In this document: one piece after another, positions 1 to 64,000 of the stretch
Position numbering within the stretch: position 1 is the stretch's first letter
How the letters are laid out: each line of letters starts with the position of its first letter
IMG/VR virus record: IMGVR_UViG_3300042898_003498
Source: an uncultured virus (IMG/VR IMGVR_UViG_3300042898_003498)
Lineage: Duplodnaviria; Heunggongvirae; Uroviricota; Caudoviricetes
Reading direction: 5' to 3' (one strand)
Length of the DNA stretch: 64,000 nucleotides
Notes under the pieces: model-generated
Database searches by the model: none
Told to the model about the DNA's origin: nothing
What the model saw: the letters and a program-made list of their open reading frames with translations, nothing else
Made by a program: the position numbers and the translations under genes

Positions 1-45
1 TTTAGAGAGCAGAACAGAAGAAGGATAGTTAGGATTTTCATACAT

Positions 46-339
46 TTATTTAACTTGTCCCCAACGAAGATAAAACTCGGATAACTTCTTTGCTTCAAGT
101 TCCGCCATAATAATATACCTATATCCCATAAACATAGGATCCATATATCTATGCCATTCTGGCCTATCTACAGCATGTTTGAATACAAACTGACCTGCTT
201 CACTTCGTTCCCAATCGAACATAGGACCGGCAGCATATATGTCAGGATCTTCGACATCGCTTAAATTAAACTTATGAACAACAACCTTGTGAATCTTTTT
301 CACAACATCGCCTTCTACAGTATATCTTACCTTGTCCAT
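46..339 (-). CDS. hypothetical phage protein
   Basis: 97 aa ORF in tightly packed minus-strand run. Confidence 0.7.
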   Translation of the reverse strand: MDKVRYTVEGDVVKKIHKVVVHKFNLSDVEDPDIYAAGPMFDWERSEAGQFVFKHAVDRPEWHRYMDPMFMGYRYIIMAELEAKKLSEFYLRWGQVK

Positions 340-668
340 CGTAAATTAAACAGCATAATAAACTTCTCAGCATCTTTTTGTTTGGAGAATTTCCATTCTT
401 GATGGCTAAGTCGAGTAGCTGTGTTCCACGTATCTAATTGTTGAGCTGCCCACTCACATCTTTTATCTAAGTTTTGATAATCGGCAGTATAATAGACTTC
501 ACCAACTTCTTCGTTATCCCAATCTTCTTCAAGCCTAACTCTCCACGACAGATTTACTTTTCGTAGAACTGCTTTAATATCGGGGCCAAAATCCAAAATA
601 AATTTTAATGTACGGTATTCGGGTTCGATTTTTTCGAGCATCTGTGTCCATGGATCGGCAACAGTCAT
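327..668 (-). CDS. hypothetical phage protein
   Basis: 113 aa; C-terminus (AEKFIMLFNLRW) resembles neighbours at 46 and 26455. Confidence 0.7.
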   Translation of the reverse strand: MTVADPWTQMLEKIEPEYRTLKFILDFGPDIKAVLRKVNLSWRVRLEEDWDNEEVGEVYYTADYQNLDKRCEWAAQQLDTWNTATRLSHQEWKFSKQKDAEKFIMLFNLRWTR

Positions 669-1117
669 GCCTTCTTCTTTTTAAAGTATCGACGCTTTGG
701 TTTGTTGTCTTTTAGATTTAACGGAGCATGTTCCATTTCCATTTGACTCTTTTGCAGAGCCGCATGTATTTCATCTGAACTAGGACCATCTTCTTCTGTA
801 TCAGAATCTAATGCAGGATTGTCATCAAATGCAAACCCCACTGTGCCTGCAAATTTAATTGTCGACTCAAAGTTGCCTAGCTCTCTAAGAGACCCCACTG
901 GACCTGTTGCATCTTGACTAATATTGTGCCAAGTTCGAATCTCGAGAATAGGTTCAATGTGTGAAGGTACTTCAATAACATAGTGTTCGTAGGTATAACC
1001 TGCACCACTTAGATCGATAGATTTAATTACTTTACCCGAAACAGATTTTACATTGCTTCTATTGATGCCGTAGATCCAAACAGTATCACCGACTGCATAT
1101 TGTTTTTTAACTGTCAT
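665..1117 (-). CDS. hypothetical protein
   Basis: 150 aa ORF, AAGGA SD upstream, overlaps next gene. Confidence 0.7.
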   Translation of the reverse strand: MTVKKQYAVGDTVWIYGINRSNVKSVSGKVIKSIDLSGAGYTYEHYVIEVPSHIEPILEIRTWHNISQDATGPVGSLRELGNFESTIKFAGTVGFAFDDNPALDSDTEEDGPSSDEIHAALQKSQMEMEHAPLNLKDNKPKRRYFKKKKA

Positions 1118-1280
1118 GTTTTTCCTTAACGCTCACGCTACCTTTAGATTCTAACATGTCCTTGATGAACTTGATAGCTTTTCTATCGGTATCGTAAACG
1201 TATTCTGCGTCCTCGTCATCGGTCCGCAAAGTTACTACAACACCGTTTTTTACCTTACGGATTTCAATTGACTCAAACAT
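1107..1280 (-). CDS. small hypothetical protein (57 aa, MFESIEIRKVKNGVVV...)
   Basis: translated by hand; AAGGT SD; fills the gap between ORFs. Confidence 0.6.
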   Translation of the reverse strand: MFESIEIRKVKNGVVVTLRTDDEDAEYVYDTDRKAIKFIKDMLESKGSVSVKEKHDS

Positions 1281-1289
1281 ATTTTACCT

Positions 1290-2063
1290 TTATTGTGGTA
1301 CGCTTAGGTTGTAGTTAAAGTGGAAGATACCAATGTGGGCAACTTCACGACTCAACTCCTGGTCACACCAGATTTGATACCCTGCCTTTTGCGCCTGTTG
1401 GCAGAAGTAAATATCCTCGCCGATTTCTAAGTTTAGGCTAGGAATAAACTCTTGCAGATAGTGGGGTTGCGGAACTTTCTCATACACTTCTCTTTTGCAC
1501 AATACCATGCCGTGTGGCAGGACATCGATCAGTTCCATCGGAGGACTGTTATCAGTAGTTTGAAACTCTCGGAATTGTCCGGCACTACCACTCATTCCGG
1601 TAAAGTTAGGATTAGGGAATCGACGACGACGATAATTAGCTCCTACGATTTCTTTGTTACGTGCCAACAATCGCATAGGTGCATCAATTGGGAACTTCAT
1701 ATCGCTATCGACCCACCAGATATAATCAAAGTCGCTCTTTAGAAAGATATCGACTAGATTACGACGAGCAATAGTAATAACTGATCCAATGTTAAATGCA
1801 CAGTTGATCTTAATACCATTTGCAACCATATTGGCTGCTGCCATTGCTAGGTGCTGTGCAAATTCTGCATTAACCATTTCCATTGCTGGAACTGCAATCA
1901 TAATACTCGGTGGTCTTCCATTTGGACCCGCTGGAATTTGCCTTGCTTGTGGATTAGGTGGTGCAGCACCGGTAGGACGATTGAACGCTGTCTGCATAGC
2001 GGCAGTTGCTTGATTAGGCGTCGGTCTATTGCTAGACGGGATATTTAACTTACCTTTTTTCAT
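1290..2063 (-). CDS. GT-A fold (family 2-like) glycosyltransferase
   Basis: WWVDSD DxD motif, GEDIYFC motif. Confidence 0.7.
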   Translation of the reverse strand: MKKGKLNIPSSNRPTPNQATAAMQTAFNRPTGAAPPNPQARQIPAGPNGRPPSIMIAVPAMEMVNAEFAQHLAMAAANMVANGIKINCAFNIGSVITIARRNLVDIFLKSDFDYIWWVDSDMKFPIDAPMRLLARNKEIVGANYRRRRFPNPNFTGMSGSAGQFREFQTTDNSPPMELIDVLPHGMVLCKREVYEKVPQPHYLQEFIPSLNLEIGEDIYFCQQAQKAGYQIWCDQELSREVAHIGIFHFNYNLSVPQ

Positions 2064-2125
2064 GTATTTCCTTTGTGTTTATTATACTTGGTATATGTTA
2101 GTAGAGCAAAAATAGTTTGTTCAGA

Positions 2126-2821
2126 TTAACGAGGCGCGAAGTCTTGCTGTAGTTTGATGTTGTCAAAAAACTCTTTTTTGGTGCTTTGATCGTCCTTGAA
2201 TGCACCTTTGAGAACAGTAGTCTGTGTCAAAGAACTGTGTGCCATGATGCCGCGATTTTCACAGCATCCATGCACTGCCTGCACATAGACACCCACGTCT
2301 TTGGCCCCTGTAGCTTTTTGGATTTCTCGGGCTATGTCGTTAGCCAGTTCTTCCTGTAGCGTACCACGCCGGGCACACCACTGAGCAATGCGGGTGTATT
2401 TGCTTAGTCCGATGAGTTTCTCTGCCGCAATAATGCCAATATAAGCAACCCCAGCAACGGGTTGGTGATGATGACTACACATACTACGAAGTTCGCTGCG
2501 AACCACGAGCATGCCTTCATAGCGGTCTGCTGAATCGTTTGGAAATGCTGTTGCATCTGGTGCCGGGTCATATCTACCTGCCATTATTTCGTTGTAATAC
2601 ATTTTTGCAAGGCGTCGGGCTGTGCCTTTGCTGTTAGGGTCTGTTTCTCGATCAATAAGCAATGTATCCAACACTTGTTCAAATGCCAATGCCGCTTCGT
2701 TAATTAGTTCAGGTTTGACATTGTCACTGACATACTCGCTAATGTTATCACCTGCCCAAAAACGTTTATTGTCCGATTTCATTCGTTCGCGGATAACTTG
2801 GCTTAAATTCTTTTCACTCAT
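2126..2821 (-). CDS. folE: GTP cyclohydrolase I
   Basis: SMCSHH, GLSKYTR, LQEEL, HGCCENRG motifs. Confidence 0.93.
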   Translation of the reverse strand: MSEKNLSQVIRERMKSDNKRFWAGDNISEYVSDNVKPELINEAALAFEQVLDTLLIDRETDPNSKGTARRLAKMYYNEIMAGRYDPAPDATAFPNDSADRYEGMLVVRSELRSMCSHHHQPVAGVAYIGIIAAEKLIGLSKYTRIAQWCARRGTLQEELANDIAREIQKATGAKDVGVYVQAVHGCCENRGIMAHSSLTQTTVLKGAFKDDQSTKKEFFDNIKLQQDFAPR

Positions 2822-2866
2822 TTTATTATTTTCCTATGATAAGGCAGTGGATTGCCATAATATTTT

Positions 2867-2895
2867 ATTGTACATTATTTAGACTTATTTGTCAA
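2867..2895 (-). promoter_or_regulatory. sigma70 promoter upstream of folE
   Basis: TTGACA-17nt-TACAAT. Confidence 0.65.
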
Positions 2896-2899
2896 CGAC

Positions 2900-3862
2900 T
2901 TATTTTTTCTTATACCATAGATATGCACTATCGATGATAGTTCCAATATCACTATGTTCCGGGTCCCAATTTAACTCAGTTTCGGCCTTTACTGAATTTG
3001 CAACTAGCACTGCTGGATCACCTGCTCGCCTATTTCCATAATTTAGAAGCTTAAATCCATATTTTTCACCAATATAGTCTGCAATCTGTTTATTACTAAC
3101 ACCCTTCGATGTTCCTAAATTGAATACATGGAACCCCGGGTTGTCTTTTAAATAGTTGATAACTTTGATGTGTGCTTGTGCTAGATCCAACACATGCACA
3201 TAATCTCTAATGCATGTACCGTCTGGAGTTTCATAATCGTCTCCAAATATGTTAAATGTTTTATCGCCGATGCTTGCTTCCAGCGCCTGACTAATAATAT
3301 GTGTGCCACCGTGTTCTTCACCTAAGTCAAATCCAGCGCCAGCAGCATTAAAGTATCTGAAACATACGCTGTTGATATCATATGCATTACTGTAATCTCT
3401 TAACATCAGTTCGATCATTAATTTTGTACGACCGTACGGGCTAATAGGATCTAACGGATGACTTTCCGGAATAGGAAGTTCTTTCGGCTCACCATAGACG
3501 CTGGCACTGCTACTGAATAGAACGCTAGGTTTTTTAGTAAAATCTTTAATAAAATTCAACAATGTAATAGTCTTGCTAACATTATTGTCGTAATAGTCTC
3601 CGGGATCGTATACACTTGGTGCTACAAGGCTTGTTCCTGCACAATGTACTATAATGTCTGGCTGTTCTAATTCTATCAAGTCTAGTGCAGTACTACTGGC
3701 ATAGTCTGCTTTTAAAAAACAATCTATATCTTTAAGTGTGTGGTTTCGCTGAATACGATCTATGATTACTATCCTATTTGTATGATCAGCGTATCTAAAT
3801 GCTTGTGCAATGTGACTACCGATGTAACCACATCCGCCTGTGACAATTATAGTTTTGCTCAT
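2900..3862 (-). CDS. galE: UDP-glucose 4-epimerase
   Basis: TGGCGYIGSH, YGRTK, RYFNAAG, DGTCIRDYVHV motifs. Confidence 0.9.
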   Translation of the reverse strand: MSKTIIVTGGCGYIGSHIAQAFRYADHTNRIVIIDRIQRNHTLKDIDCFLKADYASSTALDLIELEQPDIIVHCAGTSLVAPSVYDPGDYYDNNVSKTITLLNFIKDFTKKPSVLFSSSASVYGEPKELPIPESHPLDPISPYGRTKLMIELMLRDYSNAYDINSVCFRYFNAAGAGFDLGEEHGGTHIISQALEASIGDKTFNIFGDDYETPDGTCIRDYVHVLDLAQAHIKVINYLKDNPGFHVFNLGTSKGVSNKQIADYIGEKYGFKLLNYGNRRAGDPAVLVANSVKAETELNWDPEHSDIGTIIDSAYLWYKKK

Positions 3863-4665
3863 GATAATCTAAGTAGCGTGTTCTTTTTTAAGGCAGCTTC
3901 AAGTACCTGCATAGTGACACCGAGATCTTTTGAAAAATTTAACAAGGTTTCAGTGTCCTTCGGCAAACAATGTCCTCCGAATCCGTATAATCCGTCTGTA
4001 CCGGGAACCTCTGCATGACTATTTCCTATTCGAGGATCTAGAGCAATCAGCAATGCAACAGTACGGTAATCAAGTCCGCTGGCTACAGCAACATTGTGAA
4101 TCTCATTCATGAATACAACTTTTGTGGCTAAGAAACTATTAATGGCATACTTGGCCAACGCCGCCTCTCCTATATTGCAATGTATAATATTTTTAAGATT
4201 ACCCTGTCCTAATTTAATAATGCGCTCAGCTTCGTTTATGTAAGCCCTAACGCTTCCTCCTATAATAGCGAATTCCCCTGTGTAGTAATCATCAACGGCA
4301 TTGGCTGCTGTAAGAAACTCAGGAACATGTACTAAATTTGGATATAAGTTGTTTAATTTTTGATATACATCTGGAGGCGCTGTTGATTTACTGATAATAA
4401 CACCGGTATATTCGATGCTGCCTAGATGATCTAATACCTCTTCAAGGACCGAAGTATCGCAATTTGTTTCAGTGCCTCGCGGAGTAGGAACACATACGAA
4501 TACTGCATCTGCGTCTTTAAGATCGGAGTAAGTGGAGGTGTTGTACCCTTTGGGAGGATCTATAATTACAATATCTACAAATAATCCGTCATTAAATGCA
4601 CTACGTATTGCGTTACCTACATATCCTAGTCCAATTATTCCAATCTTAAGTCTGAATGACATCAT
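3859..4665 (-). CDS. UDP-glucose/GDP-mannose dehydrogenase family (short form)
   Basis: GLGYVG, CVPTP, KST, PEFL, GFGGHCLPKD. Confidence 0.85.
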   Translation of the reverse strand: MMSFRLKIGIIGLGYVGNAIRSAFNDGLFVDIVIIDPPKGYNTSTYSDLKDADAVFVCVPTPRGTETNCDTSVLEEVLDHLGSIEYTGVIISKSTAPPDVYQKLNNLYPNLVHVPEFLTAANAVDDYYTGEFAIIGGSVRAYINEAERIIKLGQGNLKNIIHCNIGEAALAKYAINSFLATKVVFMNEIHNVAVASGLDYRTVALLIALDPRIGNSHAEVPGTDGLYGFGGHCLPKDTETLLNFSKDLGVTMQVLEAALKKNTLLRLS

Positions 4666-4892
4666 TCTTTCGAAAGTCCTATAAAAAGTAATTCACGTTC
4701 AGTAACATTAGCAACAGGTTTGAGCCAACCGTTATTGATACATTCTGAAATAATCATCTTGTATTCTTGAGGGCACTCTGGAAGAATATGGAAACCTGCT
4801 CGAGGAGCACGTACAAATCCGTCTTGGATAAAAAATTTAGGATCGTTTTGCTTTATGGTACGCAGCTGGCTTTTGTGGAAAGTAAAGGACAT
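4662..4892 (-). CDS. hypothetical protein
   Basis: 76 aa ORF coupled to next gene. Confidence 0.6.
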   Translation of the reverse strand: MSFTFHKSQLRTIKQNDPKFFIQDGFVRAPRAGFHILPECPQEYKMIISECINNGWLKPVANVTERELLFIGLSKE

Positions 4893-4923
4893 ACTGCAAG
4901 TTTAGCAGTATTAATATTTTATG

Positions 4924-5658
4924 TCAACGATCTATCCAGTCTTTATTGCGGTAAGGTCTGCCAATGGCCGCTTGTGGAAGATATCGAACTACTTTCTTTT
5001 TTAATCGTTGAATGATAGGATGATTGTGATCATGTTGGAATGCTCTTAAATACATTCTCCAACTGTTGTGGCGGCGCCTAATGCCTTTTTGATTTTCACT
5101 TAGGTAATCGACAATTTGATCTACGTCGCCTTTGAGTTTATCCATTAATTCGCAGGCAATGTTAAATCCGTATGCATCTATCTCATCAGAACAGCCCAGA
5201 TAACGCTGCTCCATCCGAACTTCTGTTTTATTTGCAGTACTGGCATAATCCGGAATAACTTTAAATTTACGCCTGCGATACTGTCTCATATGGATAATTT
5301 CGTGCAGTAATGTGTCTGCAATGGTATAACACATTCCCTTATATCGCTTCTTTGATATAGATATAACGTCATCAAACAAGGGATATACGAATAATAGCTC
5401 TATAGCCTTCTTTTTATCTTCGTCCCAATCACTGTAATAAGTTCCACCTACCCAAACTTGATTAGATCCTACTTTGAAATTGGAGGATTTTTTAAATCTA
5501 ATCGGAGCCAATTTTTTTAAATGATTGGTAATTTTACTGTGGAATTTTGCTATAGTGAGCTGTTGTCCGACTAATTCCGGAGAAAGAGAGTACATGAAAC
5601 TGGCGATAGTTTCTCGATCTAGCATGGACCAATTGAATCGTACTTTTGGTGTAGTCAT
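4924..5658 (-). CDS. hypothetical protein with HEXXH (zincin-like) motif
   Basis: LLHEIIH followed by DEIDAY. Confidence 0.6.
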   Translation of the reverse strand: MTTPKVRFNWSMLDRETIASFMYSLSPELVGQQLTIAKFHSKITNHLKKLAPIRFKKSSNFKVGSNQVWVGGTYYSDWDEDKKKAIELLFVYPLFDDVISISKKRYKGMCYTIADTLLHEIIHMRQYRRRKFKVIPDYASTANKTEVRMEQRYLGCSDEIDAYGFNIACELMDKLKGDVDQIVDYLSENQKGIRRRHNSWRMYLRAFQHDHNHPIIQRLKKKVVRYLPQAAIGRPYRNKDWIDR

Positions 5659-5799
5659 GTTTCCACCTTGTGATATATTTAGTTATCACTCACATGCGTT
5701 CATTATATGCTACTTTATTAGATTAGCAACTATTTTTTCGCCAACTAGTAATTTCATAGGTAACGGTAATAAATAAATATAACATAAAAGGTTAGGTAT

Positions 5800-6192
5800 A
5801 TGATAGCACTTATTAACAGATGGGAATCTATCGATGCTTCGGGTAGGTATCTTGCTCCTTTACAACTTATTAACGAAGATTATGGTACAGACGAAGATTC
5901 TAGTAACTGGCTATCCGCGGCAATTTCCTGGGGATACACTGTGCTAGGCCACGACGGATACATTGATTATGTATTATATGATGTTTCAGATACTGTAGTA
6001 TATGCTGTTAGTCATTACGAATCAATGGATAGCCTAATTGCTCTTAGAGCTAGACCAGATTACTCTGATTTTATTTCTGCAAGGAATTCCTATATTCTTG
6101 CAAAGGGCTTTAGTTTTCAAGAACAAATTGTAACACTAGAACAGCCAATTAGAACTATTGAAGAATTACTTGAGTTAGTTAATACAAATTAA
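5800..6192 (+). CDS. hypothetical protein
   Basis: 130 aa, AGGT SD, ATAAATA upstream. Confidence 0.65.
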   Translation: MIALINRWESIDASGRYLAPLQLINEDYGTDEDSSNWLSAAISWGYTVLGHDGYIDYVLYDVSDTVVYAVSHYESMDSLIALRARPDYSDFISARNSYILAKGFSFQEQIVTLEQPIRTIEELLELVNTN

Positions 6193-7361
6193 CCAAATCT
6201 TTCCTCTGCCCACCTAAATACTTTTTCGATATCTTGCTTTAATATTTCTTCGCTATCGTTGACTAACATAACAGCGGCAAGATTGCTACCTAAAAACTCA
6301 GTTGATGGTTCTGAAATTTTACTAAAAAATTTAGAATGAGGAATTACATAGTCTGCTGAACTTACAGTAGATAGAAGATTCACTGTATCGAATTCTATGT
6401 ATTTTCTTAGTCTGTTCTTAATCCATACTCTTGCTGCATATTTTTTTCTAGGGAAAGTTTTATTTGCAAATGTTTCTCTCCAGATGCGAGGTGCTAAGTG
6501 TGCTATTAGTTCAGATTCTATCTGAGCATGTCCTACGGCTTTCTTATAAAGATGCCATGTGATATGACCCTGGTGCCTAAAATTTATTTCAATTAATTTT
6601 AAATCAATACCGTCAAAAATAGTCTGTATATGATACGATCCTAACAATTTATCAATTTTAGGTATAGCCTCTAATAAAGAAGTTAACGATTTTTTAAATT
6701 CTTCACTTTGGTCTTCGTAATTTTCTAGATAGGAAAATGTACGGGGTCCTCTCTCAACTGACCATATTGCAATAACAGCAATTTGACTACCGTTTGTAGT
6801 TATATCAACATGCATTTCCTTGCCATAAACTTTCTTTTGTAACAAAAGTGTTTTCTGTTGTTTATTAACAATAGTATCTTTAATCATCTCCTCTAATTCT
6901 ATTTTTGAAAAAATAGGAAATACGCCTTGACTGCCGCAGCCCGACACAGGTTTAATAAAAATTGGAAATTTATCTCGTGACCAGGATAGCGCCTCGTCTG
7001 GAGTATTGTAATCTAAGTCTAGATAAAAATCTTCAATTCTGTGCGGGGCTGAAATCTTTTGAAGATATAAACCTTTATCAGTTCTTATATTGTTATCTAA
7101 TCTAACAGAACATAGGAATGGTAAAGCATCATCGCAACATGCAATTACTACATCAGAATCATCAATAGTAGGCGTTTCTTCTTTAATAAACCATATTTTG
7201 TCACATAAATGTGCATAATCAAAACCAAGATACGATGTCTTGTCGTTGATAAGCACTACATGAATCTCTTCATCTAGTTTATGTTTCTCTATAATATATC
7301 GAAGATACCTAACGTAGGACACGCTAGTGAGTCTAGGTTCCACAATAAAAAATTTTTTCAT
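6189..7361 (-). CDS. ATP-grasp domain protein
   Basis: FPIFIKPVSGCGSQGV, LLQKKVYGKE, LIEINFR. Confidence 0.75.
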   Translation of the reverse strand: MKKFFIVEPRLTSVSYVRYLRYIIEKHKLDEEIHVVLINDKTSYLGFDYAHLCDKIWFIKEETPTIDDSDVVIACCDDALPFLCSVRLDNNIRTDKGLYLQKISAPHRIEDFYLDLDYNTPDEALSWSRDKFPIFIKPVSGCGSQGVFPIFSKIELEEMIKDTIVNKQQKTLLLQKKVYGKEMHVDITTNGSQIAVIAIWSVERGPRTFSYLENYEDQSEEFKKSLTSLLEAIPKIDKLLGSYHIQTIFDGIDLKLIEINFRHQGHITWHLYKKAVGHAQIESELIAHLAPRIWRETFANKTFPRKKYAARVWIKNRLRKYIEFDTVNLLSTVSSADYVIPHSKFFSKISEPSTEFLGSNLAAVMLVNDSEEILKQDIEKVFRWAEERFG

Positions 7362-7975
7362 AACGGATCTTTATAATTTCTCTTTGCTAAATCATCCAGT
7401 CTTAATTTTCTCTGTTCGTTTCCCATATTCATAAACAATACTGCACTCGGATAATAATAAACACCTCCCATTATTTTTTTAAACATAACAGGAGCATTTT
7501 CAAGATCTTCCTTAGATCTAATTACACATTCAACTACTCCGTGGTACGGGCCTTGCGCCCATATTTTTTTAGTGCGATTTACAATATCTTCATCAGTTTT
7601 TATATTACGAGGAAGTTTAATAATAATGTAGTGTTGGAAATATTTTCTGCTTTCAAATAAATCTGTTAGCAGTTTAGATGTATTATCCATAAAGATTGTA
7701 AAATTAGTAGGTGACAATAATCGATCTGCACGAATACCTACCCAAATTGGTAAAAATTCCAGATTATTAAAAAAAGCAGAGTTTAGTGTTTTTGCTACTA
7801 ATATTCCGTTAATCTTATTATCGACTATTTCTGCAGCCGTGACGGAATTTTTAGGATCAGATCTTATTCCTTCAAGTATCCACGCTATCCTTGCCGCTGG
7901 CATTTTAATAGCTTCACAAAAAATTTTTAGATTTTCAAGGTCGGACTCTTTTAATAATCTATAGTCGATATTCAT
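7358..7975 (-). CDS. hypothetical, possible GNAT-fold protein
   Basis: N-terminal YRLLKESDL, similar to 17238. Confidence 0.45.
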   Translation of the reverse strand: MNIDYRLLKESDLENLKIFCEAIKMPAARIAWILEGIRSDPKNSVTAAEIVDNKINGILVAKTLNSAFFNNLEFLPIWVGIRADRLLSPTNFTIFMDNTSKLLTDLFESRKYFQHYIIIKLPRNIKTDEDIVNRTKKIWAQGPYHGVVECVIRSKEDLENAPVMFKKIMGGVYYYPSAVLFMNMGNEQRKLRLDDLAKRNYKDPL

Positions 7976-8778
7976 AATAATTGAATTTTTTCAGTTAGAC
8001 ACAGTCTATTGGTATTTTTTCTTTTATAAAAAGAATATTTGTCGTCAGTTGATGATGCAATGAAACACACGTCGGATGGCTGTAAATTGTATTGCCCACA
8101 AATTATATTTTGTTGATCTTTGTATAAATTGTGAATGTGGCCTAAAGGAAATTTATCTAACAAATTCATTGTCAGGATACAAGACGATATATTAAAATAA
8201 CAATTATCGTATATGATCCCATGTAACAATGGCAGCGGCCTGTTTGTGAAAATAAATCCTATCCTATTTTCATATAGTCCAAACGTTTTCGATAGACTTA
8301 GAAGTACAGTCTCAACATTTTTATTAATTTTTATTTCTTTAGTACTAGTCGTTCCGAGGTAAGCACAATCTAATATAATTCTTTTATTTTCTAGCAGAGA
8401 ATCCCATTCCTGTACAAAATTTCCATCTATTGCACTAGGGTTAGAAATATATAGTATCTCGTCTGTTGTGGTAGTTTCCCTCTTTAAATAATTGAAATAT
8501 TCATAATCCCCAACTCCTACGTTAATATCACAATTCAAATATTGGTTATTTAGATAATTCAATCCATCTGTTATCCCAGAGGTTATATAAAAAAATTTAA
8601 AATCTGATAAATTGATCGATGTCGAAAAGTATTTGATGAGTTTATTTTTAAGATCCTCTAATATCTTTAATCTATCAGAGTCTGATAAGATAAGTAATTG
8701 ATCATAGTCGATATCATTGATACATTTTTGTACTTCGATTGACTTAACAGGCACAATCTTTTTTGTTTTCTTAAACAT
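7972..8778 (-). CDS. PLP-dependent aminotransferase-like protein
   Basis: SNPS, ILDCAY, SLSKTFGL..RIG; start at MFKK after a TATAAATA box. Confidence 0.75.
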   Translation of the reverse strand: MFKKTKKIVPVKSIEVQKCINDIDYDQLLILSDSDRLKILEDLKNKLIKYFSTSINLSDFKFFYITSGITDGLNYLNNQYLNCDINVGVGDYEYFNYLKRETTTTDEILYISNPSAIDGNFVQEWDSLLENKRIILDCAYLGTTSTKEIKINKNVETVLLSLSKTFGLYENRIGFIFTNRPLPLLHGIIYDNCYFNISSCILTMNLLDKFPLGHIHNLYKDQQNIICGQYNLQPSDVCFIASSTDDKYSFYKRKNTNRLCLTEKIQLL

Positions 8779-8800
8779 ACAAATATTTATAGCACAGCAC

Positions 8801-10363
8801 ATGACCCCAAAAGTTTTAATTTTTACAGATATATCACAAGTAGCGTGGAGCAGAGCTGCAGGCCCTTATAGAATTGCAACTGAGTTACGAAAGAATAACT
8901 ACGAGACTATAGTCGTAGAACATTTTTTATGGGCATCAATTATTAACCCACAATACATTTATGACACTATTGATAGATTTGTAACAGACGAAACACTAGC
9001 GGTCGGATTTTCTATGACATTATTTCAGAAAAAATATTTTGATCCAGCTGTAAAGTTTATCAAAAAAGTTAATCCGTCAGTTAATGATCAGTTTCTATCA
9101 GAAATGGATAAAACCGTTTATTCAATTCCGTTACAAGACGAGTACTTAAACAACATTAAAGAAAGAATTTTGAAAAAGAATCCTAAAACTAAATTGGTAT
9201 TAGGAGGTGCATCAAAGAATTTTGTTGATATAACTAATAGTATTTTTGATACATATATTTTAGGGTTTGCAGATGTATCTTTCATTAATTACATAAAATA
9301 TATCGATGGAAAGAACCCGTTCTTTCAATCTAGAAAAACACTAAATGGAAAAATTATTGTAGATAATGATGTTAATGCAACTGGATTCTCTGTTGACAAT
9401 GCGTATATCGATTGGAAAAAAGAAGACATCATGTTTGAAAACGAACGTGTCCCAATTGAGATAAGCAGAGGTTGTATATTTAAATGTAAATTTTGCGGTT
9501 TTGCTTTAAATGGTAAAAATAAGAATGATTATATAAAAAGCAAACATGTGTTGCATCAAGAATTTACAAAGAATTACGATAATTATGGTATAACAAACTA
9601 CTGGTTCACTGACGATACCTACAATGATAACATAGTTAAAATGAAGGATATCCACAGTATAACCCAGAGTCTGCCTTTTGATATTAGATTTAGAGCATAT
9701 TTAAGATTAGATTTATTACACAAACATCGGGATACTATTGATATAGTTACAGAATCTGGACTAGACTTTGCAATGTTCGGAATTGAAACATTAAATTATG
9801 AGAATGCCAAGCTGATAGGAAAAGGCATACGTCCTGAAAAAGTATTTTCTACCTTAGAATATTTATGGAAAAATAAGGGGTGGAAAGACAATGTATATGT
9901 TATGGCAATGATAATGTTGGGCCTACCCCATGATCGACCAGATAATATAGGGTGGATTGAAGATATGAGGACTGATAAGTTCTATGTCGATCAAATAAGT
10001 TTTAACCCTTTGTACATATCTACAGGGAGCGCCGACTCGGCAAAGTCTCAATTTGATAGAGAATACAAAAAATACGGATACCATTTTGAAGAAGGTGCAT
10101 CAGTATGGGATTGGAAAAATGAAAATTTTACATTTTCGGAAGTTAGCAATATTGTAAATAAATTTAATGCTACTAATCCTAAGAATGTAACTGGAGCAAT
10201 ACAAGAAAACTACACTGCATTAACAAAGAAAGAAATATATGCAATTGCAAGTTCTATATATCCATTTGATCAACCTAGTGAGAAATGGAAAACACAAAAG
10301 TATCTTTATATTGAAAGAGTGAAGATCATGGATATTTATTTTAAACGATTATTAAATCTATGA
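8801..10363 (+). CDS. radical SAM protein (probable B12-binding-like N-terminus)
   Basis: EISRGCIFKCKFC CxxxCxxC, DDTYND, FGIET. Confidence 0.85.
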   Translation: MTPKVLIFTDISQVAWSRAAGPYRIATELRKNNYETIVVEHFLWASIINPQYIYDTIDRFVTDETLAVGFSMTLFQKKYFDPAVKFIKKVNPSVNDQFLSEMDKTVYSIPLQDEYLNNIKERILKKNPKTKLVLGGASKNFVDITNSIFDTYILGFADVSFINYIKYIDGKNPFFQSRKTLNGKIIVDNDVNATGFSVDNAYIDWKKEDIMFENERVPIEISRGCIFKCKFCGFALNGKNKNDYIKSKHVLHQEFTKNYDNYGITNYWFTDDTYNDNIVKMKDIHSITQSLPFDIRFRAYLRLDLLHKHRDTIDIVTESGLDFAMFGIETLNYENAKLIGKGIRPEKVFSTLEYLWKNKGWKDNVYVMAMIMLGLPHDRPDNIGWIEDMRTDKFYVDQISFNPLYISTGSADSAKSQFDREYKKYGYHFEEGASVWDWKNENFTFSEVSNIVNKFNATNPKNVTGAIQENYTALTKKEIYAIASSIYPFDQPSEKWKTQKYLYIERVKIMDIYFKRLLNL

Positions 10364-10911
10364 CAATATTTTACCGACCAGTTAATTTTGAACATCAGAA
10401 AATTCAAAATGATTTTCAATTCTATTTTGAAAATAATATACTGAATGCATCTAAAATTGATCACAAAGGCCACGATTTTAGGAGCGTCGATATTTCCTTA
10501 TTTGATAAGTATGACGAATTTCAAAATTTTTTAATAGAAGAAAAATTAATACTAAAATTCTGTATGCTATTTTGGTGTAAGCCAAACGCTCGAGGAAATA
10601 TTCACAAAGACTTAGACGATTTTGGGTTGAATATCCCTATATCCGGTATAGGTGGTTGGCAAACATGGGTCGATGTTGATCCTATGTATCCACCTGTATT
10701 AAGTTCATATGGAAATACATCGGAAAAAAAGTTTGAACTTTTTCCACTCACTACTCCTTTTACTGTGATTGAGAAATATATGGTAACGCAGCCTACTATA
10801 GTCAATACGGGAGTTAGACACTATATTGATAATTTAGACAACGATAAATTTAGAATCATGTTATCTATGAGATTACATAGATATGATTCTACAACTAATC
10901 GTTTGATCTAA
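10360..10911 (+). CDS. 2OG-Fe(II)/cupin-like oxygenase
   Basis: IHKD...RH...SMR facial-triad pattern. Confidence 0.55.
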   Translation: MTIFYRPVNFEHQKIQNDFQFYFENNILNASKIDHKGHDFRSVDISLFDKYDEFQNFLIEEKLILKFCMLFWCKPNARGNIHKDLDDFGLNIPISGIGGWQTWVDVDPMYPPVLSSYGNTSEKKFELFPLTTPFTVIEKYMVTQPTIVNTGVRHYIDNLDNDKFRIMLSMRLHRYDSTTNRLI

Positions 10912-11605
10912 TCAGAGATAGTAGGCGGCGTGCAGGATCATTATAATTAATGACTCCGGGTTGAGCGTGATGAAAACCGTGATAGGATGACATTGTTATA
11001 TAACATAGCCATCCTATATTTTTAATCTCTTTTGTTTCAGAATGTGATATTGCATTTACTAACATCTCAAAAACAAATGCACAACACATTGCAAGCATTA
11101 ACCCTGCAACAATATTAACAGATAATAATCCCAAGAATACAATAGTACTCCAAACTATGATTATTTGAAATTTTCCTAAAGTTTGAAGATATTTGAATTC
11201 TGTCTTTAATAAATCTTTTATAATTAATAAAGGAATATCGATTCTAGGTTTAAACATCCAACCTACAAAGGCGTGCCACTTTCCGTGAATCGGGCTATGA
11301 GGGTCGTCATCGGTATCTGTTTTCATATGATGCCATCTATGAGTTCTTGCATAGTTTAACGGATCTCCGGTCATTGAGAATAATCCAAGTACCGTTATTA
11401 TATATTCAACTTTTTTGTTAAGTTGAATTTGTTTATGAGACCAGTATCTATGATATAAGTTGCACCCTATTAAATAGATTAAGAAATAACTTATAAAAAA
11501 CGAGATAGTTGTTATCCATAACGAACTTGACATTACTAATGCAATCGGTGTTAATAAGAAAATCAACATTGGCAATTTAACAAGGTATAAGTGTTCTCTG
11601 GTCAT
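10895..11605 (-). CDS. membrane fatty-acid desaturase (acyl-CoA delta9-like)
   Basis: His boxes HRYWSH, HRWHH, HGFHH; DPHSP. Confidence 0.85.
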   Translation of the reverse strand: MTREHLYLVKLPMLIFLLTPIALVMSSSLWITTISFFISYFLIYLIGCNLYHRYWSHKQIQLNKKVEYIITVLGLFSMTGDPLNYARTHRWHHMKTDTDDDPHSPIHGKWHAFVGWMFKPRIDIPLLIIKDLLKTEFKYLQTLGKFQIIIVWSTIVFLGLLSVNIVAGLMLAMCCAFVFEMLVNAISHSETKEIKNIGWLCYITMSSYHGFHHAQPGVINYNDPARRLLSLIRSND

Positions 11606-11644
11606 AAAAGTATTTATGGACAAGATCTATCAATAAATATAATC

Positions 11645-12307
11645 ATGAACTCTATAAAAAAAAGAAATTTACCTGCATTTATAGAATTGCCGCACATTGT
11701 TCCTAATGTAGATGATCTTATAAAATCATTTGATCAACTTTCGCATCGTAAAAATAACTCTTATGAGATGCAGTTTGCTGAGATTCGAGATGAACTTGCA
11801 TCTAATTTTCCTTTTGAAAAAAATGGATACGACTATGTAGTTGTCACAGATATTGACGAGCAGTATAAAATTGATATTAAAAAAGAATCGCCTATTCAGA
11901 TGTACAAAAATGTTATGAGAGGAAAAGCTCCCGCTCTTGATTGTAGGAATTATGTAAATTTTAAAGAAGATGTGCCTATTGCAGTTAGAGAATTTCTACA
12001 ACAGTTTAAAGGTCAAGTTTCTAGGACCAGGTTCGCTGTACTTAAATCTAAGATGACAATATACGAACATGCTGATAACGGGATTCATCATACTATTCGT
12101 GTGCATGTTCCGTTAATCTCGGATGATAAAAACTTATTTTTTATAAGATCTGCAAATGGAATAGAGTATAAGTATCTAGAACCAGGAAAAGTATATTACA
12201 CCAATACGGCATTGCCGCATTTTGTAATTAACAACAGTAACATTGATCGTCTTCATCTTGTATTAAGTTTAAATTCTTTAGATGATATTGTGGAATATAT
12301 AAAATGA
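11645..12307 (+). CDS. aspartyl/asparaginyl beta-hydroxylase-like oxygenase
   Basis: EHAD, RVHVPL, PHFVIN, RLHLV. Confidence 0.75.
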   Translation: MNSIKKRNLPAFIELPHIVPNVDDLIKSFDQLSHRKNNSYEMQFAEIRDELASNFPFEKNGYDYVVVTDIDEQYKIDIKKESPIQMYKNVMRGKAPALDCRNYVNFKEDVPIAVREFLQQFKGQVSRTRFAVLKSKMTIYEHADNGIHHTIRVHVPLISDDKNLFFIRSANGIEYKYLEPGKVYYTNTALPHFVINNSNIDRLHLVLSLNSLDDIVEYIK

Positions 12308-13056
12308 ATTTATTTACAATATCAAAAAAATCATTAATTGTATATCAAATACTTGCTCACATTTGTTTTATTGTAATGGTGTTGTATGCAACTAGTTGGC
12401 AATGGCTGATTTCTATAGTTTTATATTTCTTATTATCGTCTGTAGGTGGAACAGTTACCTATCATCGATTGTTAAGTCATCGATCGTTTATTGCACCGAA
12501 CTGGTTTATATATTTAGGAACTATTTTAGGATCAATTGGTGGAAATGGTTCTAGCATTGCATGGGTTGCAATTCATAGAGAGCATCACAGATTTACTGAT
12601 AAGGAAAAAGATCCACATAGCCCTCGTGTTAAAGGATTCTTTAAAGTGCAATTCTTAAGTATGCTAGATACTCCTAATTTAAAGTATGTTCCCGACCTAT
12701 TAAAATCTAAATTTCATGTATGGACACATACGTATTATTGGTTTTTAAATTTAGTATATATTCTAGTTTTAGCCATCATCGACCCGTTTGCAATCATTTA
12801 TGCATACTTTGTTCCTACTTTATTAGTATGGCATGCTGGAAGTTTGATTAATACACTAAATCATCTTATTGGTTATAGATCGTTTCACACAACTGACAAC
12901 AGTACAAACAATGTATTCACTGGTATTCTAGTAAGCGGAGAGGGCTGGCACAATAACCATCATGCCCAACCTGCAAATCCTAAATTTGGAAATAGGTGGT
13001 GGGAATTTGATTTAGGATACTTAATTATAAGTATGGTAAAAAAAGATACAGTATAG
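12304..13056 (+). CDS. membrane fatty-acid desaturase
   Basis: HRLLSH, HREHH, GEGWHNNHH. Confidence 0.9.
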   Translation: MNLFTISKKSLIVYQILAHICFIVMVLYATSWQWLISIVLYFLLSSVGGTVTYHRLLSHRSFIAPNWFIYLGTILGSIGGNGSSIAWVAIHREHHRFTDKEKDPHSPRVKGFFKVQFLSMLDTPNLKYVPDLLKSKFHVWTHTYYWFLNLVYILVLAIIDPFAIIYAYFVPTLLVWHAGSLINTLNHLIGYRSFHTTDNSTNNVFTGILVSGEGWHNNHHAQPANPKFGNRWWEFDLGYLIISMVKKDTV

Positions 13057-13131
13057 CCTTCTGTTAATTACAGCAATTTACTATTGTAAATAAAATATGT
13101 ATATGCTAAAATAGTAACTTATAAATATTTT

Positions 13132-13968
13132 ATGTTTAACAGACCTCCAAAAATATTTGCACATGTTAGTTCATTGCAAGACAAAAATTTCGTAGTACCT
13201 GAATATATTCTAAATAAACAGGACAACAATGTAAATTTATTTCATAGATATTGCCCCCATAGAATGTACCCATTAGCTAGTCCGGGCACGCATGTTGAAG
13301 AAATTACCTGTAAGTTTCACGGCCTTCAATGGGACAAGACTGGCATACCTATTAACAATGATAAAAAATTATCCTGCGGAACTGCTATTGTCGGACAATC
13401 TGGATTAATCTTTAAGAATTTTCAAGAACCTGATCATCAATGGGTTAAGGATCTAAAAGCCGAACAGAATTTAAAATTTAGTCATGCATACCACGGAACT
13501 AGTAATGGAAGCTGGCTTTGGTTTATGGACGTAAATACAGACCTGTTACATGTGTTTAAAGATGGAATACACCCGTTCTTATCTAAACAAGTGAATCTTG
13601 AAGACATTAAGATGGAGCAAGGTGAGGATTGGATACTACAAATACATCCGGACGGATGGTGGTGTTGCATATATCCATTTACATTTGTCGAGTACGGGAG
13701 ACCAGGGAAGCTATCAATTAACACAGTCATCCCAAATGATATTAATACAGAATATGGATTTAGTTGGATGACACAGATCTATTATGACGATAGTGTTGAT
13801 ATTAATAGTAGAATGATATTCGAAACACTTGAACCAGTTTTTAAAGAAGATATACAAGCAGCCGAACTGCAAAAGGGAAATTACTTCCCTTTATCTAAGG
13901 CAATGAATAGATACGAAGACCACTGTGTTCATTTTGGAAATTGGGTAAAAAACAATAAATTAAAATAA
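13132..13968 (+). CDS. Rieske ring-hydroxylating oxygenase-like protein
   Basis: CPHR...CKFHG Rieske motif, DLLHV..IH. Confidence 0.8.
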   Translation: MFNRPPKIFAHVSSLQDKNFVVPEYILNKQDNNVNLFHRYCPHRMYPLASPGTHVEEITCKFHGLQWDKTGIPINNDKKLSCGTAIVGQSGLIFKNFQEPDHQWVKDLKAEQNLKFSHAYHGTSNGSWLWFMDVNTDLLHVFKDGIHPFLSKQVNLEDIKMEQGEDWILQIHPDGWWCCIYPFTFVEYGRPGKLSINTVIPNDINTEYGFSWMTQIYYDDSVDINSRMIFETLEPVFKEDIQAAELQKGNYFPLSKAMNRYEDHCVHFGNWVKNNKLK

Positions 13969-14880
13969 TTGTGTCAGCTCGTCGTATGTGAACCAGTATT
14001 CATTACCTTCTCCGATAACAGAAGTCATGTATTCCTGCATATTATTAATGTATGCAGGATAAACACCTGTATAATTTTCACCCTCGTAGCCTGTTAATTT
14101 GTGTTTATGTTTGATATCAGGCCATATTTGTTGATGAATAGGAGTTCGGCTGGTCCAGCAGCTCCGCTTGCCATGTAGTCTATCATTTATTAAATCTTGT
14201 ATGATCGGTAATGTATTAAATGCCTTAATTAAATTAGGATTGAATTCATACCAATCACATATATTGTCTCTGCCAAGAGAATGTAGATACATGGATGCAT
14301 TGTGATTAGATTCATTAAGTGGAAAGATCCAACTAGATTTTCTACCGTAGTCTCCCCCAAGTACCCTTAACCAATATGGTTCAGCTTCCCCCATTACTGG
14401 GATATTATCTAAATAATCTAAGAACTTTAAATGTGGCAGCCGGCCTGCTCTAATGCATCCACTTTTTTGAAATATATCATGTGCTTCGGATTCAAAAAAT
14501 TTTTCTAACTTAAAATCTATAACTTTATAGGGTATGTTTAAACTTGTTGCAATTTCTATTGCCGAGGACACATCTTTATAATTTATATTGTTTTCATATC
14601 TAAATATATATGTGTTATGTGGTATCATTAAGTCCTTGAATGTGCGGACTACTATTTCGCTATCTATCCCCCCGGACAACAATACATCAAACTGCCCGAC
14701 AAATGAATCTCTCATCATCTTAGCACTATTATATAATTCTTCTTTATAAGAACCTGTGGTAGTAGAGACTTTTGATACGTCTATGTGTAATTTGTAAATA
14801 TCGTCGTTATTAGTCCTAAGTCCATATGGACTATCGTTGAAGCTCCAACTCATCCAACCGTTTAACGTGGGATTATTCAT
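13960..14880 (-). CDS. PP-loop (SGGxDS) adenine-nucleotide alpha-hydrolase-like protein
   Basis: LLSGGIDSE motif. Confidence 0.6.
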   Translation of the reverse strand: MNNPTLNGWMSWSFNDSPYGLRTNNDDIYKLHIDVSKVSTTTGSYKEELYNSAKMMRDSFVGQFDVLLSGGIDSEIVVRTFKDLMIPHNTYIFRYENNINYKDVSSAIEIATSLNIPYKVIDFKLEKFFESEAHDIFQKSGCIRAGRLPHLKFLDYLDNIPVMGEAEPYWLRVLGGDYGRKSSWIFPLNESNHNASMYLHSLGRDNICDWYEFNPNLIKAFNTLPIIQDLINDRLHGKRSCWTSRTPIHQQIWPDIKHKHKLTGYEGENYTGVYPAYINNMQEYMTSVIGEGNEYWFTYDELTQLF

Positions 14881-16418
14881 TTTTTTATCGAGCCTAGTAA
14901 CGATGTTCTTAGTATTGATGTTCTATATTTTAATTTTTTTTCTTCTAACAGATTCAACATATTATATTTTTCATGAATCTCTTTTCTGCTTAAATTAAGT
15001 AAATCTTCAGCCGATACACCTAATGATTTGGCCCAAGGGAATCCAAAAGCACCAATTTTAAATCGATCTGAAGAAGATACTTTTTCATTTATTCTTTTCG
15101 AAAATTCAAAAGCACGATCAAATGTCATTCCTGTTATACTGTTTGTCCATCTAATTTCATTATAAGCAGAGTTTTCAATTTGTTCATAGCAATTATATCC
15201 ATATTTTTCATACTCTAGATCAAACTCTGAAAAGTAATTTCGAGTTACATTTTCGAATTGTTTAGGCATTATAAAAAGAGGTTCTACTACAAAATCATCT
15301 AATTTATTTTTTTCTGAGAATAAAAATTCTTCTAGTTTTTCAAGTTCATCCTCTCGATCTTTTGGCAATCCTAAGATAAATCCCGAGTAGGTCATTATTT
15401 CTTTAAACTCATTCTTCTTAATTTCTTCAATAAACTGGAACTGTTCCATAGGGTCTAGTCCCTTTCCAATAGCTTTTCCGGATTCGTGATTGATAGTCTC
15501 AATTCCAAAAACTGCAGATTGCAATCCTGATTCCTGCAAATATTTTACAGTATCGGGAAATCGAATCATTAAATCAAGTCTAATATAGGTAGTAAATGTT
15601 AATTTAAAGGGCAATTTACTATAAACTTCATCATATAATCTTTTAACTTTTTCTTCACTATCGTTGTATGTATCATCAGAAAATGTGTAATCTGTTACTC
15701 CGTGTAGTTCATAATTTTTTAAAAACTCATCATGAAGTACATTCGAGTGTTTAACCCATTCGCCTTTCTTTTTTCCATTTAGCGGAAAAGCACAGAATTT
15801 ACATTTAAAAATACATCCCCTACTTACTTCTACTGGTAAAGAATCTTTTGGATCTACAATATCGTTTTTTGTAAAAATAATCTGACTTTTATGGAATTCT
15901 TGAAATTCAGAACCGTCAATTACATTACCAAAAAATTCAGCAGGTATTGTCTTAGTCTTCTTTGCACAATAATCTGTAAATTTTATAATTTCTGTATCGT
16001 TGTTTTTTTTAAATATTTTAAATCCAAATTGCTCTAGCATAAATCTTCTCGATCCGCCTGCAATGAATTTTGTTTTAGGATTAAGTTTTTTAACTAGGTT
16101 AGTAAATGCAAGTATTCCTTTATCGATGCCAGGTTTATTTTCGTATTTTTTCTTAAATGTATTTTCTGATCGATAATATGGATAGCCAAATACATGGTAA
16201 AGGAATGTTGTGCTGATTCCTACCCATAATGTATTCTCCCCCACTAATAAACTAATCACTTCTGTAAATTTTTCAAATTTACCTTCGAATGCTGACACAT
16301 CGATGCACTGTACTGTGTATCCTGCATTTCTTAGCTGAGTTGCTATACGAAAAGTTCCAGCGTATTTTATAGTCGGAATTAGATGGTTTCCGTATAATAG
16401 TATGCAGTCGGGTGTCAT
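14877..16418 (-). CDS. radical SAM protein, paralog of 8801
   Basis: EVSRGCIFKCKFC, DDTYND, FGIET. Confidence 0.85.
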   Translation of the reverse strand: MTPDCILLYGNHLIPTIKYAGTFRIATQLRNAGYTVQCIDVSAFEGKFEKFTEVISLLVGENTLWVGISTTFLYHVFGYPYYRSENTFKKKYENKPGIDKGILAFTNLVKKLNPKTKFIAGGSRRFMLEQFGFKIFKKNNDTEIIKFTDYCAKKTKTIPAEFFGNVIDGSEFQEFHKSQIIFTKNDIVDPKDSLPVEVSRGCIFKCKFCAFPLNGKKKGEWVKHSNVLHDEFLKNYELHGVTDYTFSDDTYNDSEEKVKRLYDEVYSKLPFKLTFTTYIRLDLMIRFPDTVKYLQESGLQSAVFGIETINHESGKAIGKGLDPMEQFQFIEEIKKNEFKEIMTYSGFILGLPKDREDELEKLEEFLFSEKNKLDDFVVEPLFIMPKQFENVTRNYFSEFDLEYEKYGYNCYEQIENSAYNEIRWTNSITGMTFDRAFEFSKRINEKVSSSDRFKIGAFGFPWAKSLGVSAEDLLNLSRKEIHEKYNMLNLLEEKKLKYRTSILRTSLLGSIKK

Positions 16419-17194
16419 GTAATCCTGATTAATTTAATTATCAATGCTGAAATGTCAATTTCCCACCACTTATCGCCAAAACTAAATCTTTTAGGATATC
16501 TATGATGGTTATTATGCCAAGCTTCACCCCAGCTAGGTATAGCCCATAACCAATTGTTTGTACTTTGATCATTAAGGTTGTAGGTCCTGTATCCACCTAG
16601 CCAACTTGGTTTGTGTCCTACATAATTAACAACATTACTCATGAGGGCAGTTATTGCGGCAGGAGCCCAATGAAAAAATATCATTAACCAAAATCCTCCA
16701 ATTAAAAATAGCACAAGACTATACATTGCAATAATTGCAAAATAATATCTGTGTAAGAATTGTTGGAACGTATCTGTAACTAAAGACCTCATTCTCCATT
16801 TTGTATCTTTATCAACTTCATTTATATAGTCCATCTTAAAGATCTTTATTCCTTTATATAACGGACTATGGGGATCTGTGGGCTTGTCACTTTTTAAGTG
16901 ATGATTAATGTGAATAGCTACCCACGCTAAGGGACTACCAGTACCTGCAAAACATCCTAGTAATGAAAATACTTTTACAAGTAGCGGGCGAGTCTTGTAA
17001 CTATTGTGAGTGAGATTTCTGTGATAAGTTACAACAATACCTAAGCAACCGTAAAGAAAGTATCCTAGAAGTATTAACATGCAGGAACCAACACTTAACC
17101 CATAAGAGTATATAGCACTAAAAGTACCAATTAAAGTTATTATTAAAAATAGTTGAGCGCCCCTAGTGCTGCTAGATAAAAATGCTGTATTCAT
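16415..17194 (-). CDS. membrane fatty-acid desaturase
   Basis: HRNLTH, HINHH, GEAWHNNHH. Confidence 0.9.
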   Translation of the reverse strand: MNTAFLSSSTRGAQLFLIITLIGTFSAIYSYGLSVGSCMLILLGYFLYGCLGIVVTYHRNLTHNSYKTRPLLVKVFSLLGCFAGTGSPLAWVAIHINHHLKSDKPTDPHSPLYKGIKIFKMDYINEVDKDTKWRMRSLVTDTFQQFLHRYYFAIIAMYSLVLFLIGGFWLMIFFHWAPAAITALMSNVVNYVGHKPSWLGGYRTYNLNDQSTNNWLWAIPSWGEAWHNNHHRYPKRFSFGDKWWEIDISALIIKLIRIT

Positions 17195-17237
17195 TAGTGT
17201 CCTAAGTGATATATTTATAGGATAAAATAAATGATTC

Positions 17238-17798
17238 TTATTTTCTAAATTCAGGTTTTAGCACTCGTTTTTTAAATATCATAGGATCGGGTTTAACTTC
17301 TTGTCCCATTAGTCTCCAGTGCAATTCATGAAAAGGTTTTGTGTTAGGTGGAATAACATCTAAAAGGATATGCTCATATCTATGAGAATGTGTGCGTTTC
17401 CATTGTCGTTCATATACGTTCATCACACGCTCAGCGGTACAATAATAGTATTCGTACCATCCCATAGACTCGGTGTAATTAAATGCATAGTTAATCAAAT
17501 CCCCTATACCCGAACTTTTAAAATTAAAATAATTTTTAAAATTTCTTGTATATAGTCCAGGTATGACCCAAAATTTTCCTCTCATGTTGTTTTCATACAT
17601 GCCAATACATATAAAACTAATAAGTTTTTCATTTTCAAAATAGCCTATTGCACGATAAAATACATTATCTTGAAAATATTTTTCAAAAGCTGCTTGAAAT
17701 CCACCGAGAGTTAATGGTACCGTTCCAGCAGTTCTACTTTTCAATGATGCAATTTCCATGCAATCCGGCAAATCATCTATTGTTAAAAATCGTATCAT
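17238..17798 (-). CDS. GNAT-fold-like protein
   Basis: MIRFLTIDDL start, GIG..L motif. Confidence 0.5.
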   Translation of the reverse strand: MIRFLTIDDLPDCMEIASLKSRTAGTVPLTLGGFQAAFEKYFQDNVFYRAIGYFENEKLISFICIGMYENNMRGKFWVIPGLYTRNFKNYFNFKSSGIGDLINYAFNYTESMGWYEYYYCTAERVMNVYERQWKRTHSHRYEHILLDVIPPNTKPFHELHWRLMGQEVKPDPMIFKKRVLKPEFRK

Positions 17799-18583
17799 TT
17801 TTTCAATATCTTAATAAGTGCCGCCCCAGGATCAACTTCCCACCATTTACCGCTTATTTCTTTTCCGTAATGATAATGTCGAGCATGTGAGTGATGGTTG
17901 TTGTGCCATGCTTCCCCTAGGTACAATGGCCAAAGTAATAAACTGTTCTGACTATTTCCACTTGTTGCATTATTATAAGTTCTATAAGCACCTACCCCTG
18001 GCATATGTCCTAAAAAGTTTTGTAAATTGATAGAAAATTGTACAACAACGACAGGAAGCAACCACATGTAATAAAATAATGTAAAATCTATAAATGCAAA
18101 AGGAACTAATACCGCTAATAAGATTAGCCAATAATATCTATTAATGAATAAATGCTCTTTAGTTATTAATGACTTAATTTTAAATATATGTATATCTTCA
18201 GATTTATTCTTTTCATCTACTAACCCAAAAAAGTTAAATTTTCGGCCTACAGGAGTATGTGGGTCATTTTCAGTATCTACGTGCTCATGATGTGCCCTGT
18301 GCAGGTACGCCCATGCAATCGGACTTCCTCTTACTGCAAGGAGTGAAATCAGTATAAAAAATTTTCTAATAATTTTACTTTTAAATTCAAAACTTTTATG
18401 ACTAAAATACCTGTGCATCATGATGCTTATACCACCTGTCAAAAAAATGTGATATGCGATAAAAGATATCAATAGTAAATTTAAATTAAATGTAACAAAG
18501 AATGCTCCTGCGACAAGTCCTAGTCTAGCTAAGATATGAAAGTATCGAACAGAATGCGAACTGGCTTGAAATAAATTAGTCAT
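17795..18583 (-). CDS. membrane fatty-acid desaturase
   Basis: HRYFSH, HRAHH, GEAWHNNHH. Confidence 0.9.
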   Translation of the reverse strand: MTNLFQASSHSVRYFHILARLGLVAGAFFVTFNLNLLLISFIAYHIFLTGGISIMMHRYFSHKSFEFKSKIIRKFFILISLLAVRGSPIAWAYLHRAHHEHVDTENDPHTPVGRKFNFFGLVDEKNKSEDIHIFKIKSLITKEHLFINRYYWLILLAVLVPFAFIDFTLFYYMWLLPVVVVQFSINLQNFLGHMPGVGAYRTYNNATSGNSQNSLLLWPLYLGEAWHNNHHSHARHYHYGKEISGKWWEVDPGAALIKILKK

Positions 18584-19190
18584 ATACCACCGTGTGCCCT
18601 TTATATTTTTCCATACTTTGAATCAATAATTTTTTATTTTTAAATCCTATGCCATACATTTGAATTAGTAACTTAGGGTGTGCTGGATTATAAACGGATC
18701 CGTGCCAACAATGTTTATCGTTGTATGCAAACCAGTTAGTTGTTTCTGGTAATTGAAAAGGTATAGCATCTTTTATATTGCCAGGTCGTGTAAAAATCCA
18801 CTGCGGATTTGGATCAGTACAATGCAGAATTGCCCTAACATTCCAGTGATCTACATTATCATCAGTATGAGGAGTGATATTTACTAAACTTTCAATGACC
18901 CTAACACGCTCGGTAAAGGTAAATGGGGAGCAATCTTCTATCATTTTATGCATTAGCGGAAATACTTCTTGAATATCATAGTAAGGTGCTTGCCATGCAA
19001 CAGGATATAAATTCTTTTTATAGATATCGATACCTTTCCATACAGCGGTATTTCCTACTTCTGCATATGATTCTTTATGACTATTACGAGTTTTAATTAA
19101 ATTAGCTGCATGAGCATTCCATATGTCCCAGAATACAGACCAATCGTCTGGCACGATAGGTGGAAGATCTAAAGGAGTAGCAACGATCAT
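18576..19190 (-). CDS. 2OG-Fe(II)/cupin-like oxygenase
   Basis: PHTD...WHG pattern; similar to 34815. Confidence 0.5.
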   Translation of the reverse strand: MIVATPLDLPPIVPDDWSVFWDIWNAHAANLIKTRNSHKESYAEVGNTAVWKGIDIYKKNLYPVAWQAPYYDIQEVFPLMHKMIEDCSPFTFTERVRVIESLVNITPHTDDNVDHWNVRAILHCTDPNPQWIFTRPGNIKDAIPFQLPETTNWFAYNDKHCWHGSVYNPAHPKLLIQMYGIGFKNKKLLIQSMEKYKGHTVVYD

Positions 19191-19262
19191 AGTGTATTTT
19201 ATTTGTGTAAATATTTATACAGTTATAATAACTGGTAAATTTATCTATTGTTAAATACCTTT

Positions 19263-19874
19263 ATGAATTATCAGGTTGTCTCATTTTATTCCTTAACTGA
19301 CAAAGAAAAACAACAATTTTATAATTTTTGTAAAAAGCAATCGGACGAAATATCTCAGCCAGCGTCAGCTAATATGTGGCATGATGACTGGAAAACACAT
19401 CCTAATACATTGCCTTATATATTAGAAATAGAGTCAAGGTTCCGGAACCCGATGGGTGATTTTAATATATTAAAATTAAGATCTAAGATTGTAGCTTGTG
19501 CAGGAGTTTATCGGAGTGAATTTTCTAAAGACATCGCAATTGCAGGATGTCGCACTTGGGTATCGAAAGAATTTAGAAACAGTAATCTAATGAGAGAATT
19601 TATACTTCCTGCTCAAAAAAAATGGAGCATCGAAAACAATTTTAAAATGTTGTGCTTGTCATTCAACGAATATAATAAGAATATAGTCGAAGTGTATAAG
19701 AGAAGAAGATTAGGTGAAACGATAGATCGAATGAATACTAAAGAACCACATCATTTATTCTTTACAGGGCTTCATACTGTAGATTTTCCTGTTACTATAC
19801 AATACACAAAGCAATGGGTGATTTACGAAAAATTAGATCCAACTTATAATTTTAACTGGGACATCATTAAATAG
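19263..19874 (+). CDS. GNAT-like protein
   Basis: IVACAG, RTWVSKEFRN acetyl-CoA-binding-like motif. Confidence 0.55.
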   Translation: MNYQVVSFYSLTDKEKQQFYNFCKKQSDEISQPASANMWHDDWKTHPNTLPYILEIESRFRNPMGDFNILKLRSKIVACAGVYRSEFSKDIAIAGCRTWVSKEFRNSNLMREFILPAQKKWSIENNFKMLCLSFNEYNKNIVEVYKRRRLGETIDRMNTKEPHHLFFTGLHTVDFPVTIQYTKQWVIYEKLDPTYNFNWDIIK

Positions 19875-19880
19875 GTGTTA

Positions 19881-20849
19881 TTAATTCTTACTATCTAATT
19901 TTTCCAGCACCGGAACCCATAGTTTCCTTAAATCAGTCATGCTTCTTTTAAAACCATCGGGCGTTAATTCTCTTTCGTCTGCAAACATATAATTGTTTTC
20001 AAAAAATACCTGTGCTTCCGGACTTCTAATTGCCTTGGCAAAACTATCAACATACCATTTTTGTACTTCGGAAGACGTTCCTTTGGGCAGTATGATACCC
20101 CAACCCGCATAGACATTCATCCCGGGTACCCATTTATTCATTAAAGGTGTGTTTTCAAATCCTTTAATAGTACGTTCGCTAGTAAGTCCGATAACTTTAA
20201 CTTTACCTGACTGAGCAAGAGGTGCTGCTACTGCTGCTGGAAGAATACCAAACTCTAAATGACCGCCAGCAACATCAGCACCTGCTTGTGCAGGACCTTT
20301 ATACTCCACAGTAGTGATTAGCTTTTTATCTAGCTTGATCTTGTCAGCCATATAATCATACGCTAACTTATGTGCGCCGCTGCCGGCGGCAATGTTAATT
20401 GGCTTGGTGGTAGTTCGTAGCTTATTAACTAACTCGCTAGGAGTATTAACGTCACTACTACTATGTGCAATAACAACCAACGGGCTCTTTGCAATTCCTA
20501 TAACATATTCAAAATCGTCTAATTTGTATTTGACAACATTCTTTTGAAAAAATTCAGATGTAACAAATATTCCTTGATTGCTAGGAATGTAAATGTGGTG
20601 ACCGTCTGTCGGTCTAGAAATGAAGTCATTCATTGCTACAACTCCATTAGCACCTGGACGATTTTCTACTACGAACGATACTTTAGGATTTGCCTTTTCT
20701 AAAATACTGCTAACACCTCTAAAGCTCAATTCGTTACCCGAACCGGGCGCAAATCCTATCAATACATTAACGGGCTTTGTTGGTTCCCATGCCCATGCGG
20801 TTGATGCAATTAATGTAAAAATAATTACTTTAATAAAGTTACTAATCAT
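19881..20849 (-). CDS. Bug/TctC tripartite tricarboxylate transporter substrate-binding protein
   Basis: signal peptide, GFAPGSG, VENRPGANG, YKG...A. Confidence 0.88.
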   Translation of the reverse strand: MISNFIKVIIFTLIASTAWAWEPTKPVNVLIGFAPGSGNELSFRGVSSILEKANPKVSFVVENRPGANGVVAMNDFISRPTDGHHIYIPSNQGIFVTSEFFQKNVVKYKLDDFEYVIGIAKSPLVVIAHSSSDVNTPSELVNKLRTTTKPINIAAGSGAHKLAYDYMADKIKLDKKLITTVEYKGPAQAGADVAGGHLEFGILPAAVAAPLAQSGKVKVIGLTSERTIKGFENTPLMNKWVPGMNVYAGWGIILPKGTSSEVQKWYVDSFAKAIRSPEAQVFFENNYMFADERELTPDGFKRSMTDLRKLWVPVLEKLDSKN

Positions 20850-20865
20850 GTTTATTCCTTTAGTT

Positions 20866-21399
20866 TTAGGACCGATGCCATTCTGCATAGAGTCTCGGTC
20901 TGGATGCGTGTGCATCAATTTCTTCTACTGTTTGCACATAATTATGCTTTACTGCAAACTGTCTCAAAATTTCAAAGGTCCAGGGAAAGAAAGGAACTTG
21001 ATCGCATTCTGCATTATCATGATCTTTTCTTCCGGGATTTAACCTCCAATAGATTCTAGAAACAGGTTTTAGACAAGATACAACTTTGTCAATCTGTTCC
21101 TCAATAGTTTCAGTTGTTCCAAAATTAATACTTCCAAGACAGGTAGCAACATCAAATAGTCTATCAGGCATGTACTCTTCAATGGTGCATTTAAAATCAG
21201 CTTGATCAAATGCAGGGTCTATACCAATTATGTTTTTACGCAACTCTTTGAAAGGATTAGCTCCACAACCTACATCAAGTTGCCATTCGTCCTCTGTGAT
21301 AAGTTTTGTTATTTCAACAGGATTTGTTATTCCTCTATTGTTTCCCGGAACCCAATGATTGGAAAAATATTCGTTTAATAGTTTTTGATTATGTGTCAT
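20866..21399 (-). CDS. class I SAM-dependent methyltransferase-like
   Basis: LDVGCG motif I. Confidence 0.7.
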   Translation of the reverse strand: MTHNQKLLNEYFSNHWVPGNNRGITNPVEITKLITEDEWQLDVGCGANPFKELRKNIIGIDPAFDQADFKCTIEEYMPDRLFDVATCLGSINFGTTETIEEQIDKVVSCLKPVSRIYWRLNPGRKDHDNAECDQVPFFPWTFEILRQFAVKHNYVQTVEEIDAHASRPRLYAEWHRS

Positions 21400-22010
21400 A
21401 TGCCGTGATCTGTTAAATTTAGTGTTTGGTATGCCCAATTTCGTTCCATACATTGGAAACATTTATTACATCGATTTTCTGGTTGTTCAGTACAAGAAAA
21501 AGTAATATTAGCAAGCTCTAAGATGTCGAGGTGTTGATATAGTTCTAAAATATGAGTTTTATACAAACTTATAAACGGTAATCCGATATGATCCGGAACA
21601 CTTATATTAGGATTTCTTCTTTCGGGGCCAGGAATCTGAAATTCAATTGGCGGATTTTGATTAACGCCCGAATATAGCTTATCGACTAGTTTCTGTTTAA
21701 TAATTTCTCGACTTGGACTCATAACTAGTTCTTTATGTGGTGCTGATCCGTCTCCTATAATATTAAAAGTAATGCTAGTATTTGTACGATCAGTAATCCA
21801 AGATACGATTCTTTTAGCATGAACATCGGCCTGTGTAATATTATTAGGAACTGTAAATGAAATTAATTCCTGATCATGTCTCTTTTCTTTTGCCAATATG
21901 TATAATAATAAACTACTATCAAACCCTCCACTAAACATTATTCCTATTCTTTTTATATAATCGGGTATTTCTACATTAATAGTAGTTCCGTCGTAACATA
22001 TATATTTCAT
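21396..22010 (-). CDS. QueC-like PP-loop ATPase
   Basis: FSGGFDS; SC...CNKCFQC..R zinc motif. Confidence 0.65.
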   Translation of the reverse strand: MKYICYDGTTINVEIPDYIKRIGIMFSGGFDSSLLLYILAKEKRHDQELISFTVPNNITQADVHAKRIVSWITDRTNTSITFNIIGDGSAPHKELVMSPSREIIKQKLVDKLYSGVNQNPPIEFQIPGPERRNPNISVPDHIGLPFISLYKTHILELYQHLDILELANITFSCTEQPENRCNKCFQCMERNWAYQTLNLTDHGI

Positions 22011-22018
22011 GATTTTAT

Positions 22019-22594
22019 TTAACATCCTAAGTTAATAGGTTTATTAATTTCAGTATAGGCCCATATTCTTTCTCGACAGTTAAAACATTCTCCGCATGGA
22101 ATATTGAGATTTAAACCACAAGAATGAGTAAATGGTAAAATATCTGATATACCTAAATTAAAGAATTCTTGTATGATTATATCTTTTTCTATATGTGCAA
22201 ACGGAAATTTTATTTTTTTACCTTCAATGATCTTGACCAAATGCTTAGGTCTTATACTACTGTCATTGGGATACTTATTAAATCCGCAGACAACAATTTT
22301 ATGTCTTAATCCTATGATTTTAGAAGCTACTGATATTTCTTGATGTTGAACTACAGAGGGCATGAGTAATTTATTCAGTGGAACTGATAGGTTAGTTTTA
22401 TTAAAAACCATATTAACTACTGTATGTGCTTTGTCGATTGGTCTGTTATATCGATCTAATATGTACAAGGTAAGACGTTTATTCGGATAGCGTCTTAAGA
22501 TTTCTGTAGAGATTAAATAAAGTAATAATGTACTTTCAACACCGCCTGAGAATAACAATGCAATATCATCTGGATAATTTTCTAAATCTATCAT
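22019..22594 (-). CDS. QueC-like PP-loop ATPase
   Basis: FSGGVES; HSC...CGECFNCRER. Confidence 0.65.
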   Translation of the reverse strand: MIDLENYPDDIALLFSGGVESTLLLYLISTEILRRYPNKRLTLYILDRYNRPIDKAHTVVNMVFNKTNLSVPLNKLLMPSVVQHQEISVASKIIGLRHKIVVCGFNKYPNDSSIRPKHLVKIIEGKKIKFPFAHIEKDIIIQEFFNLGISDILPFTHSCGLNLNIPCGECFNCRERIWAYTEINKPINLGC

Positions 22595-23438
22595 GCAAGC
22601 ATTAATAATAAGTTACTTAGGGGGTATGTTCGGAGAGTTTACTGCTTCAATAATAGAAGAAGGCAGTGATAAATTTATTTCTAGTAAGTCAGTTGAAACT
22701 ACAAAAGAAAATAGATTCCTATATCCAAATTATTTAGCGCCTATCAATTTTGACTGTAAAACATTTCCAAGACACCGAGAATGGTCCATCAATGATCAAC
22801 AGATTAATCAATTACAAACTTGCTATGGAGATAAATGGATATGCTTACCTACACACTGGTATTCTAATCAAATTCAACAAAGTAATCTGCCATGCCAGGG
22901 AATTGCAATGTTCTCTTCTAACTTATCGATAATAAAATTAGCATATTCTTTATTTTGGATTAAGTCACATGTCTTTGCAAATAGTCCATGGCCTTCTAGA
23001 AAAGAAGAATTGCAACTAATGATAGACACGGGTCACAAATATGCAAGAGAGTTATCAGAGCTAAACTCGGAAGGTAATTATCAAAATTGGAAATTTTTAG
23101 CGTACAGACATAATCTGTTGAACAATGGCAAACTAGATTTACATCACTATATAAATCAACATTTTAATTTTTATAAAAAGAATAATTTTTTAGTGTGTGC
23201 AGCATCTTCTGATTGGTTTAAATTTGATATAGGTAATGCAATTCACGGAAATCAAAAAAATTTATCATTGCTTGAAGAACAGTTAGGTATAACACTTAAC
23301 AAAGAACGGATAGCCGAATACTCCGCTAAAAATTTAGAAATTATCAAAGACAAATTAGGATTTGCAATAACTGATTTATCGTCTCCTAAATGGCTAGATG
23401 CATTATATGATCATTGCAGATCAGCAATGCAGGATTAA
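22593..23438 (+). CDS. hypothetical protein
   Basis: 281 aa ORF. Confidence 0.7.
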   Translation: MQALIISYLGGMFGEFTASIIEEGSDKFISSKSVETTKENRFLYPNYLAPINFDCKTFPRHREWSINDQQINQLQTCYGDKWICLPTHWYSNQIQQSNLPCQGIAMFSSNLSIIKLAYSLFWIKSHVFANSPWPSRKEELQLMIDTGHKYARELSELNSEGNYQNWKFLAYRHNLLNNGKLDLHHYINQHFNFYKKNNFLVCAASSDWFKFDIGNAIHGNQKNLSLLEEQLGITLNKERIAEYSAKNLEIIKDKLGFAITDLSSPKWLDALYDHCRSAMQD

Positions 23439-23941
23439 ATTTTTTTTATGTTAATTCCACTTTTTTCAAGAAACTCTACTCCCGCCACGTCCCTATAACT
23501 ATTGCGATAGTATACGCTAGATATGCCACTTTGGTATATAAGTTTGGCACAATCCAAACAAGGAGCGTGAGTAATAAAAATATCAGCATCACGGCCGCTT
23601 TGGCTCGAGCGGGCCAGCTTCGCAATCGCATTGGATTCAGCATGTAATACCTCTGGTTTAGTTTTTAAACCGTAACGCACGTTACGTTGAGCACCTTCGT
23701 GCCATCCTTCGTAAGGATACTTAGCATCAAACTCGTCTGGATCTAGCCATCCGCCTGCACCCTTGTCCCATACTTTGTCTTCGCAATCATTGTCCCAACC
23801 TGCAGGCATACCGTTGTATCCATAACTGATTACAGAATCATCTTTAACAATAACAGCACCTACTTGTAATCTTTTAGCGTGGCTGAGATCGGCTGCTCGA
23901 GTAGCCCAGTCCATATACAAGTCTATGTATTTTTGTTTCAT
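23435..23941 (-). CDS. dCMP deaminase family
   Basis: VGAVIV, GYNG, HAE, PCLDC. Confidence 0.9.
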   Translation of the reverse strand: MKQKYIDLYMDWATRAADLSHAKRLQVGAVIVKDDSVISYGYNGMPAGWDNDCEDKVWDKGAGGWLDPDEFDAKYPYEGWHEGAQRNVRYGLKTKPEVLHAESNAIAKLARSSQSGRDADIFITHAPCLDCAKLIYQSGISSVYYRNSYRDVAGVEFLEKSGINIKKI

Positions 23942-23979
23942 TTTCTTCTCAGTATTGTCTAACATTTAATTATAAATTC

Positions 23980-24168
23980 TTAATCTATAACTTTGTGTTG
24001 AAGTCGATCAATTTCGTCAGCGGCTTCTTCTAACAGATCTGCAATGCGGTCCGGAGTGCCTTCCTGTACTGATTTACGGTCTTTGATCTGCCTGCGAATC
24101 TCTGCTCGCTTACGCAAACGGAATACTAGACTTTGCTCGATTACTGGTAAATGGCTTTCATCTTTCAT
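23980..24168 (-). CDS. hypothetical phage protein
   Basis: 62 aa, LLEEAADEIDRL. Confidence 0.65.
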   Translation of the reverse strand: MKDESHLPVIEQSLVFRLRKRAEIRRQIKDRKSVQEGTPDRIADLLEEAADEIDRLQHKVID

Positions 24169-24274
24169 TTTTCTACCACCCTATATCCAGAGTAAGGATA
24201 GCGTTCTTGTAACCATTCCAACATGCCCGGTTCATTGGGCAGTCGGATTGAATCATATTTGTTTGTTATATACA

Positions 24275-24481
24275 TTAGTCTTCACCTTTAATCACATCAA
24301 ACAATGTAGCATACTCAACTCGACTCCACTTGTCGATGTCAATATAAGAGACGACGGTACGACGATAAACAGTTCTGAGCCACACGCGGCGGCCGCGAAT
24401 TTTCACAGGATACCATGCAAACCACTTTTCCCAAGGAAGTCGAATAACCTTCCTATAGACTGTGCCGGGGTAATCCAGCAT
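24275..24481 (-). CDS. hypothetical phage protein
   Basis: WFAWYPV motif; start at MLDYP. Confidence 0.55.
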   Translation of the reverse strand: MLDYPGTVYRKVIRLPWEKWFAWYPVKIRGRRVWLRTVYRRTVVSYIDIDKWSRVEYATLFDVIKGED

Positions 24482-24485
24482 GTCT

Positions 24486-25394
24486 TTAGGCCGCCTCCAT
24501 ATAGTTACGTACCCATGCCAGGCGAGCTTGCTCGTCCATAGCTGTGTATTCAACGATGTTAGCACGAATAGCATCTACTAGCGGGTAGTATTCTTCGTCC
24601 AAGTTTTGCTTGATATCCTTGTTCAAATCCACTAACTTGTCTGTACGTGGATTGCGAGCAACCCACTTTGAAGTCAAGTAGTAAGGACTCTTGATCTTGG
24701 CACCCACACCGATCTCATCGTAAAATACGAACCCTTCATGTTTCACAGTCTTGACCATGCTCTTTAGAGCAGACACTGTTAGGTGATAACATTCTGGAAC
24801 AAAGCAATGGAACATTTCGCTCAACTGCTCTAACACAGCAGGATCGTGTCCTACCTTGCTACCCCAAGTCTTTTCACGATAGCCTAGGATATACATACCG
24901 GGCTTTTCAACCACGATATGAGGATCGTTAGGATGTACGCATTCAAACATAAAGGTCATGTCACGGCAGTCATTGGCCATCAGGGCCATTTGCCAATCTG
25001 CCCAGGGCATGTGCTTCAGCATCATTTCCTTAGCCATATCTACATAGTCGTTGGCTGTTGAGCCAGTAGTAGATACCAAGACATCACCGTTGTACCAAGT
25101 TAGCGATACCATGAAACCATTTACCTTGCGGTAAGCACAGACCATAGTATCCAGTTCGGAAAATACAGGTGCTTCCTTCTCAATACCGTAGTTGTAGATT
25201 TTCGTGAAAGGGTATGACACAATGTTGAAGTTAGCATCCACAATGGTGCCGCGACATTCAGCAATGTATTCGTTCCACAGATTGTCATAAAAGACACGCT
25301 TCTTATACTTGAGCACATAGATGCCTTCCCCGGCTGGCTTCATATTGACCAGACCTGAGGAAGTCACATACTCTTTTAATTCATCTTTAAACAT
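24486..25394 (-). CDS. RNA ligase, T4 Rnl1-like
   Basis: ECRG, KVNG (motif I), TFMFE, EGFV, KIK. Confidence 0.8.
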   Translation of the reverse strand: MFKDELKEYVTSSGLVNMKPAGEGIYVLKYKKRVFYDNLWNEYIAECRGTIVDANFNIVSYPFTKIYNYGIEKEAPVFSELDTMVCAYRKVNGFMVSLTWYNGDVLVSTTGSTANDYVDMAKEMMLKHMPWADWQMALMANDCRDMTFMFECVHPNDPHIVVEKPGMYILGYREKTWGSKVGHDPAVLEQLSEMFHCFVPECYHLTVSALKSMVKTVKHEGFVFYDEIGVGAKIKSPYYLTSKWVARNPRTDKLVDLNKDIKQNLDEEYYPLVDAIRANIVEYTAMDEQARLAWVRNYMEAA

Positions 25395-25395
25395 T

Positions 25396-25599
25396 TTATC
25401 TACCTACTGCAATCATTCGAATTCGTAATGCGTTCAAACTTGACTGGATAGTCATAAGTTCTGCCAACGCCTTAGTGTAGTGACCGTTAGGATGTTTATC
25501 ATGTCCTAATTTACGATCCACACCCAGAGCCATTTTTACACTGGCGATGGCTGTATCAACTGCTTCAATTCGTGCTTCAAGTTTTTCTAAGTCTGTCAT
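25396..25599 (-). CDS. hypothetical protein
   Basis: coupled short ORF. Confidence 0.6.
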   Translation of the reverse strand: MTDLEKLEARIEAVDTAIASVKMALGVDRKLGHDKHPNGHYTKALAELMTIQSSLNALRIRMIAVGR

Positions 25600-25781
25600 G
25601 TTGTTTCCTTTTCAATACACTGTTCCACATCCTCGAGAATACGCTTGAGTTCGTTGATGTTGATTTCGAGGTAATGAATTGATACTTCGGGCGGAATACG
25701 CCGTCCTTTAAGATCGGACAACAGTTCTTCCTTGCCGGCGATTGTGTTCTTCAGATTGTCTGCTACGGTTTGGATGTTCAT
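25596..25781 (-). CDS. hypothetical protein
   Basis: coupled short ORF. Confidence 0.6.
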   Translation of the reverse strand: MNIQTVADNLKNTIAGKEELLSDLKGRRIPPEVSIHYLEININELKRILEDVEQCIEKETT

Positions 25782-26029
25782 CGTTTAACTCCAAATTGTC
25801 GTGAAATTCGATATGCCACATTGCCTACTGCATTTGATTGTTCAAGGAGGCCGGCACTTTCAAACTCGTCTTCTCTGTTTTTAGCAATTTCCAAACATTC
25901 TCTCACAATCAACTCGGCGAACTTTTCTTTACTGAAATGTTCAGTATATTGTGTAGTGTCGAACCCTCTACCACATATCACCTCAAAGGTAGTAGCCTGT
26001 TCAGCAAGTTCTTTAATTCGTTCGTTCAT
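25778..26029 (-). CDS. hypothetical phage protein
   Basis: MNERIKELAEQA...EKFAELIVREC. Confidence 0.7.
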   Translation of the reverse strand: MNERIKELAEQATTFEVICGRGFDTTQYTEHFSKEKFAELIVRECLEIAKNREDEFESAGLLEQSNAVGNVAYRISRQFGVKR

Positions 26030-26235
26030 TTCCGTTTTCCAATCTTGGTTACAACATCAGCCTTGCTCTGTAGCAGTTGGGCACGGAAGCGACGATATAC
26101 TCGCAATGAGGCAATGCTCATAGGATCTTCCTTGCCTTCTAACTCTGCTATCTTAGCATCCAGTTCAGCTTCGTGGGCACGATGACGTTCGACATCTGCC
26201 TTGAGCCCTTTAGTATTGCCCCAAAAGAATTTCAT
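26026..26235 (-). CDS. hypothetical protein
   Basis: start at MKFFWG with GGAG SD. Confidence 0.6.
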   Translation of the reverse strand: MKFFWGNTKGLKADVERHRAHEAELDAKIAELEGKEDPMSIASLRVYRRFRAQLLQSKADVVTKIGKRK

Positions 26236-26236
26236 T

Positions 26237-26452
26237 TTAAACTCCCAGTGTTTCCGGACTATGATCCAGAACATTCCTTGTACCGTCTTGGTACAAGAAC
26301 GCATCGCTATCAGTTATTGTAACACAGAGATCGCTGTGTGCCAAATCATAATCTACAAAGTTGTGGTCCTTATCATACACTCTGAACATATACTTGCCCA
26401 TGCCTGTGTAGATTAAGTGTCCCTGTATACCATCTGCCGATTTTGAGTTCAT
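26237..26452 (-). CDS. hypothetical protein
   Basis: packed ORF. Confidence 0.6.
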   Translation of the reverse strand: MNSKSADGIQGHLIYTGMGKYMFRVYDKDHNFVDYDLAHSDLCVTITDSDAFLYQDGTRNVLDHSPETLGV

Positions 26453-26454
26453 TC

Positions 26455-26757
26455 TTATCCCCACTTTAAAATAAAGAACAGTGCGTCCTTTTCATATTTA
26501 AAACGGAACTCAAAACTACCTTGACACCAGCGAGGATTGTTATATCCATTATTTCGATGTCCAAACAGTTTCGAGCACCATACATGCATTTCGTCTTTAT
26601 CTTCCCACCAGTCACCACCTGAATAATACACAGTGTATTTTCGGGGAGCAAGTTCTTCTCGAACTCGCAGTTCTAAACTACGGGGTCGGCGTTTTCCGTC
26701 CATCCAGCCAAAGGTACTCATAGGATACATGCTCGCTATATCGTTGTCAATAATCAC
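26455..26757 (-). CDS. hypothetical phage protein
   Basis: FKYEKDALFFILKW C-terminus. Confidence 0.65.
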   Translation of the reverse strand: MIIDNDIASMYPMSTFGWMDGKRRPRSLELRVREELAPRKYTVYYSGGDWWEDKDEMHVWCSKLFGHRNNGYNNPRWCQGSFEFRFKYEKDALFFILKWG

Positions 26758-27296
26758 GAGCCTGTACCTACGTAGCTTGCGGCCAAGGCATGCAAGTCTC
26801 GATCACCCTTAGTCATCACAGCCAACAACAATCTCTTTTCTTCCAAGTAGGTCTTAGCGAAAGCAGGATCGTGAGCCATGATGCTACGGCTGTTGGAGAT
26901 CAAATCTGCCAACTTGATGGTCTGTGCTTCGGCGGGCGCTCTTGCAGTATGCTCACGGTCTATGGCCTTGCGGTGGGCACGATTGCCATCATGTGGTTGA
27001 CTAACATCAGTTAACCATCCAACTAAGGTAGCGATATCGATGCCAAAAGCCATATGCACATCAGTGAATGTACAACCAGTATCTTCCACAACGTCATGCA
27101 ACCAAGCAGCCGCAACCATGTCAGGTGTAGCACCCGGAACACCGGCTACGATCTTAGCAACTTCGGCAGGATGAACGATGTAGGGTTCGTTAGTGTACTT
27201 ACGCCTCTGTCCAACTGCGGCGTGAGCAGCCATGGCATAGACTTGTGCCTTGCGGACTACATCAAATCCGCTGAGATCCATTGTAAAATCTTCCAT
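26754..27296 (-). CDS. HD-domain small alarmone hydrolase (Mesh1/SpoT-HD-like)
   Basis: H..QRRK...PYIVHP, LHDVVED, IKLADLISN. Confidence 0.85.
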   Translation of the reverse strand: MEDFTMDLSGFDVVRKAQVYAMAAHAAVGQRRKYTNEPYIVHPAEVAKIVAGVPGATPDMVAAAWLHDVVEDTGCTFTDVHMAFGIDIATLVGWLTDVSQPHDGNRAHRKAIDREHTARAPAEAQTIKLADLISNSRSIMAHDPAFAKTYLEEKRLLLAVMTKGDRDLHALAASYVGTGS

Positions 27297-27322
27297 GCTA
27301 CTCTCCTTGTTAATAAGTGTAT

Positions 27323-27351
27323 ATTATAGCATGGATTTACCATACTGTCAA
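27323..27351 (-). promoter_or_regulatory. sigma70 promoter
   Basis: TTGACA-17-TATAAT perfect. Confidence 0.8.
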
Positions 27352-27578
27352 CCGGAAGTTTTGATTACTTCCAAAACTGTAATTTCTAATACCAAGTGCT
27401 TACGCAACAGCATGAATTTTCTGAATTTGGACTCCACAATTTTTGGATCAAACTCATCATGATAGGGCACAGTAGCAAAGTCTTCATAGGGCTCGTCAAG
27501 TTCGTTTAACGCTATGAAACTGAGCTTGACCATGCCCTGTTCGGGCTCTTTGAACATTTTGACGAGTTTGTTGAGCAT
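27348..27578 (-). CDS. hypothetical protein
   Basis: 76 aa, preceded by AATAAATA-N5-ATG. Confidence 0.6.
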   Translation of the reverse strand: MLNKLVKMFKEPEQGMVKLSFIALNELDEPYEDFATVPYHDEFDPKIVESKFRKFMLLRKHLVLEITVLEVIKTSG

Positions 27579-27589
27579 ACAAATATTTA

Positions 27590-28138
27590 TTAAACGTGGT
27601 GCCCTTTGATTTCGTTGTCTTTGATCATACGAACTGCCCGATCCATAGAGATTACAATTTCACCGGTTGAGTCCATGCCTACGTCTAATGCTCGGTACTT
27701 CTCCAAGCCACTCACGCCACCATGTAAGTGTCCGTGGAAATGCAGGGCCCCGCGGTGCATTTGGTCCCATTCGGCAATTGGATAGTGGAACATGACGCAC
27801 TTATGCCCGTCATATGTAATATCCAAGTACTTGTGTATTTCTTCAAATGCACCACGAAATGTTGCATCCATTAGAGTTTTGCGGTCGTGGTTACCTTCAA
27901 CTAGAATCTTTCTGCCGTTCAACCGATGCATGGTTTTGCCAGCATCGCTTCCACTCATAAAAGCCATGTCACCTAAAATATAGACCAAGTCTTCTGGCTC
28001 AACTTTGGCATTCCATTCTTCTACCATTGCGCTATTCATATAGGCAACATCGTCTCTAAATCGCGCTCGTGTTTGTGGGCAGAACTTCATAATGTTCTTG
28101 TGCCCAAAATGTAAGTCACTGGTTATAAATGTTTTCAT
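27590..28138 (-). CDS. calcineurin-like metallophosphoesterase
   Basis: SDLHFGH, LGD, GNHD, HGHLH. Confidence 0.9.
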   Translation of the reverse strand: MKTFITSDLHFGHKNIMKFCPQTRARFRDDVAYMNSAMVEEWNAKVEPEDLVYILGDMAFMSGSDAGKTMHRLNGRKILVEGNHDRKTLMDATFRGAFEEIHKYLDITYDGHKCVMFHYPIAEWDQMHRGALHFHGHLHGGVSGLEKYRALDVGMDSTGEIVISMDRAVRMIKDNEIKGHHV

Positions 28139-28148
28139 ATTAATCCTT

Positions 28149-28177
28149 ATTATACAGCCAGTGACCTACTTAGTCAA
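28149..28177 (-). promoter_or_regulatory. sigma70 promoter
   Basis: TTGACT-17-TATAAT. Confidence 0.65.
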
Positions 28178-28638
28178 CTGGCAAACCAAACTTGTGTAAA
28201 TCCTTCTTCTGTGTCGGGCATTTCAAAATTGTCAATCATACTACGCATAACATGATCGGGGATATTCTTACCCGGACGACTTGCTAACCGGCGAGCTAAC
28301 TCTTCCGGCTCAGGTGTTTTAAACACTACTGCGATATGTTCATAGTCGGGTAACATATTGAACTTACGAGCACGAGCTTTGACACCTGTACTAGTTTGAT
28401 CCCATATAATGTCCTTACCTGCTTCGCGGGCTCGAACTACTTTGTCAGCCATTAATTTTACGGCCGTGGGCATATAGTCGTCAAATACTTCACTGTAGGT
28501 AGAACATACTTCCTTTGCATAGTCTTCAACGAACTCGTCTGTAGATACAACTACACAATCTACAGCCCAATCTTGATTTTTGATCCATGTGCTTTTGCCC
28601 GATGCAGGCACTCCGACCAATTGATAACATTTTGCCAT
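28174..28638 (-). CDS. P-loop kinase (AAA_33 / polynucleotide-kinase-like)
   Basis: GVPASGKST, STD, DQT, R..RP..VM. Confidence 0.8.
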   Translation of the reverse strand: MAKCYQLVGVPASGKSTWIKNQDWAVDCVVVSTDEFVEDYAKEVCSTYSEVFDDYMPTAVKLMADKVVRAREAGKDIIWDQTSTGVKARARKFNMLPDYEHIAVVFKTPEPEELARRLASRPGKNIPDHVMRSMIDNFEMPDTEEGFTQVWFAS

Positions 28639-29105
28639 TAATCTACGCTCCTAAAAGTTCGCCAATCATCTACGTTAGGCTTTTCATCTTCGTCATAGTA
28701 CCAACCCAATGCCTTCATCATACGATGTTTGACTAACAGATTAGGACTGCGGAAACGTCCGGTGTCATCAAAGCCCATCATGACTCCAACTTCACATACT
28801 GCACCACTACGGCAGATACCCGCAAAACAATGTACAACTACATTCATGCGATTGTCCTTTGCGTGTTGCAGTAGTCGAACCAACTCATTAGCCTGCTCTT
28901 GACTGCATCTCATGGCTTCGTCAAGAACCTGATCATTTTTTTCTACATCTAGAAATTCAAAGTTGTGAATCTCTTTGAACTTGTGTGCAGGTACAGGACG
29001 CCAACTGGCTGGATCAACAATACTGATCAGCATACTATTCTCGCCGGCTTCGTGATGAAACCTCTTGGGTATGTCATCAGCGGCTACGTTTTCGATCCAC
29101 GGCAT
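28638..29105 (-). CDS. Cys-based (PTP/DSP-like) phosphatase
   Basis: VHCFAGICRS CX5R motif. Confidence 0.85.
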   Translation of the reverse strand: MPWIENVAADDIPKRFHHEAGENSMLISIVDPASWRPVPAHKFKEIHNFEFLDVEKNDQVLDEAMRCSQEQANELVRLLQHAKDNRMNVVVHCFAGICRSGAVCEVGVMMGFDDTGRFRSPNLLVKHRMMKALGWYYDEDEKPNVDDWRTFRSVD

Positions 29106-29334
29106 AGAGTTCTCCTTTTCCTTTATTATAATCCCAACCTTGTCCGCCAATGGCTTTCCAAGCGTCCCATTTCTTTGCTTCTTCTTTACAGCTTCGAGGT
29201 TGGCCTACACTGCCTACTACTGCATTACACATCTCACAACGATAGCTGATACCGCTTGACTCGTCAAACTCTGCAACTCCGCCACAGGGCAGATACATTG
29301 TTTGATATTTTACATTGTCTGCATATACAGTCAT
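29077..29334 (-). CDS. hypothetical protein
   Basis: Cys-containing short ORF. Confidence 0.55.
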   Translation of the reverse strand: MTVYADNVKYQTMYLPCGGVAEFDESSGISYRCEMCNAVVGSVGQPRSCKEEAKKWDAWKAIGGQGWDYNKGKGELYAVDRKRSR

Positions 29335-29342
29335 TTTAACCT

Positions 29343-29579
29343 TTACTTTTGTGTAAGCATCCAATTGAGCACATCGCCCATAGGAAGTAGTGCAATATCA
29401 CGGGAATATTTTGTAACTGGACGAGCAGTTGCACCGCCATCCCAAATCATTAGCCTTACTGTGCCGCGTCCAGAATTAGCAGGGTGCTCTTTACCAAGAC
29501 TTTTAACACGGTAGATGTTGCTGTAGAATACAACAAAGTCATCCACTTTGAGCTCACGGCCAATCATATCTTTGATCAT
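29343..29579 (-). CDS. hypothetical phage protein (SH3/KOW-like)
   Basis: DMIGRELKVDDFV, resembles 30201. Confidence 0.6.
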   Translation of the reverse strand: MIKDMIGRELKVDDFVVFYSNIYRVKSLGKEHPANSGRGTVRLMIWDGGATARPVTKYSRDIALLPMGDVLNWMLTQK

Positions 29580-29941
29580 GTTGTCACCAATGCTACTAAT
29601 CCGATGTATGTAAGAGCATGTAAGAATTGGTCTAGGCCCAACAGCCACCAAAACTGTTCATGTGTAGTCGGACCCCATCCTAACTTCTTATTAAGATTCA
29701 TTTTGGCCCAGTCAATATGATAGTGCAAGAATGCATCGATTAAGCTCAAGTAGATTGCAGCCATAGGAGAAAACCAAACAAAGCACAACCATGTACCCAT
29801 TCCGTGAAAGGTGGCGTGTAGCAATCCGCCAGGGTGTCCGTAAGTACCTTTGTTGCTCCATTGGTAACGAACTTGTAAGGGAAAGTCTACAATCAAATGT
29901 TTTGTAAACAATGCTAAGATTAACCAAAGGGTGTCGTTCAT
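29576..29941 (-). CDS. DUF3307-like membrane protein
   Basis: KH...DFPLQ, HYHID, DQFLH. Confidence 0.7.
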   Translation of the reverse strand: MNDTLWLILALFTKHLIVDFPLQVRYQWSNKGTYGHPGGLLHATFHGMGTWLCFVWFSPMAAIYLSLIDAFLHYHIDWAKMNLNKKLGWGPTTHEQFWWLLGLDQFLHALTYIGLVALVTT

Positions 29942-29968
29942 GCCTAACCTTTCTAATTACGATGAATA

Positions 29969-29997
29969 ATTATAGCGTACTTTTACCAATTTGTCAA
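29969..29997 (-). promoter_or_regulatory. sigma70 promoter
   Basis: TTGACA-17-TATAAT perfect. Confidence 0.8.
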
Positions 29998-30013
29998 GCC
30001 AGTAAATAATAGC

Positions 30014-30235
30014 ATGTCTAATCAAAAGACCCGCATTCAGCATAAAGCAGACGATTTGTTTGAGCTCCTGAATTACTATGAATATCCAACTAAGGGCGAG
30101 ACATTGTGCGCCCAGAAAGGATTATTAATAGGCTGGATGGCCAGGTTAGCTTCAACTGACTATATTGTTGCACAGGAACTCGAAGCAAGGCTGAATAGGG
30201 CTAGGCAACAGAATTCTTCTTCAAAAGATACATAG
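30014..30235 (+). CDS. hypothetical protein
   Basis: 73 aa; GTAAATA-N5-ATG. Confidence 0.55.
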   Translation: MSNQKTRIQHKADDLFELLNYYEYPTKGETLCAQKGLLIGWMARLASTDYIVAQELEARLNRARQQNSSSKDT

Positions 30236-30458
30236 TAACTTCTGAGCCTTCTACTTTAACAAGATCGCCCGGATATTTGTTACTGCCACTGTACCATTTA
30301 CTGTTTGCTCTACCTGCTTCATACACTTTAACCATTTTAGGATTAAGCTTCTTCACTGTGCCTAGCTCTAGGCTGTTATGACTAGGATAACACACTGCAT
30401 CCCCCACTGCCAACATTCGTCCTAGCTTGTCTCGATGTTCTGGTTGCTCTTTTGCCAT
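30201..30458 (-). CDS. hypothetical phage protein
   Basis: DKLGRMLAVGDAV. Confidence 0.65.
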   Translation of the reverse strand: MAKEQPEHRDKLGRMLAVGDAVCYPSHNSLELGTVKKLNPKMVKVYEAGRANSKWYSGSNKYPGDLVKVEGSEVTMYLLKKNSVA

Positions 30459-30459
30459 A

Positions 30460-30693
30460 TTAAACTCGTTCTCTCTTCATGCCGCCAATTCGGCTAGCCT
30501 TGTTCCAGTCGTAAGCAACACCGTCTGGGCACTTACCATCCTTCACGCTATCCACGCCAAACACTCCGCAGACTTCGAAATCTGGGCCTTTAATAGTCAC
30601 AAAGGCACCCACAGTTTTGGCAAATGCCATAGCTTCGTCTAGTGTTGGACATACATTAAGTGTAAATCCTATTTTGCTTATTACCTTATACAT
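30460..30693 (-). CDS. hypothetical phage protein
   Basis: start at MYKV just downstream of promoter TTGACT-17-TATAAT (30700-30728). Confidence 0.65.
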   Translation of the reverse strand: MYKVISKIGFTLNVCPTLDEAMAFAKTVGAFVTIKGPDFEVCGVFGVDSVKDGKCPDGVAYDWNKASRIGGMKRERV

Positions 30694-30728
30694 ATATACA
30701 TTATACTTTCTTTTCAACATTTAGTCAA

Positions 30729-30754
30729 GAGAAAGCCCTACCGAAGTAGGGCTT
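30729..30754 (-). terminator. intrinsic terminator closing the tRNA array
   Basis: AAGCCCTAC-TTCG-GTAGGGCTT then TCTCT, right after the last tRNA. Confidence 0.7.
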
Positions 30755-30757
30755 GTT

Positions 30758-30831
30758 TGGAGCGGGTACCGAGAATCGAACTCGGATGTATTGCTTGGCA
30801 AGCAATCAGGTTACCTTTACATCATACCCGC
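30758..30831 (-). tRNA. tRNA-Gly(GCC)
   Basis: cloverleaf, loop TTGCCAA, CCA. Confidence 0.9.
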
Positions 30832-30972
30832 TTATCTTATAAATTTTCTCATCAGCTTTAGCCAGTAGTATTTAACCCCGCGGAACGATGGAGGCCAATC
30901 CATTCCAAAGCTAGGAGTTATTTCTTTTGGGACATTACCGTATGCTTTATCAAGCGTTTCTTTTACTTTCAT
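30832..30972 (-). CDS. small hypothetical protein (46 aa, MKVKETLDKAYG...)
   Basis: translated by hand; AAGG SD. Confidence 0.5.
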   Translation of the reverse strand: MKVKETLDKAYGNVPKEITPSFGMDWPPSFRGVKYYWLKLMRKFIR

Positions 30973-30991
30973 GTCTGAGCCTTTTATTTAA

Positions 30992-31105
30992 CAGGATAGA
31001 ATTTAACATAGTGCTACCGTTACACCAAACCTTTCGGCTACGGAGTCGAACCGTTCCCTTACTTTTTCAGAGTATTGTTGTTTATTGTTTGCTGTGACTA
31101 TCCTA
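30992..31105 (-). ncRNA. AGGAT/ACAGCAA-family RNA E1 with permuted tRNA(Phe GAA)-like domain
   Basis: AGGATAG/CTATCCT stem; TACT-CTGAAAA-AGTA; T-arm; AGCC-GAAA-GGTT; D-arm. Confidence 0.75.
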
Positions 31106-31112
31106 AAACTAG

Positions 31113-31221
31113 CAGGATGCATTTTACTTTTTTGACCTGTGTGCTGCCATTACACTACTAGCCGGAATCGAACCGGACCTCTGGTTTGGATTATTAGTAA
31201 AAGGTTGCTGTTAGCATCCTA
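31113..31221 (-). ncRNA. AGGAT/ACAGCAA-family RNA E2 (T-arm then D-arm, acceptor nearly deleted)
   Basis: AGGATGC/GCATCCT; CCGGTTCGATTCCGG then TAGTGTAATGGCAGCAC. Confidence 0.7.
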
Positions 31222-31225
31222 TATT

Positions 31226-31299
31226 TGGATGCGGGTCCTGGATTCGAACCAGGGATGCACCGAGCTTATGAGACTGGTGTGGTGGCCTCCCTACCCGCT
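31226..31299 (-). tRNA. tRNA-Met(CAT), initiator-like, atypical
   Basis: 1:72 mismatch, loop CTCATAA, reduced D-arm. Confidence 0.7.
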
Positions 31300-31367
31300 A
31301 TATTCTTTGCCACACTACTTATCCTATTATACACCGTGTGCCATGGTGAATTCTTCTTTTGTATTTA

Positions 31368-31444
31368 TGGTCGGTGTGACACGATTCGAACATGCGACCA
31401 CTGCGTCCCAAACGCAGAGCTCTACCAGCCTGAGCTACACACCG
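31368..31444 (-). tRNA. tRNA-Pro(TGG)
   Basis: loop TTTGGGA, CCA. Confidence 0.92.
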
Positions 31445-31451
31445 ATTAAAA

Positions 31452-31527
31452 TGGTACCTGGTGTCAGACTCGAACTGACATCGTTCTCCGTGTAAAGGAG
31501 ATGCATAACCTCTCTGCGCAACCAGGC
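31452..31527 (-). tRNA. tRNA-Val(TAC)
   Basis: loop TTTACAC, CCA. Confidence 0.9.
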
Positions 31528-31537
31528 AAAATAAAAC

Positions 31538-31621
31538 TGTAGTAAGCCTAGAGCCAATATCTAAGCATAGCCGGGATGCACCGGGGAGCCTATGGCTCAG
31601 ATTGGCACTTGCATCTCTACA
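31538..31621 (-). ncRNA. unassigned long-hairpin RNA between tRNAs
   Basis: GCCAAT.CTGAG.CATAG.../CTATG.CTTAG.ATTGGC imperfect rod. Confidence 0.45.
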
Positions 31622-31626
31622 AAACT

Positions 31627-31700
31627 TGGAGCGGGGTAAGAGAATCGAACTCTCAGCATGAGCTTGGAAGGCTCAGGTATTACCACTATACGAACCCCGC
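31627..31700 (-). tRNA. tRNA-Gly(TCC)
   Basis: loop CTTCCAA, CCA. Confidence 0.92.
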
Positions 31701-31702
31701 AT

Positions 31703-31826
31703 ACTTTATTAAAACATACTCCCAACAAGTGTCTTACGCTTGTTGTACCGTGTGTTATACACATTCCCTTATGCTAGGCTCCCCCGGGTTTGGGCTACAT
31801 AGACGAAGAGTATATTTTAATAAAGT
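31703..31826 (-). ncRNA. long-terminal-stem element (family 2)
   Basis: 19-bp stem ACTTTATTAAAATATACTC/GAGTATGTTTTAATAAAGT with one U-G pair. Confidence 0.55.
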
Positions 31827-32028
31827 GTCTAGCTACTCACACCACATGAGCCCTAAACTGAGCAGTTACTCTGTCCATGACATTTTCTTCTTCTGGAAAG
31901 GCTATCAATCCTCACCCTAGGCAGTTTCCAGTATCCCTTAAATAGGGACTGTGAGGTCAGGTCCTAGCGTACCCCCTGTTCTATCGTTTCAGGGACGCTA
32001 TTTCGTTACGTAGAAATAGTAAGACGGG
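31825..32028 (-). ncRNA. unassigned ~200-nt structured RNA
   Basis: several hairpins (CTATTTC/GAAATAG, TAGCGT.CCCTG/CAGGG.ACGCTA, TCCCT/AGGGA); no convincing ORF. Confidence 0.5.
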
Positions 32029-32035
32029 TGTTTAG

Positions 32036-32156
32036 CAGGATAGTTGCTGCCAACTGTTTTACATGTATCAGCGAACATGTTTGATAGACTTGAAGTTATC
32101 TCTGCCCATCAGTTTGATACGGGTATTAGCCGTTAGGGTTTGCTGTGCCTATCCTA
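32036..32156 (-). ncRNA. AGGAT/ACAGCAA-family RNA E3 (CTTCAAG loop)
   Basis: AGGATAG-GC-ACAGCAAA...CTATCCTG. Confidence 0.7.
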
Positions 32157-32162
32157 TAAACT

Positions 32163-32237
32163 TGGTGCCGGAGAGATGATTTGAACACCCGACCTTCGCT
32201 TTACAAGAGCGCTGCACTACCACTGTGCTACTCCGGC
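32163..32237 (-). tRNA. tRNA-Thr(TGT)
   Basis: loop CTTGTAA, CCA. Confidence 0.92.
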
Positions 32238-32243
32238 GTCTTC

Positions 32244-32495
32244 TTACTTAGCTTCAACTAACTTCTTTTCATTGTATTCTTGCAACTTGGCCTTGAAGGC
32301 ATCTTCAGTTAGACCGTGCCAACCAATGCAGTTGCCAGTTGGACTACGGCCGCAGCCGCAAGTACCTTTTTTCATTTGTTCCACACTAGGTGACATAGTT
32401 TCTTCCTTTAAATCTCTACTAAAAATTGCGTCCCAACGTGTGTCCCATTCTGCTTGACTAACGCTGAACGGACGAGCTCTTGAACCTTTTGACAT
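32244..32495 (-). CDS. small protein with CDGSH-like Cys/His motif
   Basis: CGCGRSPTGNCIGWH. Confidence 0.6.
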   Translation of the reverse strand: MSKGSRARPFSVSQAEWDTRWDAIFSRDLKEETMSPSVEQMKKGTCGCGRSPTGNCIGWHGLTEDAFKAKLQEYNEKKLVEAK

Positions 32496-32725
32496 TATCG
32501 AACCTTCTTAAGATATTCTCTACCAATCTTACCTGCTTCAATTTCTTGAAGTGCAGTAATAGTAGGGCTATTAGTTCCCATGACCTGTTTGGCATGACCA
32601 CGACGCAGTTCGCGAACTCGAGCACTGGCAATCAGAACTAGATCAAATCTATTGCCCACTGCTTCAACACATTTGTCTGTGTCGATGTTTTGTGGGGAAA
32701 AAGGCACTTTAACAACTTTAATCAT
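32495..32725 (-). CDS. rpoZ: RNA polymerase omega subunit homolog
   Basis: NRFDLVLIASARVREL...ALQEIEAG. Confidence 0.85.
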   Translation of the reverse strand: MIKVVKVPFSPQNIDTDKCVEAVGNRFDLVLIASARVRELRRGHAKQVMGTNSPTITALQEIEAGKIGREYLKKVR

Positions 32726-32751
32726 CTACTACTTTCGTTGGTTTAAAAATT

Positions 32752-32827
32752 TGGCTCCCCGGGCAAGGATCGAACTTGCGACCAACAGATTAACAGTCTG
32801 CTGCTACTACCGCTGAGCTACCAGGGA
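32752..32827 (-). tRNA. tRNA-Asn(GTT)
   Basis: loop CTGTTAA, CCA. Confidence 0.92.
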
Positions 32828-32834
32828 ATATACT

Positions 32835-33008
32835 TTACTTTGCGTCTCGCTCTTTAGCGGATCGCGGAACAATGTTCGCAGCCACTTGAGCATCGATCAT
32901 TGCGTTCTTGAACCCATGACGATCTTGATCGTTCTTAAAACTCATCAATGCTATCATAGTCTTTGCTCTTTTACTCAACTTAAAAGTCGAATTAGTTCTT
33001 GCTCTCAT
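32835..33008 (-). CDS. small hypothetical protein (MRARTNSTFKLSK...)
   Basis: AAGGA SD; the longer upstream start overlaps tRNA-Ala. Confidence 0.6.
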   Translation of the reverse strand: MRARTNSTFKLSKRAKTMIALMSFKNDQDRHGFKNAMIDAQVAANIVPRSAKERDAK

Positions 33009-33029
33009 TTTATTCCTTAAAAAATTGTA

Positions 33030-33104
33030 TGGTGGACCGACGGGGGATCGAACCCCGACCCGAGGCTTGCAAAGCCACTGTGCTCCCATTATCACTATCA
33101 GCCC
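33030..33104 (-). tRNA. tRNA-Ala(TGC)
   Basis: G3:U70, loop TTTGCAA. Confidence 0.9.
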
Positions 33105-33188
33105 ATATTAAAACACATTTAAACAGTCCTTCAACGCTAGTCGCTATCTCCCCTACTAGAGGGCGGATCTGTATGTGTTTTAATATGG
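33103..33188 (-). ncRNA. long-terminal-stem element (family 2)
   Basis: CCATATTAAAACACAT/ATGTGTTTTAATATGG. Confidence 0.55.
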
Positions 33189-33269
33189 TGCCCCAGGTCG
33201 GACTCGAACCGACACGCCTCTCGGCACTGGCTTCTAAGACCAGCGTGGCTACCATTACACCACCGGGGC
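33186..33269 (-). tRNA. tRNA-Leu(TAG), long variable arm
   Basis: loop CTTAGAA, CCA. Confidence 0.92.
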
Positions 33270-33277
33270 AAATTTTT

Positions 33278-33306
33278 ATTATACAGGATATTTATAATCC
33301 TGTCAA
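33278..33306 (-). promoter_or_regulatory. internal sigma70 promoter with TATAAATA in the spacer
   Basis: TTGACA-ggattataaatatcctg-TATAAT. Confidence 0.8.
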
Positions 33307-33323
33307 CCTCTATTTTAATAACT

Positions 33324-33400
33324 TGGTGCGCCCACTAGGACTTGAACCTAGGACCAAAGGATTATGAGTCCTCTGCTCTGACCAACTGAGCTATAGGCGC
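33324..33400 (-). tRNA. tRNA(CAT), Ile2 or elongator Met
   Basis: loop CTCATAA, CCA. Confidence 0.88.
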
Positions 33401-33409
33401 ATCAATCAT

Positions 33410-33501
33410 TGGTACCAGCGTAGGGAATCGAACCCTATCAAGAACGCTAATCTGGCGCTAAAAGGTATATAAGACCTCTCTGACTACCAAGTCTCGCTGG
33501 C
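33410..33501 (-). tRNA. tRNA(TAT, Ile anticodon) with long variable arm
   Basis: GAGGT-CTTATAT-ACCTT, ~20-nt variable region, CCA. Confidence 0.75.
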
Positions 33502-33511
33502 ATTAAAATAA

Positions 33512-33630
33512 CAGGATACCTTTTTTACGATAGGCTTGAAGCCTATTGCTCAACCGCTGAGCGAATCTGCCAAAGGCAAATGTTGGAATCGAACCAACGT
33601 GTCATAAATGACGTTGCTGCAAGTATCCTA
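33512..33630 (-). ncRNA. AGGAT/GCAGCAA-family RNA E4: complete permuted tRNA with TCA anticodon
   Basis: T-arm, ATTTGCC-TTT-GGCAGAT, D-arm, ATAGG-CTTCAAG-CCTAT inside AGGATAC/GTATCCT. Confidence 0.78.
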
Positions 33631-33636
33631 AAACTG

Positions 33637-33724
33637 TGGCGGAGCATGTAGGAATCGAACCTACTCACCCATTGCTGAATGACAGATTAGCAATCTGTTG
33701 CCTTAACCGGTCGGCCAATGCTCC
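33637..33724 (-). tRNA. tRNA-Ser(GCT)
   Basis: loop TTGCTAA, long V arm, G73. Confidence 0.92.
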
Positions 33725-33845
33725 ATTAGTTGAATCCTCTACACTATATGCCTAACTCAACAGCTTTACTCGAGTTTACTGTTTATTGCTTTGGTTACAT
33801 AACGTATGATCAAACCTCTGTGCTTGCAGAGGATTCAACTAATGG
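33723..33845 (-). ncRNA. element closed by 18-bp perfect stem
   Basis: CCATTAGTTGAATCCTCT/AGAGGATTCAACTAATGG. Confidence 0.55.
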
Positions 33846-33927
33846 TGCTCCGAGCCGGACTCGAACCGGCACACCTTTCGGCGAGAGATTTTAAGTCTCT
33901 TGTGTCTACCTATTTCACCATCGGAGC
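33843..33927 (-). tRNA. tRNA-Leu(TAA), long variable arm
   Basis: loop CTTAAAA, CCA. Confidence 0.92.
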
Positions 33928-33944
33928 AAAATACTAGCTTAACT

Positions 33945-34012
33945 TTTTAAAGAACAATGCTGTTATTAGCAGCGTATGTATAAATTATAGCGGCTTTCTC
34001 ACTGTGTGTCAA
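33945..34012 (-). promoter_or_regulatory. sigma70 promoter plus boxA-like antiterminator
   Basis: TTGACA-17-TATAAT (33984-34012); TGTTCTTTAAAA at 33945-33956. Confidence 0.75.
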
Positions 34013-34032
34013 TAGGTATTTACAAATATTTT

Positions 34033-34107
34033 TGGCCGGTCTTGAGAGGATCGAACTCCCACCCTCGGTTTCGAAGACCGAGATGATATCCATTTCACCA
34101 AAGACCG
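34033..34107 (-). tRNA. tRNA-Arg(TCG)
   Basis: loop CTTCGAA, CCA. Confidence 0.88.
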
Positions 34108-34112
34108 ATAAG

Positions 34113-34186
34113 TGGTGCTCCTACGTAGAATCGAACTACGATTCCTGTCATACCAAGACAGTGTTCTACCATTAAACTATGGGAGC
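34113..34186 (-). tRNA. tRNA-Thr(GGT)
   Basis: loop TTGGTAT, CCA. Confidence 0.9.
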
Positions 34187-34214
34187 AATAAATAAATTAA
34201 TATTTTAAAAGTTT

Positions 34215-34766
34215 ATGTTAAACCACAAAAAATCTATAATTGAATACGATTGCGATGAGATTTTAAATATCTTGCAAAAATATCCAAGGTCAGTAGGCAA
34301 TCAATCAAACGCAGTACCTTGTTCAATGTTAGAAGTATATCAAATATCTAAAATATTAAATTTTAAAGAATCTATAAAGTCTATACTGTATTTCCGAATG
34401 AGTCCAGAATTTTCATCGTTAATACACAAAGATTATTATCTAATATCTGATTTGTCCTATGCATTAAATTTGCCATTATTTGGATGCAAGGATGTATCTA
34501 TGAAGTGGTTCAAACAACTTGATCCTAATACAGGGGTAGTTCTTTTTCCGGGTCCAAGTTACGGCTCACCAACACCTTCTTTAGATCGTAAAAATGCAAT
34601 ATGTGTAGATGAGGTTAATTGTAATACACCCACAGTAGTCAAAGTAGATGATTGGCATAATATTGCAAATCACTCAACCGTTGAGGATGCTGGACTCATT
34701 AGTATAAGATTTAAAGATCTCAGTTTGGTCCCGCCAGTAGGAATCGAACCTACATTTAAGTCTTAG
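34215..34766 (+). CDS. 2OG-Fe(II)/cupin-like oxygenase
   Basis: IHKD, ALNLPL, WHNI, SIRF. Confidence 0.55.
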   Translation: MLNHKKSIIEYDCDEILNILQKYPRSVGNQSNAVPCSMLEVYQISKILNFKESIKSILYFRMSPEFSSLIHKDYYLISDLSYALNLPLFGCKDVSMKWFKQLDPNTGVVLFPGPSYGSPTPSLDRKNAICVDEVNCNTPTVVKVDDWHNIANHSTVEDAGLISIRFKDLSLVPPVGIEPTFKS

Positions 34767-34800
34767 GAGGACCCCGTACTATCCATTGTACTATGGCGAG
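34726..34800 (-). tRNA. tRNA-Arg(CCT)
   Basis: loop CTCCTAA, CCA. Confidence 0.9.
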
Positions 34801-34814
34801 CAATTCGTAACCAA

Positions 34815-35504
34815 TCACCAAAGAATTGCGTAATCTTTATATTTAATTGCCGAAGAGACAATTAAGTCTCTATTTCTTTTAAGGACTATCTCAGTAACTG
34901 CTCTATTAATTGTAAGCAGCACTGCAATCCTAGTGCCAGGTGTTGTTACCATAGGTGCATGTACAGCCCTATAATTATTTAAATAGTAGGCCATATGAGG
35001 ATTAGACATTTTGCAATTAAATATTTCTTTTTGCAGTCTGTCATCATCACTGCCCACTGGCACAACAATACTATTAATTGTATTGTATTTTTCAATAGTC
35101 TTACGAATCAGTAATGGATTTTCTTTGTAATTCTCACATTCAAGATAAAATCTAAAACCGGCTGGGTCTATATCATTATGCCAAAATCCAATACCGGTAA
35201 CTGATGGTCTTACAGGTAAAAATAATACTGTATTCAGTTCGTATCTTTTCATATTAAATGCTTCGTAACAATACTTGGCAAGTTCGGGAAATTCTTTATC
35301 AAAGTTATTTTGCCATGCACCATTTGATGCTCCGAATACTAAGTCCCAGGTGTACTCTTCTCCTATTGTTTTTTCTGCATGAATTTCTTTTTCTTTGCAA
35401 GGTTGTGGATACACTTTTTTAATCCACTCCATAAACTTAACCATATCTATATCTGGTCTTATAGGTATGTCAAGAGGCGTATAACATATATCGATTGGTT
35501 CCAT
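34815..35504 (-). CDS. 2OG-Fe(II)/cupin-like oxygenase
   Basis: WHND...VHA...RIA; similar to 18576. Confidence 0.5.
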   Translation of the reverse strand: MEPIDICYTPLDIPIRPDIDMVKFMEWIKKVYPQPCKEKEIHAEKTIGEEYTWDLVFGASNGAWQNNFDKEFPELAKYCYEAFNMKRYELNTVLFLPVRPSVTGIGFWHNDIDPAGFRFYLECENYKENPLLIRKTIEKYNTINSIVVPVGSDDDRLQKEIFNCKMSNPHMAYYLNNYRAVHAPMVTTPGTRIAVLLTINRAVTEIVLKRNRDLIVSSAIKYKDYAILW

Positions 35505-35556
35505 AAATTTATTTACCTACCAAATTATTTTATCTAATATTTCTATAAATATTTTT

Positions 35557-36120
35557 ATGGACATTGACTATATCATAGATTTAAAATTACCTGTAAATTT
35601 TATTCCGCACGAGTTTTCAAAAAGTTATCAATATCAAGAACTTATACTTACACCGGATCTAATCAATCAAGAATTTCATGTGTTGTTAAAAGATCTCGGT
35701 CTTAAAACTTGCCCCGACGGAAGTAGATTTTTTCACAGACCTCCATTTAATCGAGGAACAATTCACGTTGATGCATTTGATGCAAATGCTAGCAAGTTAC
35801 TCTTCATATACGACAGCGAAGGCGCCATAATGAATTGGTATGAATTGTTATCTGGAAGTACTTCTACGCCGTATATCAATTATCAAGGGGAGGAAATCAG
35901 ATCATTTGATCCTAAAAAATGTACAAAAATATTAACAACTCCGGCTGATAGTCATTGTCTAATAAATGGAAAAATGATGCATCAAGTCTTTGTCGGCCGT
36001 AATAATTTTAAATATAGAAAATGTTATTCAATAACACTATTGGATTATCAAACCAGTGAAAGAATTCACTGGAATGAGGCGATTAAAATTTTTAAACCTT
36101 ATTTTTTAAATACAGTATAG
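35557..36120 (+). CDS. 2OG-Fe(II)/cupin-like oxygenase
   Basis: IHVD...MHQV...RKC. Confidence 0.5.
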   Translation: MDIDYIIDLKLPVNFIPHEFSKSYQYQELILTPDLINQEFHVLLKDLGLKTCPDGSRFFHRPPFNRGTIHVDAFDANASKLLFIYDSEGAIMNWYELLSGSTSTPYINYQGEEIRSFDPKKCTKILTTPADSHCLINGKMMHQVFVGRNNFKYRKCYSITLLDYQTSERIHWNEAIKIFKPYFLNTV

Positions 36121-36135
36121 CAATAAATATTTTTT

Positions 36136-36666
36136 ATGCGATATATTACACCTATTAAATTTCCAAAATTTAATTTAGAGTTTCCAAAGAATTCAACTAA
36201 GAGAATTACATATATTGATCCATTTTCTATCCTGCGTACATTAGGAGTTCCGGAATGTAGTTATTTTGATTTGCAGTGCCTTGAAGCAGTGATTATGCCC
36301 CAGTCCTCTTTAGAAATACACAAGGATACTGACGGTGCAGGCAAGTCAGGAGATGTTTGGAGTCTAGTAGTTTGTCCGAACAACAATGATAATAATTGCT
36401 TTTTAGAAATCTACGAAGAAGTTCCTGAAACAAAATTACTTACTTTCAAATCAGTAAGTAATTTTACATTAACGCATTTAGATCCCGCAACTGCTAAATT
36501 AGTAGATCGTTGGAATATAAAAGACAGTGCTTGCATATTCAATGCCGGAGATTGCTGGCACACTGTAAGAAACCCCACTGACACACATATACATGTATTG
36601 AGCTTTAGGAGTAAAAAAATAGAATCACTTAATATTTTAAAAAAACTAGTAGAATCTTTAGTTTAA
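36136..36666 (+). CDS. 2OG-Fe(II)/cupin-like oxygenase
   Basis: IHKD...WHTVRN...SFR. Confidence 0.55.
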   Translation: MRYITPIKFPKFNLEFPKNSTKRITYIDPFSILRTLGVPECSYFDLQCLEAVIMPQSSLEIHKDTDGAGKSGDVWSLVVCPNNNDNNCFLEIYEEVPETKLLTFKSVSNFTLTHLDPATAKLVDRWNIKDSACIFNAGDCWHTVRNPTDTHIHVLSFRSKKIESLNILKKLVESLV

Positions 36667-36707
36667 TTTTAAGATACGCGAGCATTAATTTTGTTTGATT
36701 AAAAACC

Positions 36708-36782
36708 TGGTACCGCCTAGAAGAATCGAACTCCTATTCACACTTTAGAAGAGTGCTGTATTCTCCATTATACGAAGGCGGT
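36708..36782 (-). tRNA. tRNA-Arg(TCT)
   Basis: loop CTTCTAA, CCA. Confidence 0.9.
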
Positions 36783-36790
36783 AAATTATT

Positions 36791-36865
36791 TGGTGGAGTG
36801 TAGCAGAGTCGAACTGCTGACCAGGCTTTGCGGCCTGCTGTTAGCCATTTACACAGTCACACCCC
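36791..36865 (-). tRNA. atypical tRNA-like gene (6-nt loop CGCAAA, Cys-like)
   Basis: good acceptor, T-arm and CCA; non-canonical anticodon loop. Confidence 0.55.
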
Positions 36866-36869
36866 ATAT

Positions 36870-36957
36870 TGGAGGAAAGCCAGAGAATCGAACTCTAACC
36901 GTTTTCACGATCCTGCTGTTTTCGAGACAGCGGCCAGCCCAGCTGACATAACCTTCC
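36870..36957 (-). tRNA. tRNA-Ser(CGA)
   Basis: loop CTCGAAA, long V arm. Confidence 0.85.
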
Positions 36958-36958
36958 A

Positions 36959-37045
36959 TGGCAGAGGATAACGGAATCGAACCGTCCCCGCGTTAGCGAG
37001 GGAACACCTTTCCAAGATGCTTAGTCACCATGACTTCTATCCTCT
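36959..37045 (-). tRNA. tRNA-Ser(GGA)
   Basis: loop TTGGAAA, long V arm. Confidence 0.85.
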
Positions 37046-37050
37046 ATGTT

Positions 37051-37173
37051 TGGTGGAGACCCCTGGATTCGAACCAGGATCACGTCCTTATGAATGGAAA
37101 TTTTGTAAATTGCTGACTGTATCCTTGCCAGGATAACCTTTGTTTACGTGTGCTACCATTACACCAGGTCTCC
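37051..37173 (-). tRNA. tRNA(CAT) with ~47-nt ATCCT/AGGAT-CAGCAA insertion in the anticodon stem (E5)
   Basis: acceptor GGAGACC/GGTCTCC-ACCA, D and T arms normal; insert TATCCTG-GCA-AGGATACAGTCAGCAA. Confidence 0.75.
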
Positions 37174-37178
37174 GAAAA

Positions 37179-37236
37179 TGGCGGGACATTTTTGATTGCA
37201 GTTAAGATTCATTACTGAATCTATTTTTTTTGTCCC
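37179..37236 (-). ncRNA. mini acceptor-stem RNA ending in GCCA with hairpin + ACTGCAA
   Basis: GGGACA/TGTCCC-GCCA; AGATTCA-GTAA-TGAATCT-TA-ACTGCAA. Confidence 0.55.
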
Positions 37237-37243
37237 ATAACTG

Positions 37244-37321
37244 TGGTACCCTCTGGCGGATTCGAACCGCCACTGAACTCCTTTTGAGAGAGCTGCCTGC
37301 TACCAATTGGGCTAAGAGGGC
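37244..37321 (-). tRNA. tRNA-Leu(CAA), short variable loop
   Basis: loop CTCAAAA, 5-nt V region. Confidence 0.85.
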
Positions 37322-37330
37322 ATAAAAATT

Positions 37331-37407
37331 TGGTGCTCCTGACAGGCTTCGAACCTGCAACATACGATCTCTCAAACCGCAACGTCTACCAATTGCGTCA
37401 CAGGAGC
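37331..37407 (-). tRNA. tRNA-Leu(GAG), short variable loop
   Basis: loop TTGAGAG, 5-nt V region. Confidence 0.82.
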
Positions 37408-37408
37408 A

Positions 37409-37483
37409 TGGCACGGGTACTAGGGCTCGAACCCAGAATTGGCAGAGTCAAAGTCTGTGGTGTTACCATTACACTATACCCGA
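37409..37483 (-). tRNA. tRNA-Gln(TTG)
   Basis: loop CTTTGAC, CCA. Confidence 0.9.
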
Positions 37484-37495
37484 ACAAAAATATAA

Positions 37496-37603
37496 CAGGA
37501 TGCTGTAGTATCGCCGGGAATCGAACCCCTATTTCAACTACGGTGCCCAACTGCACGGCCTGCCAGATTGTTAGCGGCATAAGTGTTTGCTGTAATCATC
37601 CTA
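37496..37603 (-). ncRNA. AGGAT/ACAGCAA-family RNA E6 (contains T-arm)
   Basis: AGGATG/CATCCT; ACAGCAAA; GGGGTTCGATTCCC. Confidence 0.7.
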
Positions 37604-37607
37604 AAAC

Positions 37608-37685
37608 TGGTACCCCTGACCGGATTCGAACCGGTACTGAACAATGTTTAAGACTGTTGCCTGCTACCAATTGGGCTACAGGGGC
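37608..37685 (-). tRNA. tRNA-Leu(TAA), short variable loop
   Basis: loop CTTAAAC, 5-nt V region. Confidence 0.85.
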
Positions 37686-37691
37686 ATAATT

Positions 37692-37766
37692 TGGTAGTTC
37701 CTACTGGAGTTGAACCAGTGACCTTCATCGTGTCAGGATGGTATTCTACCGCTGAACTAAGGAACT
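37692..37766 (-). tRNA. tRNA-Val(GAC)
   Basis: loop CTGACAC, CCA. Confidence 0.9.
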
Positions 37767-37810
37767 GTATTGATGCATTTAGTATCACATATACTAAGAT
37801 AAATATGGTT

Positions 37811-38398
37811 ATGACGTATTTTGTGCATTTACCTTCTTTAAATGTCGAACTATATACCAATTACTTTTTACATACCTTTATGCCAAGAAAAGATTTTGAC
37901 AGAATTTCTAAAGGATTGTTATATATTCAATATTTTAAAAAGGACTTTTGCAATGACCTTATCATAATGACATTGGAAAGCATTTTACAAAAAAAATATA
38001 ATTTTCCACCAATTGAATATTTCAGTATTTTTAAACATGATAGGGTACAACCTATACATCATGATGGAACAGAAGTACCTAGATATGCTAGTTTAAATTT
38101 ACCATTGCATGGTTTTGAATCAACTAAAATGATTTTTTATAAAACTATTTTAGATGTGCCACCGACTACATCTGATGGAAATTACTATTTGCCTGAAAAT
38201 GTAGAACCTGTCATCGAATTAGAGGGAACCAATGAATGGGTTCTTATAGATTCCAGCATTCCCCACAATATAACAAATGTAGATTTTAATAATCCTAGAA
38301 TTACACTCTGTATAAGATTCGTCTCAAATCCTACATTTGCGGAGCTTGCTGACAAGATAAATGGTACCCTTGGTCGGATTCGAACCGACACTGTATGA
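37811..38398 (+). CDS. 2OG-Fe(II)/cupin-like oxygenase
   Basis: IHHD, ASLNLPL, PHNI, CIRF; GATAAATA-N5-ATG start. Confidence 0.55.
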   Translation: MTYFVHLPSLNVELYTNYFLHTFMPRKDFDRISKGLLYIQYFKKDFCNDLIIMTLESILQKKYNFPPIEYFSIFKHDRVQPIHHDGTEVPRYASLNLPLHGFESTKMIFYKTILDVPPTTSDGNYYLPENVEPVIELEGTNEWVLIDSSIPHNITNVDFNNPRITLCIRFVSNPTFAELADKINGTLGRIRTDTV

Positions 38399-38439
38399 CT
38401 TCTAAGGCCACTGCCTGCTACCAATTGGGCTACAAGGGC
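38362..38439 (-). tRNA. tRNA-Leu(TAG), short variable loop
   Basis: loop CTTAGAA, 5-nt V region. Confidence 0.85.
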
Positions 38440-38449
38440 ATGAATAGGT

Positions 38450-38597
38450 TTTTGAGAGACCAGCTATCTTTCTCAAGGACTCACTGGCTTGTCTCGAGTA
38501 GGAGAGTTTTGCTTGACCTTGTGTTGCTACTGGTGTGTCATGCTCAAGAATAGGGCACTAGCGCACAAGGGACTCAATCCCGTCGTCTATCTCAAAA
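38450..38597 (-). ncRNA. unassigned ~150-nt structured RNA
   Basis: closing TTTTGAGA/TCTCAAAA; internal CCTTGTG/CACAAGG-type pairings. Confidence 0.5.
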
Positions 38598-38599
38598 CT

Positions 38600-38675
38600 T
38601 GGCGTCCCATAGCGGATTCGAACCGCTGTAAATACCGTGAAAGGGTACTATCCTAGGCCTCTAGATGAATGGGAC
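38600..38675 (-). tRNA. tRNA-Glu(TTC)
   Basis: loop CTTTCAC, CCA. Confidence 0.92.
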
Positions 38676-38680
38676 AAATT

Positions 38681-38755
38681 TGGTAGTAACGGTGAGATTC
38701 GAACTCACACCGGGCACCGTATGAAGGTGTTGCACAACCATTATGCTACGTTACC
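38681..38755 (-). tRNA. tRNA(CAT), Met or Ile2
   Basis: loop TTCATAC, CCA. Confidence 0.85.
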
Positions 38756-38849
38756 ATATCAAAACACACTAGCGGAATCGAACCGTTACGCCCCCTGCAC
38801 TACGTGAGGAAGCGGATGCCCACACTAGTTCTAGTGAGCTTTGATATGG
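38754..38849 (-). ncRNA. family-2 long-stem element enclosing a T-arm
   Basis: CCATATCAAAGCTCACTAG/CTAGTGTGTTTTGATATGG; CGGTTCGATTCCG. Confidence 0.55.
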
Positions 38850-38920
38850 TAGGCCTGCTCGGGAACGATCCGAGTTAGTCGGATTAAAAGTCCGATACTT
38901 CACCTTAAAGTTTCAAGCCC
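38847..38920 (-). tRNA. tRNA-Lys(TTT), atypical T-loop
   Basis: loop CTTTTAA; GGATCGTTCC. Confidence 0.82.
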
Positions 38921-38926
38921 ATTGAT

Positions 38927-39001
38927 CCACTTATTAAAATACACTAAACTACTTAGGCTGCAATAGGAGCCATTGTTCATAAAATGTATTTTAATAAGTG
39001 G
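38927..39001 (-). ncRNA. long-terminal-stem element (family 2)
   Basis: CCACTTATTAAAATACA/TGTATTTTAATAAGTGG, 17 bp. Confidence 0.55.
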
Positions 39002-39074
39002 TAGGACTGCTGGGACTCGAACCCAGAATTGGCAGATTAAAAGTCTGCTGTGATAACCATTTCACTACAATCCC
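38999..39074 (-). tRNA. tRNA-Lys(TTT)
   Basis: loop CTTTTAA, CCA. Confidence 0.92.
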
Positions 39075-39079
39075 ATATA

Positions 39080-39156
39080 TGGTCCCTAGCGTCAGATTCG
39101 AACTGACACCTCATCGGTTAAGAGCCGAGTACGCTACCGTTAAACGCCAGCTAGGG
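39080..39156 (-). tRNA. tRNA-Lys(CTT)
   Basis: loop CTCTTAA, CCA. Confidence 0.88.
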
Positions 39157-39184
39157 TTAGATGCATATTAAATTTGTCTTTAAT

Positions 39185-39304
39185 GTGCCAACCCTAGACC
39201 ATATACGGGATCTAAAGTTGACACTATCGTTTACCAGAACGTTTCATGTCATTACCTTTTTTGTTTAAAAATTAAATTATACAACCTTTTAGGGTAGTTG
39301 TCAA
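39185..39304 (-). promoter_or_regulatory. sigma70 promoter, micro-ORF MKRSGKR and hairpin upstream of three tRNA-Lys
   Basis: TTGACA-17-TATAAT 39276-39304; ORF 39224-39247; 14-bp hairpin 39185-39224. Confidence 0.6.
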
Positions 39305-39314
39305 CCGCATTGAA

Positions 39315-39512
39315 TTTGTAAGTAGTTGCGTCCCTCATATCGCAACCATTTTCCCTTGTAATAAAGCCGGCAGGGTCAAGATACGTCACTTGGGATTCAT
39401 CCAGATGGTACACTCAGTACGTCTAAGCCGGGGCACGACCCCGCATCCTTTTACTATATTAGTCCTTCGAAGAAACCTTTATAGCGTGACTTCTCTTGCT
39501 GACACTTACAAA
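39315..39512 (-). ncRNA. ~200-nt RNA with terminal stem followed by GTCAGCAA
   Basis: TTTGTAAGT/ACTTACAAA; GTCAC/GTGAC; GTTGCG/CGCAAC. Confidence 0.55.
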
Positions 39513-39515
39513 ACT

Positions 39516-39590
39516 TGGCGCCCACATATGGAATCGAACCACAATCCCCGGCTTCGTAAACCAGTGTATTATCCATTATACTATGCGGGC
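39516..39590 (-). tRNA. tRNA-Arg(ACG)
   Basis: loop TTACGAA, CCA. Confidence 0.9.
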
Positions 39591-39598
39591 AAATAAAA

Positions 39599-39660
39599 CA
39601 GGATAGCATCTTTTAGTTTCATTTACAGTGAAAGTTTTTGAATTTGCTGTTACTATCCTA
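39599..39660 (-). ncRNA. AGGAT/ACAGCAA-family RNA E7 displaying a Tyr(GTA) anticodon stem-loop
   Basis: TTTCA-CTGTAAA-TGAAA inside AGGATAG/CTATCCT. Confidence 0.75.
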
Positions 39661-39664
39661 AAAC

Positions 39665-39740
39665 TGGTGCCACAAACTGGACTCGAACCAGTAACACACG
39701 AATTTTCAATCCGCTGCTCTACCATTGGAGCTATTGTGGC
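39665..39740 (-). tRNA. tRNA-Phe(GAA)
   Basis: loop TTGAAAA, CCA. Confidence 0.92.
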
Positions 39741-39748
39741 AAAATGTT

Positions 39749-39823
39749 TGGTGGAGGCCGGGGGTATCGAACCCCTCTAGTCACGATGCTTGCAAGGCAA
39801 CGCCGCAGCCCTCTGCTGCCCCC
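39749..39823 (-). tRNA. tRNA-Ala(TGC), atypical D-arm
   Basis: G3:U70, loop CTTGCAA. Confidence 0.78.
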
Positions 39824-39832
39824 AAATTGTAT

Positions 39833-39911
39833 TGGCTCCGTGTGTGAGGATCGAACTCACCTAATCATTGATTAACAGTCAAGTCCTTGCACCATGCTTG
39901 GATTTCACGGA
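39833..39911 (-). tRNA. tRNA-Asn(GTT)
   Basis: loop CTGTTAA, CCA. Confidence 0.85.
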
Positions 39912-39919
39912 ATAAATTT

Positions 39920-39994
39920 TGGCGATCCTGCGGGGAATCGAACCCCGATATCCGACTAGACAGGCCGGTATAATAACCACTATATGACAGGACC
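39920..39994 (-). tRNA. tRNA-Asp(GTC), U37
   Basis: loop CTGTCTA, G73. Confidence 0.88.
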
Positions 39995-40001
39995 ATTAAC
40001 T

Positions 40002-40088
40002 TGGTGGAGACGACTGGAGTCGAACCAGTAGTGCCTTTCGGGCGGCGGATTTACAGTCCACTGGGGTTACCAATTTTCCTACATCTCC
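40002..40088 (-). tRNA. tRNA-Tyr(GTA)
   Basis: loop CTGTAAA, long V arm. Confidence 0.9.
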
Positions 40089-40094
40089 ATAACT

Positions 40095-40170
40095 TGGCGC
40101 CACAGACGGGAATCGAACCCGCCTAAATCGGATAGACAATCCGGTGCCCTACCCAGAGGACTACTGTGGC
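40095..40170 (-). tRNA. tRNA-Asp(GTC), U37
   Basis: loop TTGTCTA, G73. Confidence 0.85.
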
Positions 40171-40177
40171 ATAAATT

Positions 40178-40252
40178 TGGTACTCCGAACGGGTTTCGAT
40201 CCCGCTTCTCCAACTTGAAAGGCTGGCGTCCTAGCCACTAGACGACCGGAGT
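40178..40252 (-). tRNA. tRNA-Glu(TTC)
   Basis: loop CTTTCAA, CCA. Confidence 0.88.
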
Positions 40253-40256
40253 AAAA

Positions 40257-40369
40257 TTCTTATACAACTACACACTCACAGGAATCGAACCTGCCTACCC
40301 AAAGTAATCATCGGGCTGTAATCCGCTACATCAGCGTGGCCTACGCTTTTGTGTGTATGTGTATAAGAA
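40257..40369 (-). ncRNA. tRNA-like cloverleaf on an extended stem, no CCA
   Basis: TTCTTATACA.ACACAC/GTGTGT.TGTATAAGAA; three hairpins plus GCAGGTTCGATTCCTGT. Confidence 0.6.
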
Positions 40370-40386
40370 CTTCTTATACTGTAAAT

Positions 40387-40451
40387 TTTTAAAGAACACA
40401 GTTAATTTCTTAACATGTATATATTATAGCAAGGTTTTACCTCCTTGTCAA
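40387..40451 (-). promoter_or_regulatory. sigma70 promoter plus boxA-like antiterminator
   Basis: TTGACA-17-TATAAT 40423-40451; TGTTCTTTAAAA 40387-40398. Confidence 0.75.
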
Positions 40452-40496
40452 TAGTCTTTGCAACTATTTTTGTTGTATTTTAACAACACTATTAAA

Positions 40497-40559
40497 CAGG
40501 ATACTGTTTGCTTTTCACAGCCAAAAAGTGAAATATTTTGGTTTGCTGTAAGTATCCTA
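40497..40559 (-). ncRNA. AGGAT/ACAGCAA-family RNA E8 with Gln(TTG)-like loop
   Basis: TTTCAC-TTTTTGGCT-GTGAAA inside AGGATAC/GTATCCT. Confidence 0.72.
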
Positions 40560-40562
40560 AAC

Positions 40563-40636
40563 TGGTGCGGGGTAAGGGAATCGAACCCTTAACTACTGGG
40601 TGGAAGCCAGTGATCTTACCATTAAACGAACCACGC
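40563..40636 (-). tRNA. tRNA-Gly(TCC)
   Basis: loop CTTCCAC, CCA. Confidence 0.88.
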
Positions 40637-40643
40637 ATTAACT

Positions 40644-40719
40644 TGGTGCCCCAGTCCGGAATCGAACCGACTTCCCCTGCTTACAAGACAGGACCTCATC
40701 CGTTAAAGGCTTCAAGGGC
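40644..40719 (-). tRNA. tRNA-Thr(TGT)
   Basis: loop CTTGTAA, CCA. Confidence 0.8.
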
Positions 40720-40726
40720 AATAAAT

Positions 40727-40804
40727 TGGAATAGCGGGTGAGATTCGAACTCACGGTTTTCAGGATTTGCAATCCAGTGCATTGGGCCTCTCTGCCACCG
40801 CTAC
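40727..40804 (-). tRNA. tRNA-Cys(GCA)
   Basis: loop TTGCAAA, U73. Confidence 0.88.
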
Positions 40805-40809
40805 ATAAT

Positions 40810-40883
40810 TGGTACCTAAGTATGGAATCGAACCATCATCTAGCGGTTATCAGCCGCTTGCTTGACCATTAAGCTACATAGGT
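40810..40883 (-). tRNA. tRNA-Ile(GAT)
   Basis: loop CTGATAA, CCA. Confidence 0.88.
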
Positions 40884-40895
40884 ATAAACTTATTA

Positions 40896-40968
40896 GGGGT
40901 GACTATCGGGGCTCGAACCCGAACTACCAGAGTCACAGTCTAGGTTGCTACCATTACAACATAGCCAC
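40896..40968 (-). tRNA. tRNA-His(GTG)
   Basis: loop CTGTGAC, C73; genomic end reads CCT and -1 base is T. Confidence 0.82.
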
Positions 40969-40991
40969 ACCTAATAAGTCTAACAAAAGAT

Positions 40992-41065
40992 TGGCACCCC
41001 CATCTGGAATCGAACCAGAGCTAACGAGTTCAAAGCCCGTTGTGCTACCATTACACTATAGAGGA
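40992..41065 (-). tRNA. tRNA-Gln(TTG)
   Basis: loop CTTTGAA, CCA. Confidence 0.88.
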
Positions 41066-41075
41066 ACAAAATAAA

Positions 41076-41137
41076 CAGGATGTATTTTTACGAGTTGAAT
41101 TAAAAGTTCAGTGTATAAATTTGCTGTTAACATCCTA
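41076..41137 (-). ncRNA. AGGAT/ACAGCAA-family RNA E9 displaying a Lys(TTT) anticodon stem-loop
   Basis: TGAA-CTTTTAA-TTCA inside AGGATGT/ACATCCT. Confidence 0.75.
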
Positions 41138-41141
41138 AAAC

Positions 41142-41216
41142 TGGCGTACCCCCAAGGACTCGAACCCTGACCTAACGGATTTGGAATCCGCGATGCTGCC
41201 ATTACACTAGAGATAC
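41142..41216 (-). tRNA. tRNA-Trp(CCA)
   Basis: loop TTCCAAA, CCA. Confidence 0.88.
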
Positions 41217-41226
41217 ATTAAAAACC

Positions 41227-41344
41227 TTTTGTTATGTTGTAGATTTTATCAGTTTATTGTTCTACAACCTCACGACGCTATGGCAGCTATGCTGCCGCAC
41301 TGCTCGATACCACCTCTGCTTTCGCAGTGTCCGGAATAACAAAA
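41227..41344 (-). ncRNA. unassigned multi-hairpin RNA
   Basis: TTTTGTTAT/ATAACAAAA closing; CTGC-GAAA-GCAG, GGCAGC/GCTGCC, GTTGTAGA/TCTACAAC. Confidence 0.5.
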
Positions 41345-41346
41345 TT

Positions 41347-41420
41347 TGGTGCGGGGTAAGGGAATCGAACCCTTGACTGAACGTTGGCAACGTTCGGTTA
41401 TACCATTTAACTAACCACGC
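41347..41420 (-). tRNA. tRNA-Gly(GCC)
   Basis: loop TTGCCAA, CCA. Confidence 0.88.
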
Positions 41421-41425
41421 ATATT

Positions 41426-41495
41426 TGGTTGCGGAGGAAGTATTCGAAACTTCTAATCTGGCTTATGAGGCCTTCATCTACCCTGACTCTCCGCG
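41426..41495 (-). tRNA. tRNA-fMet-like (CAT), 70 nt, reduced D-arm
   Basis: C1:A72, loop CTCATAA. Confidence 0.68.
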
Positions 41496-41502
41496 ATAAC
41501 TT

Positions 41503-41596
41503 TGGCAGTGATGGAGGGATTTGAACCCTCGGACCCGGTGTTTGCCGAATCGTCTTCTTAGCAGGAAGGTGGTTTAAGCCGCTCACCCACATCACT
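41503..41596 (-). tRNA. tRNA-Ser(GCT)
   Basis: loop CTGCTAA, long V arm. Confidence 0.9.
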
Positions 41597-41602
41597 ATAA
41601 TT

Positions 41603-41717
41603 TGGTACGACCGGTAGGTCTCGAACCTACAAGAGCACGGTAACTATGTTATGTGCCCATTCCCCATTCTATGCTATGAGCATAGCGGGAGGTCTGCCAT
41701 ATTCCACTTACGGTCGT
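41603..41717 (-). tRNA. 115-nt tRNA-like gene with extended anticodon arm (CAT) and long V arm
   Basis: ACGACCG/CGGTCGT-ACCA; TCCC.CTATG-CTCATAG-CATAG.GGGA. Confidence 0.65.
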
Positions 41718-41725
41718 ATAATGTA

Positions 41726-41754
41726 ATTATACAATCTTATGTAGAACTTGTCAA
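41726..41754 (-). promoter_or_regulatory. internal sigma70 promoter
   Basis: TTGACA-17-TATAAT perfect. Confidence 0.8.
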
Positions 41755-41760
41755 TAATAT

Positions 41761-41850
41761 TGGCGGAGCGTGATGGAATCGAACCATCACCGGCTACTAA
41801 CCAGTGGAACAGTTTTCAAGGCTGCTTGCTCACCATGAACTCCACACTCC
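41761..41850 (-). tRNA. tRNA-Ser(TGA)
   Basis: loop CTTGAAA, long V arm. Confidence 0.88.
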
Positions 41851-41858
41851 AATAACTT

Positions 41859-41934
41859 TGGTCTCCGTACCAGGATTCGAACCTGGACCTTACCGCCCCA
41901 AACGGCAAGTGCAACCTGATAACACTTTACAGAG
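41859..41934 (-). tRNA. tRNA-Pro(TGG)
   Basis: loop TTTGGGG, CCA. Confidence 0.85.
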
Positions 41935-41942
41935 ATAAAACT

Positions 41943-42025
41943 TGGTGCTGCCTATAGGAATTGAACCTATGTTCTCTTTCGAGCCGCCTTATCAAGACGG
42001 TGCCTAACCATTCGGCCAAAGCAGC
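41943..42025 (-). tRNA. tRNA(GAT, Ile anticodon) with variable arm
   Basis: loop TTGATAA; CTC-GAAA-GAG arm. Confidence 0.8.
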
Positions 42026-42032
42026 ATTAACT

Positions 42033-42121
42033 TGGTGGAGCCTGAAGGAATCGAACCTCTTGCCAGCCACCCCACTTGACAATGGCTACCGGGTTACAGC
42101 CGGCAATGGGGAACAAGCTCC
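42033..42121 (-). tRNA. D-armless tRNA-Tyr(GTA)-like gene
   Basis: GCCGG-CTGTAAC-CCGGT; 10-nt D-replacement; long V arm. Confidence 0.68.
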
Positions 42122-42123
42122 AA

Positions 42124-42198
42124 TATTCTAAAACACACTATCATCTACGATGCGACACTTGATTCAGAGTCAAGCCGTTTTAAGTATGTTTTAGAATA
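42124..42198 (-). ncRNA. long-terminal-stem element (family 2)
   Basis: TATTCTAAAACATACT/AGTGTGTTTTAGAATA. Confidence 0.55.
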
Positions 42199-42360
42199 CC
42201 CTCTATTGCTAGAGGATATGATAGGGTTAATACCCTACCCAGTTATTTGTACTAGTGTGTTATCGCCACACGTTCATCCAACTGTCCGCCCGTTCAAAAC
42301 ATGTTTTAAGTGCGTTCCCCGGGCCACGTTCCCGTACTATATTGCACTGTGCGATTCTAA
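42191..42360 (-). ncRNA. unassigned structured leader RNA
   Basis: TTAGAAT/ATTCTAA closing; TAGGGT/ACCCTA, CCTCTA-GCAA-TAGAGG hairpins. Confidence 0.4.
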
Positions 42361-42518
42361 CGATCTCCGCAGAGAGTCTCTCGCTTTCTATCAGCTTCGT
42401 AATACTGTCTAGCACGTTGTATCTTAGCATCGAGCAATTTTTTAAATTGCTCTTTGTTTAGAGTATGCTGTCTAGTAAACTCAGCTTGTCTTTCTAACTG
42501 TTGATCTCTTTCAATCAT
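42357..42518 (-). CDS. small hypothetical protein (53 aa, MIERDQQLERQAEFT...)
   Basis: translated by hand; AAGGA SD; first ORF after the attenuator terminator. Confidence 0.55.
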   Translation of the reverse strand: MIERDQQLERQAEFTRQHTLNKEQFKKLLDAKIQRARQYYEADRKRETLCGDR

Positions 42519-42530
42519 TTTTCCTTTCGG

Positions 42531-42564
42531 AAAACAAAAACCCCAGGGTGTTTAGTCCTGGGGT
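42531..42564 (-). terminator. intrinsic terminator in the tRNA-array leader
   Basis: ACCCCAGG-9nt-CCTGGGGT followed by TTTTGTTTT. Confidence 0.8.
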
Positions 42565-42584
42565 CCTTTTGAAGTTTGTTTGGA

Positions 42585-42752
42585 TTAGATTCTTGGAATC
42601 TTCTCCCCTTCTCGGGACCCCGGGCTAATATAGCCCTCCGGTGTGCGATCTGAATGTGACAGACTATTAATCGCTAACCAAGACGCAGGCATAAAGCCCA
42701 CTACTGTGGCTATCGTATTAAACTGCTGTTTACATTTCGATTGCATTGTCAT
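42585..42752 (-). CDS. putative attenuator leader peptide (55 aa)
   Basis: MTMQSKCKQQFNTIATVVGFMPASWLAINSLSHSDRTPEGYISPGSREGEKIPRI; between promoter and terminator; contains antiterminator GGGGTCC. Confidence 0.6.
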   Translation of the reverse strand: MTMQSKCKQQFNTIATVVGFMPASWLAINSLSHSDRTPEGYISPGSREGEKIPRI

Positions 42753-42808
42753 TTCGTTTTCTCTTAAAACCTTGTTACATAAACTGCCTTATTGCAGTGT
42801 ATGTGTTA

Positions 42809-42925
42809 ATTATACAGTTATTTAGTTCTGTTGTCAACCTCTTTTTAATCTTTTGACTAAAAAGTTTTTAACAACTTCTCTTCCTAACTTGTCTCTATTG
42901 TATAGTGTTTATTTAGCATTGTCAA
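42809..42925 (-). promoter_or_regulatory. tandem sigma70 promoters heading the tRNA array
   Basis: TTGACA-17-TATAAT 42809-42837; TTGACA-17-TACAAT 42897-42925; both spacers contain CTAAATA. Confidence 0.8.
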
Positions 42926-42963
42926 TAAGTATGTGGTTAAAATGCCATAATTTTGGCAAATTT

Positions 42964-43665
42964 TTAATTTACTACTTCAATAGTATTAAATGACCAGCCG
43001 AAGCCTAACTGTTGGAAGTAGCGTCCGTCATCATTTGGATCAATTCCCATGGCATGGTATTCTGCAGGACCTGTGACAGTTTTTGTGTGTTTAACTGGAT
43101 AGACGTCAATGACTGCGACTCTACCGCCAAACTTGGTCGTGCTACTGGTACTTTCAAGGATGTCGCTCCAGTAGCCTTCCATTCCGTATCCAATGCCTGC
43201 TGGCATAGTTCCAAAGTGAGCAGAGCATTGTGGCCAAGCACGTTGGCTAAAAATTGGACACATAATTTCTACAGTATTTGTATAATGCAGTTTAGCTCCG
43301 GGAATTAAAAATGTACTAGGATGGGTACGAGAACTGTCCGGAGTAAGTGCTGGCTGGGCTAGGTCGAGATCGTATTCTTTGCAGAGATCAAATGTAGCTG
43401 CCACACCCTCTGGAGTAGTTAAACAGTCGTCGTCTAGGATCCATATGCGTTCATATTGACTTACATCATGTCGTTTAGCAAATTCTGCAACAATCTTCCA
43501 CTTTTGTCCTGGAATATTTTCAATGTAGGTAGCACCTTCGGTATTAACTAGCGGAGCGCCTTTCCAATTGATAATGGCCGTGTCAAAATTTAAATTAGAA
43601 TAGTCACCCCACTGTTGAAATAATGCGTTTGAACCTGCTGGAATAATTAAAAGATTTTGTTTCAT
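42964..43665 (-). CDS. DUF707-like glycosyltransferase-like protein
   Basis: WILDDD, LAQPAL, VEIMCPIFS. Confidence 0.65.
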   Translation of the reverse strand: MKQNLLIIPAGSNALFQQWGDYSNLNFDTAIINWKGAPLVNTEGATYIENIPGQKWKIVAEFAKRHDVSQYERIWILDDDCLTTPEGVAATFDLCKEYDLDLAQPALTPDSSRTHPSTFLIPGAKLHYTNTVEIMCPIFSQRAWPQCSAHFGTMPAGIGYGMEGYWSDILESTSSTTKFGGRVAVIDVYPVKHTKTVTGPAEYHAMGIDPNDDGRYFQQLGFGWSFNTIEVVN

Positions 43666-43721
43666 GGTAATATTTATCGACAGATAAGTGACTTATAAAT
43701 AAAGTGAGTATATAATAAAAC

Positions 43722-44345
43722 ATGGTCACCAAAGAAGAACTAACCCAATTTGAGTCTGAAATAGCTACGCTATTCAACTCTGCAAAGATTCGAGCACCGA
43801 TACATTTGTATTCAGGCAATGAAGAACAAATCATGCGTGTGTTTGCTAAAATTAATACAGAAAAGGACTGGGTATGTTGTACCTGGAGGAATCATTATCA
43901 AGCACTGCTTAAAGGTATTCCAAAGGATTACTTAAAAGAAAAGATCATGCAGGGCAAAAGTATGGTAATGAACTTACCAGAATACAAATTTATCTGTAGT
44001 AGTATCGTTGGCGGCATTCCCAGTGTTGCCACAGGCCTTGCACTGGCGGCAAAATTAAAAGGCTCTGGTGAAAGAGTTTGGTGCTGGACAGGCGATATGA
44101 GTGCCGAGACCGGTGCATGGAGTGAGGCATATCGATATGCTGTTGCTCAAGAGTTGCCAATTACATTCGTTGTAGAAGACAACGAGTTAAGTGTTATGAC
44201 TCCTACACACGAAGTATGGGGTAATGAAAAATGGTACTTACCACATCAGAATAGATCTTGGTACGAGGGGCCCAATCTCATCTATTACAAATATAAGAAT
44301 GAAAAATATCCACATGCTGGAGCTGGTGTAAGGGTGCAGTTCTAA
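43722..44345 (+). CDS. TPP-dependent E1 alpha-like subunit
   Basis: SSIVGG, TGD..EDN TPP motif. Confidence 0.8.
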   Translation: MVTKEELTQFESEIATLFNSAKIRAPIHLYSGNEEQIMRVFAKINTEKDWVCCTWRNHYQALLKGIPKDYLKEKIMQGKSMVMNLPEYKFICSSIVGGIPSVATGLALAAKLKGSGERVWCWTGDMSAETGAWSEAYRYAVAQELPITFVVEDNELSVMTPTHEVWGNEKWYLPHQNRSWYEGPNLIYYKYKNEKYPHAGAGVRVQF

Positions 44346-44881
44346 TGTCAACTAAACTATACAACGATGAATTAAAGTCAGCTATGAATTGGCTCAGCGA
44401 ACAGTCTAGTACTATTTTTCTAGGACAGGCTGTACGCTACGGTGGTACTGGATGCTATGAAAGTCTCACTGAAGTAGCTGATATCAAGAAACTAGAGTTT
44501 CCAGTTGCGGAGAATTTGCAAATCGGAGTAAGCGTCGGGCTTGCACTAAATGGATTCATACCAGTAAGTGTTGTTCCTCGTTGGAATTTCTTACTGTGTG
44601 CTACAGATCAAATTGTTAATCACCTTGACAAGATGATGCTCATGGGCACCGATTGTAATCCGAAAGTTATTATTCGAGTTGCAGTAGGCTCGGAGATGCC
44701 AGTTGATCCGCAAGACCAGCACAAAGGAAACTTTGCAGATGCATTTAGACTAATGTGCAAGACTATTGATATTATTGAATGTAAAGAAATTGCAGATATT
44801 TTACCTGCATACCAAAAAGCCTACTCCAGAACAGATGGTCGCAGTACTATTGTAGTAGAGTTTCCAGATTACGGTAAATGA
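44345..44881 (+). CDS. TPP-dependent E1 beta / transketolase Pyr-domain protein
   Basis: FPVAE, DQIVN, QH. Confidence 0.8.
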   Translation: MSTKLYNDELKSAMNWLSEQSSTIFLGQAVRYGGTGCYESLTEVADIKKLEFPVAENLQIGVSVGLALNGFIPVSVVPRWNFLLCATDQIVNHLDKMMLMGTDCNPKVIIRVAVGSEMPVDPQDQHKGNFADAFRLMCKTIDIIECKEIADILPAYQKAYSRTDGRSTIVVEFPDYGK

Positions 44882-45699
44882 AAATCCTATTAACAGGTTC
44901 TACAGGATTCCTGGGCAGATACTTTTATACTTTCTTTAAAGATAGATATGATGTAACTGCCCTTTCACATGCTGATCTAAATTTAGAAGATCCAATACTA
45001 GTTACTGAGTTTTTAAAAAACACGTACTTTGATATTGTTATCCACACAGCAGTAGCCGGGCGTGAGCTAGTGCAGTCCATTGACAAGAACATTGCAGACA
45101 AGAACCTACAGATGTTTTTTAATCTGTATTCAAATAGAGAGCACTACGGTCGATTTATTAACTTCGGTAGCGGTGCTGAGTTTGGGCTAGATAGAGACAT
45201 CAACTCATTCCATGAAGATGAAATCTTCAATTGTTTTCCAAAAGAAAGTTATGGATTCAGTAAGAACATCATTGCTCGTGTTATACGCAACACTGACAAA
45301 TTTTATAATTTAAGAGTTTTCTCCTGCTTTGACTCGTCAGAAACTGACAACAGATTACTTAAAAAGTTCATAAGATCTGTGCAACAGAACAATGTCTTTA
45401 CAGTGGATCAAGATAGGTATGTAGATTTTATTAGTCTAACTGACCTTGCTAAAGTAACCGAATTGGTCATACAAGGTAAGATACTTAACAAAGACTTTAA
45501 TGTAGTCTATAAAGAAAAAATGCTAGTATCCGAAATGTTAAAATTGTTCGCCGTTCAACACGGCATAGATACTAGGTTTGTATGTACTACTAATACAAAA
45601 GGGAAATCTTATACTGGCAACGGTGAGTTGCTTGATCAGTATAAGATTTCTTTAGACGGACTTGAAAAGTCTTTGGCTAATTATCAGATAACTTTATAA
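44878..45699 (+). CDS. NAD-dependent sugar epimerase/reductase
   Basis: TGSTGFLG, GSGAE, YGFSK. Confidence 0.85.
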   Translation: MKILLTGSTGFLGRYFYTFFKDRYDVTALSHADLNLEDPILVTEFLKNTYFDIVIHTAVAGRELVQSIDKNIADKNLQMFFNLYSNREHYGRFINFGSGAEFGLDRDINSFHEDEIFNCFPKESYGFSKNIIARVIRNTDKFYNLRVFSCFDSSETDNRLLKKFIRSVQQNNVFTVDQDRYVDFISLTDLAKVTELVIQGKILNKDFNVVYKEKMLVSEMLKLFAVQHGIDTRFVCTTNTKGKSYTGNGELLDQYKISLDGLEKSLANYQITL

Positions 45700-45738
45700 A
45701 TACTTACAACACATTTTAATTAACAGGATATTAACTTA

Positions 45739-46413
45739 ATGAAAAAAATAGGAATTGCACTTATTGGAGAAATGTATAATCTTTCTTTTCGTAGTGAAGA
45801 AAAAGATAAATTAAAAACTTTTGTATATCATCGTAACTGGCAATTAAGCAAAGATAATATTAAAAATAAATTAATTGACTCTTTTAAAAAAGACAATGAT
45901 GTTAAAATTTATATTACAACTTATGAAGATGTCAGAGCAGATGAAGCAATTGAGTTTTACTCGCCCACAAAATCTTTATTGTTACCCCCTGAGGGAAGCC
46001 ATCAAAGGACTACTTACATTAAAGGTATGGAAAATCTTTTAGATCAGGATTTAGATTTTATTATACCAGTTCGATTTGATTTAGCATTTGACCAAGACGT
46101 TGTTAATTTTGATTGGAATTATGAAAAAATGAATTTTGTCTCAAAAGAAATGATGGGATGGGATACAGAAAAATACGTCACTGATACATTTTTTGGATTT
46201 CCTAAAAAATATTTAGAATCTTTTATCAAAAGCATTCGCGATTCACACGCCTATTGGGAAAACACTCGCCCCGGAGATCCAGGAAAACATTTTATGCACG
46301 ATATCTACAGGCATATGGTTGCGGAAATTACTGAAGAAAATATACACTTTTTAGTCCCTAATAAGCAGTTAGCTACTATTATCCCAAATATGTACAGAAT
46401 AGTTCGAGCATGA
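45739..46413 (+). CDS. hypothetical (glycan-related) protein
   Basis: 224 aa, RFD motif, within sugar cluster. Confidence 0.6.
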   Translation: MKKIGIALIGEMYNLSFRSEEKDKLKTFVYHRNWQLSKDNIKNKLIDSFKKDNDVKIYITTYEDVRADEAIEFYSPTKSLLLPPEGSHQRTTYIKGMENLLDQDLDFIIPVRFDLAFDQDVVNFDWNYEKMNFVSKEMMGWDTEKYVTDTFFGFPKKYLESFIKSIRDSHAYWENTRPGDPGKHFMHDIYRHMVAEITEENIHFLVPNKQLATIIPNMYRIVRA

Positions 46414-46418
46414 TAATA

Positions 46419-46865
46419 TTAAATCTTTGCAATTTTTTTAACAAAGTCGCTACAGATTCCGTAGCATTTAATATTTTCTAGACCTTCTAACGTTGGATTG
46501 TGCCATTCGGGCATAAGCATAATACTACGAGTGGTTAGTTCGTGTTGAGGATAAGTCCAAATGAAGTTATTACTAGTCAAGGTAAACTTATCGTTTTCGT
46601 GCCAAAAATAGCAAAGGTTTGTATCTGTTAGCCAACGCAGAGCAGCTAAGTTTTTAGCATGTATCCACAATCCAAATTTATCTAAGAATTGTTTATCGAC
46701 TGGATATTGTGGTCTGTCGTGTCCTAACCACAGCTCTGAATTTATTACCCAAAGATCGATCTCGCAATCGAACCCGAGATTAATTGCTTCTAAAATTTGT
46801 TCTGGTCTGTTTTCTAAATGTTTATCCGGACCATTAAACAAACCTCGATGTGCAATGTATTTCAT
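46419..46865 (-). CDS. glycerophosphodiester phosphodiesterase-like protein
   Basis: AHRG, EN, EID, GICSD. Confidence 0.7.
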   Translation of the reverse strand: MKYIAHRGLFNGPDKHLENRPEQILEAINLGFDCEIDLWVINSELWLGHDRPQYPVDKQFLDKFGLWIHAKNLAALRWLTDTNLCYFWHENDKFTLTSNNFIWTYPQHELTTRSIMLMPEWHNPTLEGLENIKCYGICSDFVKKIAKI

Positions 46866-46867
46866 TT

Positions 46868-48250
46868 TTATTCCTTGTAATTACTTAGGAAATAATTTAA
46901 ATCTTCGGGGGTACCAATACCCCACATTTTTTCAATACTTTTTACTCGTACCTTTTTGCCATCACCTATTGCTTCATTAAATACTGGGCAAGTATAAAAT
47001 TCTCCATTTGTACGAATGTTCTTTTTAATCATTTGTTCAGCATATTTTACATAATCTGAACCGTGACGCCAATAGTAAATACCAACAGTAGCTTCATCAG
47101 AAATTACTTTCTTCTCTGCAACTTCTGAAACAAAACCATTTTCATCTAGTTTAGCATAAGACCATTTTGGGTGTGTTGCTTTGAATGTAAGAATACCACC
47201 ATCGATAGAATCTGCTGAGAATGCATACATACATTCATTTGAGTTCCATTCAACAAACTGGTCAGAGTTTGCCATGACCAAAGGTGCATCGTTATCGATA
47301 TATTCTTTAGCAAGCAAGGATGTGCAAGCTGCACCTTCTGTAATACCATCAACTTGTACAATTTTGCAATTGGGCGCAATTAAATTTAAAAGATATTTTA
47401 GATTATATGTTTCGTAATGTTCTTTCTGAACCAAGAAGATATAATTTGCTTCAATGTTTAGATTCTCAACTACAACTTGAATCATTGGCTTACTTCGAAC
47501 TTCAATAAGTGGTTTAGGAAAAGTGTATCCGGCTTGTGTAAAGCGCGATCCGGCACCTGCCATTGGAATCAAAACGTTTAGTTTTTTGTCTCTCCATGGT
47601 AGAGACTTCTTACTAGTACCTTCAATTGTATTCATAAGGTCATAAATCCTTTGCATCATATTTTCAGAGTTAACTTCTTTTGCATTTTCAACTGCAAGGA
47701 GGTGTGCTCCGGAGTCTAATGCAGCCTGGCGGCCAATGTGACTGTCTTCAACAATAATTGTATTTTTAGGAAGTGCATTTAATGCAGTCATGCATTTCCA
47801 ATACATTTCTGGATATGGTTTTGCGCGAGACACATCCTCGTTACTAACAAAATAGTCAACTTCATCCATTACACCGATACTTAGTAGAGATAATTTTACA
47901 GTTTCCCTAATAGAGTTTGATGCCACAGCAATTTTGTAACCACGAGTTTTGATTTTTCGAAAGATGTCTTGTAACAGGTATTCTTTACAAAATCCACGAA
48001 CAAGATTAAAAGTTGCTTCTTGTTTATCTTTCCATACCTGGTCATATACTGATACAGGTAACCCCTTCTGATCAGTGAGCATTCTCAGCTTTTTAGTGGT
48101 GTTCAGACCGTCATACTTACTAAGGTGTTCATCAACTGTGATTACGAATTCTTTACCAACTTTATAGAGTGCATTATTAAGTGCAGTATAGTGGAGCTCA
48201 CGCGAATCAATCAATACTCCATCGAGGTCAAAAATTACTAACTTGTTCAT
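46868..48250 (-). CDS. HAD hydrolase - nucleotidyltransferase fusion
   Basis: FDLDGVL, KP, EDS; PMAGAGSRF..PKPLI. Confidence 0.85.
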   Translation of the reverse strand: MNKLVIFDLDGVLIDSRELHYTALNNALYKVGKEFVITVDEHLSKYDGLNTTKKLRMLTDQKGLPVSVYDQVWKDKQEATFNLVRGFCKEYLLQDIFRKIKTRGYKIAVASNSIRETVKLSLLSIGVMDEVDYFVSNEDVSRAKPYPEMYWKCMTALNALPKNTIIVEDSHIGRQAALDSGAHLLAVENAKEVNSENMMQRIYDLMNTIEGTSKKSLPWRDKKLNVLIPMAGAGSRFTQAGYTFPKPLIEVRSKPMIQVVVENLNIEANYIFLVQKEHYETYNLKYLLNLIAPNCKIVQVDGITEGAACTSLLAKEYIDNDAPLVMANSDQFVEWNSNECMYAFSADSIDGGILTFKATHPKWSYAKLDENGFVSEVAEKKVISDEATVGIYYWRHGSDYVKYAEQMIKKNIRTNGEFYTCPVFNEAIGDGKKVRVKSIEKMWGIGTPEDLNYFLSNYKE

Positions 48251-48253
48251 ACT

Positions 48254-49192
48254 TTACCAAACAAAATTAGTCTTGTAATATTCTACAATCTTAGCTAACT
48301 CTGCATCAAAGTCAGCTTCAGCTTTCCATCCTAGTGCTTGTAACTTGCTATCGTCAATTGAGTAACGGACATCTTGTCCCTTACGTCCCCAACTAAAGTC
48401 AATATAGTCGTCATAGTTTTCAGAGCCCGTGACCTGCTTGATAATCTTCTTGGCAATGTTAATGTTGCTGTCTTCACTGTTACCACTGATGTTAAAGATC
48501 TCCCCAGTTACTCCGCTTTCTACAATATGGATGATAGCGTTAGCTGTATCACTGACATGCAACCATGTGCGTCTGGGGGTGCCGTTTTCGTGCAAAGGAA
48601 TCTTACGACCGATGCTCAAGTACTTAACAGCCTTAGGAATTAGCTTCTCAACATACTGCCCAATACCGTAATTATTAGTAGGGCGCACAATAACCCAAGG
48701 GATATTATGTGTGCGAGCCCATGCACTGATCAACATGTCTGCCGCTGCCTTTGTGGCCGAGTAAGGGTTACTTGGCTTTAGAATATCTGTTTCAGTATGG
48801 CTACCCTCTACAATATCCCCATATACTTCGTCAGTTGAGAAGTGCAATAGTGTAGGAACTTTGAACTTGTTCTTCTGCAAATTTTGTAATAAGTTATGAA
48901 CACCGTTGATATTGCTGTCAAGGAATACTTCACTACCTACAATGCTGTTATCTACATGACTTTCGGCAGCAGTGTTAATAACATAGTCACAGTCTAATAA
49001 GTATGTAATGTCCCGAATGTCTTGTTTAATGTATTTAAATTTTGGATATGCTTGCAGTTCTGGAAGGAACTGTAGGTTAGCAGCATAAGTTTCTTTATCA
49101 ACACCAATAACGTACCATCCTTTATCTAAGCACTTTTTAGTTACATGGTAACCAATAAATCCTAAACAGCCTGTAACATAAACAACTTTCAT
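48254..49192 (-). CDS. rfbB: dTDP-glucose 4,6-dehydratase
   Basis: AAESHVDNSI, STDEVYG, YSATK, NNYG. Confidence 0.85.
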   Translation of the reverse strand: MKVVYVTGCLGFIGYHVTKKCLDKGWYVIGVDKETYAANLQFLPELQAYPKFKYIKQDIRDITYLLDCDYVINTAAESHVDNSIVGSEVFLDSNINGVHNLLQNLQKNKFKVPTLLHFSTDEVYGDIVEGSHTETDILKPSNPYSATKAAADMLISAWARTHNIPWVIVRPTNNYGIGQYVEKLIPKAVKYLSIGRKIPLHENGTPRRTWLHVSDTANAIIHIVESGVTGEIFNISGNSEDSNINIAKKIIKQVTGSENYDDYIDFSWGRKGQDVRYSIDDSKLQALGWKAEADFDAELAKIVEYYKTNFVW

Positions 49193-49998
49193 TTATAATT
49201 CCTCAATCCTTGTTCTAATCCAATTAGGTCAAACTTATAACTAGACAATGCAATGCTGTCTCCTGTTAAATTATTACCTGTTGAATTTTTAATTTTAATC
49301 TTTGCTGTTGGCAGTCCTAAATGTTTGCACAATAGTTCAGCCATCTCACTTAGTCGATATTTATTGGGGTACACCATATTAACATCGCAATGTTGGCTAC
49401 GACCAGTGATCATAAGTTCAAGCATAGGAAGGATGTCCGGCAAGTAAATGTAATCAAGGTATATATCATTATTGATTACAATCTCATCTTGATGTTTAAC
49501 TCTCTGAAAAAATCTATTAAGATTTTCAGTTTCGTGAAATACTCCAAACAGTTTTAAGTTATAGAAGCTCGGAGTTTCTCGAATAATTCTAGCTGTTAAG
49601 TTTTTAGCATATCCGTAGCTTGTCTTAGGTAAGTGCTGTACAAAGTCATATTCTAAGACGTTGGTGTTATCCTTGGTTAGATCAAACTCATATGCAGTTC
49701 CTAAATTTACAAGTCTAGCGTAGTGATGTTTTTGTAACCAGAGATTGCGAAACATTAATAATCCATCACTCAGATATTTTGGATCAGTACTGGACAACAC
49801 TTCTCGACCACTTAATGCACAATGCACTACTACATCAACTTCATTCTTTTCAAACCATTGTTCTACTTGTACTAAGTTAGTTAAGTCTAACTCTTTACTT
49901 GTAGGCGACAATATCTCGTATGAGCTTACTAAATTCTTAGCAATAAATCCTCCGACAAATCCTCCAGCACCTGTTATTAATATCTTAAGTCTGCTCAT
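49189..49998 (-). CDS. NAD-dependent sugar epimerase/reductase, paralog of 44878
   Basis: TGAGGFVG, YGYAK. Confidence 0.85.
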   Translation of the reverse strand: MSRLKILITGAGGFVGGFIAKNLVSSYEILSPTSKELDLTNLVQVEQWFEKNEVDVVVHCALSGREVLSSTDPKYLSDGLLMFRNLWLQKHHYARLVNLGTAYEFDLTKDNTNVLEYDFVQHLPKTSYGYAKNLTARIIRETPSFYNLKLFGVFHETENLNRFFQRVKHQDEIVINNDIYLDYIYLPDILPMLELMITGRSQHCDVNMVYPNKYRLSEMAELLCKHLGLPTAKIKIKNSTGNNLTGDSIALSSYKFDLIGLEQGLRNYK

Positions 49999-50848
49999 AC
50001 TTCGGTAATAAATCTTCAATGCTTAACTGTGCGTCAGCAACGATATTATCTTTCCATCTATCTAGATTGTTTAAAACTGTTTGAGGGAAATAGTCATCGA
50101 TGACAACTGGTGTAAATCTAGAAGGATCTCTAGGATCAATTGGATTCAGTCCTTGACTAATAGGAGATTCAACATCGATGTTCTCTGCAAGATAACTGCA
50201 TTCGGCGTGTGAAAAGTTTAATAACTTTACTTTAGCTTGGTCTGTGTTACCAAAATAAGTAAAATGCCATCCTGCATGATGAATGACCATCATTTCCGGA
50301 TCATTATGTACTTCAGGAACAGAACGCAATGCCCAATGACATTGGTCTCTTAGGTGCTGTCCTCCTAAGAACTTCTCTTTAGTAATAGCCATTGAACTGA
50401 TATTGTATCCCCGCGGAGTACTTTGCCAGTAATTCAACTTTACCCAGAAGATAGGTTGTCTGCAGATCCAGAAATAATGTTGTGGGTCATTTCGAATTAA
50501 TTCAAAAGTCGATGCTCGTAGCATTTCGTCACAGTCCGAAACAATGATCACATCGTTAGGTGTAGCACTTACGATGCCTCTTTCAATAGCGTTGCGTTGA
50601 AACGCTTCTCTAACCCAAGGATCATTACCGTCGGGCATGTCTTCGACTTTAACGTAGATTATCTTGTCGTGATACTTTGAGTATCTATCCCAGTTCTTTT
50701 CTAGATTAAACTCTTTGTCTTTATTTTGAAAAGACTTGTTAGACTCAACGATGACAAAATGATCAACATGCTCATAGTGCTCTTCTAATCTAATATCTAA
50801 CAAGTCATATTCGTTAAAGAATGTAAAACAATCGTATATTTTTCTCAT
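49985..50848 (-). CDS. GT17-like glycosyltransferase
   Basis: YDCFTFFNE, QRN, SDCDE, GWHF. Confidence 0.8.
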   Translation of the reverse strand: MRKIYDCFTFFNEYDLLDIRLEEHYEHVDHFVIVESNKSFQNKDKEFNLEKNWDRYSKYHDKIIYVKVEDMPDGNDPWVREAFQRNAIERGIVSATPNDVIIVSDCDEMLRASTFELIRNDPQHYFWICRQPIFWVKLNYWQSTPRGYNISSMAITKEKFLGGQHLRDQCHWALRSVPEVHNDPEMMVIHHAGWHFTYFGNTDQAKVKLLNFSHAECSYLAENIDVESPISQGLNPIDPRDPSRFTPVVIDDYFPQTVLNNLDRWKDNIVADAQLSIEDLLPKYEQT

Positions 50849-50852
50849 AATG

Positions 50853-51500
50853 TTATTTAATAACTCGTGGCATGTAGGTTGGAATTTGCCTTCCTAGTCT
50901 GGTTTCCATGGAACTTCCTGGCCAATGAACAACAAAGTCTCCTGGCTCCCACCATCCTCTTTCACCGAATTTATCTACGCCTACTCTATTAGGCCAGCAG
51001 TCATGTGAGTTAAATCTATTCTGTGGAACAATTTTAATGATAGGTTGCCATTCTGGCATTGAATAACTTTCAATCATTGCCTGCTGTTCTCGGAAGTAGT
51101 GAGGGTCATAGTGGTCAGCATTATCGACAATCCAATCAATATAGGCTCGTCCTTCGGGGGTGTTCCTTATAAAGAAACTATCAGCATTCATTCCATTGCC
51201 GTCTTCACCGATGACAAAATGATAATCATCGTCGATATGATCTTCCATCTTAGTATTGAAGTTGGTGATTAACGTATCAGTACCTAACCACCAAAACCAT
51301 TCAACATCGGGATTGTCTCTCATGATATCCTGTAAGAAGAATATCTTTTCATAGCCGATAGTGTGAGTATCTCTAAAATTGTCTAGCTTTAAGAAAGTTT
51401 TGTAACCGTGCTTGGTTGCATATTCTAACTTGTTATTAGTCCAGGTATGGTCTGCTAACACTTGGTAGTTAGGAGTGTGTAATGATACTACTGCTTTCAT
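50853..51500 (-). CDS. GT34 (MNN10/GMA12-like) glycosyltransferase
   Basis: WWLGTDTLITN, EQQAM, GDFVVHWPG. Confidence 0.75.
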   Translation of the reverse strand: MKAVVSLHTPNYQVLADHTWTNNKLEYATKHGYKTFLKLDNFRDTHTIGYEKIFFLQDIMRDNPDVEWFWWLGTDTLITNFNTKMEDHIDDDYHFVIGEDGNGMNADSFFIRNTPEGRAYIDWIVDNADHYDPHYFREQQAMIESYSMPEWQPIIKIVPQNRFNSHDCWPNRVGVDKFGERGWWEPGDFVVHWPGSSMETRLGRQIPTYMPRVIK

Positions 51501-52816
51501 ACAAACAGACTCATAAAACTATCAACCTTCTCACCAATGTAGGCAATCTGTTCTGGAGTAATAACAGGGCTGCATCCATGGAAGAATGTGTTCTTCATTG
51601 TGTATGTTGCTACAGGAAAGTTATCACGAGCATCTGCAGGATTCATTAAATGACTGTATGCAGGTTGCAACATGATGTTACCAGCAAAATACGGACGAGT
51701 TTGAATTAGATTCTCTTCTAGATAATCTACAATGTCAGCACGAGTAAAAGGAGCACCCTCTCTAATAGTAAGTGGGAATGCAAACCAGCTTACATCTGCC
51801 TTGTCACACGGGCGAGGAATATGGAAGAACTGTTCGTACTTTTCGTAGATTGCAAACAATAGATCATAGTTGCGCTGACGAAGTTCGTGGATCTTGGGCA
51901 GCTTCTTAATCTGTTCTAAGCCCATAGCTGCCTGTAATTCGATAGGCTTTAGATTATAACCGATCTCGTCATAGACATACTTGTGATCAAAGATCTCTCC
52001 AGGTAGTTCTGGAATCCATTCTTTGAAACGACTACCACAAGTACCGCACTTTAGTTTGTTAGCTTCTGGTCCTACACAATAGCAACCACGACCCCATTCA
52101 CGGAAGCTACGTACAATTACTTCTTGACTAGCACTATCCATGGCTACAAAACCACCTTCACCCATGGTCATATGGTGTGCCGGATAGAAACTGCAACTGG
52201 CCATGAGTCCGTAGCTACCTAACGGCTTGCCGTCATACGTAGTACCAAGACCATCACAACAATCTTCTAACAATACTAGATTGTATTTTTTAACCATGGC
52301 CATTACACGATCCATGTTAGGTGGATTACCTAATACGTGTGCAAATGTAATTACTTTAATTTCTGGATCTGCTTCCAAGATGCGCTCTGCATGATCTAAG
52401 TCAATGTTTAACGTATCAATTTCAATGTCGCAGAATACAGGAGTAAAGCCAACTTGCAATGTAGGGTTCAGTGTAGTAGGGAAACCTGCAATAGGCATTA
52501 GTACTTTAGTACCTTTGGGAAAGTTAAATCCACGCTTACTAGTCAATGAAGTCATCATTAACAAGTTAGCACTAGAACCGGAGTTAGTTAATACTCCTAA
52601 CTTCTTACCAAACTGTGTAGGGAACTCTCGCTCAAAGCGTGTTCCGCAATCGCCCAAAGCTAGCCAACCTTTAAGCAGTGCTTCTACACCAGCCATGTAT
52701 TCCGATGAATCATACATAGCTCCGGCATAGTTAACAAAGTCTTTGCCTGCTACCCAGGTCTTGTTTGCTTCTTTTTGTTCAACGTATTGTTTTACTAAAT
52801 CTAAAATTTCTTTCAT
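51497..52816 (-). CDS. rfbH: NDP-4-keto-6-deoxyglucose 3-dehydrase (DegT family)
   Basis: NSGSSANL, SFYPAHHMTMGEGG, WGRGCYC...C, DHKYVY. Confidence 0.85.
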   Translation of the reverse strand: MKEILDLVKQYVEQKEANKTWVAGKDFVNYAGAMYDSSEYMAGVEALLKGWLALGDCGTRFEREFPTQFGKKLGVLTNSGSSANLLMMTSLTSKRGFNFPKGTKVLMPIAGFPTTLNPTLQVGFTPVFCDIEIDTLNIDLDHAERILEADPEIKVITFAHVLGNPPNMDRVMAMVKKYNLVLLEDCCDGLGTTYDGKPLGSYGLMASCSFYPAHHMTMGEGGFVAMDSASQEVIVRSFREWGRGCYCVGPEANKLKCGTCGSRFKEWIPELPGEIFDHKYVYDEIGYNLKPIELQAAMGLEQIKKLPKIHELRQRNYDLLFAIYEKYEQFFHIPRPCDKADVSWFAFPLTIREGAPFTRADIVDYLEENLIQTRPYFAGNIMLQPAYSHLMNPADARDNFPVATYTMKNTFFHGCSPVITPEQIAYIGEKVDSFMSLFV

Positions 52817-52825
52817 GTTTCTCTC

Positions 52826-53485
52826 TTATGGTGTAATGTGTCTAACTAGGCCCAAGAACTGCTGACACAATTCTTTCTTAGGTAATCCGCTGCCCGCAAA
52901 GTGAATTAAGAAGTCACCTGGTGTCCATTGTCCGCTATTGCCAGTCTTGTCGATATCACTGCGATAAATGTTCCAATACAATTGTCTGTACAAGAAACTG
53001 TTAAAAGTTTTCTGCGGAACAAACTTAAACAAGTGACCATATGTATGCATGTTATCAATCATGGCCTGCTGTTCCCACCACATGTGTGTTTGATACTTTT
53101 CAACTTGTGTCCACAGAAATGCAAAGTACTCTCTGCTTTCTGGACTATTCTTAATCATAAAACTATCAGCATTGATATCGTTAATATCTTTAGCCATAAC
53201 AATATGGTAATCTTCGTCAATGAAACTCTCTAGTTTGATGTAGAAGTTAGTGATTAATGTATCAGCACCTGCCCAATACAACCAATCGTATTCAGGATGT
53301 TCATTCATAACGTCCAGCATGAACTTGATCTTCTCGTAGCTAGGGCAATAAGTGAACCCATCTGTCTTAACGTGATATGGATAACCCCAATGATCACAAT
53401 ATAGTTTCTTATTTTGTGTCCAGCTTACGTCAGCTAGGGCTTGATAGTTATGATCCCATAACTGGCATACTGCAATTTTTGTCAT
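52826..53485 (-). CDS. GT34-like glycosyltransferase, paralog of 50853
   Basis: DTLITN, EQQAM, GDFLIHFAG. Confidence 0.75.
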   Translation of the reverse strand: MTKIAVCQLWDHNYQALADVSWTQNKKLYCDHWGYPYHVKTDGFTYCPSYEKIKFMLDVMNEHPEYDWLYWAGADTLITNFYIKLESFIDEDYHIVMAKDINDINADSFMIKNSPESREYFAFLWTQVEKYQTHMWWEQQAMIDNMHTYGHLFKFVPQKTFNSFLYRQLYWNIYRSDIDKTGNSGQWTPGDFLIHFAGSGLPKKELCQQFLGLVRHITP

Positions 53486-54045
53486 AATGTTCCTTGAAAT
53501 TTGTAACAGTCATTCCAGCTTGGATGCTTTTTATCTCGCTCACTTATTACAAGTGATTGATCAGCAAGGAATGGCCATTGAATGTTTAGTGTAGCATCTT
53601 CTGCATCTATGCCACACTCTGCTTCGGCATTGTAATAGTTGTCTAATTTGTAATTAACATAAGTGTTAGGATCTAATGTTAGGAATCCGTGATAAAATCC
53701 ACGAGGGATATACACGATGCTCGGCTCGTCTTTTGATATAACCACTTTGCAAGATTGTCCATATGTAGGACTATCTGTTCTAGCATCTACTAACACATCT
53801 AATATACTTCCGTTAAAAACACTAACTAATTTAGCCAATGGTGCAACTGCTGATTGAGAGTGCATACCTCTTAGTGTATTTGCATTTGCACTAAAGCTAG
53901 TATAATCAAATATAAACTTACTTGCAATACCTGCATCTTCCAACCAGCTTTGTCTAAAGTCTTCAGTGAACCATCCACGACTATCACCTAGTCGTTTTAG
54001 TTTAAAGACCTTAGCATCCTTTAACGGTAAGTCATAATATTCCAT
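53482..54045 (-). CDS. rfbC: dTDP-4-dehydrorhamnose 3,5-epimerase
   Basis: DSRGWF, LRGMH, SPTYG, PRGFYHGF. Confidence 0.88.
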   Translation of the reverse strand: MEYYDLPLKDAKVFKLKRLGDSRGWFTEDFRQSWLEDAGIASKFIFDYTSFSANANTLRGMHSQSAVAPLAKLVSVFNGSILDVLVDARTDSPTYGQSCKVVISKDEPSIVYIPRGFYHGFLTLDPNTYVNYKLDNYYNAEAECGIDAEDATLNIQWPFLADQSLVISERDKKHPSWNDCYKFQGTL

Positions 54046-54845
54046 TAGAAATAAAATCCATTAACTCGTGGAAACCAAACATCGCCCCAGCCGTGCGGGC
54101 TGCGATAATTGTCATAGTCTTTTCTATTCTCACACCAAAATGTTTTGCCAAGGCCGATAGCCAATGCCATTACAATACTTTGATTAGCCATTACCTGTTC
54201 AGCACCCTGAATGATCTGTGCCATTTCGTACATATCACGAACTGGATGGTAAGGAACATTGCAGTTAAATTGTTTGTTAAATGCCGCATGTTCTTCTTCT
54301 GTGCCAAGGAAGATAGCGACATCTTCAAGTCCTTCTTCTACCCACTTGCGCCAGGTTGGGCTATTAGGATCACTGCCTTGTAGATATCTAGGAGTCCTGT
54401 TAATTACAATAGGACGCCCGACACATTGCATAGGTTCGACATTGTCGAGCCATGGCTCGATTAGTAATTCTTTTTTGTGTTGATTAATATCAATTCCGCA
54501 AACCATTGCTGCGCATTCAGTTTGATTGCCTTGCCATCCTTTTGGACCAGTGGTGTATTTGTAGTGGTCAGCTAGGTCGTGATCTACAGTTTCATTTCGC
54601 CAAAGATCTAGTTTATGAATATAGCTTTGTTTCTCTAGCAATGGAAATAGAAAGTCTATGTCAGCTTGTGTGTAGCGGCCGGCATGTGGGCCTGCGTTTG
54701 GTGCGCCAAACGCATTCCAAGATACCTCATTCATTCCGTTAAGTTTAATATAAACGTCACCGCCACCTAGTAATTTAACAGGGCACATGCTATATATAGT
54801 ATCGCCAAATGTGCCGCTATGGCTGAAAGTTAATCGCTTAGTCAT
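54045..54845 (-). CDS. hypothetical, possible GT9-like glycosyltransferase
   Basis: SGTFGD, ANQS..ALAIGLGK. Confidence 0.5.
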   Translation of the reverse strand: MTKRLTFSHSGTFGDTIYSMCPVKLLGGGDVYIKLNGMNEVSWNAFGAPNAGPHAGRYTQADIDFLFPLLEKQSYIHKLDLWRNETVDHDLADHYKYTTGPKGWQGNQTECAAMVCGIDINQHKKELLIEPWLDNVEPMQCVGRPIVINRTPRYLQGSDPNSPTWRKWVEEGLEDVAIFLGTEEEHAAFNKQFNCNVPYHPVRDMYEMAQIIQGAEQVMANQSIVMALAIGLGKTFWCENRKDYDNYRSPHGWGDVWFPRVNGFYF

Positions 54846-54952
54846 TGAATCCTCATTTTTGTGCAGTATTTAAATTATTTTTTTCTGCAACGTAACAAAT
54901 ATGATACAGCCTTGATTTGCATCTGTCAAGCATTTGTATAATAAGTAATGAT

Positions 54953-55666
54953 ATGAAAACATTAGTATTTTGCACCTCTTACTCAAACGATCAAGCACGT
55001 TGGGACGGCCTATTTGGGCGTTGGATCAACGCTTTGGAAAACAGCAAACTTGAATATGATCAACTATTATTAATCGATGATGGTAGTGCTATTATGCCCG
55101 GATGGGAAGGCGTAGAAGTTATTCAAGAAAATCAACTACCCGAAGAATGCCCGGACAGTCGCGGAATCATTTACCACTTTGAACAAAACTTAGGTTATAG
55201 CGGACATGCTGTATATCCAGGTTGGTACAGGAGTTTTATGTTTGCAGCGGCCTATGCAGAGAAATACGGGTTTGAAAAAATCATTCATGTTGAATCCGAT
55301 GCATTTCTAATCACAGATAGAATACAAGAATATGTGAATTCTTTGGAATCAGGATGGACTACATTTTGGTGCCCTCGACATAAGTTCCCAGAGAATAATA
55401 TTCAGATTATTGCAGGCGATTCAGTTAAGAGATTTATTCAATGGAATAACGATCAAGTGCCGTATTCTACATATCAAAACATTTGTGCAGAATTCTGGAC
55501 TCCTTACACACATGTAAATAAAGAGTTCAAGGGCGATCGTTGGGGAGAATTTGCACCAGGTATGGCTGCTGTTCCTGACCCTAGCTGCCCTCCGGGCGTC
55601 CCTAAAGATGCTGATTTTGTATGCCAAGTGCGGGCCGAATCACCCGCTTGGTGGTTAGAAGAATAA
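54953..55666 (+). CDS. hypothetical GT-A-like protein
   Basis: IDDGS, HVESD. Confidence 0.5.
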   Translation: MKTLVFCTSYSNDQARWDGLFGRWINALENSKLEYDQLLLIDDGSAIMPGWEGVEVIQENQLPEECPDSRGIIYHFEQNLGYSGHAVYPGWYRSFMFAAAYAEKYGFEKIIHVESDAFLITDRIQEYVNSLESGWTTFWCPRHKFPENNIQIIAGDSVKRFIQWNNDQVPYSTYQNICAEFWTPYTHVNKEFKGDRWGEFAPGMAAVPDPSCPPGVPKDADFVCQVRAESPAWWLEE

Positions 55667-55724
55667 ACTACATACTTTTTCTCTAGTTCATTAAGTGTAA
55701 ATATTATGGACTGGAGGGAACAGT

Positions 55725-56003
55725 ATGGGAGATTTCTTAAAATTAGTAGCAGAGTTAGGCTTCCCAATTGCGGGAGCATTGGCTGCTGGATACTTTGTTT
55801 TCCTAACATTGAAATTTATTCTTGCTGGAGTAACATCTAGCGTAAATGGCATGGGCGGCATTATCAAAGGGTTGGATAGTCGGGTTGATACCATGACTAA
55901 CCAGCTACAGCGTATCGATGTTAAGGTAAGCCATGCACTAGGATTACAACCAGACTACGATCGTATTGCTCGTGCAGATCAAGTCGATCAAAGGAAAGAC
56001 TAA
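55725..56003 (+). CDS. small membrane protein with coiled coil
   Basis: GFPIA TM helix; similar to 56156. Confidence 0.65.
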   Translation: MGDFLKLVAELGFPIAGALAAGYFVFLTLKFILAGVTSSVNGMGGIIKGLDSRVDTMTNQLQRIDVKVSHALGLQPDYDRIARADQVDQRKD

Positions 56004-56152
56004 TGACAGCACCTATTAAAGACCTACAAACAGGCTTAGCTTATGATTTAGTTAAACTTGAAGATAGTGAAATAAGTGAAGAACATTTACAAATGATTGA
56101 GGATACCTACGAACAAGTATATCTTATTCTTAACAAGGCAAACAAGGAGTAA
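56003..56152 (+). CDS. small acidic protein (49 aa)
   Basis: translated by hand; coupled TAATG start. Confidence 0.5.
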   Translation: MTAPIKDLQTGLAYDLVKLEDSEISEEHLQMIEDTYEQVYLILNKANKE

Positions 56153-56155
56153 TAC

Positions 56156-56515
56156 ATGGATCTAGTAGAAATGATCAACAAGTACGGATTCCCTATCGTT
56201 GCTGCTGGCGGAATGGGATACTTCATATACTACGTATGGACTTGGGTAACTACAGAGATTAAACCAGTTATAGGCCAAGCTAATGGAACACTGATAGCTC
56301 TCATTGATCGTATCAGAATGTTGGACAATGATCTTATTAGATTAAATCAGAAAGTAGAGACAGTAATGGAACTACGTGGTAAGACCATTGAGAAAGAACG
56401 TATTGCTGCTGATGCAAGTATTAACAAAGAACCTGAACCAGTTAAATCACTATCTCCCATACCTCAAAGGAGATTTACACAACAAGAAATTAATGGTGCA
56501 TCAGGTGATGATTAA
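56156..56515 (+). CDS. small membrane protein with coiled coil
   Basis: GFPIVA TM helix, AAGGAG SD. Confidence 0.7.
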   Translation: MDLVEMINKYGFPIVAAGGMGYFIYYVWTWVTTEIKPVIGQANGTLIALIDRIRMLDNDLIRLNQKVETVMELRGKTIEKERIAADASINKEPEPVKSLSPIPQRRFTQQEINGASGDD

Positions 56516-57109
56516 TACCTGAGAGGGTATCCAGTTTTGTTAGATTGTGAAGCCATACGACACCCTCTTCGGAGGGTGATCTTTTGTGTTTGTTGAGTTG
56601 CTCGGCACACACTGAGACAATAGGTATTTAGATTTCCACGCTTCTGGGCTCTGTACCTTACCCAACCTATTACGACTTTTAAACTAACTGCGGTGTCACT
56701 GTTAGTATGAGCGTGTAGGAAATCGTTTCAACTGTTACGACTATTCAAATGTTTCGTGCCACTGGGCAGACATTTAAGCATCCTTTCGGGTAGTGAATAG
56801 AAGCTGCCTTCGCAATGAGGCTAATGTCAGTGGGTCGCTTGTTAAGAACCTTGACCAGCAGAGGATCAACTGGCGCTGCTACGCCTTCTGTTGCGATGAT
56901 AGGAGTATGTAAATGTATGTTACTACATTGTACAGGTGATCCAAAATGATCACAATGGAGATCCAAAGTTTGGAGGTCTTTTAGATTTTGTTATTTTGGG
57001 CGACAACTCATCAGTTCTTTGAACTTATCTTTGTGCCCTCCTATTGAGAAGTACGGCCAAAAGTATGCTAAGACGCACAGCCTAGCATACTCGTCTAGCA
57101 GATCTTCCA

Positions 57110-59173
57110 TCACTTTGATGTTGCCTTGTAGGTACCATCCCAGTCACTAGGCAAATCTCTTGAGCGCATGTCAGCAATACGCTCTTGCCACAATGCATAA
57201 TACTCATCCATCTTGCCATCGAACTCTCCTACTAGATCTTGACAGATAGTAATAGCCTTGTCCCATTCCTGCTTGCGATAATGTGCCAACATTAAATCGT
57301 GCATTTCACGAGCCATGATCCAATCTGCTGCTACTGTAACATCGGGATTGTAAAACACTGTGTAGATCGTAACTCCGATGCTCTTGCCTTTAACAGCAAT
57401 AGTATCTAGTTCAATAGTAAAGTATTCATCACCTACTCGAGCCTGTGTAAATTCGCTAATGATGATTAATACACCGTAGTTCTTAGTTTGGCTTTCTAAA
57501 CGAGCGGCGAGACTTACGCTGTCACCGAGTACGTCATAACCAAAGCGATCCTTCGATCCAATGTTACCGATTAGTGTAGGGCCTGTGTTAATACCTAATC
57601 CGCAGCCAACTAAGGGCTTGCCTTCTTTGGTAAGTTCAATGTTAAACAGTTCAACAGCATGTAGCATTTCAAGTCCGGTGCGCACAGCGGCCAGCACATG
57701 ATCTGGATCTTGTTCTTCTTGAATTGGAGCACCATGAACGTGCAATGACGCATCACCGATGAACTTGATTAAACAACCGTTGTTGCGTAAGATGGGCTCT
57801 GCAATAGCAGTCATGTAACGATTCATAGTATGAGTAAATGCCACAACATCATCGCCGTAGGTTTCGCCCAGGCCAGTGAAGTTACGCATGTCACTCATAA
57901 TGATACTCAAGTCTTTCTTTTCGCCTCCTAGTTTAATAAAGCTAGGATCTTTTTGTAGTCGTTCAACAATTATGGGATTTACATATCCACCGAACTGTTT
58001 CTTGATTTGTTGCTTTTGGAAGAACTCATCAAGGAATTTAACCACATAGGCGTGTAATCCAACCAATACAACACCGCAGACAAAAGCAGTAGTATCAAAC
58101 AAAATACCGTAGCCATTATAAGCCCATATACTACCACCGATGCTAACCAAAACAAGACCAACCATAAATCCAATACCAACATACATCCACCTTGTTAAAA
58201 ATAGTAACAATAAGCCTGCTGCTATAATAGCTGCCACTTCTAAGTCATCTGCATATCCGGGTCGTTGTATTGCAGTATCCGATAACAGGGTACCTAATAA
58301 ACTAGCCTGCATGTCCTGCGGCCAAATCTCGCCACGAGCAGTGGCCACCGGCTGAACTAGACCTGCTGCACTTAATCCCACAATAACAACTTCACTGTTA
58401 AAGTCTTTGGGCAATTTAGCAAGACTGTGTTGCTTAGGTTGCTGACTCCAATCAATCCATACACGACTCAATGGATCTACGTTGATGCGATTCAGTTTAG
58501 GAATACGCACTGCCTCGACGCCCATATCTGTGATCTTAGCCTGTATCCTAGTGTCACCTGCTGCTAGTCTAAGTGTTTCTAATCCAATAGCAGGATGCAC
58601 AGTTCCACTGCTTAGTATTAACAATGGCATACGACGAACAACACCATCTATTTCAGGAAAGGTATTTACAATGCCCGTGCCGGCTGCACGTTCTTCCAGC
58701 ATAGGGACGTTAGCGATAATGCCTGGATATTCTACCAGACTACCTTGCGGATCGACACCTACGATCTGCACAGGACTTCCGAACGTCTTATTCTTCCCTG
58801 TGGTGCTGGCAACCTGTGGCAGCACTGCTGGATATTTTTCTAATGCTTGGGCCAGTTTATTATCTTGACCAAACCTATCTGCTTCAGGCATAAGGATATT
58901 GAGCACAACAAGGCCAGCGTTTCTGTCATATAGGTCTTTAATAATGTCAGCATATAGTCCTCGAGGAAATGGGAATTGTCCATACTTGTCTAATGCAGCC
59001 TCATCTATATTGACAGTATGTACAGGGATGTCTTGTGTAGGTTGGCTAGTGATCAGTTGATCAAAATAGCGTAGTCTAACTGATTCCACAAATGCAGGAT
59101 CTGCAAATCTAACACCTGCTACTAATAGTAATGTGATTAGGGCCAACCACGGGCTTAATAAAATCTTCTTCAT
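57110..59173 (-). CDS. CHASE2-domain adenylate/guanylate cyclase
   Basis: DGVVRR (CHASE2), 3 TM, SDMRNFT, KFIGDA, GINTG, LAARLE. Confidence 0.92.
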   Translation of the reverse strand: MKKILLSPWLALITLLLVAGVRFADPAFVESVRLRYFDQLITSQPTQDIPVHTVNIDEAALDKYGQFPFPRGLYADIIKDLYDRNAGLVVLNILMPEADRFGQDNKLAQALEKYPAVLPQVASTTGKNKTFGSPVQIVGVDPQGSLVEYPGIIANVPMLEERAAGTGIVNTFPEIDGVVRRMPLLILSSGTVHPAIGLETLRLAAGDTRIQAKITDMGVEAVRIPKLNRINVDPLSRVWIDWSQQPKQHSLAKLPKDFNSEVVIVGLSAAGLVQPVATARGEIWPQDMQASLLGTLLSDTAIQRPGYADDLEVAAIIAAGLLLLFLTRWMYVGIGFMVGLVLVSIGGSIWAYNGYGILFDTTAFVCGVVLVGLHAYVVKFLDEFFQKQQIKKQFGGYVNPIIVERLQKDPSFIKLGGEKKDLSIIMSDMRNFTGLGETYGDDVVAFTHTMNRYMTAIAEPILRNNGCLIKFIGDASLHVHGAPIQEEQDPDHVLAAVRTGLEMLHAVELFNIELTKEGKPLVGCGLGINTGPTLIGNIGSKDRFGYDVLGDSVSLAARLESQTKNYGVLIIISEFTQARVGDEYFTIELDTIAVKGKSIGVTIYTVFYNPDVTVAADWIMAREMHDLMLAHYRKQEWDKAITICQDLVGEFDGKMDEYYALWQERIADMRSRDLPSDWDGTYKATSK

Positions 59174-59176
59174 ATT

Positions 59177-59464
59177 TTATTCCTCGCAGTTCCAGCGGCT
59201 TAGTGCTTTGGCTTTTGGAGTAGGACGACCTTTCTCATCCTTCATAGGGCCTTTATTGCCACTCATTCTAGCACAGAAACTCTTACGGCGTTTAGCATCT
59301 TTGCTACCTGCTTTTAGTTTGCTAGGTTTAGTAGTGACCGCAGTCTTTAACTTGCTACCTGGATTCTCTCTACGATAAGCATTAACAGCTTTTTGACTGA
59401 GTCCGTCCGTCTTGTCTTTCTTATTGACCTTGTTCCAGTCTTCTAAAAGTTCTTGAATCTTCAT
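59177..59464 (-). CDS. basic hypothetical phage protein
   Basis: RRKSFCARM...RWNC motif. Confidence 0.7.
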   Translation of the reverse strand: MKIQELLEDWNKVNKKDKTDGLSQKAVNAYRRENPGSKLKTAVTTKPSKLKAGSKDAKRRKSFCARMSGNKGPMKDEKGRPTPKAKALSRWNCEE

Positions 59465-59658
59465 TTCTTTTTAGCCTTCCCTGCTTTCATATTGGCCAGC
59501 CAATGTGCCATACGCTGCTTTTCACCTGAACTGTTTTTAGCAGTTTTACGTAAGCTACTAACGCTGGCTTTGGTATTTACTCCGCTGCGTTTAGCCAATC
59601 CTTTACGTCCAGGATTTTTGCCATCTGCAAAGTTTTCTAATAGCTCACTTACCTTCAT
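59461..59658 (-). CDS. basic hypothetical phage protein
   Basis: MKVSELLE start. Confidence 0.65.
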   Translation of the reverse strand: MKVSELLENFADGKNPGRKGLAKRSGVNTKASVSSLRKTAKNSSGEKQRMAHWLANMKAGKAKKK

Positions 59659-60091
59659 GAGGTTTCTCTCCAGTCATGTAAGGAAGCCCAAACCATAATT
59701 TAAACCATTCTGCATCGCCAGGTTTAATATTGTGTTTATGCATTATGTTAGTTTTTTCTTGACTTGCTTGTCCAAACGTTTCACCATAGCTGGTAGAATG
59801 TTTACTTTCTTCTACTCCGCCGTCACCGCTGTAGCTAGCGTCATAACCGTACCATCCGTAAGGGCCTGGACCGTAAGCTGCATTTTTAATTTTTTTACGC
59901 TTACGTTTACGTTCTTCAATTGGGGCTTCTTCTAAACTACCGCCGCCTTCCATAATAGCCCATTCTACTGCTGTGAATTTAGGTGTAGGTTTTGCAGACA
60001 TTTCAGCATCAAGTTTAGCTTGTAAACTTTCTGTATAGGTTAACGGCTTCTGCGGTTTGGCAGGTTTCTTAATAAGGTCGTCGAATCGCAT
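59645..60091 (-). CDS. hypothetical phage protein
   Basis: TATAAATA-N4-ATG start; IKPGDAEWFKLWF. Confidence 0.65.
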   Translation of the reverse strand: MRFDDLIKKPAKPQKPLTYTESLQAKLDAEMSAKPTPKFTAVEWAIMEGGGSLEEAPIEERKRKRKKIKNAAYGPGPYGWYGYDASYSGDGGVEESKHSTSYGETFGQASQEKTNIMHKHNIKPGDAEWFKLWFGLPYMTGEKPHEGK

Positions 60092-60104
60092 CGAGTATTT
60101 ATAG

Positions 60105-61979
60105 TCAATTGCCCTGGGTGACGCTAACACTGCAACCAGAAAGGGTAGCGCATTGTTGTGTAATATTGATGTTCTGTGCTGTTGTACCCTGTTGAACTAG
60201 ATTAACTGTACTAGCACCACCTGCATTGGTTAAGTTAATAGTGGCTTTATGACTGCCCGCATCCTTCTGATTAGCAGTAACTGAATGTCCGTTACCAGTT
60301 AAACTCAAATCAAGGTAACTTATTGATCCCTGCTGTGTAACGTCAAACACATTACTATTGCCGTTGACTATGCCAAAGAACGTTTTTTCACCGTTACCTG
60401 TTTGCCTTAATGTAGCGTTGTTACCGTTGCCTGTAACATCAACATAGGCAAAATGACCGCTTGAGCTTCCACCGTCATTACTCTGTCTTAGATTTGATGT
60501 ATTGCTGTTACCAGTAATTTTTAAACCTATATAATGGCCGCCACTTTCGCCGCCGTCTTGTAGACCAGTTGAGGGATTACGTGCTTGCCATATACTGACA
60601 TTATTGCTGTTACCAGTTACATTAAACTCAATTAAGTTCTTGCCCAGTGTGTCACCTTGCTTGATGTTCAATGTATTGCTGTCACCGTCGATGATAGCAT
60701 AGTCAGTACCGCCTATTCCAGAGATCTTGTTGTAGTTGCCAGTTTGTTCGATGTTTACTGTATTGCCACTGCTACCAATCTTCTGATCAATGTAAAGGCT
60801 GTTGCCTAATACAACATTACTAACACGATTCTTTGCAGAATTTTTCTGTGCTGTCTGTCCGACAGTAATATCACTAGTTGCTGGCCAACTAGGAGCACAG
60901 TCTGCACAGACACTGCCTGCTTGTCCAGGATTACTAGGAGTAGATCCTGCTGCTTGATCTGTGCTGGTTACACCGTCGTTCAAATCATAGTAGTATGTAA
61001 CTTCGGAGATTTGAACACTGTTACCGCTGTCGTTTTTAATACTGGGAAACTTTATAAAGTAATAGACATAGGCAGTGGTGTTGTCCACTGATATTTCGCC
61101 ACTGACGCTAAATCTACTGTCGGATAAACTTAATGGTCCTTCTTTAATTAAAGTCCAGTTAACTCCATTATTTGAACCGTATAGTTTGTAACTAGCAGGA
61201 TCGCGCTCAACTGCATCATTGGCAGTGGTTATTGTGAATTTTCGAACCACACGTCCTTGACTTAGTCTTACAGTAACACCTGCATTCTGTTTATCAAAAT
61301 TTAGATACTTGGTATTGACATTACCGTCAAAGGCATTAGCCGCACCTTCGTTACTAGGGCTATTATTGCTGGTAGGAAATATATTGCTGATAACAACTGG
61401 AGTACTGTTAGTTCTAATCATCTTCCAGTCTACTACTGGTGCGGCTGGCTGTGCTGTTTGTCCTGCTGCCAACGGTGTTGAACTTGGGGGTGTGTATGCT
61501 TGTAACTGTGCATTATTCGGGTTGTCCTGGGTCACTGCCCAATTGCCACTTTGTCCGTTGTTGTATCCCTGACCAGTAGTAATCAATGTTCCCCACATGC
61601 CGTTACCATTATAGAAGATGGCACCGTCTGCCAGGGCACGGAAAGATCCTGTGTTGTTGATAATTTTGTAGACGCTGCCGTTACTGTTAAAAACAGCCAT
61701 ACCATAAGTACCGGGATTGGTCGTGCTGTTGAAAAATCCAATATATCTACCATTGCTGTTAGCATCCTGTGTCTGTGCTAAGGTCCAACGAGCCGCACTG
61801 TTAGTTTGAGTAGCATAGTTTACACTTGAATAGATGTAGTTGAATCCGCTGGCATACAATCTGCCTCCGCTAACATACCATTGCACATCAAAAATCTGTG
61901 CTGTACTAAGTTTTAGATCCGTAATAGCACCAAAGACATTTGAGCATAAAAACATTAAAGCAAATAATATCTTTTTCAT
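60105..61979 (-). CDS. secreted protein with discoidin/CBM32-like domain and curlin-like repeats
   Basis: signal peptide; NAFDGNVNTKY, TANDA.ERDP, GSNNG..W; C-terminal Q.G..N repeats. Confidence 0.75.
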   Translation of the reverse strand: MKKILFALMFLCSNVFGAITDLKLSTAQIFDVQWYVSGGRLYASGFNYIYSSVNYATQTNSAARWTLAQTQDANSNGRYIGFFNSTTNPGTYGMAVFNSNGSVYKIINNTGSFRALADGAIFYNGNGMWGTLITTGQGYNNGQSGNWAVTQDNPNNAQLQAYTPPSSTPLAAGQTAQPAAPVVDWKMIRTNSTPVVISNIFPTSNNSPSNEGAANAFDGNVNTKYLNFDKQNAGVTVRLSQGRVVRKFTITTANDAVERDPASYKLYGSNNGVNWTLIKEGPLSLSDSRFSVSGEISVDNTTAYVYYFIKFPSIKNDSGNSVQISEVTYYYDLNDGVTSTDQAAGSTPSNPGQAGSVCADCAPSWPATSDITVGQTAQKNSAKNRVSNVVLGNSLYIDQKIGSSGNTVNIEQTGNYNKISGIGGTDYAIIDGDSNTLNIKQGDTLGKNLIEFNVTGNSNNVSIWQARNPSTGLQDGGESGGHYIGLKITGNSNTSNLRQSNDGGSSSGHFAYVDVTGNGNNATLRQTGNGEKTFFGIVNGNSNVFDVTQQGSISYLDLSLTGNGHSVTANQKDAGSHKATINLTNAGGASTVNLVQQGTTAQNINITQQCATLSGCSVSVTQGN

Positions 61980-63145
61980 CTGAAGTTCTGATTGATAACA
62001 ATCTGTCCTTGTGGTTTACCTGCTGAAAAATTCCAACTGTTGGTCTGCATGTCTTGTGTAACAACTACCAATGCCTGTGTGTTCAACGGCATAACAACAT
62101 TAGCATAGTTACGATTGTTTGGGCTTAGACTTTCATACATCCAACCAATCTGTTGTGTTTCACTTTTGTCTTTAAACAGTTTCTTCACGTAGGGATTGTC
62201 TGTTTCGCCCACTGCCGCTACATCATTAATTGCGGCCTCTTTGTTTGTCTTTGCGTCAACTCCTACCTTAGTTCCGTTAGCAGCTTCCTCATCGCTCTCA
62301 TTAGCACTTCGTCTTTGTCTTTGAGACCTATTACTCTCACCTTCTTGCTTGCCTGCTACATGTTGCTTCTCTTGATCTTTGGCATCATCCTTGTCTTCTT
62401 TTTTATCTCTGTTATCAGATCTTCTAGCATCACCAGTGGCCACTGCGGCAGCACGAGCCGCTGCTATCACATTTACGCCAGTAGTTGTTTGTGGAGGACT
62501 AACCATTAGGTTATTGCCAATAGCCATACCATTAAGAGCAACAACGACAGCAGGACTCGGAACACCGTTTAGAGTTTCAACTAGTGTAGCTTGATAAGGA
62601 CGAGTTAGTTGAACTATGCCAGACGGAGTTTCTACATCAATAGCACCACTACCGCAGGATAATCCTTTTAAGTTTATGTTCTGTTCTAATTCGCAAGTGG
62701 GCATTAGCATGATCATACTGGCACCAGTTTCACTAACAGCCATAACAAAGTCAGTGCCACGAACAGCAATGGCTGCTGTGGGTGTGTTGATTTTTACATT
62801 CTTAGGGTCTTTGGCTATGCTACCTGATACGTATCGAACAGTTCCTGCGGCTGCTTTAAGTCCCAGCTTGCCTGCTCCGCTCTTAGGATCATATACGAAA
62901 TCATCAATAACAAGACTACTCGACTCAGTAACAGTGACATTTGTATCGTCTTTAAAAACAATCTTGACTCGACCGTTTTTAGTTTCAACTCGATCATTAG
63001 TTTTGATTTCAGTGCCTTTAGCAACTTGAATAGTATCCTTACCGCGTTTGATAATGGCCGTGCCCGTAGCTTCGGTAACACTACCGATATCTGCCCAGGC
63101 TGATGTAGCCAGCAGCAGGCCCGCGATAAGAGCAACAACTCTCAT
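61976..63145 (-). CDS. FecR-domain protein
   Basis: signal peptide; F.DDT.V, TPTAAIAVRGTDF. Confidence 0.85.
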   Translation of the reverse strand: MRVVALIAGLLLATSAWADIGSVTEATGTAIIKRGKDTIQVAKGTEIKTNDRVETKNGRVKIVFKDDTNVTVTESSSLVIDDFVYDPKSGAGKLGLKAAAGTVRYVSGSIAKDPKNVKINTPTAAIAVRGTDFVMAVSETGASMIMLMPTCELEQNINLKGLSCGSGAIDVETPSGIVQLTRPYQATLVETLNGVPSPAVVVALNGMAIGNNLMVSPPQTTTGVNVIAAARAAAVATGDARRSDNRDKKEDKDDAKDQEKQHVAGKQEGESNRSQRQRRSANESDEEAANGTKVGVDAKTNKEAAINDVAAVGETDNPYVKKLFKDKSETQQIGWMYESLSPNNRNYANVVMPLNTQALVVVTQDMQTNSWNFSAGKPQGQIVINQNFR

Positions 63146-63154
63146 TGCCGCTCC

Positions 63155-63943
63155 TTAGTTCTTCTGCGTGATATTGAATGTACCGCTGTTGCTTACACTC
63201 TTGATATTGATAACGTTGTCGATAGTTCCAGTTTGGCTCATAGTTAAACTATTGCCGTTACCAGCCAAGTCAACCCAAATGCTACTTCCGGCAGCACCAG
63301 TACTACGTTGATTAATATCGAATGTATTAGTGTCGCCCACTACTTTAATAGTTTGTGTGTGCTTGTCACCGATGGCATCAATACGGAATACGTTGCTGTC
63401 ACCCGATACATCGACGGCACTCTTAAGGTCACTACCTGTACCACGGAACTGTAGGTCGTTACTGTCGCCAGTGAACTTCCAATTAATATCTGCAGCATTG
63501 GCTGCTGTTAACGCTGGAGTACCAGTTGAAGCATTGCCGTATCCTAATGCGGCATCAACTTTGTTATTATCACCGATCTGTTGAATAGTAATGTTTACAC
63601 CTTTACCGGTACCTGTAGTGTCGTTCGATGCTTCTAACATAATTTCATTGCCTACGCCAATTTGACGAGTAACAATCGTTTGATCAATACCACGTAGGTA
63701 TACCGGACGAGCAGTACTTCCTGCCTTGTTACCAGTACCATCTTGTGTCATGTTGACATTAGGATTGTCACCGCTTTGGTCAATAAAGATACGGTTAGTT
63801 GTAGCAATGGCCAAAGCGGCTGTCGCGTTAGGGCTAACTGTGGCCATTGTAGGTATTGTTGGTGCTGACGGTGCCGATACCGCAGTCTGTGCAAAAGCCG
63901 GTAGTGTTGCGGCTAATATAATTGCTAATAGTGTTTTTTTCAT
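63155..63943 (-). CDS. secreted curlin-repeat-like protein
   Basis: signal peptide; repeated I.Q.G..N units. Confidence 0.75.
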   Translation of the reverse strand: MKKTLLAIILAATLPAFAQTAVSAPSAPTIPTMATVSPNATAALAIATTNRIFIDQSGDNPNVNMTQDGTGNKAGSTARPVYLRGIDQTIVTRQIGVGNEIMLEASNDTTGTGKGVNITIQQIGDNNKVDAALGYGNASTGTPALTAANAADINWKFTGDSNDLQFRGTGSDLKSAVDVSGDSNVFRIDAIGDKHTQTIKVVGDTNTFDINQRSTGAAGSSIWVDLAGNGNSLTMSQTGTIDNVINIKSVSNSGTFNITQKN

Positions 63944-64000
63944 GTTGTTGCTCCGGTATATTAACCAGTATCCTTATTTTGTTGTTTGGATCCTGCTGCC

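Follow-up and report, generated by a model that had tools for sequence, protein, structure and literature searches.

What are the three short elements, E7, E8 and E9, that sit in the tRNA gene array of an uncultured lake phage, a member of the Caudoviricetes? The original prediction, made on the stretch of viral DNA analysed here (64,000 nucleotides, hereafter the window), regarded them as minimal RNAs of about 62 nt displaying bare anticodon loops, and proposed that they act as decoys for anticodon nucleases or as baits held by a scaffold-binding protein. The elements and the tRNA genes that concern them are as follows.

30758..42025, (−) strand: one array of 48 tRNA genes called by ARAGORN, in which the elements fill tRNA-like slots
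38847-38920 and 38999-39074, (−) strand: two tRNA-Lys(UUU) genes, both with the 7-nt loop of E9
40002..40088, (−) strand: tRNA-Tyr(GUA) gene, with the 7-nt loop of E7
39599..39660, (−) strand: E7, minimal member; MFE −11.5 kcal/mol, z −2.73
40497..40559, (−) strand: E8, minimal member; z −3.19
41076..41137, (−) strand: E9, minimal member; z −2.03, with the 7-nt loop appearing in the MFE fold

Reading of the sequence finds all three elements where they had been placed. They have in common a closing stem UAGGAU..AUCCUG, a 5′-side bulge (U/A)ACAGCAA and, at the distal end, a small hairpin; the pattern CAGGAT-N40-70-ATCCTAAA has 3 matches in the window against 0.02 expected. A further motif match at 61753-61768, within an ORF, was taken as chance because it has no 3′ arm. 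The handle of E7 is formed by UAGGAUAG..CUAUCCUG with the bulge UAACAGCAA, and that of E8 by UAGGAUAC..GUAUCCUG with the bulge UUACAGCAA. In E9 the handle UAGGAUGU..ACAUCCUG carries the bulge UAACAGCAA and is followed by a middle helix.

The distal hairpin of E7 is UUUCA-CUGUAAA-UGAAA, a Tyr GUA-type loop on a 5-bp stem, and its loop CUGUAAA is that of the tRNA-Tyr gene, as had been noted. E9 ends in (C)UGAA-CUUUUAA-UUCA(A), a Lys UUU-type loop on a stem of 4 bp plus a C/A mismatch; the loop CUUUUAA does recur in both tRNA-Lys(UUU) genes. The E8 hairpin, UUUCAC-UUUUUGGCU-GUGAAA, has a 9-nt ‘UUGG’ loop and no anticodon loop. This element had been described as the weakest of the three and as Gln-like. 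The first description is right, since the loop differs from the CUUUGAA loop of the window tRNA-Gln, and for the same difference the Gln likeness has to be dropped. Compared with an anticodon stem-loop (about 5 bp, a 7-nt loop, Y32, U33 and R37), E7 and E9 conform and E8 does not, because its loop has 9 nt. An E8-like copy is found in the cyanophage BUCT-ZZ01.

E7-E9 are called as tRNA by neither ARAGORN nor Rfam, they do not match the cloverleaf (RF00005), and they lack a T arm, a D arm and an acceptor stem, in line with the earlier observation that they hold no other part of a tRNA. Without an acceptor end and these two arms, they cannot be charged and cannot decode.

Contigs from four RNA libraries lie over parts of 38900-41300; these contigs are silent on strand, ends and discrete RNA, and DNA carry-over is possible. 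An E7-like variant occurs on loose contig ends in RNA libraries.

A handle shared by phage small RNAs

E7-E9 are part of a large family of phage small RNAs that has apparently not been described before. Its handle combines an 8-10 bp terminal stem and a G-U-rich 3′ tail with the 5′-side bulge (U/A)ACAGCAA, and is present in more than 100 viral contigs, from actinophages to cyanophages. With only five stem pairs fixed, the handle pattern gave 124 unique viral-contig matches, 104 of which had at least two further complementary pairs; the same test on prokaryote genomes gave 18 of 120, which is the chance level. These unselected matches and the genome control were used in place of the RNAalifold pair counts (set A2). 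The latter were set aside as handle evidence because only sequences with a stem of 7 bp or more had been taken in the first place, which makes the counts circular for two variable handle pairs. The stems vary with phage lineage (AGGAU, GGAC, AGACC, AGGAA and a 12-bp stem in phiM12) and show compensatory changes, while CAGCAA is unchanged throughout.

A tRNA gene lies within 300 nt for 146 of the 180 elements, on the same strand in all 146 cases and on the opposite strand in none. An element is separated from the preceding tRNA by 3-6 nt and from the following one by 8-10 nt. Homing endonuclease genes (HNH, GIY-YIG) occur near elements, and a search of the element flanks gave no consistent target-site duplication. 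In cultured phages, BLASTN with E9 and E7 found marginal matches only, among them BUCT-ZZ01 and cluster L mycobacteriophages, and the elements of five cultured-phage loci fell into no Rfam family at permissive thresholds. The literature within reach, at the level of listings and abstracts and outside subscription journals and bioRxiv supplements, including that on Ro60 and Ro-like phage proteins and on decoys of anticodon nucleases, yielded no account of this RNA family and no functional study of the protein domain DUF2828 discussed below.

Within the window array, eight clear family members and one chimera are co-oriented with the 48 tRNA genes. The larger members, the chimera and three protein genes that adjoin the array are listed here.

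30992..31105, (−) strand: large member; handle and permuted tRNA mimic
31113..31221, (−) strand: large member; handle, T arm, then D arm (permuted order)
32036..32156, (−) strand: large member with the same handle; cargo not tRNA-like, without T-loop motif
33512..33630, (−) strand: large member; handle, T arm, 7-bp closed acceptor hairpin, D arm and an extra hairpin at the anticodon-arm position
37496..37603, (−) strand: large member; tRNA-like body with its acceptor-like stem, D-like arm and T arm in normal order, the handle lying outside it
37054..37173, (−) strand: chimera; tRNA-like RNA with free acceptor end and CCA
26754-27296, (−) strand: HD_4 domain gene
28174-28638, (−) strand: AAA_33 P-loop kinase gene
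28638-29150, (−) strand: dual-specificity phosphatase-like gene

The cargo of 30992..31105 reads, in order, as an anticodon-like arm (UACU-CUGAAAA-AGUA), a T arm, a closed acceptor hairpin (AGCC-GAAA-GGUU) and a D arm. In the chimera, the anticodon region is occupied by a capped handle hairpin, AUCCU-GGCA-AGGAU, followed by CAGUCAGCAA; the same type of chimera was also found at two other loci (L120 and L012). Across the family, large members carry whole tRNA mimics, often circularly permuted. A T-loop motif occurs in 37 of the 47 large members, 10 of the 37 having an anticodon-like arm at tRNA spacing. At the gathering score, Rfam found only tRNAs in the window, and at permissive thresholds it assigned no family to 30992-31221, the first two large members. 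The HD_4, kinase and phosphatase-like genes (26754..29150) may encode RNA end-healing enzymes.

Anticodon-type loops in the minimal members

The original prediction called for a tabulation of loop identities in homologs. Hairpins were read by explicit enumeration of stem and loop, because plain MFE folding reads A/U-rich hairpins poorly. Of the 133 minimal members, 72 showed seven-base loops of the form Y32-U33-NNN-R37 on stems of at least 4 bp, where 200 shuffles gave a mean of 2.8 and a maximum of 8; these counts are drawn from mutually related homologs and are not independent events. An alternative method of picking hairpins gave an anticodon-type loop in 56 of the 133. About half of the minimal members, E8 included, have no such loop.

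Within the 72 strict loops, C32 and U33 are fixed, A37 and A38 nearly so, and positions 34-36 vary. A34 was observed 4 times against 32 expected from composition, and stop anticodons not once against 9.1 expected. Twenty different triplets are displayed, with up to five on one identical stem, and serine-type triplets account for 10 of the 72. In 68 of the 72, U or A stands at position 36; however, the inserts are 76% A+U, which by itself predicts U or A there. The conservation of 32, 33, 37 and 38, the avoidance of A34 and of stops, and the exchange of triplets on identical stems show the loops to be anticodon-loop mimics and not random A/U-rich sequence, the outcome that was to have told against the decoy proposal. 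The displayed triplets behave as real sense anticodons and look as if selected to be such.

Linkage to a Ro60-like protein gene

The commonest ORF beside elements (16 loci) encodes a protein to which Pfam assigns DUF2828 and DUF7788, not TROVE. No match to solved Ro60 chains was detected at the sequence level. For the AlphaFold model of the DUF2828 protein (pLDDT 76.7), all 11 listed Foldseek matches with E ≤ 0.001 are Ro60 structures, aligned over about 500 columns, and the best is the Ro60 of phage phiLo (1.5e-7, TM 0.53). The residues of the MIDAS (D-x-S-x-S, T, D) are invariant. As modelled, the protein thus has the features of the Ro60/TROVE class, a predicted HEAT-repeat ring and a vWA domain with MIDAS. 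This DUF2828-type clade is present in 704 cultured phage records, where it is mostly annotated as ‘hypothetical’ or ‘RNA-binding protein’. Listeria phage A511, Felix O1-like phages and mycobacteriophages of cluster L are among these records.

The DUF2828 gene and the handle are linked. Among 81 records with validated elements, 48 contain the gene (27 of the 36 that are 40 kb or longer), while none of 15 control records with chance matches does. The 33 element-bearing records without it are mostly fragments, but 9 of them reach at least 40 kb. At all 16 loci every element is on the strand of the DUF2828 gene; in about 10, the start codon of the gene follows the end of an element by 15-30 nt. 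The linkage was seen in 5 of 6 cultured phages examined, among A511, Felix O1-like phages, mycobacteriophage cluster L and the cyanophage BUCT-ZZ01; mycobacteriophage CELFI has three element copies downstream of the gene. Vibrio phage nt-1 has a DUF2828 gene and no element within 3 kb of it. In the window, no DUF2828 or TROVE gene was found among the 68 of 93 ORFs of at least 90 aa that were scanned. The scaffold-binding protein of the original prediction has thus gained a candidate in the family, although its gene is not seen in the window itself. Because of this, the partner in the present virus would have to be supplied by analogy with relatives, for instance L066, where an E9-like element and a DUF2828 gene are both present.

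A bulged terminal stem beside a Ro60-type gene recalls the Y RNAs (YrlA, RF02553; YrlB; Yrl1/Yrl2 of phiLo). According to PMC4201824 and PMC12135203, Y RNAs are small RNAs beside, and on the strand of, a Ro60-type gene, with a terminal stem of the 5′ and 3′ ends that has a conserved purine-rich 5′-side bulge, a modular distal cargo that is often a permuted tRNA mimic (T arm, closed acceptor hairpin, D arm), and several different copies per genome; the present family shares all of this, the co-oriented adjacent gene being found in the family and not within the window. There are also differences. The bulge here is (U/A)ACAGCAA and not the Ro60-binding motif GNCGAA(N)G / CGAA of Y RNAs, and the partner belongs to the DUF2828/DUF7788 clade instead of Ro60/Rsr. 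The tRNA-like module of YrlA (T arm, closed acceptor stem, D arm) is present in the large members but absent from E7-E9, whereas bare anticodon arms, the cargo of many family members, are no part of YrlA. Unlike Y RNAs, family copies are scattered through tRNA arrays. No family member reaches the YrlA gathering score of 69 bits; the best, a large member, scores 32.1 bits on the full model (E 0.0046), and E7-E9 give no match. Searched by term, the phage table of Chen et al. 2014 lists Bxz1, phage G and CcrColossus as TROVE-type phages and gives no match for Faith1 or LeBron.

A possible role in tRNA conflict

The family, its structure, its anticodon-loop signature and its linkage to DUF2828 genes are established. 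We propose, with a probability of roughly 0.55, that E7-E9 are the smallest members of a set of phage Y-RNA-like scaffold RNAs that dock on a Ro60-like protein, display anticodon arms and act in tRNA conflict. The elements would be co-transcribed with the tRNA array and, since they follow one tRNA by 3-6 nt and precede the next by 8-10 nt, most likely freed by the enzymes that process the neighbouring tRNAs. By analogy with the bulged stem of Y RNAs on Ro60, the handle would be the docking site for the phage ring protein (DUF2828 with vWA/MIDAS). The variable part would be a tRNA mimic, either a whole and often permuted body in the large members or an anticodon stem-loop alone in E7 and E9. 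Because the triplets behave like real sense anticodons, the RNP would present anticodon arms to proteins that recognise them. Its likeliest use would be in tRNA conflict, where host anticodon nucleases may be held or diverted, or damaged tRNAs linked to a hub of repair or decay. The RNAs could plausibly serve as decoys or tethers for anticodon nucleases such as PrrC, PARIS, retron Eco7 or colicin E5. Phage tRNAs (T5 tRNA-Lys against PARIS; mycobacteriophage tRNAs) escape or outnumber anticodon nucleases, and T4 Pnk/Rnl repair counters PrrC. The T5 and mycobacteriophage tRNAs resemble E7-E9 in their location in phage tRNA arrays, in the tRNA species concerned (Lys UUU, Tyr) and in a presumed anti-cleavage role. 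However, these systems consist of chargeable tRNAs or repair enzymes, whereas E7-E9 would be neither charged nor decoding.

The hairpins might also work by themselves, competing as substrates of anticodon nucleases or inhibiting these enzymes, with the handle serving only for stability or to direct processing. The anticodon-loop signature and the swapping of triplets agree with such protein-free decoys, as does the missing DUF2828 gene in the window and in 33 of 81 element-bearing records. Stability alone, however, hardly explains a single-stranded CAGCAA that is invariant across differing stems, and the tight strand-specific linkage to the Ro60-like gene, together with the many cargoes that are no anticodon arm, makes this reading unlikely. 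Somewhat less probable again are purely cis-acting roles, as an autoregulatory leader of DUF2828, a weak terminator or attenuator, or an inter-tRNA processing signal. The elements that end just upstream of the DUF2828 start in about 10 of 16 loci, the terminator-like succession of stem and U-rich tract, and the fixed spacing to neighbouring tRNAs would suit them. Yet the majority of copies are found among tRNAs at a distance from the gene, 8-9 copies occur in the window without any such gene, the three CELFI copies are downstream of it, and a regulator has no need of tRNA-like cargo or swapped triplets.

No better placed than the cis-acting roles is a tether for tRNA enzymes other than nucleases, such as those modifying position 37 or 34 or anticodon-reading synthetases, recruited or sequestered by the Ro60-like RNP. 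Y RNAs do tether effectors such as PNPase (PMC4201824, PMC12135203). The prevalence of U or A at position 36 and the nearly fixed A37-A38 point the same way, but the former is already predicted by the A+U content of the inserts. tRNAs with U36 or A36 carry t6A37 or i6A37. Against synthetases stand the 10 serine-type triplets, for SerRS does not read serine anticodon triplets, and many triplets on one stem suggest diversifying selection rather than the recruitment of a single enzyme. It is very unlikely that the elements are functionless, as decaying tRNA genes or small mobile inverted-repeat elements spreading in tRNA arrays. Terminal inverted repeats, several copies per genome, nearby HNH and GIY-YIG genes and tRNA-derived cargo might suggest as much; but the constant co-orientation with tRNAs (146 versus 0) and with the Ro60-like gene, the compensatory handle changes, the conservation from actinophages to cyanophages, the preserved C32, U33, A37 and A38, and flanks without a consistent target-site duplication all speak against it.

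Ro60-Y RNA particles with tRNA-like modules are known; the proposed scaffold role would give a divergent Ro60 clade an RNA partner family with its cargo reduced to the part of the tRNA that defence nucleases cut. It would also provide a testable hypothesis for the function of phage Ro60-like proteins, possibly an RNA-based counter-defence. With the elements, phage tRNA arrays gain dozens of RNA genes that had gone unannotated. We tentatively carry the proposal further, to an exchangeable library of anticodon arms on one Ro60-docking handle, with an RNP that captures or disarms matching nucleases and triplets that change in an arms race. In this extension the Class I RNAs of Dictyostelium, with the same handle logic (terminal stem, ..ACAGCAA, ..CUGU), could conceivably be Y-like RNAs of a DUF2828-type protein.

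This unexpected lead comes from the likeness of the family to Class I RNAs (RF01414), which in PMC7919456 are also RNAs of about 60 nt with a short terminal stem and a variable middle. Convergence or chance may account for the resemblance. Class I RNAs are eukaryotic RNAs with a DUSE promoter of their own, reported only from dictyostelids; their shown binder is the RRM protein Rnp1A/CIBP, with no known Ro60-like link. A protein of unknown function, DDB_G0281243, is recorded in a Class I RNA pull-down (bioRxiv 10.1101/2020.04.05.026054). A search for a link between Dictyostelium and DUF2828 gave only metagenomic proteins among homologs and only viral clusters in the atlas. RF01414 aligned at full length to three viral elements with scores below the gathering threshold of 41.5 bits: 29.4 (E8), 27.1 and 26.8 bits. 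The unpaired motif directly 3′ of the 5′ stem strand is CCUUACAGCAA in the Rfam consensus and CUUACAGCAA in E8, and the conserved CUGU at the 3′ end of Class I RNAs compares with ..CCUGUU in the family. E8 shares CUUACAGCAA from this 11-nt motif as well as the ..CUG(U) tail, and the other members keep ACAGCAA only.

Handle elements within the tRNA array

The window carries 48 tRNA genes between 30758 and 42025, on the minus strand throughout (ARAGORN), and tRNAs are its sole Rfam families at the gathering score. The DNA runs containing this stretch are labelled as lake water metagenomes. The window was searched for the handle, i.e. the constant terminal stem of the family with its 5′-side bulge, and three matches were obtained against 0.02 expected. 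They correspond to three minimal elements, short members of the family that hold a hairpin:

39599-39660, minus strand: E7
40497-40559, minus strand: E8
41076-41137, minus strand: E9

Read in the direction of the tRNAs (minus strand), each element consists of four parts: U-AGGAU followed by 2-3 variable bases; the bulge (U/A)ACAGCAA; about 35 nt including a small hairpin; and the complement of the variable bases followed by AUCCU-G-UU. The same handle is found on five larger copies (108-121 nt) and on one chimeric tRNA of the window. The original prediction had assigned bare Tyr, Gln and Lys anticodon loops to the three hairpins. The E7 loop, CUGUAAA, is indeed identical to that of the window tRNA-Tyr, and the E9 loop, CUUUUAA, is identical to those of both tRNA-Lys(UUU) genes. 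The Gln assignment of E8 does not hold, its loop being 9 nt long and unlike that of tRNA-Gln. The hairpin of E8 (40497-40559, minus strand) and that of its counterpart in cyanophage BUCT-ZZ01 (L139 8006-8064) contain UUGGCUG, a complement of the CAGC(C)AA motif of the handle. These two segments are paired in the minimum free energy fold of E8, which may represent a self-masking form of the handle.

A structured viral RNA family in tRNA slots

Scanning IMG/VR with the pattern AGGAT-N4-ACAGCAA-N30-60-ATCCTG returned at least 136 stretches. Because so short a pattern could match by chance (by our own estimate, tens of times in a collection of that size), pairing beside the fixed stem was examined. 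At least two further pairs were present in 104 of 124 unique viral-contig matches, among the matches listed, compared to 18 of 120 in a prokaryote genome collection, close to the 14% that chance would give. Only one of these 18, on a 2-kb contig, looks genuine. The element is therefore structured and essentially viral. A looser scan of the IMG/VR loci listed (at most one mismatch in the motif, 7 bp or more in the closing stem) yielded 180 unique elements among those loci. Their lengths are bimodally distributed, 133 elements falling at 53-80 nt and 47 at 83-186 nt. A tRNA lies within 300 nt of 146 of the 180, always on the same strand; typically the element begins 3-6 nt past the upstream tRNA and ends 8-10 nt before the next one. 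Given this proximity and these typical gaps, the elements would be released by the enzymes that process tRNAs, with a short U-rich tail remaining at the 3′ end. They constitute a structured, strand-specific RNA family that occupies tRNA slots.

The enrichment of true anticodon loops among homologs, anticipated by the original prediction, was borne out by tabulation. In 115 of the 133 minimal members, a 7-nt loop is closed by 4 bp or more (shuffled sequences: mean 39, maximum 53), and the loop is of the Y-U-NNN-R type in 72 of them (mean 2.8, maximum 8). With another rule for picking hairpins, 56 of 133 loops were of the anticodon type and nine more were 'UUGG'-type loops resembling that of E8. 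Roughly every second minimal member, E8 included, lacks an anticodon-type loop. Among the 72 strict loops, C32 occurs in 66, U33 in all 72, A37 in 70 and A38 in 67, and positions 34-36 hold 20 different triplets, most often UUU (23), UCU (8), UGU (7), GUA (7) and UGA (6). A34 is found in 4 loops against 32 predicted by base composition; the stop-reading triplets UUA, CUA and UCA are absent, against 9.1 expected from independent position frequencies. Moreover, different triplets are carried by identical stems: UUUGA..UCAAA, for example, is found with UUU, UCU, GCU, CUU and UGU. The scarcity of A34, the absence of stop triplets and the swapping of triplets argue for mimicry of real tRNAs over a fixed loop motif or drift. 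The preference for U/A at position 36 is already expected from the 76% A+U of the inserts, and p-values overstate independence because the sequences are related. The stems are A/U-rich and differ from the anticodon stems of the window's own tRNAs, so the minimal members have not recently been copied from tRNA genes. The anticodon-arm signature is apparently under selection. A non-anticodon loop, UGCGGAU, is common to minimal elements of mycobacteriophage CELFI (L143 2299-2350) and UAB_Phi87 (L144, from 4887); its presence in an actinophage and a Felix O1-like phage suggests a second conserved type of cargo, as we call the variable distal part.

Large members carry tRNA-like bodies, with a T-loop motif in 37 of 47 among the loci listed. 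Most are arranged as T arm, closed acceptor hairpin and D arm, the same arm order as in the YrlA topology. In 10 of the 37, an anticodon-like arm whose loop is of the Y-U-NNN-R type lies 7-10 nt before the T loop; these ten are therefore complete, circularly permuted tRNA mimics. In some other large members the handle replaces the acceptor stem. Their non-permuted counterpart is the chimera of the window:

37054-37173, minus strand: tRNA-like gene, uncalled by ARAGORN, whose acceptor stem is normal and whose CCA is encoded

About 60 nt stand here in place of the anticodon region, comprising the handle as a capped hairpin, AUCCU-GGCA-AGGAU, and then CAGUCAGCAA. The same type recurs in two loci outside the window (L120 and L012). 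Since it is found in several topologies, the handle is one module joined to tRNA parts in different ways.

Linkage to a Ro60-like gene

ORFs lying no more than 3 kb from an element were clustered. The family found most often, at 16 loci, comprises proteins of about 470 aa in which Pfam recognises DUF2828 (2.7e-27) and DUF7788 (7.8e-49). No PDB entry matches it at the sequence level. An AlphaFold model was built from 11 locus proteins (pLDDT 76.7, pTM 0.75), and all 11 Foldseek rows listed with E ≤ 0.001 are Ro60 structures, from phage phiLo, human, Deinococcus and Xenopus, each over about 500 aligned columns. The MIDAS residues are invariant. Gene presence was counted in 96 of the records behind the 136 loci, covering the loci up to L114 except L103 and L112. 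Among records with validated elements, 48 of 81 contain the gene (27 of 36 for those of at least 40 kb), compared to none of 15 with chance pattern matches only and none of 14 control genomes. For records at least 90% complete, the figures are 2 of 2 with elements and 0 of 3 with chance matches. At the 16 loci with the gene within reach, every element is co-stranded with it, and in about 10 the start codon follows the end of an element by 15-30 nt. The RNA family is thus linked to a Ro60-like gene. Within the 64-kb window, no DUF2828 gene was found among the 68 of 93 ORFs of at least 90 aa that were scanned.

The DUF2828 protein was detected by tblastn in 704 cultured phage records, of which six were examined. 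Three elements lie directly upstream of the gene in Listeria phage A511, with an RtcB ligase gene 1.3 kb downstream. In CELFI, the gene is directly followed by three elements; one of these is tRNA-like, and one of the two minimal ones has a CUGUUAA loop. Felixounavirus UAB_Phi87 has its elements inside a tRNA array downstream of the gene, Sinorhizobium phage phiM12 has two with a 12-bp handle, and BUCT-ZZ01 has one, with a CUUUUAC loop, about 100 nt upstream. No element was found within 3 kb of the gene in Vibrio phage nt-1. Across these lineages CAGCAA is constant and the handle stems vary, as would be expected if the bulge were recognised by a protein and the stem were structural. In A511 (L145 1507-7062), a sub-threshold match to ROOL RNA (87.5 bits, gathering score 99.1) lies just upstream of a co-stranded run composed, in order, of the three elements, the DUF2828 gene, an HD phosphohydrolase and RtcB, annotated as 'tRNA splicing ligase'.

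The Ro60-like protein is probably the partner of the handle RNAs (probability about 0.75). The handle would dock onto the Ro60-like ring, and the distal arm would be presented to proteins that read anticodon loops. Because of the analogy with tethering by Y RNAs and the position of RtcB beside the gene in A511, the complex may take part in a conflict over intact tRNA, by decoying or trapping anticodon nucleases or by serving as a hub for tRNAs that have been damaged. The display and exchange of real sense anticodons fits targets that discriminate among tRNA species. A role as nuclease decoy, as originally predicted, or as tether is a tentative proposal that we consider plausible but less likely than not.

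Comparison with known RNAs and neighbouring features

Bacterial and phage Y RNAs adjoin the Ro60 gene. Their terminal stem bears a conserved bulge, GNCGAA(N)G or CGAA, and a permuted tRNA-like module is often present; those of D. radiodurans and phage phiLo tether PNPase (PMC4201824, PMC12135203). The handle family shares this architecture and is likewise linked to a Ro60-like gene. Unlike known Y RNAs, it is linked to a different Ro60 clade (DUF2828), has a different motif, is scattered through tRNA arrays and has its cargo cut down to an anticodon arm. No member reaches the threshold of the Rfam YrlA model (best 32.1 bits versus 69). TROVE-type phages are listed in the phage table published by Chen et al. 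2014, and a term search of it matched neither Faith1 nor LeBron. For E8 and two other elements, the best Rfam match is Dictyostelium Class I RNA (29.4, 27.1 and 26.8 bits; gathering score 41.5), full-length and sub-threshold:

40497-40557 of the window, minus strand: E8
L051 3194-3248: element outside the window
L024 2829-2904: element outside the window

The alignment takes in the stem, CUUACAGCAA beside its 5′ strand and, at the 3′ end, CUG(U). Class I RNAs are described as about 60 nt long, with a terminal stem, an 11-nt motif by its 5′ strand and a 3′ CUGU (PMC7919456). This sequence likeness is a lead to a possible kinship.

Genes of the 7-deazaguanine pathway (GTP cyclohydrolase I, QueC-like) and sugar-modification genes are also present in the window. 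Three consecutive genes adjoin the tRNA array and may encode RNA end-healing enzymes:

26754-29150, minus strand: HD_4 domain protein, AAA_33 P-loop kinase and dual-specificity-phosphatase-like protein

Plus-strand ORFs at 34215-36666 and 37691-38398, of low GC and without Pfam match, are antisense to the surrounding minus-strand array and look like inserted cassettes. Between tRNA-Phe and tRNA-Asp (39741-39920, minus strand) lie two tRNA-sized, tRNA-like stretches uncalled by ARAGORN; the sole match of one of them is a weak one to the tRNA-Sec model (39753-39823, 19 bits). Finally, RNA-library contigs accumulate at 39305-39547, with a summed word depth of up to 12448 (X18) and 279 (X17). The minus strand of 39315-39512 has no Rfam match and a fold z-score of only -1.22; it shows a 10-bp terminal stem followed by UCAGCAA. 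The accumulation may reflect an abundant RNA of no known family, or a look-alike from other organisms.

What the first reader, a model, noticed from the sequence alone, without database searches (positions are those of the whole stretch)
42531..42925. Leader-peptide attenuator at the head of the tRNA array: possible general translation-stress sensor
Seen: two consensus sigma70 promoters, then a 55-codon ORF (42585-42752), then a strong intrinsic terminator (42531-42564) before the first tRNA. Codons 44-46 (CCCGGGGTCC) are complementary to the terminator 5-prime arm GGACCCCAGG, giving mutually exclusive structures. The peptide has no run of one residue; it contains all 20 amino acids, all six Ser codons and all three Ile codons (39 distinct codons, only modestly above chance). 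Known: this is the layout of ribosome-mediated attenuation. Inference: stalling from loss of any tRNA could free the antiterminator and switch on the array's first segment.
Basis: partly seen in the sequence, partly recalled or inferred. Interest (0 to 1): 0.75.

Follow-up and report, generated by a model that had tools for sequence, protein, structure and literature searches.

The report
All-amino-acid leader switch before phage tRNAs
In front of its tRNA genes this uncultured lake phage, like over a hundred relatives, carries a tiny translated gene that contains all 20 amino acids and is wired to a stop/go transcription hairpin, so it probably makes more tRNA whenever ribosomes read any codon slowly.

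Summary
On the minus strand lie two near-consensus promoters, a 55-codon ORF (42752-42585), a stem inside the ORF (42621-42615) that pairs with the 5' half of an intrinsic terminator (42564-42531), then a small gene and the 48-tRNA array. I found the same layout in 132 of 135 distinct IMG/VR loci. The ORF shows coding-type substitution. Both alternative helices covary at the shared base. Same-strand tRNAs follow in 70 of 73 loci with at least 1000 nt of downstream sequence.

The strongest result is composition. 105 of 132 leaders (median 48 codons) hold all 20 amino acids, against 4.2% of matched control windows and 23.7±4.0 sequences after column shuffling. Naked nascent RNA folds into the antiterminator in 131 of 132 loci, and the stop codon sits about 9 nt past that stem.

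The likely logic is that prompt translation lets the terminator form, and a delayed ribosome gives read-through. This is inferred, not shown. The closest working analogue is the mycobacterial whiB7 uORF attenuator. Five literature searches found nothing on tRNA genes controlled this way. Earlier notes of this scan describe the same kind of element on other DNA.

The parts
42897..42925 (-). upstream promoter, TTGACA-17-TACAAT
   Evidence: 11 of 12 matches; tandem strong promoters also seen in relatives L001 and L002
42809..42837 (-). proximal promoter, TTGACA-17-TATAAT
   Evidence: 12 of 12 matches
42585..42752 (-). leader ORF, 55 codons + TAA, contains all 20 amino acids and 39 distinct codons
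   Evidence: a homologous ORF is present in 132 of 135 distinct loci, with third-position-biased substitution
42608..42630 (-). 5' strands of the antiterminator, inside the ORF: P1 GGGGTCC 42621-42615 (codons 44-46), P2 GAAG 42611-42608, and a window-specific extension TTAGCC 42630-42625
   Evidence: covariation
42582..42606 (-). variable hairpin P3 enclosed by the antiterminator; holds the stop codon (42587-42585)
   Evidence: fold of the window; the stop lies a median 9 nt after the last paired base of the 5' strands across the family
42571..42574 (-). P2 3' strand CTTC
   Evidence: all 4 P2 pairs change on both sides in A5
42560..42566 (-). P1 3' strand GGACCCC; bases 42564-42560 are shared with the terminator 5' arm
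42531..42564 (-). intrinsic terminator: arms 42564-42557 and 42547-42540, loop 42556-42548, T tract 42540-42531
   Evidence: variant stems covary in loci found by another motif
42357..42518 (-). ORF2, 53 codons, AGGAA-type ribosome site 6 nt after the T tract; first gene behind the switch
   Evidence: an ORF of at least 35 codons in this position in 86 of 125 loci; similarity judged by eye, and a simple motif matched only 28; no family hit
42190..42340 (-). conserved non-coding block between ORF2 and the tRNA-like gene
   Evidence: blastn cover in 10-25 of 107 loci; no Rfam match beyond a chance-level one
42036..42122 (-). tRNA-like gene with encoded CCA and a GUA (Tyr) anticodon loop; not called by ARAGORN
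   Evidence: (26.7 bits against tRNA-Sec, gathering score 47)
41943..42025 (-). first called tRNA (Ile-gat) of the 48-gene array, which runs to 30758

Best explanation
This is a ribosome-mediated transcription attenuator whose sensor is a short 'pangram' ORF, one that contains every amino acid and nearly every decoding class. Strong promoters start a transcript. As RNA polymerase moves on, a stem inside the end of the ORF (GGGGTCC plus GAAG) pairs with GGACCCC/CTTC just ahead of the terminator. That pairing removes 5 of the terminator's 8 stem bases, so polymerase reads on into ORF2, a conserved RNA block and the tRNA array. If a ribosome translates the leader promptly, it unwinds this stem and then sits on the stop codon about 9 nt past it. 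The terminator then folds and transcription stops. A ribosome delayed at any of the first ~39 codons, through lack of any usable aminoacyl-tRNA or through general translation damage, leaves the antiterminator intact and raises tRNA transcription. The outcome is feedback control of the phage's own tRNA supply. Shown by sequence comparison: the coding frame, both helices and their competition, the amino-acid completeness, and the link to tRNA arrays. Inferred: that the ORF is translated, the timing of ribosome against polymerase, and the response itself.
For: That gave 135 distinct loci, and 132 have an ATG ORF (median 48 codons, TAA stop in 123) ending 20-50 nt before the GGACCCC strand.

Coding: single-base codon differences at positions 1/2/3 are 1159/1145/3322. 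The same interval is stop-free in the other two frames in 9 and 0 of 132 loci.

Antiterminator: each locus's own stem pairs with its own arm at -18.2 kcal/mol, against -15.8 across loci and -8.4 for shuffled sequence; 0 of 2000 permutations reach the observed total. A pairing-independent table gives A:T 65, G:C 52, G:T 6 and 3 other. In A5, 98.7% of P1 cells pair and 5 of 7 pairs change on both sides; the covariation score is 0.349 against 0.193±0.009 (0 of 500 shuffles). GGGTCC is read in two frames (67 and 58 loci), so it is kept as RNA and not as peptide.

Terminator: 100% of cells pair, and the shared base pairs as C-G 46, U-G 26, U-A 25.

Default state: with the 3' arm not yet transcribed, the antiterminator is the MFE fold in 131 of 132 loci, and there is no consistent upstream protector.

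Pangram: 105 of 132 leaders have all 20 amino acids and 23 have 19. Controls reach all 20 in 274 of 6600 windows. Decoding classes covered: 28.7 of 32 against 22.6±2.4. Column shuffling gives 23.7±4.0 all-20 sequences (maximum 37). Cys is single-copy in 109 leaders but spread over at least 8 alignment columns. Random draws from the leaders' own composition give 6.7±2.4. 92 of 132 already have all 20 before the stem. The window's leader samples 29 of the phage's 34 anticodons; 1.2% of controls reach 29.

Context: same-strand tRNAs lie downstream in 70 of 73 loci.
Against: Nothing here shows translation, termination or any response. All support is comparative and by predicted folds.

At equilibrium the window's own full-length leader folds as the terminator, as do 35 of 132 family members. 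The default state therefore rests on co-transcriptional kinetics.

Ribosome sites are weak: a core Shine-Dalgarno 4-mer occurs in only 16 of 132 loci, and 31 have a -10-like box 5-16 nt before the ATG.

The peptide is under purifying selection and keeps W and DRTPE at fixed positions. That could mean a peptide-specific role.

Codons at least 13 nt upstream of the stem hold all 20 amino acids in only 21 of 132 loci.

Five of 34 phage anticodons are not sampled by the window's leader.

Promoters inside the array bypass the switch for later tRNAs.

Confidence: 0.7

Rival explanations
1. Arrest-peptide sensor. The conserved W...DRTPE peptide stalls the ribosome in response to one specific signal (a metabolite, a phage protein or a host protein), as TnaC or SecM do, and amino-acid completeness is secondary.
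For: W sits in one alignment column in 111 of 112 single-copy cases and D in one column in 64 of 70. DRTPE lies directly before the stem. Synonymous changes outnumber non-synonymous ones, 3019 to 2607.
Against: It does not explain why 105 of 132 leaders keep all 20 residues while Cys, Tyr, Phe, Met and His change position. Divergent members lack DRTPE yet keep the ORF, the stem and 19-20 amino acids. No known arrest motif was recognised, though that comparison is from recall only.
Confidence: 0.12
2. An ordinary small phage protein gene with its own terminator. The internal stem serves mRNA stability or translation termination, and the position before tRNAs is just gene order.
For: The ORF is under purifying selection. 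The leader has no family hit in PHROGs or Pfam, so a protein function cannot be excluded. RNA-library contigs run across the terminator.
Against: The stem and the terminator compete for the same five bases and both covary. The stem is kept in two reading frames. Completeness is far above matched controls. tRNAs follow in 70 of 73 loci.
Confidence: 0.1
3. A non-coding riboswitch or tRNA-binding (T-box-like) leader in which the open frame is incidental.
For: The terminator loop (GAYUAAAMACC-like) stays conserved even in loci found through a different motif. That is unusual for a plain terminator and remains unexplained.
Against: No Rfam family matches 42531-42925 at E up to 1. The frame is open in 132 of 135 loci at 35% median peptide identity, with a third-position bias, while the other frames are closed.
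Confidence: 0.04

Closest known systems
whiB7 / wblC uORF transcription attenuator of mycobacteria and other Actinobacteria (PMC10274678; abstract and the section on uORF composition read)
   Same: A translated upstream ORF is coupled to a terminator/antiterminator. Stalling anywhere in the uORF gives read-through. Which amino-acid shortages are sensed is set by the uORF's composition; the M. smegmatis uORF has every residue but Cys. Loss of the start codon raises basal expression, so untranslated RNA reads through, as predicted here.
   Different: It is not homologous (no Rfam hit). The regulated unit here is a phage tRNA array plus a small ORF, not a transcription factor. The whiB7 uORF is Ala-enriched and often incomplete; these leaders are not Ala-enriched (5.5% against 6.0%) and are kept complete.
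Leader-peptide attenuators of enterobacterial amino-acid operons (trpL, hisL, leuL, pheL; multivalent thrL, ilvL); textbook knowledge, recalled
   Same: Promoter, short ORF, alternative stems, an intrinsic terminator, and the stop codon placed so that a terminating ribosome masks the antiterminator strand.
   Different: There is no run of regulatory codons (longest run 2). There is no 1:2 protector hairpin, so no translation should give read-through and not super-attenuation. The output is tRNAs, not biosynthetic enzymes.
Antibiotic-responsive ribosome-mediated attenuators (for example bmrCD, vmlR, lmo0919, found by Term-seq); recalled, not read here
   Same: A short leader ORF reports general translation trouble by switching off a terminator.
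   Different: Those ORFs are very short and respond to drug-stalled ribosomes. They have no completeness constraint and no link to tRNA genes.
T-box riboswitches
   Same: They sense the tRNA state and decide between terminator and antiterminator.
   Different: T-boxes bind one uncharged tRNA directly, have no ORF and control aminoacyl-tRNA synthetase or amino-acid genes. No T-box match was found here.

Membership tests
Leader-peptide (ribosome-mediated) transcription attenuator | Short translated ORF in the 5' leader | tested here: met
   ORF present in 132 of 135 loci. Codon-position differences are 1159/1145/3322. The other frames are open in 9 and 0 of 132. Translation itself was not observed.
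Leader-peptide (ribosome-mediated) transcription attenuator | Intrinsic terminator between the leader ORF and the regulated genes | tested here: met
   8-bp GC-rich stem plus T tract at 42564-42531. 100% of cells pair in A5. A hairpin plus T tract is present in 73 of 106 sequences found through the ORF motif; the remainder appear to be unrelated hits.
Leader-peptide (ribosome-mediated) transcription attenuator | Antiterminator mutually exclusive with the terminator | tested here: met
   P1 shares 42564-42560 with the terminator. Covariation is shown.
Leader-peptide (ribosome-mediated) transcription attenuator | ORF overlaps the switch, so that ribosome position selects the fold | tested here: met
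   The stem starts at about codon 41 of 48. The stop lies a median 9 nt after the stem and 27 nt before the P1 3' strand.
Leader-peptide (ribosome-mediated) transcription attenuator | Cluster of codons for the regulating amino acid | tested here: not met
   No run longer than 2. Instead all 20 amino acids are present in 105 of 132 leaders.
Leader-peptide (ribosome-mediated) transcription attenuator | Upstream protector (1:2) hairpin that gives termination without translation | tested here: not met
   The stem pairs upstream in only 34 of 132 predicted folds, and the antiterminator forms in 131 of 132.
Leader-peptide (ribosome-mediated) transcription attenuator | Read-through responds to charged-tRNA supply | not testable with these tools
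   Needs reporter or in vitro assays.
whiB7/wblC-type uORF attenuator | Controls a WhiB-like regulator in Actinobacteria; uORF enriched in Ala | tested here: not met
   tRNA genes and ORF2 lie downstream. Ala is 5.5% against 6.0% in controls. The element is from a lake phage.
T-box riboswitch | Specifier loop and T-box sequence that bind tRNA | tested here: not met
   No Rfam match in 42531-42925 at E up to 1.

The most novel reading that the evidence does not exclude
The leader is a built-in test message. The phage keeps one copy of every amino acid, and almost every decoding class, in about 40 codons so that loss of any single tRNA species is converted at once into transcription of its own replacement tRNA set. 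The loss could come from host anticodon nucleases, phage-induced decay of host tRNA, or a codon-usage mismatch. This would be a pan-tRNA homeostat and counter-defence device, found only in uncultured lake phages so far.
Probability: 0.45. Interest if true: 0.9.

Novelty: new variant of a known kind. Interest (0 to 1): 0.85.

Why it matters
How phages control their tRNA arrays is largely unknown. Bacterial tRNA genes are known to be controlled at promoters (recalled), and five literature searches here found no report of leader-peptide attenuation of tRNA genes. This element would give a direct, testable link between decoding capacity and tRNA synthesis.

It would also be a natural example of a sensor selected for amino-acid completeness and not for one amino acid. 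It offers a compact reporter of translation stress of about 200 nt. It bears on why large phages carry near-complete tRNA sets. The comparative signal covers over a hundred diverged copies, so designing mutants is straightforward.

Tried and rejected
- Cultured phages: blastn of 1 kb found nothing, and a 170-nt query at E up to 10 gave only chance-level 20-37-nt matches. I therefore found no isolate carrying the element.
- Own assembly: not held. The nearest record, G001 (13.9 kb), has no match.
- Bacterial and archaeal genomes: one hit only, a 6-kb contig binned with a Polynucleobacter MAG. This is too little to name a host.
- MAFFT (A2, A3) and a sequence-only model (R1/A4) misplace the stem by one base in many rows. 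I did not count pairs on them. I used an alignment-free test, an anchor-based table and a structure-model alignment (A5), which leans towards its own structure.
- RNA evidence: only assembled contigs of four freshwater metatranscriptome runs were available. They cover 42016-42939, and one 520-nt contig from a relative bridges the terminator. No contig covers 42940-43700. Contigs show no ends, strand or level, and DNA carry-over is possible, so this supports nothing beyond presence in RNA libraries.
- ORF2: no hit in PHROGs, Pfam or the Atlas.
- Literature: five searches found nothing on leader-peptide control of phage tRNA genes. The library holds open-access papers and bioRxiv only.

Full report
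**Observation.** The tRNA array (48 genes, 42025 down to 30758) is on the minus strand, and so is the finding. Reading that strand, the parts are as follows.
- Two promoters: TTGACA-17-TACAAT at 42925..42897 and TTGACA-17-TATAAT at 42837..42809.
- An ATG ORF of 55 codons, 42752..42585.
- A terminator with arms 42564-42557 and 42547-42540, a 9-nt loop and TTTTTGTTTT (42540-42531). The hairpin alone folds at -17.5 kcal/mol.
- GGGGTCC at 42621-42615 (codons 44-46), which is the exact complement of GGACCCC at 42566-42560. That strand overlaps five bases of the terminator's 5' arm.

The peptide has all 20 amino acids, six Ser codons, three Ile codons and 39 distinct codons. Only 0.37% of control 55-codon windows from this phage's own ORFs reach 39.

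**Relatives.** A search with the peptide found three IMG/VR loci with the same layout, and an alignment-based search found 11. Pooled under a looser definition, these give 135 distinct loci. Cultured phages lack the element. Among 185,579 species genomes there is one hit, a 6-kb contig in a Polynucleobacter MAG. The window's DNA occurs in 18 lake-water metagenome runs at a word share of 0.56 or more. The nearest isolates by one 687-aa protein are Methylophilales phage Melnitz (40% identity) and Pelagibacter phage HTVC008M (36%).

**The ORF is a coding frame.**
- 132 of 135 loci have an ATG ORF: median 48 codons, quartiles 46-49, TAA stop in 123. It ends 20-50 nt (median 27) before the GGACCCC strand.
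- Median pairwise peptide identity is 35%.
- In 639 pairs at 60-98% identity, single-base codon differences fall 1159/1145/3322 on positions 1/2/3.
- The same interval is stop-free in the other two frames in 9 and 0 of 132 loci.
- Ribosome sites are weak. A purine-rich 4-mer occurs in 80 of 132 loci and a core Shine-Dalgarno 4-mer in 16. In 31 loci a -10-like box lies 5-16 nt before the ATG, which suggests near-leaderless messages.

**Two competing helices.**
- Alignment-free test: each locus's own upstream stem pairs with its own terminator flank at a mean of -18.2 kcal/mol. Across loci the mean is -15.8, and for shuffled sequence -8.4. None of 2000 permutations reaches the observed total.
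- All 107 sequences from the first scan show P1 (7 bp) plus P2 (4-5 bp).
- Table anchored on GGGT and independent of pairing (126 of 132 usable, 6 dropped for lack of the anchor): the first pair is A:T 65, G:C 52, G:T 6, other 3. The same arm base pairs in the terminator with G or A accordingly (three-way classes 52/34/31/4/2, other 3).
- On a structure-model alignment (A5, 97 distinct rows), P1 is 98.7% paired and 5 of 7 pairs change on both sides. The covariation score is 0.349 against 0.193±0.009 in shuffles (0 of 500) and 0.024-0.169 when partners are slid. That alignment leans towards its own structure, which is why the two tests above are reported first.
- The terminator is 100% paired, though this set was selected by a pattern that includes it.
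- Loci found through the ORF motif show variant, covarying terminator stems. 73 of 106 such sequences have a hairpin plus T tract; the rest look unrelated.
- GGGTCC is read as Gly-Ser in 67 loci and as Arg-Val in 58, so it is conserved as RNA.

**Default state and geometry.**
- Folding the whole leader with the terminator's 3' arm not yet made gives the antiterminator in 131 of 132 loci.
- The stem is paired upstream in only 34 of 132, so there is no trp-like protector.
- At full length the MFE is the antiterminator in 97 loci and the terminator in 35. The window itself folds as the terminator.
- The stem starts at about codon 41 of 48, and the stop codon lies a median 9 nt beyond its last paired base. 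From established ribosome footprints (about 12-15 nt on each side of the P site, recalled), a terminating ribosome would cover P2 and part of P1 but would not reach the terminator hairpin 27 nt further on.

**The pangram.**
- 105 of 132 leaders contain all 20 amino acids, 23 contain 19, and 4 contain 18 or fewer.
- Same-length windows of this phage's ORFs reach all 20 in 274 of 6600 cases.
- Leaders use 35.7 distinct codons, against 29.1±3.3 in controls.
- They cover 28.7 of 32 decoding classes, against 22.6±2.4.
- Shuffling residues within alignment columns leaves 23.7±4.0 complete sequences (maximum 37).
- Cys is single-copy in 109 leaders but sits in at least 8 different columns, so its presence is kept while its position moves.
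- Random draws from the leaders' own composition give 6.7±2.4 complete sequences.
- Among 41 representatives below 50% identity, 24 are complete and 13 have 19. One 35-residue leader has all 20.
- 92 of 132 are already complete in the roughly 39 codons before the stem. Only 21 are complete if the last 13 nt before the stem are excluded.
- The window's leader samples 29 of the array's 34 anticodons, against 23.5±2.3 in controls; 1.2% of controls reach 29.

**What lies behind the switch.**
- In 70 of 73 loci with at least 1000 nt downstream, same-strand tRNAs follow at a median 434 nt. No locus has tRNAs on the opposite strand. 12 of 73 also have tRNAs upstream.
- In 86 of 125 loci an ORF of at least 35 codons starts within 45 nt of the T tract; those I inspected are 50-58 codons. 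They resemble the window's ORF2 by eye (...HTLTxEQ...ERA...), but a simple motif matched only 28. ORF2 has no hit in PHROGs, Pfam or the Atlas.
- In the window there follow a conserved non-coding block and an uncalled tRNA-like gene with a GUA anticodon loop.
- No promoter-like site lies between 42531 and 42025 on this strand. The next ones are at 41754 and 40451.

**Mechanism.** Prompt translation should lead to termination, and delayed or absent translation to read-through. What the sequences show is listed above. Translation, timing and response are inferred.

**Comparison and novelty.** I read its abstract and its section on uORF composition. In the whiB7 uORF, stalling causes antitermination, composition decides which starvations are sensed, and loss of the start codon raises expression. 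That is the closest working analogue, but the phage element is not a member of that family, and it differs in being kept complete and in driving tRNA genes. Five searches found no paper on such control of phage tRNA genes. Notes of this scan describe the same or similar elements on other DNA. I treat them as leads only.

**Caveats.** Folds are predictions. The conserved W/DRTPE motif and the conserved terminator loop remain unexplained. The RNA contigs add no evidence of ends or levels.

Noticed in passing
window 42036-42122 (-): tRNA-like gene that ARAGORN did not call. It has a 7-bp acceptor stem with encoded CCA, a T arm, a 5-bp stem with loop CUGUAAC (anticodon GUA, Tyr) and a long extra arm, but no ordinary D arm. 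It gives only a weak tRNA-Sec hit (26.7 bits, gathering score 47). It is conserved in about 15-19 relatives. In relatives the first tRNA after the leader is most often Tyr-gta (21 of 73).
   Followed up: partly
window 42190-42340 (-): Conserved non-coding block (CACTTAAAACATG...GAACGGGCGG) between ORF2 and the tRNA-like gene. blastn covers it in 10-25 of 107 loci. No Rfam family matches. It may be a structured RNA or a processing signal.
   Followed up: partly
window 42357-42518 (-): ORF2, 53 codons, with a strong ribosome site 6 nt after the T tract. An ORF of at least 35 codons occupies this position in 86 of 125 loci, and those inspected resemble it. It has no hit in PHROGs, Pfam or the Atlas. 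It is the first product of read-through, and its function is unknown.
   Followed up: partly
L013 1570-1610 and L014 (same sequence): A natural deletion joins the ORF's CCAGGG directly to the terminator's 3' arm. This removes P3 and the P1 3' strand, so it is a variant without the switch.
   Followed up: no
window 42548-42556 (-) and relatives: The terminator loop (GAYUAAAMACC-like, A-rich) is conserved even in loci found through the ORF motif. That is unusual for a plain terminator, and I have no explanation.
   Followed up: partly
window 42800-42930 (-); L001 2730-2960; L002 2700-2960: Two to four tandem near-consensus promoters, each followed by a conserved AGAGACAAGTTAG-like start region.
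   Followed up: no
L255 (contig JBBAKF010000113.1): The only hit among 185,579 species genomes is a 6-kb contig binned with a Polynucleobacter MAG. This is a weak hint at the host at best.
   Followed up: no
window 57110-59173 (-): A 687-aa protein about 40% identical to proteins annotated as adenylate/guanylate cyclase domain in Methylophilales phage Melnitz and about 36% to one in Pelagibacter phage HTVC008M. It places the phage among aquatic T4-like myoviruses.
   Followed up: no
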